DNA of 64,000 nucleotides from Rebecca billardiae RCC1528. Taxonomy: Eukaryota > Protista > Haptophyta. Numbering within the stretch: position 1 is the stretch's first letter; each line of letters opens with the position of its first letter. Position numbers and translations under genes: made by a program. Location of the stretch: NCBI GenBank assembly GCA_965240325.2, contig OZ251225.1, forward strand, positions 1,922,001 through 1,986,000, read 5' to 3'. Positions 1-64,000 of the stretch are shown here, piece after piece. The notes below the pieces were generated by a model. The model was given only the letters and a program-made list of their open reading frames with translations. It had not been told where the DNA came from and did no database searches.

Positions 1-3000
1 CGATGGCGGTGGGATTGGCGGCGGTGACGGCGGTGGGCTCGGAGGCGGCGGGCTCGGCGGCGGGCTCGGTGGCGGTGATGGCGGCGGAGACGGCGGAGGG
101 CTCGGCGGTGGGCTTGGTGGCGGGCTCGGCGGCGGCGACGGCGGTGGGCTGGGTGGTGGTGACGGTGGTGGCGAGGGCGGCGGTGAGGGCGGCGGCGACG
201 GCGGCGGCGGTGACGGTGGTGGCGAGGGCGGAGGCGAGGGCGGTGGTGACGGTGGTGGCAAGGGCGGTGGTGAGGGCGGTGGGCTGGGCGGTGGGCTGGG
301 CGGTGGCGATGGTGGCGGGCTCGGAGGCGGGCTGGGCGGCGGCGACGGCGGAAGGCTCGGCGGCGGCGGGCTGGGCGGAGGCGATGGCGGTGGGCTGGGC
401 GGAGGCGACGGCGGTGGGCTCGGCGGTGGGCTCGGCGGCGGGCTTGGTGGTGGCGATGGCGGTGGGCTTGGCGGCGGGCTCGGCGGTGGGCTTGGCGGCG
501 GTGACGGCGGTGGGCTCGGAGGCGGCGGGCTCGGCGGCGGGCTCGGTGGCGGTGATGGCGGCGGGGACGGCGGTGGGCTCGGCGGTGGGCTTGGTGGCGG
601 GCTCGGCGGCGGCGACGGCGGCGGGCTGGGTGGTGGTGACGGTGGTGGCGAGGGCGGCGGTAAGGGCGGCGGCGACGGCGGCGGCGGTGACGGTGGTGGC
701 GAGGGCGGAGGCGAGGGCGGTGGTGAAGGTGGTGGCGAGGGCGGTGGTGAGGGCGGTGGGCTGGGCGGTGGGCTGGGTGGTGGCGATGGTGGCGGGCTCG
801 GAGGCGGGCTGGGCGGCGGCGACGGCGGTGGGCTCGGCGGCGGCGGGCTGGGCGGAGGCGACGGCGGTGGGCTGGGCGGAGGCGACGGCGGTGGGCTCGG
901 CGGTGGGCTCGGCGGCGGGCTTGGTGGTGGCGATGGCGGTGGGCTTGGCGGCGGGCTCGGCGGTGGGCTTGGCGGCGGTGACGGCGGTGGGCTCGGAGGC
1001 GGCGGGCTCGGCGGCGGGCTCGGTGGCGGTGATGGCGGCGGGGACGGCGGAGGGCTCGGCGGTGGGCTTGGTGGCGGGCTCGGCGGCGGCGACGGCGGTG
1101 GGCTGGGTGGTGGTGACGGTGGTGGCGAGGGCGGCGGTAAGGGCGGCGGCGACGGCGGCGGCGGTGACGGTGGTGGCGAGGGCGGAGGCGAGGGCGGTGG
1201 TGACGGTGGTGGCGAGGGCGGTGGTGAGGGCGGTGGGCTGGGCGGTGGGCTGGGTGGTGGCGATGGTGGCGGGCTCGGAGGCGGGCTGGGCGGCGGCGAC
1301 GGCGGAGGGCTCGGCGGCGGCGGGCTGGGCGGAGGCGATGGCGGTGGGCTGGGCGGAGGCGACGGCGGTGGGCTCGGCGGTGGGCTCGGCGGAGGGCTTG
1401 GTGGTGGCGATGGCGGTGGGCTTGGCGGTGGCGATGGGGGTGGGCTTGGCGGCGGTGACGGCGGTGGGCTCGGAGGCGGCGGGCTCGGCGGCGGGCTCGG
1501 TGGCGGTGATGGCGGCGGGGACGGCGGAGGGCTCGGCGGTGGGCTTGGTGGCGGGCTCGGCGGCGGCGACGGCGGTGGGTTGGGTGGTGGTGACGGTGGT
1601 GGCGAGGGCGGCGGTAAGGGCGGCGGCGACGGCGGCGGCGGTGACGGTGGTGGCGAGGGCGGAGGCGAGGGCGGTGGTGACGGTGGTGGCGAGGGCGGTG
1701 GTGAGGGCGGTGGGCTGGGCGGTGGGCTGGGCGGTGGCGATGGTGGCGGGCTCGGAGGCGGGCTGGGCGGCGGCGACGGCGGTGGGCTCGGCGGCGGCGG
1801 GCTTGGCGGAGGCGATGGCGGTGGGCTGGGCGGAGGCGACGGCGGTGGGCTCGGCGGTGGGCTCGGCGGCGGGCTTGGTGGTGGCGATGGCGGTGGGCTT
1901 GGAGGTGGCGATGGCGGCGGGCTTGGCGGCGGTGACGGCGGTGGGCTCGGAGGCGGCGGGCTCGGCGGCGGGCTCGGTGGCGGTGATGGCGGCGGGGACG
2001 GCGGAGGGCTCGGCGGTGGGCTTGGTGGCGGGCTCGGCGGCGGCGATGGCGGTGGGCTGGGTGGTGGTGACGGTGGTGGCGAGGGCGGCGGTGAGGGCGG
2101 CGGCGACGGCGGCGGCGGTGACGGTGGTGGCGAGGGCGGAGGCGAGGGCGGTGGTGAAGGTGGTGGCGAGGGCGGTGGTGAGGGCGGTGGGCTGGGCGGT
2201 GGGCTGGGTGGTGGCGATGGTGGCGGGCTCGGAGGCGGGCTGGGCGGCGGCGACGGCGGTGGGCTCGGCGGCGGCGGGCTGGGCGGAGGCGATGGCGGTG
2301 GGCTGGGCGGAGGCGACGGCGGTGGGCTCGGCGGTGGGCTCGGCGGCGGGCTTGGTGGTGGCGATGGCGGTGGGCTTGGCGGCGGCGATGGCGGTGGGCT
2401 TGGCGGCGGTGACGGCGGTGGGCTCGGAGGCGGCGGGCTCGGCGGCGGGCTCGGTGGCGGTGATGGCGGCGGGGACGGCGGAGGGCTCGGCGGTGGGCTT
2501 GGTGGCGGGCTCGGCGGCGGCGACGGCGGTGGGCTGGGTGGTGGTGACGGTGGTGGCGAGGGCGGCGGTGAGGGCGGCGGCGACGGCGGCGGCGGTGACG
2601 GTGGTGGCGAGGGCGGAGGCGAGGGCGGTGGTGACGGTGGTGGCGAGGGCGGTGGTGAGGGCGGTGGACTGGGCGGTGGGCTGGGCGGTGGCGATGGTGG
2701 CGGGCTCGGAGGCGGGCTGGGCGGCGGCGACGGCGGAGGGCTCGGCGGCGGCGGGCTGGGCGGAGGCGATGGCGGTGGGCTGGGCGGAGGCGACGGAGGT
2801 GGGCTCGGCGGTGGGCTCGGCGGCGGGCTTGGTGGTGGCGATGGCGGTGGGCTTGGAGGTGGCGATGGGGGTGGGCTTGGCGGCGGTGACGGCGGTGGGC
2901 TCGGAGGCGGCGGGCTCGGCGGCGGGCTCGGTGGCGGTGATGGCGGCGGGGACGGCGGAGGGCTCGGCGGTGGGCTTGGTGGCGGGCTCGGCGGCGGCGA

Positions 3001-3410
3001 CGGCGGTGGGCTGGGTGGTGGTGACGGTGGTGGCGAGGGCGGCGGTGAGGGCGGCGGCGACGGCGGCGGCGGTGACGGTGGTGGCGAGGGCGGAGGCGAG
3101 GGCGGTGGTGACGGTGGTGGCGAGGGCGGTGGTGAGGGCGGTGGGCTTGGTGGTGGGCTGGGTGGTGGTGATGGTGGTGGGCTCGGAGGTGGGCTGGGCG
3201 GTGGGCTCGGCGGCGGGCTAGGCAGCGGTGGACTCGGGGGCGGCGACGGCGGCGGCAACGGTGGTGGGCTTGGTGGCGGTGTTGGCGGTGGCGATGGCGG
3301 TGGCGACGGTGGCGCGTTCGGTGGCGGCGGGCTTGGCGGTGGGCGCGGGGGCGGAGAAGGTGGTGGGGAAGGCGGTGGCGACGGCGGTGGCGACGGTGGC
3401 GGTGGGTTCG
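1..3410 (-). repeat. Coding tandem repeat of (S-P3/4)n with a 477-bp (159-aa) higher-order unit, at least 6.5 copies
   Basis: The same GGAGGCGGCG landmark recurs at 41, 518, 995, 1472, 1949, 2426 and 2903, exactly 477 bp apart. Confidence 0.95.
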
Positions 3411-5556
3411 GCAAGGCGATCGATGGCAGCGAGTCGCCCAGTTCGCCAGGCGAGCCCCCTCGGCTGTCAGTGTCGCCCTGCCCGAGCTGCCCCTTGTCCG
3501 CCTTGCCAAAGCTGCCAAGTCCCCAGGCGCGCGCGAGCGGCGCAGGCAGCGGCGTGAGAAGTGGGCGCGTGCGTGCGTACGCACACCGGTGAGCGCGCGG
3601 CATCTCTTGGCACGCCCCACCACACACCCTCCGCACCTTCGCACGCCAGCGCAGCGTCACGCTCGACCCGGCCGTGCGCACTCGACGCGGAGTGAGCGCG
3701 CGCGCGCGCGCGCGCGCGTCTCGGCACGCACCACTTGATGGCCCCGTTGTCCAGCACCGCACACGCGTGCAACGACCCGGCGCTCACGAGCACGGCGGTG
3801 CGCCCAGTGCCCAGCGACACGGGCGGGAGCGCGTCGCCCAGCTGGCCGGGCGATTCGCCGCGGTCGTCCTTGTCACCCTGTCCAAGCTGCCCCTCGTTGT
3901 TCGCGCCCCAGCTGTGCCGCGCGCACCACGCGGGCGTGGGACGGGCGATGGCGCGAGGAGATGCGGACCGTCAGAAGCGGCCGCGCGCCAGGCGCGGGCG
4001 CACCATTGACAGACAGTCGTCCATCCCTCGCGTGATGTGTGGGCGCCCACGCCGACGGCGCCGCGCGTGCTCACCATTTGACCTGGCTGCTGCTGAGCAG
4101 CGCGCAGCAATACTGCTGGCGACACGACATGCTGGTCGCATTCAGCCCGGCGCCGAGGTGGAAGACGGGCGAGAGCGTCGGGTCGGCGATGACGTCGGTG
4201 GCCGAACTGCCGAGGGCGCCTCCTGCGCCGTTGCCCCAGCACTTGATCCCACCGGCGCGGAGCCGCACACACGTGTGGTCTGCCCCCGCAGCCACCTCCG
4301 CGGCACCGGTGCTTGCGGTGACCGCAAACGGGAGGTTGTCACCCATCTCCCCCGGATTCTTGCCCCGGTCGGTCGAATCGCCCAAGCCGAGCTGCCTGCC
4401 GCCGTTCTCGCCCCAGCTGCGCGGGCGCGGCGCGTGCGCGGGCAATGGGCGCGCGTGCGTGGAACGGCGCTCAGAGCGGAGCAAGCGCTGGTACGGCAGC
4501 ACAGCCTCGCCACGCGGCGCGGCGCCGCGCGCTGCGCGCAGCCGGCAGACCATTTCACACTGCCGTCCGTGAAGAGGGCGCAGACGTGCACGGTTGTCGT
4601 GTCGAACGAGCTCACGGCGAGGTTCTCACCCAGCGAGATGTGCCCACCTGGCGTGAGCACATCTGCGCTGTCCTCGTTGCCCACCTGTCCGCCGTCGGCT
4701 CGACCCCAGCACTGGATGCCGAGCGTCCCGTTGATAGTGCTGCTCACGCACGTGTGCAAAGTTCCGCAGCGCACACTTTGCGGCGTGGACCACGGCCCCA
4801 GGTTGACTGCGGGCAGCGTGTCGCCCATGGCGCGGCCCGAGCCATCTCCGGCATCGGTCTTATCACCCGTTCCCAGCTGGCCGTCTGCGTTGTCGCCCCA
4901 ACTGGCGTGAATGGCGCAGCGAGCCGAGGAGGAGGAGAAGCGAGCCAGCGAGGACACACACGCGGGCGGGCGGCGCGCCCCGTGACGCGCGTGCAACGTG
5001 ATGAGGAGTGGCGCGAGCCCGAGCGCGGCGGCGTGCGCGGCGCGAGGCGCGAGAGCAGGGCGCCCATCGCTCGTCCATGCGCGCAACGCGCCACGCACCA
5101 TCTGACAGTTGCGTCCGAGAGCACCGCGCATGTGTGCCCCCCGCCCACAGACAGGTGGAGCACCGTCCTGTTCGTTGGCAAGAGCACAAAGGGCAGGTTC
5201 GTGCCGAGCTCGTTCGCGTCGTCGCCGATGTCGTCGGTGGAATCGTAACCCAGTTGCCCGCTCGAGCCCAACCCGAAGCTGCTCGGCGCGGCGAGGGGTG
5301 CGCGCGCCCCGCGTGAGGCGGCTGGCCAAGCGCAGTGGCGGCAGGTGTGGGCACAGGTGTGGGCAGGAAACAAAACCGCGTGCGCACGCGCAGCGTACCA
5401 TTTCACCTCGCCGATGGCGTAGAGGACGCAGTTGTGAAAGGAGCCAGACGCTATCTGCGAGATCGTGCCAGGGCTACCGATGCCCAGCACGGCCCCTGGA
5501 TGCATGGCCGGCGCGACGAGTTCCAGCAGGCCCAGGCCCAGGGCTAGCAACCCCAT
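1..5556 (-). CDS. Secreted RCC1/BLIP-II-type repeat protein (about 7 repeats) followed by a >1100-aa Ser-Pro (extensin-like) stalk; 3' end lies outside the window
   Basis: ATG 5556, hydrophobic N-terminus MGLLALGLGLLELVAP. Exons 5556-5399, 5278-5099, 4901-4551, 4416-4075, 3911-3732 and 3511-<1 joined by GT-AG introns give repeated H(T/A)C...(K/R)C(W/F)G...GQLG motifs. The last exon continues LPSIALPNPPPPSPPPS... Confidence 0.88.
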
Positions 5557-8500
5557 GGCGTTGGTTGGGGGCTCGAGGCGGGCGGCGGTACTGCGGCTCT
5601 TGATGCGCGAAGACGATGATGAGCGGGCTGTGATTAACGAGGGTACTCACGCCGTGTTTTTGAAGGTATATTAGGAACTCACTACCCGTATTGTTAAAGA
5701 CTGGACCACTGGACCCCCGTGTTTCGTAACAAGCTATGGGCTAATATGTCCACTTCGAAACGAGTGATTGTCATCATACTGCCTGAGCGAGCATGTACTG
5801 CTATCAAATTGTGGGACGCGGTGTTCACCTCGCCGACGTAACCGCGGTTTAAGATGGCCTGTGATTCGTCGCTGATATGGGTCCAGTGATTCCCTCCGGC
5901 GGCAGAATACCTATTGCGGTTATGAATGGCGCCGAAGAATATGGCGTACCCCATCATGATAATAGTCTAGAGTACGGATCATACGTTGATGACTTGTATT
6001 ACGCCGGTGATCATACATTCCCGGGCTACCATACTTGCAACTGTAATTTGGTTCGTCGTCACGCCGAGGTGGACCCCTCACAGAGGGACGGCCTACCCGC
6101 GCGCCGGCGGCTGGGCGTCGGCACTTCGCGCCGGCACGCCTTCCACCGCCACAATGGTGGCGTGTGCGATCGACCCGTGCCGCGCAGCTCGCCTAGTGGC
6201 CCGGGTGCAAGCTGGAACTCGTGCGGCTAGAGCGGCACCGCCCGCGTACATTCGTGCCACTTGAACTCCGCCTGCGTGGCAGGCGAGACGGTGACGACGG
6301 GAGGCGGCTGGCTGCGTGCGCGCCAGCCAGGCCTCGGGAAGGAGGTCCATCAGCGTTCTGCTAGTGCAAAGCCACGTGCTTGTGCAGCGCTTGCCTCCGC
6401 GGGCGCACAAGGGCACCACCATGCCGCCCTTGTCGAGCGCAGGCTGCGACGGCTGAGTTGCGCTGCGCGGATGTGCAGTGCGCGCACCTCGGTGAACGAG
6501 TGCCGTGCGCCGGCCTGCGCAGCGCGCGTGCGCCTGCTGCTCCCTTCAGGCTTTCTGCTGGCCGGGTCGATTCTGATGCCATCCAGAGTGCGTGCTCCAG
6601 CCTGCGTGCGGACGTAAGGCCTGGGCATGCTGCAGACAACAGGCCGCAAGCAAGCGTCGGGTGGGTTGATTGATAGGTTCAAACATGCGCGGCGGGCTCG
6701 TGCCTCGACCACCGCTGCGCTGGTGGTGCCTACCGTCTTCACGGCGAGTATGTAGGCTATGCGAGCGGACACCAGGGCTCGCCGCCTCGTCTCAGTGTCA
6801 AGCAGGCACCACGCCTGTCGCATGATCGCCCACGCGGGGCGGACTAGACGACAAGTCGACATCAGGAAGTCGTATGTGCCAGCGCCGTGCTCATCAGTCA
6901 TCTGCCGGTCGGCCACGCTCACCGAGCCCGCTATGCACTGTGCACGGGGGATCTACCCCCACGAGCTCATCAGTGCCCTCGGGGAGCAGTCGGAATCATC
7001 GGACGATCGACTGATCACACGAAGATGTCCGCTGCGATGACAACGACCGAATACTGCTCCGCCCGCTCCGGGGGCACGCGGTCCCAGCCCCGGGGCGGCT
7101 ATAGCCTATATACTGTGACTCTTGCAGGCCGTGGGGCGCCGGGTCCCGCTTAATGGGCCGACGGCGGTTGCCGCGCTTTGCGGTGGGCGACTACGGTCAC
7201 TAGTGGCTTCAGTAAATCGTCGCGGCTACAGCAGTCGGAGCCCTGCTGCTGGGCTAGTCGAGTAAGACTCGTCAGGGGACCTGACGGCGGGCCCGGCCTG
7301 ACTCTTAGTACTAACTACTATATATACAGTTTACTATTCTGGTGAACACAGCTTTAAACAATTTTAATTCGTGACAAAGCCCTGGGAGACCCAGCTCCGA
7401 CCCCCTTTAATTGTGTGTCACCTACTGCTGTCCCAAGTAATACCGGAGTAGGAATACGAAGAATGGGGCCTCAAACGTTTTTTGATTAGGCACGCCTCGG
7501 GAATCGAGAACGCATGTCGTTACCTTTTTGAGCGCGCGTCATAGGGATGTCGTTGCGATTCCCACCTATTTGTTGACGCTTTTCTCGACCATCCGCTCCC
7601 CAGTCGAGCAGAACCGCGACGCACCCGGTGCTTTCGCCGCCGCGCCGCGTGCGCTCGGCACACACGATTGAGTATGACGAACGAGCGCGCTGCTGCAGGA
7701 GGCGAAGGCCGCGCGCGACACGCAGAATGGCGCTCAGCCGGCGTGGCTCGACTCGCACACACGTGCGCGACCGAGGAACAGCTCCGCGGGCCTCCGCCGC
7801 GACCGCCGCCAACCCAGCGCCGGATGCCATCGTCGGCGTCGCGAGGAACTGCGCCGATCTGGCGGATATCCAGCGGCACGTGGCGGCGATCAAGCAGCCG
7901 CGACCGCATCAGATGACGTGCACGAACGGCCTCATGGAGAAGCTCGTACCACAAGCCTACCATAAGCCACCCGCTCGCCGACTTGCCCGACTACTACTAC
8001 TCGCCCCGCTGGCTCGTCATCAACAGGCGCGGCCTTCGAGCCGTCACCCACGCCGCCCGCGGCTCGCGGCGCCATCGCGGACCGGCGTGCCCGCCGGCGC
8101 GAGCTGCACAACACAACATGCACACTGACGCGAGCCGGTCGTACCACGTCGTGCCCGACGGGCCGTGCTCAGCGACGGCTTAGCAGGAGTCTACGCCGTG
8201 CAGTCGCGCCGGTTGTGCCCTGCCGGCCTGCGCAGCTCGCCCCGCGCCTACAGCCAGTGGGCCATCCGCGGTGCGTGCCGTTGCCGTGCCGTCGTGCCCG
8301 AGCGGCCGTGCGCAGCGACGACCGCATCGACGCGCGCTTCGCCGTGCGCCTCGGTGGGCCTTGCAGCAGTGCCGTGCTGCTGCGCCTGGCTTAATCGCAC
8401 GCGCGACAATGCGTTATGCGGCGCGCCACCGGATGATAGCTGCCGTCAGTCAGCGCGAGCGCTGAACGGCCAACTCGTCCCATCGTCGTCGGGTCTGCTG

Positions 8501-8587
8501 GCCCTGTGAAGCTTCTCCGTCGCGTCCTACACGCGCTGTGTTCGACCAGCCCCACCGGGACAAGGCCGCAAGGCCCCCGCTGTTTGA

Positions 8588-8649
8588 TTTAACGTGCACA
8601 CTTGGTTAAGGCGTGATTGACGCCATCCAACACTGCACAAAGACACCGC
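8588..8649 (+). mobile_element. Dispersed repeat family A (terminal segment)
   Basis: TTAACGTGCACACTTGGTTAAGGCGTGATTGACGCCATCCAACACT is also at ~10116-10160 (+) and within 52511-52586 (-). Confidence 0.8.
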
Positions 8650-9339
8650 CACAAAACAGACCGGCGCAGGCAGGTGAGGGGCGCGTTGCCGCACCTCATC
8701 GAGGCGGCCATTGCAGCAAGCGGCCGCCCCGCGCTCGGAGGCACGCGCTCGAGAGCGCGCTCTGACACCACACGGGGAGGGTGCTGCACCTGGATGTTGT
8801 ATCCCAGCCACCTCGAGAGTGCAGCCACGCCAAACACCTGCCTGCGATGTGAGCGACGCCGCGTCGACTGATCGAGCCCCAGCCGAAGGGAAGAACTGGA
8901 AGATGAAGGGTGGGCAGGTCCACATGCCCGGCGTAAACTGCGCGCTGCTCGCCCGCGGAGGCAAGCAGCGCACTCCCGCCGCCTTCGCAAGCAGCGGGGG
9001 CGGGGGAAAGCGGCCCCTCTCGGTTGCCGCCAGCCCATGGCTGCCCACCTACCTACCCCGGTTGTGGCACAGAGCCTTTGCCTGCCCCGAACACATACAC
9101 CTTGTGAGCAGGGCCAGGCGCGGCCCCACGCCCCATCGGGGCGAGTGGGCCCGCGAAGAGCGCAGTAAGTCACTACTTGCAGTCTTCGGGTCTCGGCACT
9201 CCGCGTGGGGCCGTGCGTCGCAGCCGTAACGGCCCGTGTGTGTCTGCTCACTGCTGTAGTACTGTCAGTACTCGGCTCGCGCGGCTCAGTCGCGCACGGC
9301 ATCACGGAACGACCGCGCTCGTATTCCGTGATAAATATA

Positions 9340-9357
9340 TCTATATCTATCCTATCG

Positions 9358-9398
<41 letters not shown>
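9340..9398. repeat. (TATC)n microsatellite
   Basis: Seen directly. Confidence 0.9.
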
Positions 9399-9439
9399 GA
9401 TCTACATGAATTATAAATAACATTATATGCTTTCAGTCA

Positions 9440-9489
9440 CAATTTACTAAGACAAATAAGAGACGCACACGGTTTAGGCAGGCGAGATA
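9440..9489 (+). mobile_element. Dispersed repeat family C, degenerate copy
   Basis: TTTACTAAG..AATAAGAGACGCACACGG..AGGCAGGCGAGAT matches 61126-61180 (+) and ~40875-40926 (-). Confidence 0.7.
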
Positions 9490-10098
9490 TCGGAGTACTG
9501 TACCGCGCCACGTCCGAATAAATTTTAAAACTTCAAGTCAGACAGATTATATTTAAATAATTCTAAAGACTTAAAGTTAGGCAGCGGCGCGCTGACGGCG
9601 ACCGTACTGCCCGGTGCGGGCGGTGTCGCGTGGCGGTGATCAAGGGTGCAGCGGGATGATAAATAGCTTTATGCGCCTGGAATACGGATCCACTGAGCCC
9701 AAGGAATCAAGATGACGACTTGAATAAATCAAGCGCGGCGCGCAGCGCCGCGGCGGGCCGGGCCGTGGCGCGCAGTGCGCGGCACAGCGGTGCCGCGGGC
9801 CCGGCCGCGGGTGCCGGCGCCGCCCGCGCCGCGCGCCGGCGCGCCGCGGCCGGCGCGAGCCGGCCGACGCTGCGCCGCTCGAGGACTATAGTCATCGGCA
9901 GACGTCAGTGGCTCCGCGAGTCGTCGTCAGGACGCGAGCAAGTAGCAACTGAGCAAGAAAGGACGCCTTGTGCGCAGCGTCCCTCAGCCGCGACAGCACC
10001 TGCTGCCGCTAGGACGCACCGCCGCTGTCGCGAGCTCGGAGCTGCGAACTGGGCGTCTTCAGATTAAATAATGATTTTTTGGCTGTGGGCTCGACAAC

Positions 10099-10160
10099 TA
10101 CAGTTTACTATGTTTTAACGTGCACACTTGGTTAAGGCGTGATTGACGCCATCCAACACT
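10099..10160 (+). mobile_element. Family A short copy starting TACAGTTTACTA
   Basis: Matches the 52511-52586 copy (reverse) through the CAGTTTACTA end; ACTACAGTTTA directly repeated at 10097-10107 and 10158-10168. Confidence 0.75.
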
Positions 10161-10195
10161 ACAGTTTAATAACTAATAAGCCGCTGCAGGCATAT

Positions 10196-10496
10196 TAACG
10201 ACGTGGTATGCAACGGGCAGGCGCCTCAGAGTCAGCGGCAAGCTGTAGCAGCAGATCGAGCAGCAGAGACAAACACCAGGATCAGCGCTCCTCGCCGTCG
10301 TCCTTCCCCCTCCTCGTAGTCGTCCATCACTCCATCGACGAGCGGAAGCTCGACGCACCGTCTCACGTCGATCAGTCTGGCGTCGACGCGCGCGCGCCAC
10401 CGCGGTGGTCGCGGTCGGCCACGCGTCGTCAGCCGCGTCGTCCGTCACGAAGTAGTCGTCGTGCGCAGCGCCCCCGCGGGCGCGTGCCCCCGGGCG
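10196..10496 (-). mobile_element. Repeat family E: probable 5'-truncated non-LTR retroelement/SINE copy with 14-bp TSD
   Basis: Flanked by CGCTGCAGGCATAT at 10182-10195 and 10497-10510; second copy at 61489-61770 adjoining a (TA)n tract. Confidence 0.75.
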
Positions 10497-10987
10497 CGCT
10501 GCAGGCATATATCTCTCTCTATATATATAGCCATATAGCAGCACTTGACGAGGCTGCCAAATATATATAATAAATACGCTCCGCCGAAACTCCCTACTGA
10601 GGGCTGAGGACCGGGGGCGGCCCACGGGCGGGAGGCTTTAAGACAGTTGCGGGTTGCCGACCGGCGCGCGCCGCCGGTCCTCGGATCTGATGAGCCTTGC
10701 TGGCGGTGATGATGCGCACAGACTGTCGCGTCGCGGAAGATGCTGCCAGACATAACTACGACTGAGACTGCTGCGGATGAGGCGCCCAGCGGCCAGAACC
10801 GCGCCAGACCGCGTGCTGCTAGCTAGGACACGTACGAGCTGCCGAAAGTTTCGTCGCTGAAAGGCAGGCCCTTCTCAGACTGCTCCCGTCAAGAGGCGTC
10901 CACAGAGCACATCATCCCGGAGACTTCGTCCGCATGGGCTCGCACTCCCTCGTCGCGCGCACCCACACGCGCGTGAACGCGGTCACA

Positions 10988-11596
10988 CTATGCTCGTCCA
11001 GTGCTCCCGCGCGATGCAGTGCTTCGCTGCGTATGATCGGCCAGCCACTGCAAGACGGCTGGGACACCAGCACCTGTGAGCGCACTGGCGCGAATGCACG
11101 CGATGGGCCGAGCGTCCGCGTCCGCGGCGAGGATGTCCTCGAGGCGCATGACCGCCTGCAGCGTCGTCCACGCGATCTGTTCGCTCAGGTCGCATTTGTT
11201 GAGGATGATCAGCATGGGCCTGCCTTTCAGCTCGTGTGCCTGGAGCAGCTCGAAGAGCTCGATGGTCGCGGCGGCGAGCTGCGCGTGCGCGGCGCCGTCG
11301 ACGACGAACAGCACGAGCTCGCTCTCGCTGAAGTAGCGGGGCCAGACCGGAATCATCGATCCGCCCATTTCTCGCAGCACCAAGCTCGAGCGCGCGCTCG
11401 AGATGTGGTACAGCTCGGTGCCAATGGATGGGATGGTCTTGGTGTTCACCTCGCCTGCTTGGCCGCCTTTGGCGAGGTGCGTGAGCTGCCGCATGAGGAG
11501 GGTCTTGCCAGCGGACTCGCATCCTACGACGAGAATGCGCGTCGCATTCGCTTCGCTCGCCTTCCCTCGCGCCTGCTTCGACAGGGCAAGCCCCAT
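10988..11596 (-). CDS. ARL16: ARF-like small GTPase, ARL16 type
   Basis: MGLALSK start, P-loop GCESAGKT, PSIGTE, REMGGSMIPVWPRYF (ARL16-type variant of DxGG), NKCD, SALTG. Confidence 0.85.
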   Translation of the reverse strand: MGLALSKQARGKASEANATRILVVGCESAGKTLLMRQLTHLAKGGQAGEVNTKTIPSIGTELYHISSARSSLVLREMGGSMIPVWPRYFSESELVLFVVDGAAHAQLAAATIELFELLQAHELKGRPMLIILNKCDLSEQIAWTTLQAVMRLEDILAADADARPIACIRASALTGAGVPAVLQWLADHTQRSTASRGSTGRA

Positions 11597-11764
11597 GACG
11601 CTGTTAACGGGAGCCCATTGCTGCCCGGCGCCCTTGGACGGCCGCCCGCACGCACGGGCACGCGCGCCTGCCCGAGGAGTGACGACCTCCTGGCGGTCGC
11701 TCGTCCCCCGCGCCCTCCCCCTCTCCGAGGCGCCACTCCGCCCTCGAGCGCGCGGTCTCACCCC

Positions 11765-13813
11765 ATGTGGGCGTGGGAGGTGGAGAGCGACTCCTCCGAA
11801 TGCAGCAACGCCCTTGAGGACGAGGACCTGCTCTCGATCTATCAGCTCTCGCTCAAGTCGACGAAGCAGGCGCGTATCGCCATCCGCAACCGCAACGCGC
11901 GCGCGCTGCAGGCACGGCGCGCACGAGCGCGGCCGCGCGAGCGCACCGAGCGCGCAGGCCGCAGGTCGAACTCGCGCTCGCCTCGCCCGCGCAAGCCGCG
12001 CTCCGCCGAGGAGGTGGCCGCCGTGCTCCCGGAGGAGCCGCTCGTGCTCGATGCGATCTTCCACGCGCTCACGGGCAACATGGCGGACCTGCTCGCCGCG
12101 GGCAGCGTGAGCAAGGCGTGGGCGCACGCGATGCAGTCGAACGAGCTGTGGCGCGAGGCCTGTTTCCGCCGGTGGCCGGCGCTCGCCGTGACGAAGCGCG
12201 CCATCCGCGACTGCCGCGACTTTGCGCGCCGGCTGAGCTCGCCGCACGCCGCGTTCCCTTCCGCCACCAAGCGGCTGCACGAGCTGGCCGACGCGTCGAC
12301 CGCGTTCCGCAAGCTCGCGAAGGGCGAGCACCCGGAGCGGGCCATCTTCGAGACCCGCCGGCTGCGCGAGGGCCGGCGCGGGCCGGTGCACCGCGACTTC
12401 TACTTCCTGCTGCAGCTGAGCGGCTTCCCGCTGCTCGCGCTGCACGGCATCGAGCGTCCCGAGTGGTCGTCAGAGCTGCACGCCGTGCTGGTGCCCGAGC
12501 TGAGCGACGAGGCGGTCGCGCGCGCGGGCGGGCTCGACGCGGAGCTCTTCGACCGGTGCACGCCCGGCTCCGCCGGCTGGACCAACCCCGCCGTCTCCCT
12601 GCACGTGCTGCGCAAGTGCGACGGGCGCGTGCTCGAGCTGGGCTGCTTTGACCACACGCTCCGCATGCCGAACGGCCAGGACGGCGACTTCCGCGGCGAC
12701 GGGCTCAACGTGGAGTACGAGCCTGACCTGGGCGACGACATGTACTGCGTGAACGCGATCAGCACGGCGCCCGTGTTCAGCTCCTCCTGCACGCTGAGCT
12801 ACTCGCTCGCCGACAGCCAGCTCGCGCGGTACGGCGCGCCGACCAACTGGCGCGTGCGCGCGCGGCCGCCCAACGTCGTGCGCGCGTACCGGCTGCACGC
12901 CAAGGGCGAGCTGGACCTGAAGATCCGGCTCGAGTTCGAGCGGTGCCGCTCGCGGGAGCTCATGGAAGCGGACGAGTTCCTCTGCGCGCTCGACTGGCTG
13001 CTCGACAACCCCGCCAAGCGCGTGCCTGCGGCGCAGCGCGCGCCGCGGCGCGCGCGCGCGCCGCGCACGCGCGCCGCCGCCAGACTGCTGCGCGCGAGCC
13101 CGCCGCCGGCCAGTAGCAGTGAGGACGAGGACGAGGAGGCGGCGGAGGCGGGGGCAGCGGCGGGCGTGGCTGCGCCGCCGGGCGCGGCAGCCCCCGCTCC
13201 TCGCGCAGCCGCCGAGGCCGCGCCTGCCGGCGCGGACGCCGAGGGCACGGAGGAGCCGTGGGAGATGCCGGAGACGGTCGAGGAGCTGATGGCGCAGACG
13301 CGCGCCTTCTTTGGCGACGTGAGTCGGCTCACGCGGTACGAGCTGGCCGACAAGATCCTCGACGTGATGCGCGAGGCGTGGGAGGCGGGGATGATCGACA
13401 TGGACGAGGAGGAGGCCGAGGCGATGATGGACACGATGCGCGCCACCATCACCTCCGCGTCCGCCGAGCGCATGTCGAGCATGTACGCGATGCTCGAGGC
13501 GCCGCCACAGGAGCACCTGCACGGCATGCTGCAGGTGAGCCGCGCCATCAACTCGGGGCGGATGAGCGAGTTCCAGGCGAGCCATCTGGCGGCGCAGCTC
13601 CTTCGCGCCGACGTGCGCGCGAACGGCGGCGCGGCCGAGCGCGAGGACGCACCCGCTGCCGCTGCTGAGGCGGGCGAGGAGGTCGATGGAGCCGACGAGG
13701 GCGACGAGCCCGTGCCTGGCGACTCCGATGACGGCTCCGGCGACAGCGAGTCCGCCGACTGCAGCGACACTGACGATGGCGGGGGGTCATCCCACGACGA
13801 CGAGTCATTATGA
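11765..13813 (+). CDS. F-box domain protein with acidic C-terminus
   Basis: LPEEPLVLDAIFHAL...LLAAGSVSKAW...SNELWREACFRRWP. Real start likely ATG 11765; the upstream part of the tracked ORF is antisense to ARL16. Confidence 0.75.
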   Translation: MWAWEVESDSSECSNALEDEDLLSIYQLSLKSTKQARIAIRNRNARALQARRARARPRERTERAGRRSNSRSPRPRKPRSAEEVAAVLPEEPLVLDAIFHALTGNMADLLAAGSVSKAWAHAMQSNELWREACFRRWPALAVTKRAIRDCRDFARRLSSPHAAFPSATKRLHELADASTAFRKLAKGEHPERAIFETRRLREGRRGPVHRDFYFLLQLSGFPLLALHGIERPEWSSELHAVLVPELSDEAVARAGGLDAELFDRCTPGSAGWTNPAVSLHVLRKCDGRVLELGCFDHTLRMPNGQDGDFRGDGLNVEYEPDLGDDMYCVNAISTAPVFSSSCTLSYSLADSQLARYGAPTNWRVRARPPNVVRAYRLHAKGELDLKIRLEFERCRSRELMEADEFLCALDWLLDNPAKRVPAAQRAPRRARAPRTRAAARLLRASPPPASSSEDEDEEAAEAGAAAGVAAPPGAAAPAPRAAAEAAPAGADAEGTEEPWEMPETVEELMAQTRAFFGDVSRLTRYELADKILDVMREAWEAGMIDMDEEEAEAMMDTMRATITSASAERMSSMYAMLEAPPQEHLHGMLQVSRAINSGRMSEFQASHLAAQLLRADVRANGGAAEREDAPAAAAEAGEEVDGADEGDEPVPGDSDDGSGDSESADCSDTDDGGGSSHDDESL

Positions 13814-14239
13814 AGATAACACCGAATGTGATGGCGGAGGATGACGGGTCCTGAGAGTACGCAGATACATGGAGCGGAGTAGGAGCGCCATGATGAGCAT
13901 CGGGATGGCACACAGTACTCAGTAGCAGCGGCGCCGCCCACTACTAGTACTACTCGTACGATCACGGTCATCGCCGGTCGGGATGCCCGCCCAGCGATGA
14001 CTCGTTGCTGCCAGCGGATGATCCCTAAATATACCAGACAAGTCGCGAAAAACAATACTTCTTCGCAACGCGCGGCGCGCGCCATCCTGCACAACGCTCC
14101 GCCGCGCCCGGCGGCGGCGGAGGCGCCCAGCCGCCAGCCAAGCTCGCCTCTCCGGACGAGCCCGGCGCTCGAGAAGCGGCAAAGGAGAGCACCACCTCCC
14201 TCGGGCCGCGAACGTGACCGGCCTGCTCCTCGCGCGGCG

Positions 14240-16078
14240 ATGCCGTGGGGGCTGGTCTGCCCGGATGGGACGTGCGCCGACGACAAGATGTGCCTGTGCG
14301 AGACGATGAACTACAACGCGTTCCGCTGCGAGCAGTGGCTCTGCACGACCAACACCGCGTACGCGAAGGAGTGGGGCAAGGTGTGGATGATGGTCGGCCT
14401 GCTGCTCTGCTCAGTCTCGCTGGGCCTGGGCAGGGTGGCGTTCAGGCGGCTCAAGGCCGAGCTGATCCAGCTGCGCGAGCGCGGCGCGCTCGACTGGCGG
14501 CGCACCTCCAACCTGATGGCGATGGCCGTCCTCGGCGCCGAGTTTGTCCAGCTGTGGGGCATGACGATGAACTCCTCGCTGCCATGGAACAAGAGCGTCC
14601 AGCCGATCCAGATCGCGCTGGACGACGTGGTGTTCGTGCTGCCCACGAAGGCTCGCTGGTTCGTCAACTTCTACTTCACGATGGCCGTGCTCGCCGCCTT
14701 CCTGCCGGTGATTGGCTCGCTCTCCAACCCGCGTGAGACGTTCAATCGGTGCACGGGCAAGACGGCCGCCGACCGGCGCGCGGCCGCGGAGGCGGAGGAG
14801 GCGGCGAAGCAGCGGCGGGAGGAGGAGGGGGGCGCGCCGGCGGAGGAGGAGGGGGCCGAGGAGGAGGGCGAGGAGGAGGGCGAGGAGGGCGCGCCGGCCG
14901 CGGAGCCGACGGCCGCGGCCAAGTGCCTGGCTCGGTTCAAGCAGGTCACCTCGCTCATCACCACTGTCGCCTATGTGCCTGTGCTCACTGCGATCTTCAA
15001 GATGGTGCGCTGCACGGAGTGGCAGGGCATGTACTACCTGGACATCCTGTGCGACTACGCGATGCCCAACTCGGACCCGCCCGCCGGCGTCGCCGGCGTC
15101 GCCGGCGTTGCGGGCGTCGAGAGCGTGCCAGATGCCGACGGCAACTGGACCCGCGCGTCGGCCGCGGCAGACGCGCATGCTGCGGACCACCCGAGCGCTG
15201 CGAGCGGGCACATGCTCACCGGCCCGCAGCTCGTGTCGTGCGCCGACTCGTACCTGTGCTACACGGGGACGCACGACGCGCTGATCGCGACCGCGCTCAT
15301 CGCGTTCGTCCTCTACTTCCCCTTCTGCTGCATCATGCAGCCGGTCGAGCACTTTGAGGACACCAACCTGCAGATTAAGTTTGCGCCCAACCTGCTGCTG
15401 CTGATCGCGATCGCGAAGATGTTCCAGGTGGCCGTGCACGTCTTCTTCTCGAACTGGACGTACCTGACCACGTTCATCGTCTTCCTGAGCAACGGCTTCC
15501 TCGCCGTCGCGACCATCACGCGCAAGAACGCGTGCAGCGTGCGAGCGATCGCGCTGCTGCGCACCGCGTCTTTTGCCGGTGCCGCGTGGTCGGCGCTGTG
15601 CGCGATGATTGCCGTCCTCATCCGCGAGCAGAACAAGAGGCACAACCTGGACAACGACTCGGACGAGGTCGTGCCGGTGCTGCTGCTCTTTGGCGGCTTC
15701 ATGATGCTGTTCGGCTGGCTGGTGGTCAAGGTGAGCAACGAGGAGGCGGCGCGTAAGTACCTGCAGATGATCGAGGAGCGCGGGCGCCGCGCGATTGGTC
15801 AGAGCCGCGACGACCTGCCGCGCAGCCCCGGAGCGGCCGAGGGCGATCGGCCGCGCTCTGGCTCGAAGCCATCGCGCTGGGCGCAGGCGTCGACAGCCAT
15901 GCGCGCGCTCGGGAGGCTCAAAGGCGGCGGCAAGAGCGCGACGCCGTCGAGTCGAACGAGCAATAACAAGCGCAACGGCGCTGGGAAGGGTCCCCCGCCC
16001 TCGCCGCCAAAACGCGCGGCCGCGGCCGCTTCGGAGCCCGCAGGCACAGACGCTGCCGTCGCATCCCAGCTGCAATGA
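14240..16078 (+). CDS. Multi-pass membrane protein (protist 7TM/TRP-C-like), unknown function
   Basis: Cys-rich N-terminus, about 9 hydrophobic segments, YVPVLTAIFKMVRC and CYTGTH motifs, strong GC3 bias. Confidence 0.75.
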   Translation: MPWGLVCPDGTCADDKMCLCETMNYNAFRCEQWLCTTNTAYAKEWGKVWMMVGLLLCSVSLGLGRVAFRRLKAELIQLRERGALDWRRTSNLMAMAVLGAEFVQLWGMTMNSSLPWNKSVQPIQIALDDVVFVLPTKARWFVNFYFTMAVLAAFLPVIGSLSNPRETFNRCTGKTAADRRAAAEAEEAAKQRREEEGGAPAEEEGAEEEGEEEGEEGAPAAEPTAAAKCLARFKQVTSLITTVAYVPVLTAIFKMVRCTEWQGMYYLDILCDYAMPNSDPPAGVAGVAGVAGVESVPDADGNWTRASAAADAHAADHPSAASGHMLTGPQLVSCADSYLCYTGTHDALIATALIAFVLYFPFCCIMQPVEHFEDTNLQIKFAPNLLLLIAIAKMFQVAVHVFFSNWTYLTTFIVFLSNGFLAVATITRKNACSVRAIALLRTASFAGAAWSALCAMIAVLIREQNKRHNLDNDSDEVVPVLLLFGGFMMLFGWLVVKVSNEEAARKYLQMIEERGRRAIGQSRDDLPRSPGAAEGDRPRSGSKPSRWAQASTAMRALGRLKGGGKSATPSSRTSNNKRNGAGKGPPPSPPKRAAAAASEPAGTDAAVASQLQ

Positions 16079-16813
16079 CGCACGTTGCGCCGCGCTCGCG
16101 GTGCCCTGTCAGCCCATGCGTACGACGCGCCTCTAGCTGCTGTCACGGCTGTATTTCAAAGGATACGCTACTGTACAGTAGGAGTGGCTGCTAATTTCCG
16201 TTACTACGCGGCGACTGACTCTGCTGACTTAGACTAATAACGACTAAGCCAAGTGCTGATGAGTACTGCTGCTGTGTGAGTGTGCATCAAAGTTAATGAA
16301 TAATGTCCGTGTCGTCGGCCCTCGTCGGGCGGCTAACCGACACTACTCAGTACTAGCTCAGCAGTAGAGTGAAGAACCGCGAGCAGTACTACGACAGTCA
16401 CCGGTAATCCGCGCCGCAGAAATCCAGCGTAGAATGCCGGCGCCGGCGGTGCTGGCTCAGTGGCTGGCAACCCGCGCCAGGCGCCAACTGTGCCGGCTCT
16501 GGGGGTGGCGGGACCGGCGCGGTTCCTGACAGACAGCAGTGAGCAGGCTGAACGGCTAGCAGTAGCTAGCTATACATTCGGTCGTACTACGACTCCGGAC
16601 TGCAGACGACTAATGCTGCCAGCATATAAATTGTCGTCGTAGTATTTATACGGCGCCTTATTAGCCACGGTTTGGCCCGTTTATTCGGGCCGTTAGCGTC
16701 GCGGGTAACCGGTGCCATCGTCAAGTCCGACTCCGTCCGAATCTGAATCGTCATCGGGACGGATAATTCGGGACCGCTACGGACAGTCGGACTATGACAA
16801 TAACTAGTAACTG

Positions 16814-16983
<170 letters not shown>

Positions 16984-17412
16984 AGCTCCGTCTCTCTCTC
17001 TCGTCTCTCATTCTCTCTCTCTCTCGCTCTCTACGCAAGTACCGCGAGTAGCATGTATTACGCCCTACTCGATCTGCATCAATTAGTAGACACTATATCC
17101 GATCGGGTTATTATATTACTACGATGACTAGAGCTCTCTCTCTCTCTCTCTATATTCATCGCGGTCGTGTATAATCCGCAGCACTCGCGGAGTCGGACCG
17201 TATCCTGACTCAGGTCAACAGTGTCGATGTCGTCTGGAGACCCTGACCGGACCGCGGCCCCGGCCGCCCGGGACGGCGACCGGACCGAGCTGTGAGTCAC
17301 TTATTCCGGACAGCAACTCCAATCCTGCCGCGCAGCCGCCATCGCAGCAAGGAGTCCTCGTCTGACTTAAATTAGTTCTGCCGCCCAGCGGACAGCTCCA
17401 GGCCAGTCGGGC

Positions 17413-17878
17413 CTATGGGGGCAGGCCGACGATCTTCGACGTGAGCTCCCACATCTTCACCGCCTTGCCCCCGTCCCTGACCTCCTCGGACACCTGGTTC
17501 TCGAAGACCTCGCCACCAGAGCCGCCTGCGCCGCACGTCCGCCGAGGGCGCGCAAAGCGATCAGTGGGCGCGCGGGCGGGCCTGTCGCAGCTCGGCGCGC
17601 GGCGAGCGCGCGGCGGGCGCGCACCGGTGCCGCGTGGACGGCCCTTCTCGTCCTTCGAGAGCGCGAGCTGCTGCGCGCTGCCGTTCCAACTCCAGTACAC
17701 GCCCGATTTCTTCGTCTTCTCGTCCGTGATGCACTGCGGCCGAGAGCGAGCGCGCCGCGCGTGCGAGGCAGACGGGAGCCGGGTGTCAGGGGGCGGCGGG
17801 CGGAGCGAGGCAGGGCGCAGCGTGTGCGTCTGGCTGGCGCACGAGCGAGGGCGGGGGCGCGCGGCGCGGGCGCCGAGA

Positions 17879-17910
<32 letters not shown>

Positions 17911-18937
17911 CCTGCGCGAGCCGGTCGCCCGCCTCCTCCTCCGAGACGTACCCGCCCGTCACGTACTTCATGAAGAGCGGGAAGATCTTGCGGAACCAGC
18001 CGCGCTTCTCGCGGAAGAGTGGCGTGTCGGCGATGCAGCCGGGGTACATGGTGCTGAAGGTGATGCCGGTGGAGTCGTGGTACCGCCGGTGGAGCTCGTA
18101 CATCGTCATCATGTTGCACACCTTCGAGTCCTTGTACGCCTTCGCGCCGAAGAAGTTGTTCCCGTCCGCCATCTCGACAAACCGCGCGCCCTGCGCCAGC
18201 TGCTCGAGGCCGCTCAGGTCGCCGAGGTCGGCGCGCGGGTACACGAGCCCGCCGCCGATGGTGTTGGTGTTGCCCGTGATCGAGCCCACGATGATGCAGC
18301 GCGGGTCCGACGCGCCCTTCAGGTCGTCGATCAGTAGCCGCGCGAGCAGGAAGTGCCCGACGTGGTTGATGCCCATCGACTGCTCGATGCCGTCATCGGT
18401 GAACCGCGGCTTCGGGTCGGTGGGCAGGTAGACGGCGGCGTTGCAGATGAGGTAGTCGAGCGGCCGGCCGACCTTGAATGCGCGCAGGTTCTGCACAAAG
18501 TCGCGCACCGACTGCAGGTTGCCCAGCTCCAGCTTCAGCACCGCGATCGAGCTCATGTCCAGGCCCTCCCGCTCCGCCACCTGCCGCATCTTGTTCGTGT
18601 CGCGCACCGCGCACACGACAAAGTAGTTCTTCTGCTTGAGCAGCGACTTGAGCGTGGCGAGGCCGAGGCCCGACGACGCCCCCGTCAGCACCACCAGCTT
18701 GCGAAGGCCGATCTTGATGCCGCCCAGCACCTTGGGCAGCTCCGGGCTGGTGTAGAGCGGCACACTCTGCGCCGGCGGCGGCGAGACCGCGACCGAGACC
18801 GGCGCGGCGCGCGCGACGGAGGCGGCGCCCCGCGCGACGTCGACCACACGGGAGGTCCGCACGCGCGACGGCGCGGTCCAGCAGCCCGCGAGCTGCGCGG
18901 CGACGAGGACGAGAAGCGCGGTGCGGAGCGCGGTCAT
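17413..18937 (-). CDS. POR: Light-dependent NADPH:protochlorophyllide oxidoreductase, plastid-targeted
   Basis: TGASSGLG, CNAAVYLP, YKDSKVCN, YPGCIADTPLFRE, SGVYWSWN. Exons 18937-17912, 17733-17625, 17525-17413 (GT-AG). Signal peptide ending AGC|WTAP followed by a basic transit-like region. Confidence 0.96.
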
Positions 18938-19143
18938 TGCTGCTGACGTCTGGACGTCGCGGGTTACGGCCGCGTGGCAGGCAGTCATTAGATTCTGATA
19001 CAAGAATCTAATGAAGCGGGTTAGCGGGTTTCGTCACGAAGCCGTCCATCTGGCCGAGCCGAGATCGCTTTTACTTGCCGCCATTTCATTGATATGGGGG
19101 TAGTACTCATCTGATTACATTAGTACTGACTAAGACTAGGAGC

Positions 19144-20901
19144 CTACGGTGCATCCTCGCCCCTCATCATGGCCGCATACACGCGCTGGTCGTCGGCCAT
19201 CTTGAGGAAGACAGCGTACTTGCGCTCGTGGAACCGGCGCACCTCCGCATCGCGCGTCGGCTCGACTGCAGCCGAGGGCGGCGGCGTCATCGCGCGCATG
19301 GCATCCTCCACGGTGGGTTGCTCGCCGGCAGCCACCGCGGCGAGGATGGCCGTGCCGAGCAGGCAGCCGTTCGCCTCGGCGGAGCTGAGCACCGTGCACC
19401 CGGTGCAGTCGGCGAGCAGCGTGCGGAACAGCGCGCTCGAGGCGAGACCCCCCGAGCACACGAGCGTGCGCACGGCCGGCGCGCGCTCGCCGCCCGCGCC
19501 CGTCGCGCCATCAATCGCCGCCAGAATGTGGCGCAGCTGGTAGCACAGCGCGAGCAGCACGCTGAGATGCAGCCGCGCCAGCCCGTCCACCGAGGCGTCC
19601 GCGAGCGTGAGCCCGACCGCTGCCGCGCACATCTGCGCGTCCGCCAGCGGCGAGCGGTTGCCAGAGATGTCCGGATAAAAGTGCAGGGCGCCGCACAGCA
19701 GGGCGAGCCGCGACGCGTCGGCGCCGAGGCCGCGCTCGCGCGCGAGCGCGCGCAGCCGCTGCTCGACGAGCGGAGCGATCGCGCTCACCGGAGCGTCAGC
19801 GGGGAGCCCGTGCTCCGAGCGAAGCTCCGCCGACGCCGCGTGCGAGCCGAGCACGTGCTCGACCAGCTCACCCGACGCCGACTGCCCGCCCTCCAGCAGC
19901 GAAAAGCCTGGGACGCTGGCATCCTGGTACGGGCCCCACAGGCCGCGCACAAACCGGGGCGCGCGCGACAGCGCCATCACGCACGTGCTCGTGCCGCCGA
20001 TGATGGCCGCCGCGCCCTCGAGCGACGGCGTCGCGCCCAGGCAGCCGATGCTCCCGGCGTGCGCGTCGATGGCGCCCGCCGAGACGGGGATGCCCGCGCG
20101 CAGGCCGCCGAGGGCCGCCGCAGCCTCTGCGCACAGCGCACCCGCCGCGCTGCCGAGCGGCTGCGCCTCTGCGCCACCGATGCGCCCGTGCCCACCGTCG
20201 CACAGCTCGGCGAGGCCAACCTGGCGCAGGAAGCCGTCATCCCACCCCGACCCTGCGGCACCGTCGCCGCCGTAGTTCCACTTGCAACGGAGCGTGCAGG
20301 CGGAGCGCGGCGGCAGCGGCGCTGAGGCGCTCTCGGCGCCGTCGCGCCCGAGCGCGCGCGCGACCAGCCAGTCAGCCAGGTCGAAGAAGTGGAGCGCGCG
20401 CGAGAAGGTGTTCGGCCGGTGCCGCTTCAGCCAGAGCAGCTTGCCCATCTGCATCTCCGGGCTCACCTGCCCGCCCACCGTGCGCAGAGCCGCGTGCCGC
20501 GTCTCGTTCACCTCGGTCGCCTCCTCGCGCGCACGGTGGCACAGCCAGAGGATCACGTCGTGCACGTCGCCGGGAGGAGGAGGGCCTCCGACGGCGAGAT
20601 CTGGCGTGTCGGGGGAGACGGAGAGCCCGGGCCCCACGACGAGGGAGCACGTCGCGTCGAAGCCGAGCGCGACCACATCGACACCCTGCACGCGGCGCGT
20701 GCACGCCGAGCATGCGGCCATGACAGCGCGCCAGATTTCTGTCGAGCTCTGCTCGTACATGCCGGGCGCCGGGCGATGTATGGCGATTGACTCCGTGGCG
20801 ATGTCACCCACGCGCTCCCCGCTCTTGACGGCGAAGAGTGCCGCCCGAACTGACCTGGTCCCCACGTCGACGGCGAGAGAGCACCGCGTCGCGCCCGCCA
20901 T
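19144..20901 (-). CDS. FGGY-family carbohydrate (pentulose/ribulo) kinase
   Basis: VDVGTRSVRA, GFDATCSLV, SPEM, IDAHAG, GTSTC, EGGQSASG, GNRSPLAD; intronless. Confidence 0.93.
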   Translation of the reverse strand: MAGATRCSLAVDVGTRSVRAALFAVKSGERVGDIATESIAIHRPAPGMYEQSSTEIWRAVMAACSACTRRVQGVDVVALGFDATCSLVVGPGLSVSPDTPDLAVGGPPPPGDVHDVILWLCHRAREEATEVNETRHAALRTVGGQVSPEMQMGKLLWLKRHRPNTFSRALHFFDLADWLVARALGRDGAESASAPLPPRSACTLRCKWNYGGDGAAGSGWDDGFLRQVGLAELCDGGHGRIGGAEAQPLGSAAGALCAEAAAALGGLRAGIPVSAGAIDAHAGSIGCLGATPSLEGAAAIIGGTSTCVMALSRAPRFVRGLWGPYQDASVPGFSLLEGGQSASGELVEHVLGSHAASAELRSEHGLPADAPVSAIAPLVEQRLRALARERGLGADASRLALLCGALHFYPDISGNRSPLADAQMCAAAVGLTLADASVDGLARLHLSVLLALCYQLRHILAAIDGATGAGGERAPAVRTLVCSGGLASSALFRTLLADCTGCTVLSSAEANGCLLGTAILAAVAAGEQPTVEDAMRAMTPPPSAAVEPTRDAEVRRFHERKYAVFLKMADDQRVYAAMMRGEDAP

Positions 20902-21039
20902 GATGCCCAGCAGCGCTACCTGACGCAAAAAATGCAAAAGTACCCGTGCGTTCACCCGTGCACGATGGGGGTAGATACACCGGTGGCTGGTACGCACCCA
21001 GCCGCCCTGCTCCCGGACTCAGACATTATAAGCTAACTA

Positions 21040-21321
21040 CAAGTACCTCTTCCAGTCCTCCGTGAACTCCGTCCAGGGGCGCTCCCGGGCCCCTGCTACG
21101 GCCCTTGCCCCTGCCACACCAAGGCCCTTGCCCTTGGCCACACGCGGCCTGAATATTTCAGAATAAGCAGCACTCCCGGGCGGCCCTGACCCAGACTGTC
21201 CGCGTGTCCCAGTGGCAGTTGTAACTTGTAAAGTCCCCTTTGTAACGGGCACCGGGTGATCAGACTGGCCGGGCCGAAGCCTCCAGCCCTACCCTGGCCA
21301 GCCCCCAACCAACCACCACCC
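21040..21321 (-). mobile_element. Family B variant (LINE-like 3' region) with a different, longer 3' extension
   Basis: 21232-21321 matches the B core (GGGTGATCAGACTGG...CAACCAACCACCACCC); left boundary uncertain. Confidence 0.6.
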
Positions 21322-21805
21322 GACCGTGGACCCTCCGGGAGTCCGGGGTCCGATCGGGGGGCATTGCTAGTGCTAGCGCGCGGACTATCTAATTAGTTAA
21401 TGAACAGTGGGCGCGGCTCAGTGAAATTACACAGATGCCGATGTCGATTGTCGTGAGATGACATGAGATTCATGAGATGAGTGATCGGATGAGGGATTCA
21501 GGGTCAGCCCGCCATTTGATGGCATCTCAAATGTTCATTGTAATACTAACTATGAGAACACCGTTTACCGCGGCGGTCATTCTAATTTGATTAACTACTT
21601 TAAAAACGAGTGGGCGCGTACTTCTAGCCGGATCGGTAACCCCGGACGGAGTGTCACGGATGACAGTGCAGGCTTCAGTGACTCAGTCAGTCACTCAGTG
21701 TCACTCAGTGTGCGCCTACGGCTGCAGACGTAGTCCTAAGGCGGTCCGAAGCGCCTGCCTGACTAACTAGTGAGTAGTGCCTGCTAGTCTAGTGAATTCA
21801 TCAGC

Positions 21806-22065
21806 TCATGGCGAGCTCGCTGGTACCTGGGACCACCCCACAGTGTTGCCACAGGCTTGTATGCTGTCGGCAATGGCATACCCCCGCCCCCTCTGGAGGC
21901 GGGCTGTCCACAGCGGAGTGGTGTCAAGGCACTTGGTGTATCGGTCAGTGGTTTGAGGTTGGGTGAGGGTGGTGGTTGGTTGGGGGCTGGCCAGGGTAGG
22001 GCTGGAGGCTTCGGCCGCCAGTCTGATCACCCGGAGCCCGTTATATAAAGGGGAATTTTAAAACA
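21806..22065 (+). mobile_element. Family B, 5'-truncated LINE-like 3' end
   Basis: Matches ~47182-47410 in reverse; possible TSD TCATCAGC at 21798-21805 and 22066-22073. Confidence 0.75.
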
Positions 22066-22334
22066 TCATCAGCCAGACGATCGTCGCACTCGCATATTTG
22101 ACACGACTCAGTCACGAGTGCCCGCCGAGGAGTACCGGATGCAGTGCCGTGCATCCGCCGTGCCGTCTGGCCCGGGGATCTCAGTGTTTTCATATAATAA
22201 TTTAATCAGCATCATGTATAATATAATCACATCGCGATGATAATAAATAAAAATTCAAAATATTATAATATATGACTGCTAGCTTACTGCTTAGGAGCTA
22301 AATTAAAAATAGCTAGACTGCCGTCGAGCATGCC

Positions 22335-23228
22335 TTATTCGCGCGACGCGGAGCCGCGGACGAGTTCAGGGTTCGAGGCTGAGCCTGTCGTGAACTCATT
22401 GCGAATGTCTTGCATGCGCCGATTGTACGCGTTCCACCAATGGGGTACGTCGTCGAGACTTGCATCGAGCGGCGTGTGTGGGATGCCAGCCAGTGCCCAC
22501 ACCATCGCACGCGCCTCGCGGGGAGATGCGACGACGTTGGCGAACGGTACTTCGAGCCAGGGAGTATGGTTCGCAAGCGCACTGCGCGCCCATGCGTACC
22601 ATTTGCGTTGCGCGCGCGCAAACTTTCGCGACGCATTCGCGGGATCGCATGGCGGGCGCACTCGCCTGGTCCGGTTTTCGAACTGCGTATGCTCGCTCGG
22701 ATAGTGGCCCCAGTCGTTCGTGCGAAACGCCCACTCCCGTGAGCACTCGACCTGCGCTGCGGGCCGTTCCACGACCACAAAGCGCGCCCCTTTGAGCTGC
22801 GCGAGCTCTGGAAGGAGTGTGATCGACGACATGCTATTGCGGAATAATTTGATGACCACGGTGCACTGCTGCGCGCATGCGCTGTTGGCCGCGAGTTTGC
22901 TGTAGCCCTGGCAAAGAGCACGGCGCGTGCCGAGCAGCCGTTCCGACGGAGGTCGCGATAGGTCGGAGTAGAGCTCGGGCACGATGTGCTGAGCGACGGC
23001 GCGCGGATGATCCCTGCGGTGCTCAACGAAGACAGGGTTGAAGAACTCGTCGAGCCCGATCACGCATGGATGGTACTGCAGCGCCGTCATGAAGGTTGTG
23101 GTGCCCACGCGCATCGCCCCGACGAGAACGATGATGTCCGCAGAAGGCAAAGGCGAGCGAGAGGACGTGGAAGGCGCCAGCAACACCGCAAGCGAGAGCC
23201 ATCGTGCACAAGTCGCTTGCCTCGCCAT
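22335..23228 (-). CDS. Sulfotransferase (P-loop/Stf0-like) with N-terminal signal or anchor
   Basis: 5'-PSB-like loop GAMRVGTT followed by LQYHP...EFF; 3'-PB-like FVVVERP...S; start uncertain (23228, ~23255 or 23336). Confidence 0.75.
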   Translation of the reverse strand: MARQATCARWLSLAVLLAPSTSSRSPLPSADIIVLVGAMRVGTTTFMTALQYHPCVIGLDEFFNPVFVEHRRDHPRAVAQHIVPELYSDLSRPPSERLLGTRRALCQGYSKLAANSACAQQCTVVIKLFRNSMSSITLLPELAQLKGARFVVVERPAAQVECSREWAFRTNDWGHYPSEHTQFENRTRRVRPPCDPANASRKFARAQRKWYAWARSALANHTPWLEVPFANVVASPREARAMVWALAGIPHTPLDASLDDVPHWWNAYNRRMQDIRNEFTTGSASNPELVRGSASRE

Positions 23229-23307
23229 CCCTCGCCGGAGTGTCCGAGCTACCATTATTAAGCCTGCGCTGGCGAGCCCTGAGAACGAGCTACTATGGCA
23301 CTTTGAT

Positions 23308-24939
23308 ATGGCAGCCGCCGCCACCCCGGGCTTCATCGTTCGTCGGAGTTATGAGTACGGCGCGGTGATGGACTTCGACTTCGCGTGCCACGCGACGCGC
23401 CTCGACGGCGGCTCGCGCATCCTCGCGCTCGGCGTGTACAACACCGCGTGGTTCCCGCACGTGGTCACCGACCTCCACGCCGCGGGCTGGGACGTGGGCA
23501 TCCTGCAGGCGGGCTCGCCGACCAACAAGACCGTGTGCAGTCGCAGCGGCTGCGCGGCGTGGGGCGTGGGCGACCCGCCGCTGATCAGGTACGCCAAGTT
23601 CGCTGCCTCGCACGGCTGGCGCGACCTGCAGGACGCGCTCGTAAGCGCCGTCGCCGAGTGGCGCCCCGCCTTCGTCCTGCCCGACTACCGCGTCTCCGCG
23701 CAGCTCGTCGAGAGCGCGGCGCGGCAGCTGCTCAAGCTCAAGGCGCGCACGCCCGAGCAGGAGCTCGTGCTGCGCTCGCTCGGGTGCTCGCTGCCGCGGG
23801 CGACGGAGAAGTGGGCCGCGTACAACAGCAAGATCGCGATGGTCAAGCTCGCCGGCGACCTCGGCGCGCGCATTGCGCGCCACACGCCCCTCTCGAGCTC
23901 GCAGGCGCGCGCGCTCGACAGCGGCTCGCGCGAGCGTCTCGCGCGCCTGCTGCCGCTCGTCGCGAAGACGAACTTCGACGGCAGCGGCAAGGGCGTGCAG
24001 ATCGTGCGCACGCGTGCCGAGCTCGACGGCTTGCTGCGCGCCCTCACCAACGGCTCGCAGCCCGCCATGCTCGAGCAGTGGGTCGACGGCTATCAGGTCG
24101 AGTACGCGGGCGCCGTCGTCGACGGCGAGGTGGTGGCGGGCTTCGGGTTGGCGGTCATCGTCGCCGAGAGCGAGGTGGGCCCGCCGGTGCTGCTGCGCAC
24201 GGTGAACCTGCCCGAGGCGGCGCGCTTCTTCGCCGCCTTCGTCAAACGCCTCGGCTTCACCGGCCTCGCCGAGGTCGACATGCGCGTCGACCGCGCAGGC
24301 CGCACCTACTTTCTCGATCCAAACATGCGGCCAGCGCCGTACGTGGGCGTACCCGCGGCGGCGCTCGGGCTGCGCGTGGGGCTGATGGACGCCCTGCTCG
24401 CGCAGATCAGGCGGGGCGCGCCCGTGCCCTTCGAGCGTGCGCACGCGCCCGAGCCGCTGTCCCGCGCGATCAACATCCTGCGCGTGCGCCGGGAGCCGGA
24501 GGGCGCGCTCGCGCTCGCTTACTGCCCTGACGTCTGGCTGCACCTGCCGTGGCCATTCGTGCTGCGCGAGGCGCGCGCGGGCGCGGCCGCGGGCTTCGAT
24601 GCGCGCGAGTGCGCGGTGCGCTTCCGCGGAGACCCGCCCAACGTGGCGCTGCGCCATCGCTGCCCGGCCTCGCTGTGCCCGGGCAGCTGCGCCGCGCCGC
24701 TGCTCCCCGCGCAGCCGCGGCCGCTGCCCGCGGACGGCGCCAGCTCGCTCGTGCACGAGTGGTGCGAGGGCAGCCTGGCGTGGGCGGCCGAGCACCTCGC
24801 ATGCGCGGGGCCGGTGGCACGCGCTGCGCACGTGGCCGCGCGGTACCACGACCACGGGGTGCCACTCAAGCTCTGCGGGCGCCCCGCCGGGAGCCGCGTC
24901 GACAGCCCGAGGTGGAATCTCAGCGAGGCTGGCGTGTAG
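23308..24939 (+). CDS. ATP-grasp domain ligase
   Basis: SKIAM, PLVAKTNFDGSGKGVQIV, EQWVDG, GFTGLAEVDM...YFLDPNMRP; intronless; start 23308 or 23368. Confidence 0.82.
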   Translation: MAAAATPGFIVRRSYEYGAVMDFDFACHATRLDGGSRILALGVYNTAWFPHVVTDLHAAGWDVGILQAGSPTNKTVCSRSGCAAWGVGDPPLIRYAKFAASHGWRDLQDALVSAVAEWRPAFVLPDYRVSAQLVESAARQLLKLKARTPEQELVLRSLGCSLPRATEKWAAYNSKIAMVKLAGDLGARIARHTPLSSSQARALDSGSRERLARLLPLVAKTNFDGSGKGVQIVRTRAELDGLLRALTNGSQPAMLEQWVDGYQVEYAGAVVDGEVVAGFGLAVIVAESEVGPPVLLRTVNLPEAARFFAAFVKRLGFTGLAEVDMRVDRAGRTYFLDPNMRPAPYVGVPAAALGLRVGLMDALLAQIRRGAPVPFERAHAPEPLSRAINILRVRREPEGALALAYCPDVWLHLPWPFVLREARAGAAAGFDARECAVRFRGDPPNVALRHRCPASLCPGSCAAPLLPAQPRPLPADGASSLVHEWCEGSLAWAAEHLACAGPVARAAHVAARYHDHGVPLKLCGRPAGSRVDSPRWNLSEAGV

Positions 24940-25021
24940 TAACTACACGCGCGATCTAGCAGCCCGGCAGTCATCATCAGTATACTACAGTCTAATCAGT
25001 ACGTATAGTATTAGCTACTGG

Positions 25022-28000
25022 CTACAGCCGTGATAATGCTGCTGCTGGCGCCGCCGATGAGCCCACTGTCCAGTACTGCCCCTTGCGCACAGCGTCACCA
25101 AACACGCAATCGTCCCTCCTCCCGCGAGCGATCTTGTTGCAGATGCCAAACTTGGGCGCGATCGCTGACACGCCCTCGTTGCCGAGCGGCGCGTCCTCGC
25201 AGCCGCACAGGTCCGGCGGGATGCGCGCATCCGCTCACGTGCGATTGGGCGGCACGACGTTCTCGGCGAGGTCGAAGGCCCAGGGGACTGGCGGCGCAGC
25301 GCGCGTGCGCGGCGCCAGCCAGCCGAGCAGCGTGCGGTGCAGGTCCAGCCCCGTGATCAGGCGTTGCTCGTTGGCGCGCAGCGCCGCGGCCTGGCGCCCG
25401 TCGAGCAGCTGCTCGGGCACGAGCAGCGTCGTCCACGGCGAGCGGTGCTCCATCTGCACCGACCAATCCGCGTCATGGACGCCCTTCTGCTGCAAGCCGT
25501 GGTCACCGCGCAGCACGGCGATCGTGTCGCCCCGGCTGACGAGCCGCTCGAGCGCGGCGCGCAGCGCGCCGTCCAGATGCTGCGCACGGCGCGCCTGCCA
25601 GCGCGCGATCGCACTACTAGTGGTGTGCGCGGCCGCCAGGCTGCCGAACGCAAAGCGCGGCACGTCCGGCGCGTACGCGTCCCACAGCTGCTCGAGCTGA
25701 CGCAGCGGCCAGTCGCCCACGCTCTCGCCGTCCGCGCTCGGGAAGCAGCTCGGCGGCGTGTCGTGGAAGCGGACGGTCACGCCGTTGGTGGTGTGCTCGG
25801 TGCGACGGCCGAGCTGGCTCAGCTGGGGAGGCACAGGCACGGTCGGCGGCCTCGTCGCCAGCGCGCAGAACAGCTTGTCGAAGCGATGGTCGAACGCAGC
25901 CGCCGCGTCGAAGAAGGTATCCGGCAGGATCCACGGCGAGCCCGCGGGGCAGAACTCCTCGACGAGCATGCACACGTACTCTTCCGAGCGCGCGACCTCG
26001 TGCATCCACACGGGCGCCGCGCGCTCGGCGTCGGCGGTGGCTGCGGCGCCGCCGCCGGCTCGCGCGCGGTTGCCGCGGTCGCACCGCTGCTCGACAGGGT
26101 CGGGCCAGCCCGCGACCTTCACCGTCTCAAAGCCGGGCGCCATCGTCGCGTGCGGCGAGGTGCCCATGCAGCCGGCGAGGAGCGCCATCTGGTTGGCAAT
26201 CGACGCGGTGCCGAGCACGTTGGCCTTCTCAAAGTCGAACGCTCGCACGCGCGCGCTCGGGCGCGCGCTCGGGCCGCGCGCAGCCGCCGACGGTGCCTCC
26301 GCCGAGGCGGCGCGCTCGGCGGCCGCGCCCCCGCGCAGCGACTGCACCCACGCAAACGTCAGCGGGAGGTGGCGCTGCGCGTACTTGCGCGAGACGGAGT
26401 CGAGCTCGAGGACGAGCAGGGAGGGCGGCGCGCGCTCCATCCGCGCGCCGCGCCGCTGCTCGCGCGCGGCTGTGGAGCGGCGCACGAGCCGCTGCTGCCG
26501 CGCGATGCGCAGGTGCACGTCCATCGACGAGGAGGGCTGGGGCGGACGGCCGTCGTGGCGCGGCACGCTCGTCACGTTGCACGCGACGATGACGAAGTCC
26601 TCATCCGGCCGGAGTGGGCCGAGCTCCGGGCAGCCGCGCCAGCCGCGCGGCGCGGTGGCGCACTCGCACGCGCTCAGCGCCTGCGCGCTGCCAGCCCGGG
26701 GCCGCACGCGCGATCCGTCAGCGCGCGTGGCCAGCGCGGTGCGAGAGGCGTTGGTGTTGCCCTGGCAGACGGCCACCTCCGACGCTCGCTTGCCCGTCAT
26801 CTCGGCCTGCGCGTAGAAGCTCCACAGCGAGGGCAGCACGTGCGGCCGCGGGCACGCCCCCTCCGCGCCGCCGGGCGGCGGGGGCGGCGCGCGGCCGCAC
26901 CACTCGGGCGGAATGCCCATCTGCGCGCACGGCCGTTCGGCTGGTACGGGCCGCGGCCCGAGCGACCTCCCCAGCGCTCGCGCCGCCGCCGGCCGCTCGT
27001 CCCGGAGGCCGAGCAGCTCGAGCAGCGTCGCGTGCACGTCGAAGTGCGTCAGCCGCGCGCTCGTCGCGCCCGGCGCGAGCGCGCGGCCGCGCGGCAGCTT
27101 GGCAAACAGGATGGGCTCGGCGCGCTCGCGCTCGCCGGGCGCGGTGAGGAAGTAGGGGCCGTAGTGCAGCCCGTGGTCGGAGAGCACGAGCGTCACCGTG
27201 TCACCCCGCGCCTCCCACCGGCGGAGGAACCCGGCGAGCGGCTTGTCCACCACGCCCGCCAGCGCCATCGAGTCCTCGTGCGAGTCCACCAGAGAGAGGA
27301 ACGTGCCAAACGGGCTGCGCGCGCGCTCGTGCGCGGACGCGAACGCCGTGGCGTAGCCGAGGAGCGCAGCGGCGGCGAGCTGCGAGCCCGCGCAGTTGGG
27401 CCGCGCCCACGCCGCGCAGAAGAGCTGCCCGAACTCCTCGCCGTGGCTCACGTTCGGCCGGAGCGACTGCACCATGTTCGAGTTGGCCACGCAGCCGTCC
27501 TCCGACTTGAGCGTCGCGACCGCGCGCGCGCGCAGCCGGTCCCACAGCCACGGCGTGGCCGCGTGCTCGCCCACGCCCTCGCGGCTGCGCAGCGGCATGC
27601 CCGCGTACAGCGCCGCCTGGTTCGGGCCCGAGTTCGGCCCGAATACCGTCAGGTTGCGCAGCTCGGCGTACCCGAGCTCGGCGAGCGCCGCCGCGGTGAG
27701 CGGCAGCGAGCGGCGGAAGTGCGCGCGCGAGATCGGGTCGAGCAGCACGAGCGGCAGGTCGGGCGGCCGCTCGGCGGCCGAGCTGCCGCGGCGGGCACCC
27801 GCGGGGCCGCTGGCTGGGGCGGGCCACGGCTGCCCACCCAGACGGCGCACGCGCTGCGCGCACACCGCCTGCAGCGGCTCCTTGCTCCCCGCCCGCTGCC
27901 GCTTCGGCGTGCGCCGTGCGCAGCGCACCCACACGCACGCCACCTCGGACGCCAGCGGGTGTGCCGCTGAGCACCAGACGCGCTCCACCCGAGGGGACGT

Positions 28001-29914
28001 GGGACCGATGGTGCGCTCGCGGCACGTGAGCTGCAGCGGCCAGCCAGCCGAGTCGGGCTCCGGCACCCAGCGCAGCGCCGCGCCCTTCAACCCGACGCAG
28101 TTCTTGAAGCGGGGCGCGGCCACTTTGCTCGACACCTGCACGTACGCGCTGCGCGCCGGGACGGCCAAGTCGAGGCCCTGCGTCGCAAACAGCAGCGCGC
28201 TGCCGCGCACGTGGGCGATGGCGTCGAGCTGGGCGCCGCCGCGGGTCAGGAGCGTGTTCGGAGGCAGCACGTCGTGCGTGCAGGCGAGCAGCTGCACCTT
28301 GTACGCGCGCCGGCGCAGCATGCTCACCGCGCGCTCCGCCGCGCTCGGCGCGGACGGCGGCATGCGCGGCAGCCCGTCCAGCGCCGGCCGGCCGCGGTCG
28401 CAGCCGGGCTGCGCGCCGAGCACGAGGTACGTGATCGTGCTGTGCGCGAGCAGCCTGCGCGCGGAGAGCAGCGCGCGCTCCTCGCTACCCTCCGCGTCGA
28501 GCACCATCAGCAGCACCCAGCCGGGCAGCGCCACCCGCCGCTCGTCAAACCAGCGGTCGACGCCAAACACGTCCCGGCCGCTGATCACGTGCACGGGCTG
28601 CCCGTTCTCGCGCGCCACGCGCACCACCGCGCTGGAGGCGGCCCACGCGCCCACGACGACCACGTCGCTGTGCGCAATGCGGCGCGAGAGCGTGCGCTCG
28701 AGGAACTCCGACATGACGAGGCCCGTCGCGAGCACGCGCGCGCCATCGCACCGCTTGCGCCTCCTGACGCGGGGCGATGCGCGCACCGCCGCCGCCCCAC
28801 CTGCCCGAGTCAAGCCACCGCTGCCGCCGCCGACATGCTGTGCCTCAGCCGGCCGCGAGGCGCTGCCGCTCCGGCGCAGCCCTGCGGCCGGCTGCGTGCT
28901 GATGCTGACCGCGCGCTGGACGGACGGGGGCGCGGCCTGGCGGGTGACAATCTCGAGCCTTCTCGCCCCATGGCGCGCACGGGAAGGGCAGTAGCGCGCG
29001 GCTTAGAAGACGTGCGACACGTGTGCGCCCGCGCGCGCAAACGCGAGGTCGTTGCTCAGCGTCAGCTGTGCGCCCGCGTGCGCGGCGTGGCACGTCGAGT
29101 TGCACACGACGCCGCGCTCGACGGCGCGGGTCCAGGCGGAGTCGCGGCCATAGAGGACGCTCTGCGCGTCGAGCGCGGTGGGCATCACCACAGCGCGCTC
29201 CGCCGAGGCGGCGCGCAGGCTGAGCAGGTCCAGCTGCTTCCACCCCGGCACGGACGCGTGCGCCATGTCGCACCAGCTGTGCGTGCGCTCCGCACCCAGC
29301 TGACCGATTTGGCGCGTGTACGCGGGCACGGCCGCTTCATCCGGTCGAAGGACGTGACCCGCGTGTGCGGACTCGCCGTCAGGAAGAGCGCCGCCGAATG
29401 GCCCGCGTTGAAGCCGGTCTCGCAGATGGTGAGGGGCTTGGGCTGGCGGGCCTCGGCGATGGCGTCCAGGTGCAGCAACACGAACGAACGCCACTTGCTC
29501 CGGGTACAGGTAGATACCCCCGGAGAGTTTCGACTTCGAGTGTGTGCCACCCAGCGACGGCACGATCGTGCGCTCCAGCTCGGCCCACGCGATGCACGCG
29601 GCACACAGCCGCTCGCGCAGGCGTCGAGGGCCATTCTGCAGCGCCTCCATCAGCGGGCCGTGCGACTCGGACGCCTGGCGCATGCTGTGCGCCGTCGAGA
29701 AGGCGTCGTCCAAGACAAGGTCGGCGACGCCCTCACACATCCCGTGGCTGTGCGTCCAGCCCGAGCCGCACGAGGGCCGCACCTTGTGCGACCAGCTGGC
29801 GTTGGCGTGATCTAGCCCCGCACCGAGCGCACCGAAGCGACGGCGGGCAAGAAGCAGCAGCGCGCACGCCGCGAGCTCGAGCAGCGACTGGTGGCGCCAG
29901 CGCATGGCGCCCAT
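25022..29914 (-). pseudogene. Disrupted ~1600-aa gene: class I methyltransferase (Methyltransf_24-like) + FkbM-like + two DUF229 (sulfatase/alkaline-phosphatase superfamily) domains
   Basis: ICETGFNAGHS...SFD; VLDAEGSE; LLDPISRAHFRRSLPLT and LELDSVSRKYAQRHLPLT; SDHG/GDHG. Lesions: 4-bp duplication at 29481-29488, frameshift/deletion near 29330, in-frame TAA 29005-29003, in-frame TGA 25237-25235. The frame otherwise stays open to TAG at 25024-25022. Confidence 0.78.
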
Positions 29915-30084
29915 CCACCCGTGCGCTGCAAGTGCTGTGACGATTGCTTGTGCCGCGGCGAAGCCGCCATCCCGCCGCGCTTTGCCGTTAAAAATCGCTT
30001 CCAGAGCGCGCTCGGCGGTCCGGCGGAACACTTCTTTTCTTTTATCCCGGCACTACAATTGACAAGGGGGCGATTCTCATCAGC

Positions 30085-31206
30085 ATGGCGGCCCGTGCCG
30101 GACGCACGCTCGCGCTTTTGCTCGCCGTGGGTGAGGCGGACACGGCGAACGTACGGGCGTGCCGAATCGTACTCGCCCGCTACGAATGGCATACGCTGCT
30201 GCACAACGTGGCCTACCATCGCCTTGCCGGACTCGAGTCGGATTGGATCTATCTCGACGACCGCGACGACCGCACTGGTTCGCTCAGGCCGCGCGCGATC
30301 GCCGCGTGGCTGCAGCCGCTGCGGCACATGCCGCACGTTGAGCTGCTCACCTACTCGCAGAACCTCTCAGCGACAGCCATGGGCGCCTCCTCGCGCACGC
30401 AAATGCACGCGAACCGCGACTGCTACCGTCGCGCGCCCGCGCACATTGAGTGGGTCCTCTTCATCGACGGCGACGAGTATATTGGCTCGCCTGGGAGGAC
30501 CCCGCTCGCGGGTATTCCACCGGACTCGACAGCCCCGTTCAGCATCGGCGCATGGGCGGCGGCCATCCCCGCGCGCGTGCAGGTCGTCGCGCTGCTGCGC
30601 TTCCACTTCTTCAACGAGCAGCTGGATCGCAACGGCAGCACGCGCGTGCCAGAACCGCCTGTCGCGCACGCGGGCCCGCGCTTCTTCGAGCCGCAGTTCT
30701 ACACCCTGGTGGGCAAGCTGCCCGCGTGCCCGGGCAAGACGATGGTGCGAGCGCACGCGGGCGTGGACGCGGGCTGGTTCCAGGTCTTCGAGGCCGGGGG
30801 CACGAAGCCCATTCCAGCCTCGTTGCTGCTGCCGCTGGGCAAGGTGCGTACGCTCAGAGGCCACTGCGACCCGCAGTCGGGGATGAGCGAGACAAAGGTG
30901 CGCAAGATCAACCCATCGTACGACGGTGCATTCCTGTACCACTACTACACCCGCTCGCTGTCCGAGTGCGCCATCAAGAAGGACGACTCGTCACACGGGA
31001 TCGCGTCCATCTCGTCGTACGGGGAGAAGACTGCTGTCTTCCACCGAGCGACGCAGAAGGGCGCCATGGGTCGGTGCGCGCTCGCGCGAGGAGAGGAGCG
31101 GCTGGAGAATCGAGACCTGACGCACCCCGGCCTTGTGCGGGCGGTCAACGAGGAGGTGCAACGCGTGCTAGATCGATCCGCCGCAGCCGTCGAGACGATT
31201 CCGTAA
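30085..31206 (+). CDS. Glycosyltransferase family 92 / GT2-like protein
   Basis: Signal/anchor, YHRLAG...IYLDD, Q..A.RDC, WVLFIDGDEY (DxD), GKTMVR, HYYTRS; intronless. Confidence 0.82.
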   Translation: MAARAGRTLALLLAVGEADTANVRACRIVLARYEWHTLLHNVAYHRLAGLESDWIYLDDRDDRTGSLRPRAIAAWLQPLRHMPHVELLTYSQNLSATAMGASSRTQMHANRDCYRRAPAHIEWVLFIDGDEYIGSPGRTPLAGIPPDSTAPFSIGAWAAAIPARVQVVALLRFHFFNEQLDRNGSTRVPEPPVAHAGPRFFEPQFYTLVGKLPACPGKTMVRAHAGVDAGWFQVFEAGGTKPIPASLLLPLGKVRTLRGHCDPQSGMSETKVRKINPSYDGAFLYHYYTRSLSECAIKKDDSSHGIASISSYGEKTAVFHRATQKGAMGRCALARGEERLENRDLTHPGLVRAVNEEVQRVLDRSAAAVETIP

Positions 31207-32703
31207 CAGCCACAGCAGGGTGGCTGGTTCGTCAGGCTAGCTTGACAACTGATGATGAGTCTTAAGTCTTGAGGCGTCGCCGTCGGTACAGGTCGATGAG
31301 CAGAATGATGAGGCTACATACAGGTGGATACGGGCTATCTGGACACAGGGGCTATCTGGACACTCAGCGGGCGGCGGGCCTTGTGGCGAGGGCTCGTGGG
31401 CGAACGAGCACGAGCGCCCACTTGCGGGTCGCCACGACGGCGCACGATGTTCGCTGAACTCACCTGGTCGTGAGACGTCGTCTGCGCACGCGCCAGGTCG
31501 CGCTTCTCGCCGCCTTCGCCTTGTTTCGTGAGTCCCGCGCACAAGGGCGAACGCCAGCGTTTCAAGCCGCAAGGCGCGTGCGCGGACTCAGGAAGGGCGG
31601 ACTCCGAGGCAAGGCGCGGTTGCGCTGGCGTGGGTAGGTCCCAGAGCAACCGTCCGAGCCGCTGCACACGCTTTTCCTCCGCGCGCGCGTCTCTGAGCTC
31701 GATTCCCATGCCTCAGCCAGTGCCAGGGGCTAATTGGACAGTGCCATTGCGGCCGCCACGCGCGGAGACGGGCCCGCAGCGCAGAAAGCGCGCTGCGGCG
31801 GAACTCCAGGGACCCCCTGAAGTCCGTCCCTGGCGCCCCTTCGACCCCAATGCTCCCAGGGAGGCCTCCGCGTGAGTTGGGTCGGCCACTGTCCAGATCA
31901 CCCGTATCCACCTGTAGGGCACTTTGAGACAAATAAAAGGCCGCCTTATTACTCTGTGACAGTGTGCGCACGTTAATGTAATTGTAAGGCGGCGGCCCAG
32001 TCACCTGTGGCGCCCACTGGGCGTGGTGCATGGCGCCCGCCTCGCACGCGCTACAGCGCCCGGTGAGGTGGACGCAAGTCTGTCGAGGCGCGTCACATGT
32101 GTGCCCAAGGTGCATGCCTGGCACCTCCGCTCGTTTGCCGGCCGCTCCGCTGCCCATGCCTGGCCTGCACACACCAAACGTAGCCGCCGAACAATAACCC
32201 GAACATGCCCCGCCACTGTGAGACGGCCGCGAACCGCGATGCACGGTGCCCTTCAGTGACGTGAGCAAGGTAGTCTACTACTGCAAGGGGACGCCAACCT
32301 GACGGCTGGCCATGCCATGGGAGGTAGTAGGGACGCCATATACGCGCCAAGAGCTCATGGGAAGCTTGCTCTCCCCAGTTGGTGAGCTCTTCGGGCGTGC
32401 GCACGCGGTTTGTCTCAAAGTGCCCTCCCCCCCCCCAAAGTGAGACAAACTTGCTGGTGCTCGTGCTCCTCAACGGCATGGAGCTAGCCCACGAGCTCGC
32501 GGCTTGCACTCTTCGTCTGATGCCCTCCACAACGACGTGCGCGCAGCGCGACCTGTAGCTACTGAAATCTTGAGCATCAACCATCCTGGCACGTTCGTTG
32601 GTCGAACGTTGGTCGAATGGTCGTCTCGGGATGAACGTTGGTCGAATGGTCGTCTCAAGCTGCCAGCATGGCGGCTTGAGCACTAACAGCGAGACCCATC
32701 GGC

Positions 32704-34701
32704 ATGGCGAAGCGGCAGCGTCTGTCTGGTGACGAGGACGGCGATCGCCGACGCTCGTCGGTGCGCCCCGCGCACGCCGCGCGGTCGCGTGTGCCCTCGC
32801 ACCTGCGCTCTTCCCTCCGTCGGCACTCACCTCGCTCAAGCGCGTCGCACGTGGCCCTGCAGGGCGGCGCTGGTTCACGCGACAGGCGCACGTATGGCTC
32901 GTCTTCCCCGCGCTCAAGAGCGGATGGCGGCGACTCGGACGAGCCGTCGGACGAGAACGAGCGCCACTTCGTCTTCCGCGCGGGGGACATGCTGAATGCG
33001 AGATGTGCGCGCGCGCCGAGCCCGCGCTGCGTCCGTCTGCGAGCGATGCACGTGTGCGACCTGACGCGCGCGCGCGCGCTGCTTGCGCACGTCGCGCTGC
33101 TGTCACAGATCGTGCGGTCTCGCTGCTTGGCACGGGCACGTTCGGTCGGGTGATCCTCGCGCGCGACACGTACGCATCGAACGACGTCGCCCTCAAGGTG
33201 GTGCGTGCCATCAGAAAGTACAGGTGAGCGCGGCGCGACGCGCACGCGCGCGCACCTCCTGTCCTTTGCGCGCGCGTGCTTCTGCTGATGCGCGGCCCTC
33301 GGCGAGTGCGCCCGCAGCAAGGAGGCCATCGTCGAGGCGAACATCCTCTCGGCGGTCCACGCCCGCGCCCGTGAACGGCGCAAGGACCCGTGCGCGCTCG
33401 CACCCGGCCGTGCCCAGACATCGCGCCGGCGCGCACCGTCGTGCGTGCAGCCGACACGACGCGCCTGTGCGCCGCGCGGCGCGCGACGCCGTGGCATGCG
33501 CAGGCCCATCGTTCAGCTGCTCGACCGCTTCGAGCACCGTGGGCACGTGTGCCTCGCGTTCGAGCAGCTCGGGCCGACGCTGCTCGAGGCGCTCGAGGCC
33601 GCGCGCAGGCCGCACCGGCAGACAGCCTCGAGCTATTTCTGCCTCGCTGAGATCCAGAGCATCGCGAGCGGCATCTTCTCGGGGCTCGACTTCCTGCACC
33701 AGATGGAGCTCTCGCACACGGACCTCAAGCCCGAGAACGTGCTGCTCTGCTCGGCGCTCACGGACGACGGCAGGCTGCCGCAGGTGCGCGCGCGCGCGTC
33801 GCCTCGGCCCTCTGCGCGCCCCGCCGCACCGTGTGGGAGATGAGGGCGGCATGCAGTTTCGGCTGCAGCCGATCGAAACGGATACTGTCGAGGCGCGGCG
33901 GCGACACCTGGCCGTGCGCCGGCCGGTCGCTGGCGCCCCGCCCGATGCGAACGCCCGCGCGGCCACAGCGCGACCGATCCCACCGTGGCGGCGCTCGCTC
34001 GCAGCGCACGCCGCGCCCGAGCGCTCACCCGGCCGCCGGCCGCGCGCGCTCTCTGCCGCCCGCCGCCCGCCCCCCTCTCTCCGCGCGCCGCGGCCACCTG
34101 GGCCCTCCCCTCCCTCCCCCTCCTCCGTGCGTTCGTCTGCCTCCCTCTCTCGCGCGCGCAGAGCGTCCGCGTCAAGCTGATCGACTTCGGTGGCGCGACG
34201 TTCGCGCACGAGCACCACTCAGACGTCGTGTGCACGCGGCAGTACCGCCCGCCAGAGGTGACGCTCGGCGTCGCGTGGGGCACCGCTGTCGACCTGTGGA
34301 GCGCGGCGTGCATCCTCGCCGAGCTGTACACCGGCCGGGTCCTGTTCGCGACGCACGACGAGGCGGAGCACCTGGCGATGATGGAGCGCTCGCTGGGCAC
34401 GCTGCCGCAGCGCATGGCGCGACGCGCGAGCGAGCGCGCCAAGCGCTGGTGGCTCAAGCACAACTCGCTCCTCTGGCCCGAGATTGCGCCGAGTCCGCGC
34501 TCGGTGCGCCGCGTGCGCGAGACGCCGCGGCTGCGCGACTTCCTGCAGCGCGACCGGCCGTGGGTGCGGCTGCACGACAGCTTCCTCCACCTGCTCAGCC
34601 AGCTGCTCGAGTGGGACCCGCGCGCGCGCATCAGCGCGCTCGAGGCGCTGCAGCACCCCTTCATGCAGGCGGAGGAGCTGCGAAGGGGCGTGTTCCTATG
34701 A
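32704..34701 (+). CDS. LAMMER/CLK dual-specificity kinase (4 introns)
   Basis: RS-rich N-terminus; spliced LNARYRAVSLLGTGTFGRV, VALKVVR, HTDLKPEN, DFG, TRQYRPPEV, EHLAMMER. Confidence 0.94.
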
Positions 34702-35448
34702 CCGAGCTCGGCGGCGCTGCCCCGGTGCACATGTCTGGCGGGGCGGCGGACGGCTGGCGACACGGCGCCAAGGCGGCAGCCGGAGACTCTAGAGACGGCC
34801 GTCGTCCGTCGACGGCGACGCACGACGATTCACGATGACGATGCCTCCGATCGCGGACCGATCGTCCGATGCTGCGATGGGCCGCCGATGGCTCGTCTTA
34901 GAAATACTCATGCAAGATGCATGTATATATATATATACTGGCGCGGCCGCGCTCCGCCAGAATCCTATTGGTCCATGCTACCCTGGTGCGGACAGAGCTT
35001 GCCGTTACCGGTCTCGACTCAGCGCGCGCGGAGCTGAGCCGCCGTGTCAGACACTAGACACTTAAGACAGTCACTCACACTGTCACAGTCAGTGACAGTG
35101 TCACGCGTCCGAGTACTCCGAGTTGTCACGCGTGGCCCGTGGCGGCCGTGCCTTGAGTCATAAAGACATCATAGTTCATCTCAGTCATATGATGACTATT
35201 GACTCATGCATCAGTCACACTGACACACTCACACAGGCCGACTCGGCGACAGCCACATTCATATTGATTCATCAGCACATATTGGCTTCCTGCCGCCCGT
35301 GCGGCGCACTCGCAGTCGCACGCGGGCCGTCCGGGCTTCGCAGCACGGGTACGATCCCGTCGTCGTCGACCTCCGAGACAGAGAGAGTCGGCGCAGGCCA
35401 GAGCGTGTGTTGGCGGGTTGGCCGTCTTCCATATATATTCTCGGCTCC

Positions 35449-36390
35449 TCAGCACGCGAGCGTCGCCGTCGTCGCCATGCGCTCGTCAGCGCGCAGGCGC
35501 CGGCGCAGCGCGGAGCCTGCGGCCACTGCCAAGACGACCGTGCCGACGAGCGCCACCACCAACACCAGCGCGAGCATGCTCGCACTCGCCGCGTCGAGGT
35601 CGAGCGGCTCGTCCTGGGCGAGATGGCGCGACATGAAGCCGCATTGGCCGAGCACCTTGCAGCGCAACTTTGCAGCGATCTGCGCGAGTTGGGCAGCGGT
35701 CGGCACGGGGGGGTGGGTGGGTCGGTGAGCTGTTGGGCAGCAGCAGAGTCCGGCCGCCACGTAAGGCCGCTCGCGCGTGGATGGAGCTGGATGACTCAGA
35801 CTCACCGTGAAGAAGCATGCGGCCCGGCACGCAGCCGACGGGGGAGGGGACGGAGCGGGCGGTGGGGACGGAGGCGGGGGAGAGGGCGGGGGAGAGGGCG
35901 GGGAAGAGGTTGAGGGCGAAGTCGAGGGCGAAGGGGATGGGGCGGTGCAGTCGAGCACGGTCAAGCCAGAGCAGCCCGCTGTGTCGCATGAAAAGCCGGA
36001 TTGGCCGCAGCTGAACTCGGCAACGACGGAGCTGGTGGTCTGGCGGGGGTCGACGCATGTCAAGGCCACGTTAGGAGGAGGTCCGAGCTGACGGCCATGG
36101 ACGCCGGCTGAGGAGACACGCGCCTCCTCCGCGTCCCCGAGCATACGTGCGCGGCGTCTGTCGACGCAACTCTCTGTAGAGACTTCATCGCAAGCTTCAT
36201 CCAGATCTGTACTCTGCCCAGCGTTGTCGCACGCAAACCAGCAACCCTCGCCGTAGAGTTCAATGTAGATCGTCGGCGCAGAGTTGGCCGCGAACACGCT
36301 GAGAATCCCGTCCTCTAGATCACAGTCGGCCGCGACGAAGGCCGACTGCTGTGACAGCAGCAGCAGCGCTGCGGCGAGCCACGAGCGCAT
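35449..36390 (-). CDS. Type I membrane Cys-rich precursor protein, paralogue 1
   Basis: Signal MRSWLAAALLLLSQQSAFVAA; 5-Cys domain; RRRARML...GRQL linker; 5-Cys domain; Ser/Pro stalk; intron 35805-35680; 4-Cys module; SRHL; TM helix; RRRLR tail. Confidence 0.85.
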   Translation of the reverse strand: MRSWLAAALLLLSQQSAFVAADCDLEDGILSVFAANSAPTIYIELYGEGCWFACDNAGQSTDLDEACDEVSTESCVDRRRARMLGDAEEARVSSAGVHGRQLGPPPNVALTCVDPRQTTSSVVAEFSCGQSGFSCDTAGCSGLTVLDCTAPSPSPSTSPSTSSPPSPPPSPPPPSPPPAPSPPPSAACRAACFFTVSLSHPAPSTRERPYVAAGLCCCPTAHRPTHPPVPTAAQLAQIAAKLRCKVLGQCGFMSRHLAQDEPLDLDAASASMLALVLVVALVGTVVLAVAAGSALRRRLRADERMATTATLAC

Positions 36391-36592
36391 CGTTGGGGCA
36401 GCGGCGGAACTTAAGAGTGAAGTGTCGGTCGACTCGAGGAAGGGCCGAAGGGGTGCTCCGAGCGAGGGCAGTCGCGGCACGCGCCGGACCGGCGCCGCCC
36501 CGGCCGGCGATCAAGTTTTGATAGATATTATTTGTCGTCGTCAATTTGCATGCTGATGTCTGAAGCGATTCTCCGCCGCCCGAGCCCCGGAC

Positions 36593-36784
36593 CTGTCTGG
36601 TACTCTCCTTCGGACTGCGCCGCCATCGTTACTCGGCGGGCACAGGTGACCTGTGCGGGCTGTGCCCGCCGAGTAACGATGGCGGCGCAGTCCGGAGGAG
36701 AGTACCAGACTGACTGACAGGCTGACAGCACTGAGCAGTGAGCACTCGCGTGAAGCGAGTGCGATGGCGGAGAGCACCAGCCAG
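36593..36784. mobile_element. Mutator-like MITE with 9-10-bp TSD and an internal ~50-bp-arm hairpin
   Basis: GCCCCGGAC(C) at 36584-36593 and 36785-36794; imperfect TIR CTGTCTGGTACTCTCC / GGAGAGCACCAGCCAG; absent from the paralogous site near 39705. Confidence 0.8.
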
Positions 36785-38555
36785 GCCCCGGACCAACTGC
36801 TGCAACCAAAGGACCATCAAATACCCTGCGGAGCGCACGCGCGGCCTCGTGTGCGCCTCGAGCGCGTGCGGCACGACGCGGCGGCGAGTGACGAGGCATC
36901 AGCCCAGAATCTGTCTCTGAGCAGCGGTCAGCTTTGCGCGCGCAGCGCGTGGCCGGTCCAGGTCGCGAGCCGAGCGCGGCGCTTGTCGGTGGGTGGGCAT
37001 ATGCCATGAATCATGACCGTCTACTTCACTCGCACGCGCTCGCGCCGCGCTGTGAAAGCATATCGGTAGTTATCGGCTCGCCACGCGCCCGCGCTTGCGA
37101 TGCTCCAGCCGAGCAGGGTGTCGCGGGCAGTCCGGCGGCCCGCGGCGGCGGAGGTCTGGAGGAGGGTGCACACGCGCCATTCAGTGATTGCGGTTCAGCA
37201 GCGCGCGCGGGCGTGGTTCGGTCCACCCTTGCCAGCGCCGCTGCGCGATCGGCCGATCGCTCGCGACGGCCCATCATCGGGCACCACATGCACGGTAACT
37301 GAGACGCGCCGAGCGCGAGACAGCGCGCGAGGGCGGCGGGCGGCGTTTGCTATGATCTCGCGCCGGCGCTGGCCCGGTGCACATGTAATCTGGCGGGGCG
37401 GACGGCTGGCGACACGGCGCCAAGGCGGCAGCCGGAGACTCTAGAGACCGTCGACGGCGATGCACGACGATGCCTCCGATGGGCCGATGCCGCCGATGGC
37501 TCGTCGAAATATTCATATACTGGCGGCCGCGCTCCATAATCATATTGGTCCATGCTACGACGGTGCGGACCTTTGTCAAAAGCTTGCGTTATACGTACCG
37601 GTCTACTGCGGAGCAGCCTGTCAGTGTCACGCGTGGCCCGTGCATCGCAGTCACACTCATGCAGCGGTCTACACTGCTGAGACACAGCCACATTGATGCC
37701 TCGATGCGGCGCTTCCTGCAGCCTCGCACCGGCACGCGTAGACTGACGGACTCGCGTCGTACCGTGGCTCTGAATGACTGATAACATCATTGAGACGTGA
37801 CTTATCGCATCACTCTGAGAGTGACTACTGACTCTGTACATCTTCGCCGAAGTCCGCCTCAGAAATCAGAATCCGGATGGCGGGATGCGGGTGCACTGTT
37901 AGTTAGACTTAGAGTAATCTGTTATTCAGATGACAGATTGTCCTGACTGACTTCAGACTTGAGACGAGATCGAGTCAGCGCGGTACCCTCATCGCGGTAC
38001 CCTCATTGGTACGGTCCTCATCGCCCTCTGCCTCTGGCTCCCAGCCCGACAGGGGTTCCGTTGAAAGCCCCCCCGGCCCGCCCTCCCCCCGCCATAGCGG
38101 GTCACTGGCTGTCGTCCCTGTAACTCATGTGTTTTTAAAAATCAGCTAGTAGTATAACGGTGAGGAGCCTGGCGGTCCGGGGCGGTCGTATCATTGGCGT
38201 TTAATAATGAAATAAATATAATAGTAACTATGACACATGACCGTTATAGGCATACGGCGGTATGGCGATTATGAGTACCGTCAGGCTACACTAGCCGGCA
38301 GCCTATTCGTCGACTGAGTCGTAACGGTAGTCACGTAGTCACTGGTGGACAGCTAGCTGTCGTCTGCTCCGAGTTCTCGGTGCTGCCGATTCAGCCGATC
38401 CGGCATCCGCGCGCGTCGTCCGTGTCGCACGTGGGCGAAGGAATGGTGCGCGTCGGTATGGCCCGTCGTCTGCAGCGGCGGGCCGGGCCGCGGGCCGGGC
38501 CCAGAGTCGGCGGGCCAGAGCGTGTGTTGGCCGTCTTCCATATATTCTCGGCTCC

Positions 38556-39500
38556 TCAGCACGCGAGCGTCGCCGTCGTCGCCATGCGCTCGTCAGCGCG
38601 CAGGCGCCGGCGCAGCGCGGAGCCTGCGGCCACTGCCAAGACGACCGTGCCGACGAGCGCCACCACCAACACCAGCGCGAGCATGCTCGCACTCGCCGCG
38701 TCGAGGTCGAGTGGCTCGTCCTGGGCGAGATGGCGAGACATGAAGCCGCATTGGCCGAGCACCTTGCAGCGCAACTTTGCAGCGATCTGCGCGAGTTGGG
38801 CAGCGGTCGGCACGGGGGGGTGGGTGGGTCGGTGAGCTGTTGGGCAGCAGCAGAGTCCGGCCGCCACGTAAGGCCGCTCGCGCGTGGATGGAGCTGGATG
38901 ACTCAGACTCACCGTGAAGAAGCACGCGGCCCGGCACGCAGCCGACGGGGGAGGGGACGGAGCGGGCGGTGGGGACGGAGGCGGGGGAGAGGGCGGGGGA
39001 GAGGGCGGGGAAGAGGTTGAGGGCGAAGTCGAGGGCGAAGGAGACGAGGCGGTGCAGTCGAGCACGTTAAAGCCAGAGCAGCCCGCTGTTTGGCATGACC
39101 AGCCGGATTGGCCGCAGGTGAACTCGGCAAGGACGGAGCTTGGGCCCACCGTGGTGATCTGGCTGGGCGCGGTGCACGTGATGGTCAAAGTAGGGACAGG
39201 CGCGAGCTGACGGCCATGGACGCCAACTGAGGAGGCACGCGCCTCCTCCGCGTCCCCAAGCATACGTGCGCGGCGCCTGTCGCAACTCGGTGTATCGAGT
39301 TCGTCGCAAGCTTCCTCCAGATCTGAAACCCCATTGTCGCACGCAATCCAGCAACCAGTGTCACCGATCTCAAGGTAGATCGTCGGCGCAGAGGTGGCCG
39401 CCAGCACGTCGAGAACCAGGGCCTCTTCATCACAGTCCGCGATGACGAAGGCCGACTGCTGTGACAGCAGCAGCAGCGCTGCGGCGAGCCACGAGCGCAT
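38556..39500 (-). CDS. Type I membrane Cys-rich precursor protein, paralogue 2
   Basis: Same architecture as paralogue 1; intron 38912-38787. Confidence 0.85.
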   Translation of the reverse strand: MRSWLAAALLLLSQQSAFVIADCDEEALVLDVLAATSAPTIYLEIGDTGCWIACDNGVSDLEEACDELDTPSCDRRRARMLGDAEEARASSVGVHGRQLAPVPTLTITCTAPSQITTVGPSSVLAEFTCGQSGWSCQTAGCSGFNVLDCTASSPSPSTSPSTSSPPSPPPSPPPPSPPPAPSPPPSAACRAACFFTVSLSHPAPSTRERPYVAAGLCCCPTAHRPTHPPVPTAAQLAQIAAKLRCKVLGQCGFMSRHLAQDEPLDLDAASASMLALVLVVALVGTVVLAVAAGSALRRRLRADERMATTATLAC

Positions 39501-39729
39501 CGTTGGGGCAGCGGCGGAACTTGAGTGTGAAGTGTCGGTCGACTCCGAGCGAGTTGAGAGTGCGCAGAGCACCGGCGCGAGCCACGGCACCGGCCCAAGG
39601 ACTGCCGCCGGTGATCGGACCAAGTTTTGATCAAACGTCGCGTCGTCAATTCACAGATCATGCTGATGTCTGACGAGTGACGAAGCAATTCTCCGCCGCC
39701 CGAAGCCCCGGACCAACTGCTGCAACCAA

Positions 39730-40925
39730 TATTTCTGTCGGCTGAACGATTTTTTCCGGCGGCGCTACCATCAGAGGCCACTCGAGCGACTTCGTGTCAG
39801 GCGAGGCAGATCGCGCCAGTGCGAGGCGAGGCAGACGCTCGCCTGCCTCGCCCAGCAGGCGAGGCAGCTAAGCTAGTAAAGCCGCGGCCGAACTTTACGA
39901 AAGCCAAATGTCTGCCGGTGCGCCGCCCGTCTTTGCGCACGGTGACAAGGGCGCGCGAGGGCGCTTCCTCACGATCCCGAAGAGCGCTGCGCGCGGCGTC
40001 GCGTTGGCGGCGGCAGCGGCGCTGGGGTGTATCTTGCCCATTCTGCTTGGCGGTGCGCGCTCATGACGCCTCGGCCGCCGCCACGCCATGCGCGACCGGG
40101 CGTGTCGCCTTCTTGACGGGCAGTGCACACGCCCTTGCAAGCGCACAGCCGTGAAGAGCCGAGAGCGTCCGTCGCGCGCACGCCGCCCACGCGGGATGAG
40201 GTTTCAGGACTATTCGTATGACACTGAGCGATCGCGCTCTGGCATGTGCGAGCCATGATGACCATGGGTAGCAACTACGATGACCACTGCTCACCTGCAT
40301 TTCAGCCGATGACATCCTCTCGTTCAGCGATCTTGACTGCTCTGAACGCATGGCGAACTCGGCGGAGCGCATGGGCAAGGTGGCTTCGTTGATAACACAA
40401 AGCATCCCGCGTGGGCGGCGTGCGCGCGACGGACGCTCTCGGCTCTTCACGGCTGTGCGCTTGCAAGGGCGTGTGCACTGCCCGTCAAGAAGGCGACACG
40501 CCCGGTCGCGCATGGCGTGGCGGCGGCCGAGGCGTCATGAGCGCGCACCGCCAAGCAGAATGGGCAAGATACACCCCAGCGCCGCTGCCGCCGCCAACGC
40601 GACGCCGCGCGCAGCGCTCTTCGGGATCGTGAGGAAGCGCCCTCGCGCGCCCTTGTCACCGTGCGCAAAGACGGGCGGCGCACCGGCAGACATTTGGCTT
40701 TCGTAAAGTTCGGCCGCGGCTTTACTAGCTTAGCTGCCTCGCCTGCTGGGCGAGGCAGGCGAGCGTCTGCCTCGCCTCGCACTGGCGCGATCTGCCTCGC
40801 CTGACACGAAGTCGCTCGAGCGGCCTCCATCAGCGACGGCTTCATGGGCGGTGACAGTTGGCCGTGGCGGGCGTCAATCTCGCCTGCCTGAGCCGTGTGC
40901 GTCTCTTATTCTTAGTATAAACTGT
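39730..40925 (-). mobile_element. Family C insertion (about 140 bp) hosting the nested foldback element
   Basis: ACCAA duplicated at 39725-39729 and 40926-40930; empty site TGCAACCAAAGGAC at ~36801-36814. Confidence 0.8.
39774..40827. mobile_element. Non-autonomous foldback element with 425-bp TIRs and a 204-bp spacer
   Basis: Arms 39774-40198 and 40403-40827 are reverse complements (one mismatch seen near the end); TSD CATCA or CCATCAG. Confidence 0.92.
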
Positions 40926-42213
40926 ACCAAAGGACGCCGTGGTGAGGAGCACACGCGCGGCCTCGTGTGCGCCTCGAGCGCGTGGCACGACGCGGCGGCG
41001 AGTGACGAGGCATCCGCCCAGAATCTGTCTCTGAGCAGCGGTCAGCTTTGCGCGCGCACCGCGTGCCCGCGTGGCCGGTCCGGGTCGCGAGCCGAGCGCG
41101 GCGCTTGCCGGTGGTGGTCGGGGCTGATTAGATGTCATGAATGATGTAATGATGTTCAAATCATGACCGTATTCCGGAATACTTGACTCTACTTCGCACG
41201 CGCGCGCGCCGCGCTGTGAAAGCATATCGGTAGATATCGGCTCGCCACGCGCCTGCGCTTGCGATGCTCCAGCCGAGCAGGGTGTCGCGGGCAGTCCGGC
41301 GGCCCGCGGCAGCGGAGGTCTGGAGGAGGGTGCACACGCGCCATTCAGTGATTGCGGTTCAGCAGCGCGCGCGGGCGTGGTTCGGTCCACCCTTGCCAGC
41401 GCCGCTGCGCGATCGGCCGATCGCTCGCGACGGCCCATCATCAGGCACCACATGCACGGTTGATGGTAACTATTTTAAAAGCGCCGAGCGCGAGACAGCG
41501 GGCGAGGGCGGCAGGTGCCGGGCCGGCGGCCGGCGGCGTTTTACTATAAGCGTAGATGCTGCTAGCTCAAACTATGTCTTACTATGGTCTAGCTTAGGTC
41601 TATGCTGGCCTGATCAGCCCGACGCGGTGGTCGCGCTGCTCGCGTAGCACGCTGCACGGCCTCCGGAACTTCCAGGCTGGCCCGGGCGGCTGATGGCGGG
41701 ATAATTAAGGCTGCGCCGCCTGAGCTGTCAGGAATAATGGCCCGCGGTGCAGGGCGGAGCGCGCAGCGTGGAGCCCGCACCAGCGGGCCCGAACCACGTT
41801 TCAAAAAGATCTTTGATCAAGAAAAAAGGGACGGGGGGCGATTTTTAGGGCTGGCGGAGACCGAGTTTCGAGTTTTTGAGATCGCATAGAGAGGTCTATT
41901 AGGCCGAAAAAAAGCACGCCCAGCTCATTCCCCTAAGTAAAGTGCGATCTGGACGTCAGCTGGACGTGACATTAGTGTAACGGTTCGTTACGAGCGCGAT
42001 TTTAAGTATGAGATTGCCGCCAACCGCCAACCGATAAAACGGCAAGGCAAGGGCTCGGGAAATTTGATCACTTCTAAATGTGAATAGTAAAATGCTCTCC
42101 CCGAGCGCGCCTGTCGCCTCGCAGGCCGCGCGTCTCGCCCTCTCGCTGAGCCGCTCTCCCCGAGGCTGAGCTCGCGGCCCGCCTGTCACCTCGCAGGCGC
42201 GCGCCACGGACAC

Positions 42214-43000
42214 ATGCGCGACGAGATCGCGGCGGGGGCGGCGAGATCGCGGCGGGGGCGACGGGCAACAACCTGCCCGCGGGCGCGTTCGTCACTCGAG
42301 GAGCAGCGCGCAAGGGCGAGCCGAGTCCGGAGCACGCGAGCTCGTCGCTCGCCGACCGGAGCAGAGCGCGCCGCCCGCCGCCGCCGAGCGAGCGGCACGG
42401 CAGAGCTGATGAGCCGGATGCGCCCGGAGCTCGCGCGGCTGAAGGGCGAGCTCGAGCACGCGAGCTCGCGCCTCGACGCCGAGCCCGAGCTCCTCCTCAA
42501 CTCGGTCGACGGCGGCGCGGAGGTCCGGCAGCAGCGTGAGGACTCACAGACAGTGTGAGTGAGCCGCGCGCAGCTCAGCCTGCCGCTGGCAGCCGCCGTC
42601 TTCGAGGCCGACGCGGCGGAGGAGGCGGCGGGCGAGCACGGCGGCGCGGTGGAGCAGGCGCGCACGCGCGGCGGCAGGCGCGACGCGCCGCTCGCCTCGT
42701 TTAACCGCCCCGAGCTCCGCTCGGTCGGTCTCGGTGCGCGGCTGCGCAGCCGGCAGGCCGGCGGGCCAGCAGTCTGCAGTGGCGCGCGCTCTCGCTCTGC
42801 CGGCACGAGGCGTGCCGGCTGAGCGACCAGCGGCCCGTCGTCGAGCGCATGGCGCAGGGCGAGTACCTCAAGCAGGTGCGCCCGCTCGCGCGCACGCGCC
42901 AGCTCGCGACCAGCGGCCCTTCGTCGAGCGCATGGCGCAGCGCGAGCACCTTGCAAGCTGAAGCAGGTGCGCCCGCACGCGCGCACGCGCCGGCCCGGCG
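42214..43000 (+). pseudogene. Degenerate coiled-coil-like coding relic
   Basis: ELARLKGELEHASSRLDAE and a duplicated DQRP(V/F)VERMAQ segment, with stops and frameshifts. Confidence 0.35.
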
Positions 43001-43223
43001 CCGCGCGGCGCCTCTCGCCCTCTCGCCCTGCGCGCGCCGCCGCCCCGCTTCCCCGCGCGGCCCGTCCGCGCCTCTCGCCCTTCTCGGGTCTGACTCTCCC
43101 TCTCAGAGTGGCTGAACTGTCTTTCTGACTCGGACTGACTGACTCGTCAGTCTCATTCTCAACCACTGCGCCGCGGGCCCCGAACTGCGTTGGTTCTACG
43201 GAAAAGGACCGCGGAACGCGGTC

Positions 43224-43263
<40 letters not shown>

Positions 43264-43284
43264 CTATAAATATAGCTATATATA
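43224..43284. repeat. (TA)n microsatellite
   Basis: Seen directly. Confidence 0.9.
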
Positions 43285-46149
43285 TAGTACACTCTCGTAC
43301 AGTAGTGGGATATTCACGGCTTCAGCCGCTTCAGGCAGCACTTTACACTACGAGTGGTCGAGTGCCTCTCGAGAGTGATGGTTATGCCGTGAGGCGTGAC
43401 GAGCACGATCGAACTATTAGTATTAATTCAGACTGAGTTAGCTACGACTATCCGAATATATTGTCATTTATTGTCGTCATCACATTCTACAGTCTTAGCA
43501 CAGCACACCACGACGATTCCCGGGTGGGAGGGGCGGACATTTTGGAGAAGTTCGAATCGGCGGTTTCCGTCCCGATCTCTATTTCACAAAGCTACTCGCG
43601 GTACCGTCGGAGTAATGTAAGTACGTATTTCGCGCGGGTGCAAATCATTAGTGGCACTTGATGAAGTCGTTCCTTCAATTCCTCGAATCACCTCCGCCCG
43701 CCCTATTCACCTACCCCTCGACCTTCGCGTTCCACAAGGAGCGTCCCGGCAAAGGGCGCCCCGGCGCGAGAGCCGCTGCCAAAGCCTCGGTAGTCGGCGG
43801 GCAGTGGGCTGGGTCTCGGCGGACGGGTGCGAGTCGAGTCAGGGCCGCGCGGGGGCCGAACGGGCGGGGGAGAGACGCGGCGTCCATGGCGTATTCGCGT
43901 GCGCGCATGGATTGCTCGAACCGCCCGAGGTAGTGTGCGCCACATGTGCGTGCAGACGGCACGACGCCGCGCGAGTCAGCCAGACTGTGAGCTCGTGGTG
44001 CTCGCGCCACACGGCGCCCGCGCTGCCCAAGCAGTGTGCGCCGGAGGAGAAGAGGAAGCTGGCGTGGGTGTCAGAATGTACGCGCGAATGCACCGAGCCC
44101 AACGCACGCATCCGCGCACGCATCCCCTTGTCTGTGACTTTGTTCACTCCGGCGGCTCAGGCCGCCGATGCGTGCCAAGTGAGGTTGCCGTCGCTGCGCC
44201 CACATCGCAAGATCGTCTTGGTCCATCGTGCTCGCGACTACCCACTGCTTGGCCCGTGATGTAGCGTAGACGACTGCTCGCCGGCTCTGGCACTCGCCGG
44301 GTCCATGCGACGGCCGGGTGCGGCGCGCCACGCGGCCGAGTGGACGGCCCGGGCAGCGGGGCCACGCCGGTGGCCCGCGCAGCGCTCGCGCACACCGCGT
44401 GCGTGCCGCAGCGCCGCGTACGGGCACCACTGCGCTCGCGGCTGGGCGCAGTGCAGCTAGCGGTCTGCCTTATTCTAGCACTCGCTACACACGGCCTGCT
44501 CCCTAGACTTGATGGCATCTGAAATGGTGCTGGAAGTCGAGCGTCCACACCGGCGTGCCGGCAGACGCTCGTTGCGGTCAGGTGTTGCGCGGGCGCAAGC
44601 CGTTGGCAGCTAGAACCCAGCTGACCTCGCGGACGCTGTGTTGCTCTCGCCAGCTGCCGAGCACGTGCCCTTGCTTGATCGCCGTGAGAGACGCGATCGC
44701 GAAGAAGTCTCAGCCGGCGCCGCAGAGCGGCAAGCGGCACATGAGATAGGAGCTCGAGCTCGCGCAGCCAACACACTGGCGGTCCTCGGCAACGAGGCCG
44801 ATGGCAGTGACGTCGAGCGCGCTGGCCTCGACCTGGATATCGGTCCGCTTGGTCGCGTCCACGGCTCGGTAGTGCGCTGCGACGCGCGTGAGCAGCCTCC
44901 TGAAGATCGCCGCGTGCTGCTGCTCGCGGATGTGGGGGACGGGTCACTGGGGTTGGACGGACCACAGGATCTTGCTGTACCGCGCGACGAGGGTGGGCAC
45001 AGCCTCCGCCGGCGGGCGGTGCAGCTTCGCGCTGTGCTAGATGGCAACGATGGCAACGTGGTGATGTACTGATTAAACTGCGAGCGCGGCAGCCCGCAGC
45101 AACGCTTGGATTCGACGCACGCCAAGCGTGTCACGCCGATGCTGCGTGGGCGTGCCGCGCGCGGCGCGCGCTGCGCCCCCGCGCCTTGCTCGGGGCAGCG
45201 GGGCTCGCGCGCCGCGCCCGGAGTTGTATATTTATGCCTGCTGACTTGGCCTCGCCCCCGCGCGCGCCACCGCCCGCGCTGTCGCGCCGTCCGGCCCAGC
45301 ACGCGCGCAGGTGATGGCGACGATCGGCCTGCCGCACAACGTCCAGTTCTACAAGTCGCAGGGCACACGGTACGATGGCTTCCGCGAGGCGTTGCTAACG
45401 GGCCGCGACGTGTTCGTGCAGTACGTGATGCCGTGGGTCAGACATCCGCAGAGCTGGGTGTCGGTCGGCTGCAGCACCGTGCGCGACGTCGAGTGTGTGT
45501 GTGCTCGGGCACATCAAGGCCTGCGGTGCGCGCGCGCTGCAGCCGTGCCACCGGCCCCGCGCGCGCCCGCCATGCGGGCGGTGTGGGCGGTGTGTGCGCC
45601 TGCCCTGCGCCGCGCCGCTCGCCCCGCCGCCTTCTCTCCAACCGCCGCCTGACGTTGAGGCAGCTCCCGCCCTGATCCTCCCCTCCCTCCCCGAGCCTCC
45701 TTCCGCCGCCCATCCCGGGGCCCCCGGGGCGCGGCCGATCGAGAACTGGGCAGGCAGATTGAAAGGCGGCTTGTTCAAGCCGCTGGAGTTGTATCCTACC
45801 AAAGGAGCCGCCTCTTTGACAATCGGGTTGTTTAGGGTTCAGGCTGGTGCCTTTTAAATGCGGGTACGGACAGTCGTTTGAGATTCTCACGAAAATGACC
45901 GCCGTCCCCGTGGGGGAATCGTCGTGGTGGCCTGTAGGTGTAGCCTGCTTATCTAGACTGCTTTTGCGCGGAGTCGTGCATGCATATCATGCGCGCGCAT
46001 ATCATCTGCTGCTGAGATGCAGCAGTACGTGATGATGGCTGCAGCAGAGCCGTGATGCCCATTGACCATCGCCGTCTTGACGATCATCGGCCAGGGGCCA
46101 CCCGCATCGTACTGCGGTAGGCTACTGCAGTCGCAGCACGGCTGCACCT

Positions 46150-47043
46150 GCCGGCGTGGGCGAGCATCTGGCGGCAGACTGCGAGGAGCAGGTCGGTCGC
46201 GACGTGCCGCTCGTGCACCTCGTCGAGCACCACCACCTCGTGCCGCCGCAGCGCCGGGTCCGCCACCGCCTCGCGCAGGAGGATCCCCTCAGTGACGAAG
46301 CACAGGGCGGCGCGCGGCCCGGCGGTCGAGTCGAAGCGGACGACGTGGCCGACGGAGCCGCGCGGCTCGCGGAGGGCCTCGGCGCCGACGCGCCGCGCGA
46401 GCGACATCGCTGCGAGCCGGCGCGGCTGCGTCAGCACCACGTGGCGGTACCCCGCCCGCAGCAGCATCTGCGGCACCTGCGTCGATTTTCCAGAGCCCGT
46501 CTCCGCCTGCACGAGAACCATTTGGTGGTCGCGCACCGCGGAGAGGATGGCGGGCTCGGCGGCGGAGACGGGCAGGGCGAGGCGCGAGGCGCGCAGCGCG
46601 CGCAGCGACTCCAGGCCCGCGCGCTGCGCAAAGTCCTCGTACAGCAGCGCCGTCTCGCGCGCGGCCGCGGCCGCCGCCTCGCTCAGACCGCGCGGCCGCC
46701 GGCCGCTTCGGCTCGGGCGCGAGCGCAAAGTTGACGCTGTAGCGCGGCGCGTACGTCGCGGGAATGCCGAGCGCGGCGACTCGCTCGGCGATGCTCGCGC
46801 TGGCGGGCGCGGGGCCGGTGCCCGCGCGCGCCGGCGCGGCCGGTACCGGCGCGGCCGAACGCGCCGCCGGCCCCGGCCCGGCGCGGCCGTCGCTGCAGCT
46901 GCGCTGGCACGCTCACGAGCGGCGCGCACGCCCTCGAGCTTGCGCGCAAACTCGGCAAAGTTCTCCGCACACTCGCGCGGAAAGAGCCCGCCGTCGCCGC
47001 ACACGTACTCCACGGCTGCGGCCTCGTCGTCGCGCCCCGTCAT
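46150..47043 (-). pseudogene. DHX34: DHX34-like DEAH helicase, N-terminal half only, with compensating frameshifts
   Basis: ETGSGKSTQVPQ, TQPRRLAA, TEGILL, DEVHERH. The DHX34-like GIPATYAPRYSVNF (46770-46725) is in a different frame from its flanks. No motif III-VI exons seen downstream. Confidence 0.75.
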
Positions 47044-47169
47044 CGCTCCATCACCGTCATTATCGTTGCGGGACGGCAGCCATCCTGGCCGGCCGCCGGC
47101 GAAGCTGGCACATCAAGCTGCCGAGCTTGCCGCGCTGCGCAGTGCGAGTTGCGGACCCTCCCTGGGACC

Positions 47170-47911
47170 TTTTTTTTTTTTAATTCCCCTTTATAACGGG
47201 CTCCGGGTGATCAGGCTGGCGGCCGAAGCCTCCAGCCCTACCCTGGCCAGCCCCCAACCAACCACCACCCTCACCCAACCTCAAACCACTGGCCGAGACA
47301 CCTAGTGTCTTGACACCACTCCACTGTGGACAGCCCGCCTCCAGAGGGGGCGGGGGTATGCCATTGCCAACAGCATACGAGCCCAACACTGTGGGGTGGT
47401 CCCAGGTACAAGCAGTGTACGGCCTTGCAATTCAAGATCATCGAGTTTGAGCCGAGTCGGCAGCAGGGGCACCCCCTAGGGTGCCCCAGTGTGGGCAGAG
47501 GGCCAGCCACTAGCCGATCCCTGCGCGGGGAAGGGAGCTGAGGGGACTGTCATCGAGCCCAGTAGCTGGGCAGGGGTCTGGGCCACTACTGGCCCTGGCA
47601 GCGAGGCGCCTGTATTTCACTCGTGCAGCTATGGAGGCAGAGGGGGTCATGTCAGACATGTGTGCTACATCGGGCATCAAGTCCGGGCGTGGGCCGCTGT
47701 AGGAAGCAAGCAAAGTGGTGGCGATGGCTAATACGCCTGGGGAGGTGTCGTTCGCTCGCCTCTTCCTGCTGCGCTGTGCAGGGGGTAGCGTGCTCCGCTG
47801 CGGCACATTTGCCTGGCGGGGTGGGCAGTGTCGTTTGGGCGGGGGGCTGTCCTGCTGCGCTTGACTAGGAGGAGGCAGCCCGCAAAGGACCATCAAATAC
47901 CTGGTCCTTTG
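47170..47911 (-). mobile_element. Family B longest copy: polyadenylated, 5'-truncated LINE-like element
   Basis: T-run 47170-47181 is poly(A) on the minus strand; TSD CTGGGACC at 47162-47169 and 47912-47919; degenerate CPCC...C knuckle-like peptide. Confidence 0.78.
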
Positions 47912-49044
47912 CTGGGACCCTGGTCCCTGGACTTTTAACTTGTCATGAGTTGTCAGACAAACCCACGCTGGGCGGCCCCGCGCGGGCACGGCGCGATGGC
48001 GGCCTCACGCGGCGCGCTCGGACGCGCACCCACGGCCGCTGCGGGTGCGCGCGCGAGGTCGGCGCGGCTCAGGACACCTGTGGGCCTCAATCGCGCGCGC
48101 TCCCACCCGACCTCGCCGCCCTCGCCGCGCGCAGGGCCCTGTTACTTTCGACGGGACACGCCCACGAGGCGTGCCCGCCGCGCGAGCGCGCGCGCGCGCG
48201 TGTGCCAGAGGCCCAATTAAGACGAGCCACGGCCTCTGCCCGATGGGCCTAGGTGTTGGCGCGTCGGCGAGCCCCCGCGCGCGACGATCGTCGCGCATAC
48301 TCAGCGGAGATGAGCGGTTTTGTTGCTTGTTGAGCATATTGTTCGAACAGCTCAAATGCACATGTTACCGCATGGCACGTTCTCGGGCACCTGCTGCGTA
48401 GACAGTGCGCTCGACATGTGAGCGATCATCTGCAGGCTCGTGCACATCCCCGCTGATGGCGTGGTGTGGTCTGATGTGGAGCAGGAAGGTGTCCACTGCT
48501 GCACGAAGATGGCCCGGTCATGCTCGGGGCCCGCATCGGCTCCGCCGGCTGGGCGCGGTAGTCACAGAGAGGTCGAGACACAGTGAGCGACGAAGCAGAC
48601 CGCAAGGTATCAGGAGACGCAACGGACGTGCTAGTTCAGAAGTTGATCGAAGCTGCGGATGCGTACACATCCCCGAACTGTGCGACGCGGCGTGCCGGCG
48701 GCGCCGACCCGGACACGCCAGGGCTGTATTGACTGAACCGGTTGCTGGCTGTCACGCGCGTGCGTGCGGCCTGACCGACACCAGCATGGCTCAAGGCGCA
48801 GTAGTGATGTTCATCACTCTCAGGCTCACGCAGAGAAGCGAAAAACGACCGTTGAATACCTCCACGCCGGCCCCGGTCATTGCTTGTCGGCCAGGCCGCA
48901 CTGGCTTATGAGGAGCCGCGCGTCCCAGTCAGCAGGTCTCTGCGCGCAAATCGGGCGGCGAGGGCGTGGGACAAGGCGGCGCGATTGCTGCCATCGGGTC
49001 TTCTCGCCACCAGGAGGCGCCCGCGCACGCCTGTCAAGCTCGTA

Positions 49045-49320
49045 TGCGCCCTAAACTCTTACTCACTCAGTCCGAGTCAGGCCAGTAATGAGTCAAGGCG
49101 AGAGTACCGCGGCACCGCGCTGTTTCATGTTTCAGCATGGCACTCAGTGTTACGACTTGATACCGCCGTACTCGGCCGGTCGGCCCGCGTCAGGCTCACC
49201 CGCCGTGACCGCAGTCCGTACTCCGTTAACGGTGAGCCGTAGAGTGCCGTTGCGACCGGCCGGCCTTGCGCGACGACGACTAGGTGAGCGAGAGTACCTC
49301 GATCAAAAGGAGTCCATCGC
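49045..49320 (+). repeat. Repeat D, copy 1 (near-identical inverted copy at 63491-63768)
   Basis: About 276 bp; only a 2-bp indel seen between copies. Confidence 0.9.
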
Positions 49321-49489
49321 CTATTTCAGCTACTCCCGGAACACACACCTTCCCTCCCACCCGTTCCACGGGGTGTTGTTCCGCCGCCAGGGCGGCGAGG
49401 CGGCCCCGCGACCACGGCTGGTGGCGGCAGGATGGCGAACAGGTGGCGCGTGGCCGACGTGCGACCGAGAGAAGCGTGACTTGGGCGGC

Positions 49490-50465
49490 GCGCGCCGCGC
49501 GGGCGGGATGGCTCGGACACATGCGCGCCTTTGAGCGCCCGGCGACCGCGCGCGCATCGGCTTCCTCCGCCTGCAAGTCGCCCGCGACCGCGGCCGCCGC
49601 CCACTTCGAGTGGGTTGACTGCGCCCGAGTCTGCTCGCCGCCGAGCGCGGGGATGAGTTGAGCGCGGCGCGAGGCGGCGATCGCGATCGGGCGATCGCAT
49701 GTGCCCATCTGCGCCCCATTCGCCACGGCGCGACCGCTTCAGCATGCGTATGTGACCCCACTTGTCCGGGATGTCGGGAGCCGGCGAACATTGTCGGCTA
49801 CCGTGTCCGCGCGCGCCGCGCGCGCGCAAGGCTCGTTCGGATCGGAAACACGTCACAAACGGCATCAGAGCATGCCTATGGCCATGTATTGCCCCGCATG
49901 GGGCCACCAAGGTCATGCCATCCACTGCTCTGCCAGCTTGCACTGTGCGTCAATGCTGACGACAACTTTCTGGTGAGAAGAACTTGCTTAGCAAGTTCTG
50001 TCACAATGGTGTACACGGCATCAGTAGACGTCACATGACGGCAGATGCGGACCAACCGTGCCCATCAGCTTGCGCGGGGAAGACATCACGAGACGCCACG
50101 GAGTGACCTCCGATCCGAACGAGCACTGCGCGCGCGCGGCGCTGGCGGACACGCTGGCCGACAATGTTCGCCCGCTCCCGACATCCCGGACAAGTGGGGT
50201 CACATACGCATGCTGAAGCGGTCGCGCCGTGGCGAAGGGGGCGCAGATGGGCACATGCGATCGCCCGATCGCGATCGCCGCCTCGCGCCGCGCTCAACTC
50301 ATCCCCGCGCTCGGCGGCGAGCAGACTCGGGCGCAGTCAACCCACTCGAAGTGGGCGGCGGCCGCGGTCGCGGGCGACTTGCAGGCGGAGGAAGCCGATG
50401 CGCGCGCGGTCGCCGGGCGCTCAAAGGCGCGCATGTGTCCGAGCCACCCCGCGAGCGCGGCGCGC
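49490..50465. mobile_element. Long inverted repeat (arms ~49490-49846 and ~50109-50465, spacer ~260 bp), older foldback-like element
   Basis: Arms are reverse complements with scattered mismatches; no clear TSD. Confidence 0.8.
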
Positions 50466-50576
50466 AGCGCCGACAGCAACTCATCGACAGCAGAGCGCGT
50501 GGATAGCCGCGACGTCGACGTCGCCCGCCCGCCCCCGCCCCTCCTCAACGGCCGCGCCCCCCGCGTGCTCCCACTG

Positions 50577-50625
50577 TGGTCCGGGAGCTCATAGGTCGTG
50601 TCACGACCTATGAGCTCCCGGACCA
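50577..50625. repeat. Perfect hairpin, 24-bp arms, 1-nt loop
   Basis: TGGTCCGGGAGCTCATAGGTCGTG-T-CACGACCTATGAGCTCCCGGACCA. Confidence 0.95.
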
Positions 50626-50759
50626 TGTCCGAACTAATCGCCTTTCTGGAACGGGTGGCTTAAAGGCAGGTGCGTGTTCCGGGAGCCGTCTGCGCCTTCC
50701 GGACTTTTGTGGCCCCAGCGTGGATTTGTCTGCCGCAAGCCCTACTTGACGTCCACCCT

Positions 50760-52065
50760 TTGCTCGGCGACGCACAACGCCAGCCGGTGCGCTGCGCACA
50801 AGCTGGCCGGCATGGTCGACGTGAGCAGCCGCAAGTGTGGTCACGCCGGCTGCACCACGCAGCCTTACTTTGGCATGCTGGGCGACGCGCGCGCCAGCCG
50901 GTGCGCTGCGCACAAGCTGGCCGGCATGGTCGACGTGAAGAACCCCAAGTGTGATCACGCGGGCTGCACCACGCGGCCTCACTTCGGCATGCCGGGTGAC
51001 GCGCGCGCCAGCCGGTGCGCTACGCACAAGCTGGCCGGCATGGTCGACGTGAGCCACCCCAAGTGTGGTCACACCGGCTGCACCAAGCAGCCTTACTTTG
51101 GCATGCCGGGCGACGCGCGCGCCAGCCGGTGCGCTACGCACAAGCTGGCCGGCATGGTCGACGTGAGCAGCCCCAAGTGTGATCACACCGGCTGCACCAC
51201 GCGGCCTCACTTCGGCATGCCGGGCGACGCGCGCGCCAGCCGGTGCGCTACGCACAAGCTGGCCGGCATGGTCGACGTGAGCCACCCCAAGTGTGGTCAC
51301 ACCGGCTGCACCAAGCAGCCTTACTTTGGCATGCCGGGCGACGCGCGCGCCAGCCGGTGCGCTACGCACAAGCTGGCCGGCATGGTCGACGTGAGCAGCC
51401 CCAAGTGTGATCACACCGGCTGCACCACGAGGCCTTCGTTCGGCATGCCGGGCGACGCGCGCGCCAGCCGGTGCGCTACTCACAAGCTGGCCGGCATGGT
51501 CGACGTGAAGAACCCCACGTGCGGTCACGCCGGCTGCACCAAGCAGCCTTCGTTCGGCATGCCGGGCGACGCGCGCGCCAGCCGGTGCGCTACGCACAAG
51601 CTGGCCGGCATGGTTTTCAGTCGGCTCACCGTCCCCAAGCGCAGGCTGGAGCATGGCACCGGCGACCAGGGCACGCGCGCCGCAAAGCGACGGCACAAAC
51701 ACACCGGCAGCATTGCGGCTGTTTCGGACGCCGCTCCGCAGCTGCCCGCACCGCCGCCGCTCGTCGCAGTCACCATCGTCCGCTGGCGCTTGCCAGATGG
51801 CACGATCCACTCGGTTGACGACGGGGTGGTCGATGATGGTGCCCTTGCCCTGGACGAGCGGCATCAGCGTGGCAATGCAGGTGACGCAATCCGGGCTGCC
51901 CCTGGCAACTGCGACCAGGGACTACCGGCAAGCATCAACACTACCGCTGCGCCAGGACGACCATCATCATCGATGGCGGTGGGGGCAGCACGATGGCAGC
52001 AACCACAGGACATACCTGTGGTGATGGCCAGGAGGGTCCCGGCCCGCGACGCTGCAGGCCGATGA
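50760..52065 (+). CDS. EsV-1-7 cysteine-rich repeat protein (7 full 38-aa repeats); 5' end degenerate, possibly a pseudogene
   Basis: C-x4-C-x3-P-x-FG-x2-G-x5-RC-x2-HK-x2-GMVDV at 114-bp period (50797-51612); first in-frame ATG is inside the repeat array. Confidence 0.8.
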
Positions 52066-52510
52066 AGCCGTGAAGCATGGCTCATCGTGATGATCTCCCG
52101 GCGGCCATCACGACGAGCTTGCGTTCGAGCGAGCGCCGGCATCGGGCCGCCGATTCCGAGACGGCACCGGCCACGGCCGACGCCACCGGCCGTGGTTCTT
52201 CAGCGCGCTCGACTTCACGGCCCTGTTCCGCTCATGTCGACAGGCGCCCCTCCACTCACGGCCGGCAAGGGCTCGCCCACCAAGCTGCTCAAGACCTTAC
52301 CACCGTGGCACCAACTCTGACTGGGACCTGCGAGCCGCACGTCGGCACGCTCGGTAAGCAGCTGCCCATCCAGGAGGCGTGCGCGCTGGCGCAGAAGCAC
52401 AGGTACGACGCGGTGCATCTCGACGTGGACTTCCTGCTCGAGCCCTGGCATAGCGAAGGATGTTGCCAAGACATGCTGCTTAGCCTTGCCATGGTGCTTC
52501 GCCATGACAC

Positions 52511-52586
52511 GCGGTGTCTTTGTGCAGTGTTGGATGGCGTCAATCACGCCTTAACCAAGTGTGCACGTTAAAACATAGTAAACTGT
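52511..52586 (-). mobile_element. Family A terminal segment
   Basis: Reverse complement of the 8588-8649 and 10099-10160 copies, ending TAGTAAACTGT. Confidence 0.8.
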
Positions 52587-53264
52587 GACGACAGAGGTCA
52601 CTCGCAAAGCACCGCGGCCTGTGACGATTCGACTGACGATCGCCGCCGCCGCGGCGGCAAAATTGCGGCAAACCGAGTTGCGCGCTGCGACGGCTGCAAG
52701 CACCCTGCCTTGGCTGATGCGTCGCGCCCGGCCGCCCGCGTGTCAGTTGGTGAACCAAGACTGTTGAACGACAGATGGACTGCAAACTATACCAGCTATA
52801 CTCGCTCCGCCGCCCCTTCCTTGTCGACCGTGAGATGTTTCCGTTGGCGTGCGCTCGCACTGCAGCCTGCATTTGAACGTGGTCACGGCAGGTTGGTGGG
52901 CTGGTTGCTCAGGCCTCCTAGGCGTGGATGACGACAAGGTGCGTACTGTGCGCACCCATGACGCGCGGAAAGGCGTGCACACGCGTCCTCGCGCATCTGG
53001 CAGGCTGCAGTCTTGGCCAAGATGATGAGAACAAGCCTGCCAGTGCCTCGCCACGCGGGCGCAGAGCGCGCAGAGAGATCTGGCTTCTGACCCGTGCTCT
53101 TCAGTGTACCTCGTGTGCATGCGACGACGACGAGGCGGACGAGCGCCGCAACTGGATTCGTGCACTCACCGGTCACCGAGGAGTGCACGAATCGCATTCC
53201 TCACGCACGTGGGGGCCGCCATTGGCCGTGAGAGGTACAAGTACACTGAACGGGGCGTGACTGA

Positions 53265-53405
53265 CAAGGCGCTAGGTGTCTCGGTCAGTGGTTTGAGGTT
53301 TGGTGAGGGTGGTGACAGTACTGGTTGGTTGGGGGCTGGCCAGGGTAGGGATGGAGGCTTCGGCCGCCAGTCTGATCACCCGGAGCCCGTTATAAAGGGG
53401 AATTT
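53265..53405 (+). mobile_element. Family B, short 3'-end copy
   Basis: Matches ~21925-22058 apart from a 9-bp insertion and a few substitutions/small indels. Confidence 0.8.
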
Positions 53406-55781
53406 ATAAGTACGTAGAGACTGACGGCGACGACGCAACGATGACGCCTCCGTTGGCTCGTCTGAGTCTGTCACACTCGCTGGTGGCCGTCAGCGCGCCG
53501 GATGAGACTGCTGCGCGCCGCCGCCGCCGCCGCCGCCGCGGCCGCCGCGGCCGCCGCGGCCGCCGCCACGGTTGCGCGGCGGGCGCGGTCTGCCGCTGCC
53601 GGACGCGGCCGCCGCGGCGCGCGTGCGGCGCCGCGCCCGCGTCGGCAGCGCCCTGGAAGGTGGCCGCCTCCTCGAAGCGGCCGAGCTGGACGGAGAGGAC
53701 GGGCTCTCGGCACAGCGGGCACGGCAAGTCCCTCCCCGCCGCCCTGGCGCGCAGGTCGGCGTAGCACTCGGCGCAGAGGCACTGGTGTCTGCACGGCAGC
53801 AGCAGCGCCTGCAGCACGGGCGCCGCGCGCGCGCGCAGCACCGTGTACTCCTCGAGGCAGACGTGGCACGCGCGCTCGGGCGGCGCGCGCTCGGCGGGCG
53901 GCGGCGGCGGCGCGGAGAGCCCGGCGGCCTCGCTGTGCGCGCCCCAGTCGTGAAGCAGCTTGCTCAGCTGCGCGGCGCTCGGCCGGCGCTCGGGCTCGGC
54001 GAGGGTGAGCTCACGCGCCGCCCACGCCAGCAGTTGCAGCCCGCCGTCGGTTGGCCCGCCCCAGCACGGCACCTCGGCGGCGGCGAGCGCGCAGAGCGCG
54101 CGCGCATCCGGGAGCAGCTGCGCGCGGCGCGCGAGGAGCGGAGGCCGCGCGTGCTGGCACAGCGGTAGCAGCCCGGTGGCCAGCTCGAGCAGCACCACGC
54201 CGAGCGCGTAGCAGTCGGACTGCTCGGAGGCGTGGAGCACCTCCATCGTCATCAGCTCGGGCGGCTGGTACCCCGGCGTGCCCTGCAGCCCGCCGCCCAT
54301 CTGGTTGGTCGCAAGGGTGGGCGCGCGCGCGCCCGGCGCTGCGCCGCCGTCGGCCGCCGCCATCCGCGCGAGCCCGGCGTCGCCGAGCACGGCCTCGCAC
54401 CCGCCGTCGAGCAGCACGTTGAGCGACTTGACGTCCTTGTGCAGCATGCCGCGCTCGTGCATGTGCGCGAGCGCCGAGCTGACACCGCACGCGAGCGCCA
54501 GCCGCCGCCGCGCGTGCAGGTGCTCGCGGCGCCACGCGTCGAGCGCGCCGCCCGGCGCGGCGTCGTGCAGAACGGCGTGCAGCGTGCCGCACATGGCGGT
54601 GGTCACGAGGCACATCGGCCGCCCCGGCTCGGCGGAGTAGGCGAGCAGCCGCAGTACGTGCGGGTGGCAGAGCGCGCTCAGCGCCTGCCGCTCACGCTCA
54701 AACGCGCCGCGCAGCTCGTCAGACTCGGCCCGCTTGACCGCGAGCAGCAGCGGCCGGCCGTCGGGCGAGTGCAGCTGCGCGCCGCGCACGCGCACGCCCG
54801 ACGCGGCAAACACGACGGAGGAGCCGCCGCGGCCGAGCACGCGCGCGGCCGCCCAGTTGGCCGTCGCGCGCGTGAGCTCGTCGTAGGGCACGGGCGCGGG
54901 CTCGGGCGCGATCCCGGCGGCGACCGGCTGCCGCTGCGCCAGCGCGCCGAGCGGGGTGCCGAGCGCAGGCGGCGGCGGCGTCGGCTGCGGCGGCGGCATC
55001 GGCGGCGGCGGCGGCGGCACGTCTGATGCCACCGGGCCTCGGAACAGCTCGGCGCCGCGCACGCCGCCGCCCTCGCGCACGCTGGCCATCGGCGCCGTCG
55101 TCGCCGTCCTCGTCGGCAGGGCAGCGGCGTGTTGGCGCGCTGCCCTCACTTCCTCCGCGCCAAGCACGCGGCGCTCGCCCTCATAGTCGTCGTACGACAG
55201 AAGCACGCGCCCGTCGGGGTAGCTGCGCAGCACGGTGGCGCGGTGCCACGCGCCGTCGCCGTCCGGCGGGTAGAGCGCCTCGACGTGCGTGTTGGCCACC
55301 CAGCCGCCGCCGATGCCGGCTGGCGCTCGCGGCGCCGCCACAGCAAACGGGTGCGGCGCGGCGGGCGGCTGCTGCGGCTGCGGCGCCGCCCCGTGCGCCG
55401 GCGGCACCACCGCATACGGGTGCGGCGCGGCGGGCGGCTGCTGCGGCTGCAGCGGCTGCGGCGGCTGTTGCGCCGCCCCGTGCGCCGGCGGCGCGAGCAC
55501 GCGGTCGCTGAGCAGCGCGGCGGCGGCCTGCTCGACGTCCAGGCCGTGCGCAAAGTACGCCTTCCGGCACTCGTCGAGCGGCCGCCCTGTGAACTCCGCC
55601 AGTCGCTCGAGAGGCGTCGACTGACGGACCTCGGCGGGCGAGGCGGGCGCCGCGCTGCGCTCGACGCGCGTGGCGGCGGCGGCCGCGCGCGGCGTGAGGC
55701 CGGGCTGTGGCGAGAGCGCGTGGTGCGGCGCGCGCGCCTCGGCGTCGGGCCCGAGCGAGGGCCAGTCGCACCCGTCGGACT

Positions 55782-55818
<37 letters not shown>

Positions 55819-56224
55819 GAACTGGAAGCTTGCCGGCGGCTTGGGCGCGGGCGGCGCGGCGGCGCGCTCGGCGGGCGGTGGCGGCATGGCACTCTCGCGC
55901 GCGAGCGCGCGCGCGAGCGCGAGCGTGCGCGCCGCCTCCTCCGCGCGCGCCGCCTTCTCCTTGGCGCGCCTCGCCTCCTCGCGCGCCGCCTCCGCCGCCT
56001 CGCGCCGTCGGCGCGCCTCCGCCTCAGCGAATGCGCGATCCAGACGCTCCGCCTCAACCGCCTCGACGCGCGCGTTCACGGCCGCGCCGGCGTGCAGCAC
56101 GGCAATCGGGAGCCACACGCTCGGCTGCACGCCCGCCGCCTCCGCGCGCGGCTCAAAGTCCGACAGCCACGCAAGCCGCGCGCACGGCACCGCGGCCTGC
56201 CCTCCAGGTCCCTCGTCAGCGCCG

Positions 56225-56274
<50 letters not shown>

Positions 56275-59200
56275 GTTGCCGGGGAGCGAGCCTGGTCCGA
56301 GCTCCATGACGAGGCCGACGAGGTCTGCGGCGGCGTGCGCGTTGGCGGCGCGGAGGAACGCGCGCGTCGCCTCCGGCAGCGCGCCCAGCTCCGCCGCCGA
56401 GCCCGGCCCAGTACGCACGAGCACACGGCCATGCAGCTTGATGCCGCGCGCGCGCGCCGCCGCCTCCGCCTCGGCGCGCCGGTCCGCGTCCGCGCGCGCC
56501 GCCGCCTCGTCCGCGCTCCAGCGCGCGAAGGCGCGCTCGGCGTCGTCGGCCATCTGGCCGAGTCGCGCCCGCTGCTTCGCCCCGAACAGCGCGCCCGCGC
56601 CCGCGCACTCGCGCAGCGCCGCGCTCGGCAGCTGCACGGACGCGTCCTGCGCGATCAGCTGAAACAGCCGGTTGGCGCTGCCTCCCAGCTTGACCAGCTC
56701 GGCGCTCGGATCGTGGTGCGCCTCGAGCATGCGCAGCCAGCCCGCGGCCTCGCCGTCGTGCGCCTTGGCGCGCACGGCGTCGGCGAAGCGCTCCGACGCC
56801 GCCCTCCGCGCGTGCGCCGGCATCCGCTTGCGCACGTCGTACTGCAGCTGCTGCGCGCGTCGCACCGCCACCTCGCACCGGCCGTGCTCCATGTTGCCTG
56901 CGTGCACGCCCGGGTGCTGCGCGTGGAGCGACAGCGCCTCGCGCAGCCGGACGACGCGCTGGTCGAGCTCGCGCTGGAAGGCGTCGAGCGCGTCGACGTC
57001 GCGCGACGCGCCGCCGCGCAGCACCTTTTCGCGCTCCTGCTCCACGAAGCCGCTGAGCTCCTGCCGCGCGGCCGCGAGCCGGTGGCGGGCGGCGCTCTCC
57101 GCTGCCGCGCCTTGCGCAGTCGTCGCGTCGAGGTGCACGATGGCGGCGTTCTCGGACCACTCGGAGGCGGCGAGGGGCGGCGCGTCGTCGGGCGTGGGCG
57201 CGTGCAGCACGTACCGCCAGCGCAGCGCGAACTGCCCCCAGCTGCCCAGCTCGAGCTGCACGCGGTGCTCGCCCGCGCCGGCCGCGCCGCGCGGCCGGTT
57301 CGGCGCGCCCCCGCCACCCGGCAGCTGCACTCGGGGGAAGGTGTGCCATCCGCGCGCCCCCTGCGCGTGCAGGGCCATGAGCTCGGCGGAGAGGACGAGC
57401 GGGGCGCCGCCCGCCGCGCGCTCCGCTGCGCCGCGGAGCTGCGCGAGCTGCGCGTGCTCCACGTGCAGCGCCACGTCGCACAAGTGCAGCTGCTGCTGCT
57501 GCGGCTGCGGCTGCGGATGCGGATGCCGAGCGCCGCGGCTGCTGCCAGCGGAGCCGCCGACGCCGAGCGCCGTGGCCGGCGGCGCGGACGAGCCCCCCGC
57601 GGCGGCGGCGGCGTGCACCGCCTCCGCCTCGCGCCGCACGCCCTCCGCCTCGCCCGCCGCGCCGCGCAGCGCCGCCGCCGCCACCTCGGCCTCCGCGAGG
57701 GCCGCGCGCGTGCGGGCTACTCGCTTTGTGGCGGCACTCGCCTCCGCCTCCGCCGCGCGCGCGTCCTTGAGCGCGGCGGCGTGCGCGGCGTGCGCGTCGC
57801 GCGCTTCGCGCTGCGCGGCGGCGAGCAGCCCGCCCGGCGCGCGCAGCCGCTCCGCCGCCGCGCGCCCCTCCGCCACGAGCCGCTCCGACTCGGCGAGCGA
57901 CTCGACGGAGGCCGCGCGCAGCTGCTGCATGCGCGCACGCGCTCTCTCAAGCGCCTTCGAGCGCAGCCGCTCCGCCTCGGCGGCGGTGTGCGCGGTGCGC
58001 TGCGTGAGGTGCACGCGGCGGAGGAGGGAGGAGAGCACGCCGCCGCCCGCCAGCCACTCCGACGGCTCGCTCGCCTCCAGCCGCTCCACCTCGTCCGCCG
58101 CCGCGTCCGCGTCGATGCGAGCGCGCGCGCACTCGTCGACGTGGGGCGCGGCGCGCTTCGTCGCCTCGCGCTCGATCGACTTCGCCTCGGCCTCGGCGCG
58201 CTGGCGGAGCGCGTCGGAGTCGCCCTCCTCACCGAGCTCCGTCACGCGCGCCGTCGCCTCGTCCGCCGCCACGCCCGCGCGCGCCGCGCCCGCCCGCGCC
58301 TCGTCCAGCCGAGACGTGGCCGCGTCCGCGGAAGCGGCCGCGCTCGCGGCCGCGCCGTGCGCGCGCCGCGCGGCCGCGGCCGCATCGTCCGCCGCCTTGG
58401 AAATCGCCGTGCTCTCCGCCGCGGCGTCGAGCGCGGCGCGGCGCGTGAGCGCCGTCGCGCTGCGCCGTTGCTCCTCCGCCGCCGCGAGCGCGCGCACGCT
58501 CGCGCCGCCGCCGCTCTCGTCGTCGCCGTCGGCAGCGTCGGCGTCGGCGTCGGCGTCGGCGGCGCCCGCGTCCGCGGCGCCCGTGTGTGCGCGCGCGCGA
58601 TGAGCCAGCAAGCGCACGCACCCCACGCGCGCGCCGCCGTCGTTGGCGCGCGCAGGGTCGGGCGTGTACGCGAGCACGCCGTCGATCCGCGCGGGCGCGG
58701 GCCGCGCCGCGCCCGCCGCCACCTCCGTGAACGCCGCCATCGCGCCCTCCGCGCCGCCGCCCTCGCCGCGCGCGCGCAGCCAGTCCTTGGAGCAGCGGCT
58801 GAGCAGCTGCGCGCGCGCGGGCGCACCCTGCGCGCGGCCCGCGCGCAGCTCGGCGTGCAGCGCGGTGAGCATGGCGACGAGGTAGTCGTGCCGCGCGCCC
58901 TCGTCCGAGAGCCTGTCCCGCGCGTCCGTGAACAGCACGAACGCGCCCTTCTCGCCGCCCTTATCTGGGTGTAGGCCTTGTGCGGACGCGCGCCGCGAGT
59001 GCTTGTCGAGCAAGCTGACGAGCGCCGCATTGCCGCCGTGCTCGGCGCCCTCGGCGTCGGCGAGGGCGGAGAGGAGGTGGGCATGCTCCGCGCAGCACGC
59101 GTGCACGCCCGCGTCAAGCCGCCGCAGCTCGCTGGGCGGCAGCACCTTCGCCGCGCCGCGCGCCGCACCTTGCAGCTCCTCGGTGCATGAGAGCACCGCG

Positions 59201-59733
59201 CTCGCGCCGAGGTGCGCGCGCAGGCACGAGCGCATGTGCTCGAGCGCGTCGGAGGCGGCGCGGCCCGAGGCATACTCCGAGCCGGCGAGGTGCATGTCGA
59301 GCACGAGCGGCAGCTCCTGCAGGTGCTCGCGCGCGCACCGCCCCAGCCCGCCCACGCCCTCTGACCAATGCGACTCGGCGGCCGCGAGCGCGTCGGCCGC
59401 GAGCGACGGAGGCGCGCCCTCGAGCGCTCCGTGGAGGCCGAGCATCGTGCGCACGTATAACGGGCGCATGACGTCGTCGTCGAGCAGGGCGATCGCGCTG
59501 AGCGCCTCGTCGCGCTCCGCGTGCCCGTCGAGCGCCGACGCCTCGGAAAGCGCGTCGTCGAGCGCGCGCATCAGCGCGGCGCGAGCCTCCCCCGCGGCCG
59601 GCGCGTCGCGGTGGTCTGTGTCGCTCTGCAGCAGGCACGCGAGGATCGGACCGTCCAGCGCGCGGCCGCCCAGGGCGAGCCGCACCGCGCGCAGCCGCTT
59701 GAGCCTTGCTGTTGCGTCCGCCGTCGTCTCCAT
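53404..59733 (-). CDS. ~2100-aa multidomain protein: J-domain-like, coiled coils, (GR)n, UBA-like, Tudor, Pelle/IRAK-like kinase, C3HC4 RING
   Basis: LHPDKGG; GRGRGRGR; LAEFTGRPLDECRKAYFAHGLDVEQAAAALL; EALY...WHRATV...SYDDYEG; YDELTRATANW...GRGGSS, AVKR, HKDVKSLNVLLD, DAGLAR, GTPGYQPPE, SDCYALGVVLLELATG; CHVC...PCRHQCLCAEC...CPLCR. Extreme C-terminus uncertain. Confidence 0.88.
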
Positions 59734-60807
59734 CGCCGCCGAGCCCAAGTGCGAGGTGCTCCAGCGCGGCTTCCAAGACAGCTGTCCAAGAAGCCGGATG
59801 AGAAGGCCGCGTGCGCATGCAATTAGTTTGAATGCAGCCAATCAGCGGCGCGCGCAGCACCGGCGCGAGATTGCATCTGGCACGGTGGTGCCATCTCATT
59901 CGACCACACCGATTGTCGAATGAGATGAGTTTCGGCGTCGGGCCCGCCGGCCCGGTCGGGCCCGGCGCCGGGACGGTCCGGGACCCTGCGGGTCGTCGGC
60001 TCGTCGCTCGTCGGCTCCGGCGCCCCATGGCCATGCTGATGAGAATCAGCAGATGCCGGCGCGCCCGCGCTAGCAGCCTGCAGCCTCCATTATCTTACTG
60101 CAGCCAGTGCCACGGCCTCACTGTATTGACCAAAGAAATGAACCGTAATCCGTATGACGAGCGTCGAGCGACTGCAGGTTATTGCTGCAGCTGACCTGGC
60201 GCCGCTTCAATTCTAAGTAAGCCGCATGGCGTCACCGCGAAGCATATGACGACATATGTTCACAGCAGCTGCCTGCTGCGGCTGAGTACGGTAGTAGCTA
60301 CCGAGTTACAGTTTCAACGGCATTGTCGGACTCTCAGCACACTAGTTACTGATGCATACGACGGCATTAATTGAGCCAGTGATCGGAATGAGTAGTGACA
60401 CAGGCATAGGCCGGTCGGACCGTCTATTAATATCCGCCATCCCGTCCGGAGGACTTCACTCGGTCAATCAAACGTACTCGCTATAGGTACTTACATCGTC
60501 AAGCAGACGCAGTTTATTCTTGACGACGTCGTACGTGATCGCCAATGGCGATGGCCGACTGGCAGACTAATTATTTATAACTACGGAGTTCCGGGACCGG
60601 GCGACATGGCAGACTCTGAAATCGCGATGTGCCGCACCGTAGTCCGTATTCTAGTACTCGGTACCGTGCCGCAGTGCTGCTACGCGCGCGACTGCCCGCG
60701 TCGCGCAGAATGAGAAGTGCCGGCATTATTATTCGTCAGAGGAGAGTAGCTCACTCAACTAGTCAGATGCCCCGCGACGCGATAGCTATGACGCATAATG
60801 ATCGAGT

Positions 60808-60956
<149 letters not shown>

Positions 60957-61125
60957 GCTACTAAGTTGCGCGGGGTCGTCCACGAGTCGCATCGTCGTCA
61001 CCACTGATCTAGTAGTCATGATCTCTGTTAATTAAGCAAAGCTGGTCACGAGACGGGCACGGGGCAAAGGCGACGCCGCGACGACTGCCTGACTCAGTTC
61101 GATCACTGCCAGCTACTGCTGCTAG

Positions 61126-61231
61126 TACAGTTTACTAAGAATAAGAGACGCACACAGTCGCTCAGGCAGGCGAGATCATTGTCGACCGCCAACTGTCATC
61201 GGCACCGCCCATGAAGCCGTCGCCGATGGTA
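61126..61231 (+). mobile_element. Family C copy (reaches the foldback target without the insertion)
   Basis: TACAGTTTACTAAGAATAAGAGACGCACAC...ATGAAGCCGTCGCCGATGGTA. Confidence 0.75.
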
Positions 61232-61429
61232 CAGTAGTTACTCAGTGAGTCAAGTAATCGTCTGAACTCGTTCGGAGCGTGAGCGTCGGGCAGACCACCG
61301 GCCCGCGAGTATTATTTATTCGACGACGATATATTTTTCGATATCATGTCGAATACGTCCAGCGAAGCCTACCGTGTCCGTGACCAGCCGCTCAGATATA
61401 AGCCTCACGCGGAGTACAATCTAACAATG

Positions 61430-61458
61430 ATATATATATATATTAATATATATATATA

Positions 61459-61492
<34 letters not shown>

Positions 61493-61770
61493 CGACGTGG
61501 TATGCAACGGGCAGGCGTCAGAGTCAGCAAGCTGTAGCAGCAGATCGAGCAGCAGAGACAAACACCAGGATCAGCGCTCCTCGCCGTCGTCCCCCCCCCT
61601 CGTAGTCGCCCATCACTCCATCGCCGAGCGGAAGCTCGACGCACCGTCTGGCGTCGACGCGCGCGCGCCACCGCGTCCGCGGTGGTCGCGGTGCCATCAC
61701 GCGTCGTCAGCCGTCGTCTCGAAGTAGTCGTCGTATGCAGCGCCCCCGCGGGCGCGTGCCCCCGGGCGCA
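61430..61770 (-). mobile_element. Family E copy 2 with (TA)n tract
   Basis: 61489-61770 matches 10196-10496; (TA)n at 61430-61490. Confidence 0.75.
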
Positions 61771-62449
61771 CGTGCGCCATGCGCGCGCGGGCGATGAGCA
61801 TCTTGGCCATATATATTAATTTAATAATAATAATAATCATAAATAATATGAACAAAACTACTACCCGTACCGTTTAATCGTCAGCAGACGACATAATGAA
61901 TTCATAATAATGAATTCATTTAATGATGAGGAGGACTGCGCAGACGCGCAGGACTGCAGAGTGCAGGACTGAACATGATTAACCATTACGTACCAGTCAC
62001 CGCCCGGCGAGCAATCTGCCATCTGGCATCTGCAATGATACGGTCGGCGGCCGCCCCCTCACTACAGTCACAGACACGGAGATGACGCTCGGACGGACGG
62101 CTGCTCATTGATGTCGGCACATGGAAGTATACACGGGTCGTGCGGCCACGACGCTCTGTGCGCCCATCTAGCCCTCACCCCGGGGCAGCGGGCCCCATCG
62201 ACCCGCTCTGGGGGCGCCTGCCCTGCCTGCCTCGCCGCGGCACCTCCTACTGAGCTGCGCGGCTGGCGATGGTTCGGCCGGTGGTCGCGGCCTCAGCACC
62301 GCCAGACAGAGCGAGCGTGTGGAGGCGCGGCAGCGGGAGGTACCCTGCGCGGAGGCGGCGGGTAGGCGCGGTGCGCAGGCGCAGCCCGGAGGCCGCGCGC
62401 GCTGCGCGCCTGTCCGAGGGCGCAGCGGCGCCACCCGCTCCGCCCTGCC

Positions 62450-62962
62450 TCATTGTAGCCGCTTGCGCTTCAGCATCGCCGCCGCACTCGCCGCGTTCGG
62501 GGAGGGCTCGCACTCGCTCCAGCCGAACTTGTGCTTCTTGACGCAGCTGTCGAAGGCGCTGTCGGTCGCGTTGCGCCCCGCCTCGCTCAGGTGCCGCCGT
62601 CCCCGCCCGGCAGATGGTCCGGCCTTGAGCCGCTTTGTCAGCTGCTGCACAATGTCGACCGTGCCCAGGCCCTCCCCGCGCAGTCGCGCAATCTCCTCCC
62701 ACAGGAGGAGGGTGCGCTCAGCCTGGTCGGCTGTGAAGCCAGTGCGCTGCATCACCGGCTCGAGGCGCTCCATGCGCTCCCCTGCTGAGTGGCTCTCCGG
62801 CTCGGCCGTGAGCAGGCGGTCGATGAGCGAGCACGATGCATCGCGCGCGTCGTACCCGTCGGCCTCGAGCAGCTTGAGCTGCTCGTGCCCTGCGCGGTCG
62901 AAGAGGGCATGCGCCTGCTGGAGCGACGCCCCCTCGTCGCCCTCCACCTCGTCGTGCTGCAT
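62450..62962 (-). CDS. 170-aa hypothetical protein with UBA-like helical segment and C-terminal KRKR
   Basis: ATG start, GC3-biased codons, TGFTADQAERTLLL, terminal MLKRKRLQ. Confidence 0.6.
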   Translation of the reverse strand: MQHDEVEGDEGASLQQAHALFDRAGHEQLKLLEADGYDARDASCSLIDRLLTAEPESHSAGERMERLEPVMQRTGFTADQAERTLLLWEEIARLRGEGLGTVDIVQQLTKRLKAGPSAGRGRRHLSEAGRNATDSAFDSCVKKHKFGWSECEPSPNAASAAAMLKRKRLQ

Positions 62963-63490
62963 TGACTCCCACAGGCTGCCGGTGGGGGCTCCTCCGCGCC
63001 GGGTTGATGGCCGCCCTGGCCCGGTTGCTCCCTTGCCCCTTCACACAGCGTTGGGGCCCGCCTCTCCCCTGCGCGCCCTGGCTCTCGTGGCGGAGGGGCG
63101 AGCTGCGACTCACGAGCGTTGGTCGCTGGCGTCCGGCTCCTGACCACTCTCAACTCGGTCAGGACTCCGGGATTTGACGTCCGCGACTCCGACGATGCAT
63201 GACATTCTCCGCATGCGCCCCACGACACGGCTCGCTGCAGTCTTGGCGGTGCAGAGGAACCCACAGGAGATGCCCCGTTGGCGAGAGGCAGGCTGCACGG
63301 ATCAGCCTCGGTCGGCGTGCACCGAGCGGGTTGGCTGCCGACAAGAGCCCTGACAGACACGTATCATAAGCCATCATCGCAGAAACGCCGCCTAGTGGTA
63401 CGCCCGCCGCCACGGCACTCAGCCACTCTAGCGACGGCCTGTCGTTTCGGTGATGCCGCGGTCACGGTGCGACTAGTAGAGCTAAGAGCA

Positions 63491-63768
63491 GCGATGGACT
63501 CCTTTTGATCGAGGTACTCTCGCTCACCTAGTCGTCGTCGCGCAAGGCCGGCCGGTCGCAACGGCACTCTACGGCTCACCGTTAACGGAGTACGGACTGC
63601 GGTCACGGCGGGTGAGCCTGACGCGGGCCGACCGGCCGAGTACGGCGGTATCAAGTCGTAACACTGAGTGCCATGCTGAAACATGAAACAGCGCGGTGCC
63701 GCGGTACTCTCGCCTTGACTCATTACTGGCCGCTGACTCGGACTGAGTGAGTAAGAGTTTAGGGCGCA
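63491..63768 (-). repeat. Repeat D, copy 2 (upstream of the 170-aa gene)
   Basis: Reverse complement of 49045-49320. Confidence 0.9.
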
Positions 63769-64000
63769 CGTGCCGCACGGCCTGCTTCCACGGGCACGGT
63801 GACGGTCTGTCCACTCGGCCACTGAGTACTCACTCCTGCCACTCGCCAGCCCCGCCCGCCGCCCGCCGGCCCGCCCGCCGCCGTCTCAGTCTACAGTGCG
63901 CGCGCCTCGAAGCAGCGCGCAGGTGCGAGCGGCGCGTCCGCTGTCTGTCTGCTGACGCCCATCAGAACCAGCAGTGTGCTCATCACCTCTTGAGCATGCT

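Follow-up and report, generated by a model that had tools for sequence, protein, structure and literature searches.

A tandem pair of candidate haptophyte surface proteins with a diversifying cysteine-rich head on a conserved chassis

Two tandem genes on the minus strand of the window (the whole stretch of 64,000 nucleotides analysed here) encode predicted type I membrane proteins of 271 (gene A) and 272 (gene B) amino acids. Judged from sequence, they belong to a real, new, and lineage-restricted family of surface proteins with a diversifying head, which was found only in this genome. We give about even odds (roughly 0.5) to the reading that A and B are recognition or adhesion proteins of the cell surface, in which such a head is carried on a constant chassis. 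The head would comprise two small disulfide-rich modules shown on a short Ser-Pro stalk, which is probably hydroxylated and O-glycosylated in an extensin-like manner. A single transmembrane (TM) helix would anchor the protein, with a short basic tail behind it. In the clade formed by A, B, and their paralogues C and D, purifying selection would hold the chassis (signal peptide, linker, stalk, juxtamembrane segment, TM helix, and tail), and gene conversion between paralogues would further hold it constant 3′ of the head. Replacements would accrue in the N module by positive diversifying selection, with the Cys/Gly/Trp scaffold staying fixed. The most likely role would be extracellular recognition or adhesion in which the partner changes fast, and candidate partners include viruses, grazers, gametes, and non-self cells.

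Both gene models (Table 1) share one order of parts. A signal peptide is followed by a five-Cys N module, a 25-residue linker, a five-Cys C module, and the Ser-Pro stalk, and then by four membrane-proximal Cys residues, the TM helix, and an 18-residue tail with a final Cys. The TM helix reaches a Kyte-Doolittle maximum of 2.97 over 19 residues, and RRR directly follows it. The original prediction placed both copies correctly, and all of its quoted peptides were recovered: the RRRARMLGDAEEAR.SS.GVHGRQL linker, the divergent LEDGILSVFAAN versus EEALVLDVLAAT and NVALTCVDPRQ versus TLTITCTAPSQ, and SRHL. Its count of 10 Cys per protein has to be revised to 15, comprising 5 + 5 in the head and 4 in the membrane-proximal ectodomain (arranged as CxxxC and Cx5C), with the remaining one at the C-terminus.

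TABLE 1 Features of genes A and B in window positions (residue numbers refer to A)
Feature	Gene A or window	Gene B	Strand	Remarks
Gene A, coding span	35449-36390		-	Exon 1, 35806-36390; exon 2, 35449-35679, including stop; ORF and splice model
Gene B, coding span		38556-39500	-	Exon 1, 38913-39500; exon 2, 38556-38786; ORF and splice model
Signal peptide, residues 1-21	36328-36390	39438-39500	-	Hydrophobic N-terminus, small-residue cleavage motif
N module, residues 22-77	36160-36327	39279-39437	-	5 Cys, hypervariable
Conserved linker, residues 78-102	36085-36159	39204-39278	-	Multibasic RxL, acidic EE(A)R, SS.G.HG, second RxL
C module, residues 103-148	35947-36084	39054-39203	-	5 Cys
Ser-Pro stalk, residues 149-187	35830-35946	38937-39053	-	51% Pro, 31% Ser, five SPP+ motifs
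CxxxC-FFT motif, residues 188-195	35806-35829	38913-38936	-	End of exon 1
Intron, 126 nt, phase 0	35680-35805	38787-38912	-	GTGAGT donor, CGCGCAG acceptor
Juxtamembrane segment, residues 196-228	35581-35679	38688-38786	-	Two Cys, SRHL site, acidic run
TM helix (229-253) and basic 18-residue tail (254-271)	35452-35580	38559-38687	-	Cys end
Putative A/B gene-conversion tract	35439-35951	About 38546-39058	-	Stalk, intron, exon 2, to just past stop
Foldback element, 1054 bp	39774-40827		.	Upstream of gene B; 425-nt arms 100% complementary, 204-nt loop

The tandem pair described at the outset is real, but it is not the whole set, because six members of the family are full length and another three are truncated. 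The splice model of gene A is valid in five paralogues, and the intron position is common to all six members (lengths of 126, 126, 169, 169, 125, and 149 nt). Four of these lengths are not multiples of three, so that in those genes the TM exon comes into frame only by splicing. All six proteins also keep C...C(F/L)(F/V)T directly before the intron and a terminal Cys, and SR(H/F)L with acidic residues is kept in paralogues E and F too. Even at about 40% paralogue identity, the signal peptide and TM helix persist, as does the Cys scaffold. In the N module, every Cys and 16 of the roughly 54 positions stay the same in the six genes. The N module of A-D carries an odd number of Cys (5), the two modules of E and F carry 6 + 6, and the ectodomain total of E is an odd 15. 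Stalk length ranges from 30 to 63 residues, and YxY runs in Tyr-rich loops occur in E and F only. The truncated C5 copies stop exactly at the last N-module Cys, directly before the basic site. The host genome is that of a GC-rich alga.

No Pfam family matched either head at E values up to 10. A profile search of 1.84 billion proteins and a search of PDB sequences returned no relative, and the databases searched contained no transcript-derived protein matching the family. A look-up of RNA runs likewise came back empty. A match to a known structural family, which the original prediction had named as evidence against itself, was not found.

Identity between A and B forms a mosaic along the genes. 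The signal peptides are 97-100% identical (they differ at one residue and, over 36340-36389, at no base of the DNA), and DNA identity is 72-80% in the N module, 92% in the linker, 66-70% in the C module, and 99.4% over the stalk, intron, and exon 2. The predicted pattern of a near-identical signal peptide, linker, stalk, intron, TM, and tail beside variable Cys domains is thus upheld. This mosaic is far beyond chance, with a single-breakpoint maximum chi-square of 72.9 that was matched by 0 of 1,000 permutations. The 3′ tract has 3 differences in about 500 nt, compared with 80% identity immediately 3′ of the stop and 66-80% in the head. Because the intron is identical at 126 of 126 positions, the 3′ identity points to gene conversion. 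Gene A is the outlier in the C module, since that of B is 91.5% identical to paralogue C. The duplicated unit measures about 2.65 kb, and its diverged flanks are 82-94% identical where they can be aligned. The foldback element is missing from the corresponding gene A flank and breaks the flank homology (36785-37337/39705-41512).

Selection appears to act differently on the parts of the gene. Pairwise GY94 estimates of omega were 1.7-2.3 for the N module, 0.3-1.25 for the C module, and 0.17-0.5 for the rest of the gene, with whole-module values not significantly above 1. We then compared A, B, and C, which amount to three effectively independent sequences of a gene with a mosaic history, by using our own implementation of codon site models. 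The likelihood ratio test (LRT) preferred M2a to M1a, with a statistic of 33.7 for the head (24.5 once gap-adjacent columns were removed) and 32.4 for its N module; multi-nucleotide mutations or micro-conversion could inflate these values. Simulations under the M1a null (n = 21) gave an LRT of at most 7.5. For the C module alone, the same comparison of A, B, and C was not significant (LRT 2.9). Where the encoded amino acid is unchanged, codons differ at only 4-20% of synonymous sites; of the 28 variable N-module codons, in contrast, 20 have changed at two or more bases. For the N module, the site models speak for positive selection, and the diversifying selection that had been proposed for both Cys domains is supported there but not by the C module alone.

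The linker shows the opposite tendency, with dN of 0.04 versus dS of 0.16 (omega about 0.23). Its dS resembles that of neighbouring segments, which indicates purifying selection rather than homogenisation alone. More broadly, dN falls far short of dS in the linker, in the stalk, and in exon 2. The same is true of deep comparisons, which give the linker a dN of 0.44 and the modules 0.6-0.9. The E/F pair has an omega of 0.45-0.56 and, together with the non-significant C module, this indicates that the acceleration is clade specific. The original prediction had set diversifying selection against dN/dS well below 1 with gene conversion alone; instead, the Cys modules do not have such low values, and gene conversion and positive selection appear to act together.

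Ten linker residues are invariant in all six paralogues (R79, R80, E89, S93, S94, G96, H98, G99, R100, and L102), and no other gene of the genome carries the linker motif. With pLDDT values of 26-35, the linker is probably disordered, whereas the AlphaFold model of the gene B N module (pLDDT 73) has a helix and three strands and matched no known fold. Each protein has 4 RxL sites versus 1.1-1.6 expected from composition. Three sites are conserved in position even in paralogues of about 40% identity, which makes them candidate functional sites. The first ends at residue 84 in A and 81 in B. In each of the six genes it conforms to RxLx[D/E/Q], as RMLGD, RVLTE, or RVLAQ and never as RxLR, and the other sites mostly fall outside this pattern. 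E and F carry RRVL and RRRL, followed by an acidic SEER or DEER; A-D carry RARML, followed by EEAR or EEAH. The second linker flank is a monobasic RQL.

These features make a processing model based on cleavage plausible. Tentatively, and at clearly less than even odds, we regard the linker (RxLx[D/E/Q], acidic EE(R), HGRxL) as a place where a protease of the secretory pathway would dock or carry out maturation, and a cut there would leave the two modules joined non-covalently or by a disulfide. The strong conservation of the linker argues against a mere excised spacer. Furthermore, the first site lies about 60 residues past the predicted signal cleavage and behind a folded module, which counts against cleavage under the rule established in oomycetes (PMC11754927). 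A search of the genome located at least 38 subtilase loci and no convertase of the kexin type, in which an S8 domain is joined to a P domain.

The original prediction went further by proposing that cuts at RML and RQL remove the linker, leaving two disulfide-joined chains, and that a further cut at SRHL sheds a pheromone-like, allelopathic, or toxin-like head. This scheme is unlikely, even though the three RxL sites are kept in both clades, the linker is predicted to be disordered, and three other secretory systems offer examples of R-x-L cleavage (PMC5647440, PMC11754927, PMC5258720). The odd Cys count of the N module in A-D and the C5 truncations, whose end at the last N-module Cys suggests a separable unit, also speak for it. 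However, no part of the ectodomain is better conserved than the linker, which is not what a discarded spacer would show, and the second site, being monobasic, matches no characterised protease. The parity argument is weakened by the four further ectodomain Cys, the 6 + 6 arrangement of E and F, and the odd 15 of E. The insulin-like logic of the prediction is a poor fit because of this linker conservation, the four Cys that it omitted, and E and F. For a shed product, the combination of stalk, TM helix, and conserved tail is elaborate, and the analogy to toxin and pheromone precursors overlooks membrane anchoring on a Ser-Pro stalk. We consider it similarly improbable that the family is a haptophyte self/non-self, gamete, or virus-facing recognition system whose head is cut by an R-x-L-directed protease into two associated chains. 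Also improbable, at about a half of those odds, is the inverse arrangement, in which the 18-residue peptide between the RxL sites would be the bioactive product and the Cys modules its carrier or pro-domains. The linker is indeed the best-conserved ectodomain segment, is under purifying selection, and has RxL on both sides in six of six genes, and plant peptide-hormone precursors have conserved mature peptides behind RRXL sites (PMC5258720). Yet a strict Cys scaffold and positive selection are unexpected in carrier domains, and a released peptide would need neither anchor nor stalk. The peptide itself differs substantially between clades beyond about 10 fixed residues, and its motif is confined to this family within the genome.

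Other alternatives question whether the variability is adaptive. In an extensin-like structural component of a scale or coat, the Cys head would cross-link or anchor, and its variability would reflect relaxed constraint after duplication. The Ser-Pro stalk, the many prolyl-hydroxylase-type genes, the resemblance of the E/F YxY loops to extensin cross-link motifs, the lack of significance in pairwise whole-module tests, and the low omega of E/F are all consistent with such a component. Relaxed constraint nevertheless predicts omega of 1 or less and loss of the scaffold, whereas the Cys and other invariant N-module positions persist, every reading frame is intact, and the site-model tests lend strong support to a class of sites at which omega far exceeds 1. 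A 39-residue stalk is also short for a rod, and we judge this explanation to be doubtful. Very improbable is the proposal that the genes are silent or decaying duplicates whose patterns are functionless by-products of duplication and conversion. Although the family was found in no other searched source, three copies are truncated, and transposon-like foldback insertions lie nearby, six intact two-exon frames retain conserved splice sites. The low dN relative to dS in the linker, stalk, exon 2, and deep comparisons and the retention of Cys scaffold, signal peptide, and TM helix at about 40% identity likewise run against decay.

Under the preferred reading of A and B as recognition or adhesion proteins, members of the family resemble recognition molecules engaged in an evolutionary arms race. 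Haptophyte surface recognition, including mating, virus attachment, and cell-cell discrimination, has almost no molecular handles, and the family offers a concrete candidate. The locus is also a clean, small case of concerted evolution (the identical intron) beside diversification in one gene. The RxLx[D/E/Q]-acidic-HGRxL linker defines a candidate substrate for R-x-L secretory proteolysis beyond diatoms, oomycetes, and apicomplexans. If it is cleaved, RxL-type processing would extend to haptophytes, and the protease would gain a conserved, positionally defined natural substrate.

The PEXEL consensus of Plasmodium is RxLxE/Q/D. The first site of the family fits this pattern, which most of its other RxL sites do not, and is followed by an acidic run that ends in EER in E and F but in EEAR or EEAH in A-D; it resembles PEXEL and oomycete RXLR-EER motifs in part. 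RXLR and PEXEL motifs lie in disordered N-termini near the signal peptides of soluble exported effectors, whereas the family motif departs from this location rule by following a folded Cys module (pLDDT 73) in a TM-anchored protein. In addition, its fourth position is not Arg, and the family is without a host-translocation context. In Phytophthora, cleavage before secretion takes place both after the Leu of RXLR and after the Arg of EER, but RXLR in structured or distal positions is uncut (PMC11754927). In plants, RRXL is cut by site-1 protease, and RALF-type precursors have a dibasic RRXL upstream of YISY and a four-Cys mature peptide (PMC5258720). Membership in the RALF type was rejected, given the lack of YISY and of a RALF Pfam match and the presence of RARML instead of RRXL in A-D.

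Documented cases of RXL processing are confined to diatom biosilica proteins and involve an unidentified protease; there, RXL ends a short pro-peptide directly behind the signal peptide (PMC5647440, PMC5525289). With diatom silicanin-1 and SAPs, the family shares a signal peptide, a luminal or extracellular region rich in Cys or Ser, one TM helix, and a short tail on the cytosolic side; with diatom RXL proteins, it shares R-x-L motifs, which are proposed or shown cleavage sites there and only candidates here. Unlike in diatom RXL proteins, these sites bracket an internal linker, some 60 residues into the protein, and one is adjacent to the membrane, and the host is a haptophyte and no silicifier. 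We rejected membership among silaffins, cingulins, SAPs, and silicanins (no sequence similarity and no Lys/Ser or Asn/Gln silica-related regions) and in the diatom RXL class, as the first RxL stands behind a five-Cys module rather than ending a short pro-peptide.

Like extensins and chimeric hydroxyproline-rich glycoproteins, the family places a Ser-Pro(2-4) stalk below a globular head in an organism with many prolyl-hydroxylase-type genes. The Ser-Pro(2-5) block expected of extensins is present (39 residues), as are prolyl 4-hydroxylases (at least 54 PF13640 loci over the cut-off). Unlike extensins and pherophorins, these proteins would be membrane anchored rather than wall embedded, with a short stalk and a head split by a basic/acidic linker. 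A volvocine pherophorin was rejected since neither head has a pherophorin domain. Insulin-like prohormones have a poorly conserved connecting peptide, dibasic flanks, and a six-Cys framework with two interchain bonds; with a well-conserved linker, a monobasic RQL, 5 + 5 (+4) Cys, and no Pfam match, A and B do not belong among them.

Conotoxin precursors, gamete-recognition proteins, and antigenically variable proteins combine a fixed signal or pro-region and Cys scaffold with variability between the Cys. Unlike conotoxin-type families, the present one, for which the evidence comes from three paralogues in one genome, consists of predicted stalked type I membrane proteins and has no homology to them. 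Like all of these families, it is rich in replacements between Cys, and its tandem and dispersed paralogues swap segments.

Genes A and B, which the original prediction described as tandem membrane-anchored precursors with two 5-Cys domains, were confirmed as tandem genes for membrane-anchored proteins with these domains, and all of the peptides quoted for them were found in their translations. Furthermore, the observation extends to a six-member family, as four more full-length copies (C, D, E, and F) are present in this 72-Mb genome of 41 contigs. The window corresponds to positions 1,922,001-1,986,000 of contig 7 and has a G+C content of 68.5%. Within it, A and B are direct repeats on the minus strand, set approximately 3.1 kb apart. 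All six members have the same architecture, wherein a head (N module, linker, and C module) is set in a chassis composed of a signal peptide, stalk, transmembrane (TM) helix, and tail.

Features of genes A and B, their encoded proteins, and their paralogues
Feature	Coordinates	Strand	Residues (A numbering)	Characteristics	A/B DNA identity	A/B dN/dS
Gene A	exon 1 35806-36390; intron 35680-35805; exon 2 35449-35679	-		271 residues encoded		
Gene B	exon 1 38913-39500; intron 38787-38912; exon 2 38556-38786	-		272 residues encoded		
Signal peptide			1-21		94-100% (with 5' leader)	
N module			22-77	5 Cys	72-80%	1.48
Linker			78-102		92%	0.23
C module			103-148	5 Cys	66-70%	1.70
Ser-Pro stalk			149-187	Pro 51%, Ser 31%		0.15
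CxxxC-FFT			188-195			
Juxtamembrane segment			196-228	2 further Cys, SRHL, acidic run		
TM helix			229-253	Kyte-Doolittle maximum 2.97		
Basic tail			254-271	last residue Cys		
Exon 2						0
Stalk, intron, and exon 2	35951-35439				3 differences in ~500 nt	
Just past stop codon					80%	
Foldback element	39774-40827 (1054 bp)			perfectly complementary 425-nt arms, 204-nt loop		
Paralogue C	contig 7, 3.19 Mb					
Paralogue D	contig 3, 3.15 Mb			99% identical to C		
Paralogue E	contig 12			head ~40% identical to A		
Paralogue F	contig 5			head ~40% identical to A		

Every member also has a phase-0 intron in the same place, directly after C...C(F/L)(F/V)T. Its length in A through F is 126, 126, 169, 169, 125, and 149 nt, and because the values for C, D, E, and F are not multiples of three, exon 1 of these genes reaches the TM exon in frame only by splicing. 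In deep comparisons, the linker and stalk have a dN far lower than their dS. On this comparative evidence, namely the shared architecture and intron position, the splicing-dependent frame, and these dN values, we take A through F to be real protein-coding genes. In all six paralogues, the protein ends with a cytosolic Cys (..LAC or ..SQC), which is possibly a lipidation or sorting signal.

The 99% identity between C and D spans the gene and at least 300 nt downstream, and upstream of the start codon the similarity is lost beyond approximately 120 nt, indicating a recent inter-chromosomal copy whose breakpoint is immediately 5' of the gene. Beside F are three tandem 2184-bp units that are 100% identical (contig 5, 2,830,676-2,838,259). 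Each carries a truncated F copy that encodes the signal peptide and a 6-Cys N module, and that ends with DSGS-stop right after the last Cys of the module, before the basic linker. The tandem unit that includes A and B is approximately 2.65 kb (34704-37353 versus 37354-41512), with flanks that are 82-94% identical where they can be aligned. A foldback element is inserted in the upstream flank of B, and the matching flank of A lacks it. Approximately 200 nt upstream of the A start codon is an inverted repeat (36595-36710) with 51-nt arms that are 98% complementary and a 14-nt loop. Downstream of A (22335-31206 and 33985-34701) are sulfotransferase-like, ATP-grasp-like, DUF229 (sulfatase-superfamily), and GT2-like glycosyltransferase ORFs and a protein-kinase exon; no functional link between these neighbors and the family was found.

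The DNA identity between A and B forms a sharp mosaic inside the gene, with a single-breakpoint maximum chi-square of 72.9 that was matched by none of 1000 permutations. Since the intron is identical at all 126 positions, the conserved 3' tract is attributed to recent gene conversion rather than to protein-level constraint alone. The dS is 0.14-0.18 throughout the 5' half and lower, at 0.03-0.07, in the converted 3' half. These patterns point to concerted evolution of A and B. Judging from sequence comparisons, exchange extends beyond this pair to the dispersed copies: the C module of B is 91.5% identical to that of C and 81.6% identical to that of A, and the signal peptide of A is nearer to that of C. 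Among A through D, the identity is 96-99% for exon 2 and 94-100% for the intron but only 68-79% for the N modules.

Conversion alone does not account for the pattern. The Nei-Gojobori dN/dS values for A versus B are not well below 1 in either Cys domain (see table), and diversification and conversion are both present. Maximum-likelihood estimates (GY94, F3x4) gave an omega of 1.7-2.3 for the N module in all three pairs among A, B, and C, with no pair significant singly versus an omega of 1, and pairwise values of 0.17-0.5 for the rest of the gene. We then compared site models M1a and M2a for these three genes by using our own three-taxon star-tree implementation rather than a standard package. 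Three taxa have a single unrooted topology, and thus the mosaic is unable to produce topological conflict. For these three sequences from one genome, in which multi-nucleotide mutation or micro-conversion is possible, the likelihood ratio test (LRT) statistic was 33.7 for the head and 32.4 for the N module alone (42% of sites with an omega of ~20). The head value was 24.5 after removal of columns within two of a gap. Simulation of 21 data sets from the fitted M1a yielded values no higher than 7.5. A whole-CDS value of 60 was discounted because the converted 3' half breaks the assumption of uniform dS.

The diversifying selection originally proposed for both Cys domains is supported for the N module, but the C module alone yields an LRT value of 2.9, which is not significant. 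The codon differences themselves are in line with the N-module result. At least two base differences occur in 20 of the 28 variable N-module codons, which are interspersed finely among identical codons, and the synonymous-site difference in codons that conserve the amino acid is just 4-20%. The E/F pair has an omega of 0.45-0.56 in both modules, and thus the acceleration is confined to the A-D clade.

The linker is the most conserved segment of the ectodomain. Ten of its residues (R79, R80, E89, S93, S94, G96, H98, G99, R100, and L102) are invariant in the six genes, and deep comparisons give it a dN of 0.44, versus 0.6-0.9 for the modules. Between A and B, a normal dS (0.16) with a dN of 0.04 indicates purifying selection rather than homogenization. 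The segment is modeled as disordered (pLDDT 26-35). The linker is present in no gene of the genome outside the family: a 29-residue query retrieved the A-D paralogues alone, and a match on contig 38 (E = 0.2) was dropped because its frame is Arg/Ala-rich and not gene-like.

This conservation bears on the insulin-like logic of the original prediction, in which excision of the linker would leave two chains, each with an odd number of Cys residues, joined by a disulfide. The parity argument is weak because four ectodomain Cys residues had been overlooked, the heads of E and F carry 6 + 6 Cys, and the total for the E ectodomain is 15, which is odd. It holds narrowly for A through D, whose N module has five Cys residues, such that one must be free or bonded outside the module. 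Unlike the insulin C-peptide, which is a passive spacer, the linker is strongly conserved, and thus the analogy is a poor fit. We consider the linker to be probably a site for protease processing or docking.

The RxL motif is a functional candidate in this regard. Each protein carries four, versus 1.1-1.6 expected from composition (P = 0.02-0.07), and three are kept in position in both clades (RML/RVL, RQL/RRL, and the juxtamembrane RHL/RFL). The first site (RMLGD, RVLTE, or RVLAQ) fits RxLx[D/E/Q] and is followed by an acidic run, which ends with EER in E and F. The C modules of E and F also have a Gly/Tyr-rich insertion with YxY runs (e.g., YSYSYSYSY) that resembles extensin isodityrosine cross-link motifs, followed by RRRL (the fourth RxL site) and acidic residues. 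Diatoms cleave after RXL in the secretory pathway by an unknown protease (PMC5647440, PMC5525289), plant site-1 protease cleaves RRXL (PMC5258720), and Phytophthora RXLR is cut after Leu and EER after Arg, but only within disordered sequence close to the signal peptide (PMC11754927). With these precedents and at least 38 subtilase (PF00082) loci in the genome, two-chain maturation and shedding by proteolysis at RxL sites are plausible. The genome yielded no P-domain enzyme of the kexin type. The sole P-domain locus (contig 37, 709,316-709,624) lies at the N-terminus of a protein of >1300 residues, and a kexin/furin assignment was rejected because the frame examined has no S8 domain.

A word-indexed search of 5.8 billion proteins gave no relatives of exon 1 or of the head alone, and an exhaustive profile search of 1.84 billion representative proteins gave none that is credible. 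Two actinobacterial repeat proteins from the latter were spurious, having matched via six short 'VxAxxSDGxVYHE'-like stretches. There was likewise no match in Pfam, NCBIfam, or PDB sequences, no relative among metagenomic and viral contigs, and nothing credible among ESM Atlas features (best score 0.77). Thus, sequence searches assign the Cys modules to no known structural family. AlphaFold models of the whole head were unusable (pLDDT 40), and the N module alone was modeled with moderate confidence (pLDDT 73) as a helix, hairpin, short helix, and strand. Foldseek linked this model to no solved or predicted fold convincingly, with a best E of 0.64 in the PDB and TM values up to 0.52, from mixed families, in the atlas; nor did a wide VIA-align search (best Z = 3.0). 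A complex prediction for the N and C modules scored 0.01 ('no answer') and weighs neither way.

Our best reading, to which we give a probability of about one half, is that these genes encode a lineage-restricted, rapidly diversifying family of surface recognition or adhesion proteins. The earlier interpretation is upheld in part: diversifying selection in the N module is retained, and the insulin-like logic is judged a poor match. By architecture, the closest systems are chimeric hydroxyproline-rich proteins with a head on a Ser-Pro stalk and RXL-bearing type I membrane proteins of diatoms; the family belongs to neither group. Loci for the prolyl-4-hydroxylase-type domain PF13640 number at least 54 in this genome, and together with the PF00082 loci they include tandem arrays (contigs 5 and 12). 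The family itself is new, but the kind of system is familiar: a variable head with a Cys framework on a conserved chassis.
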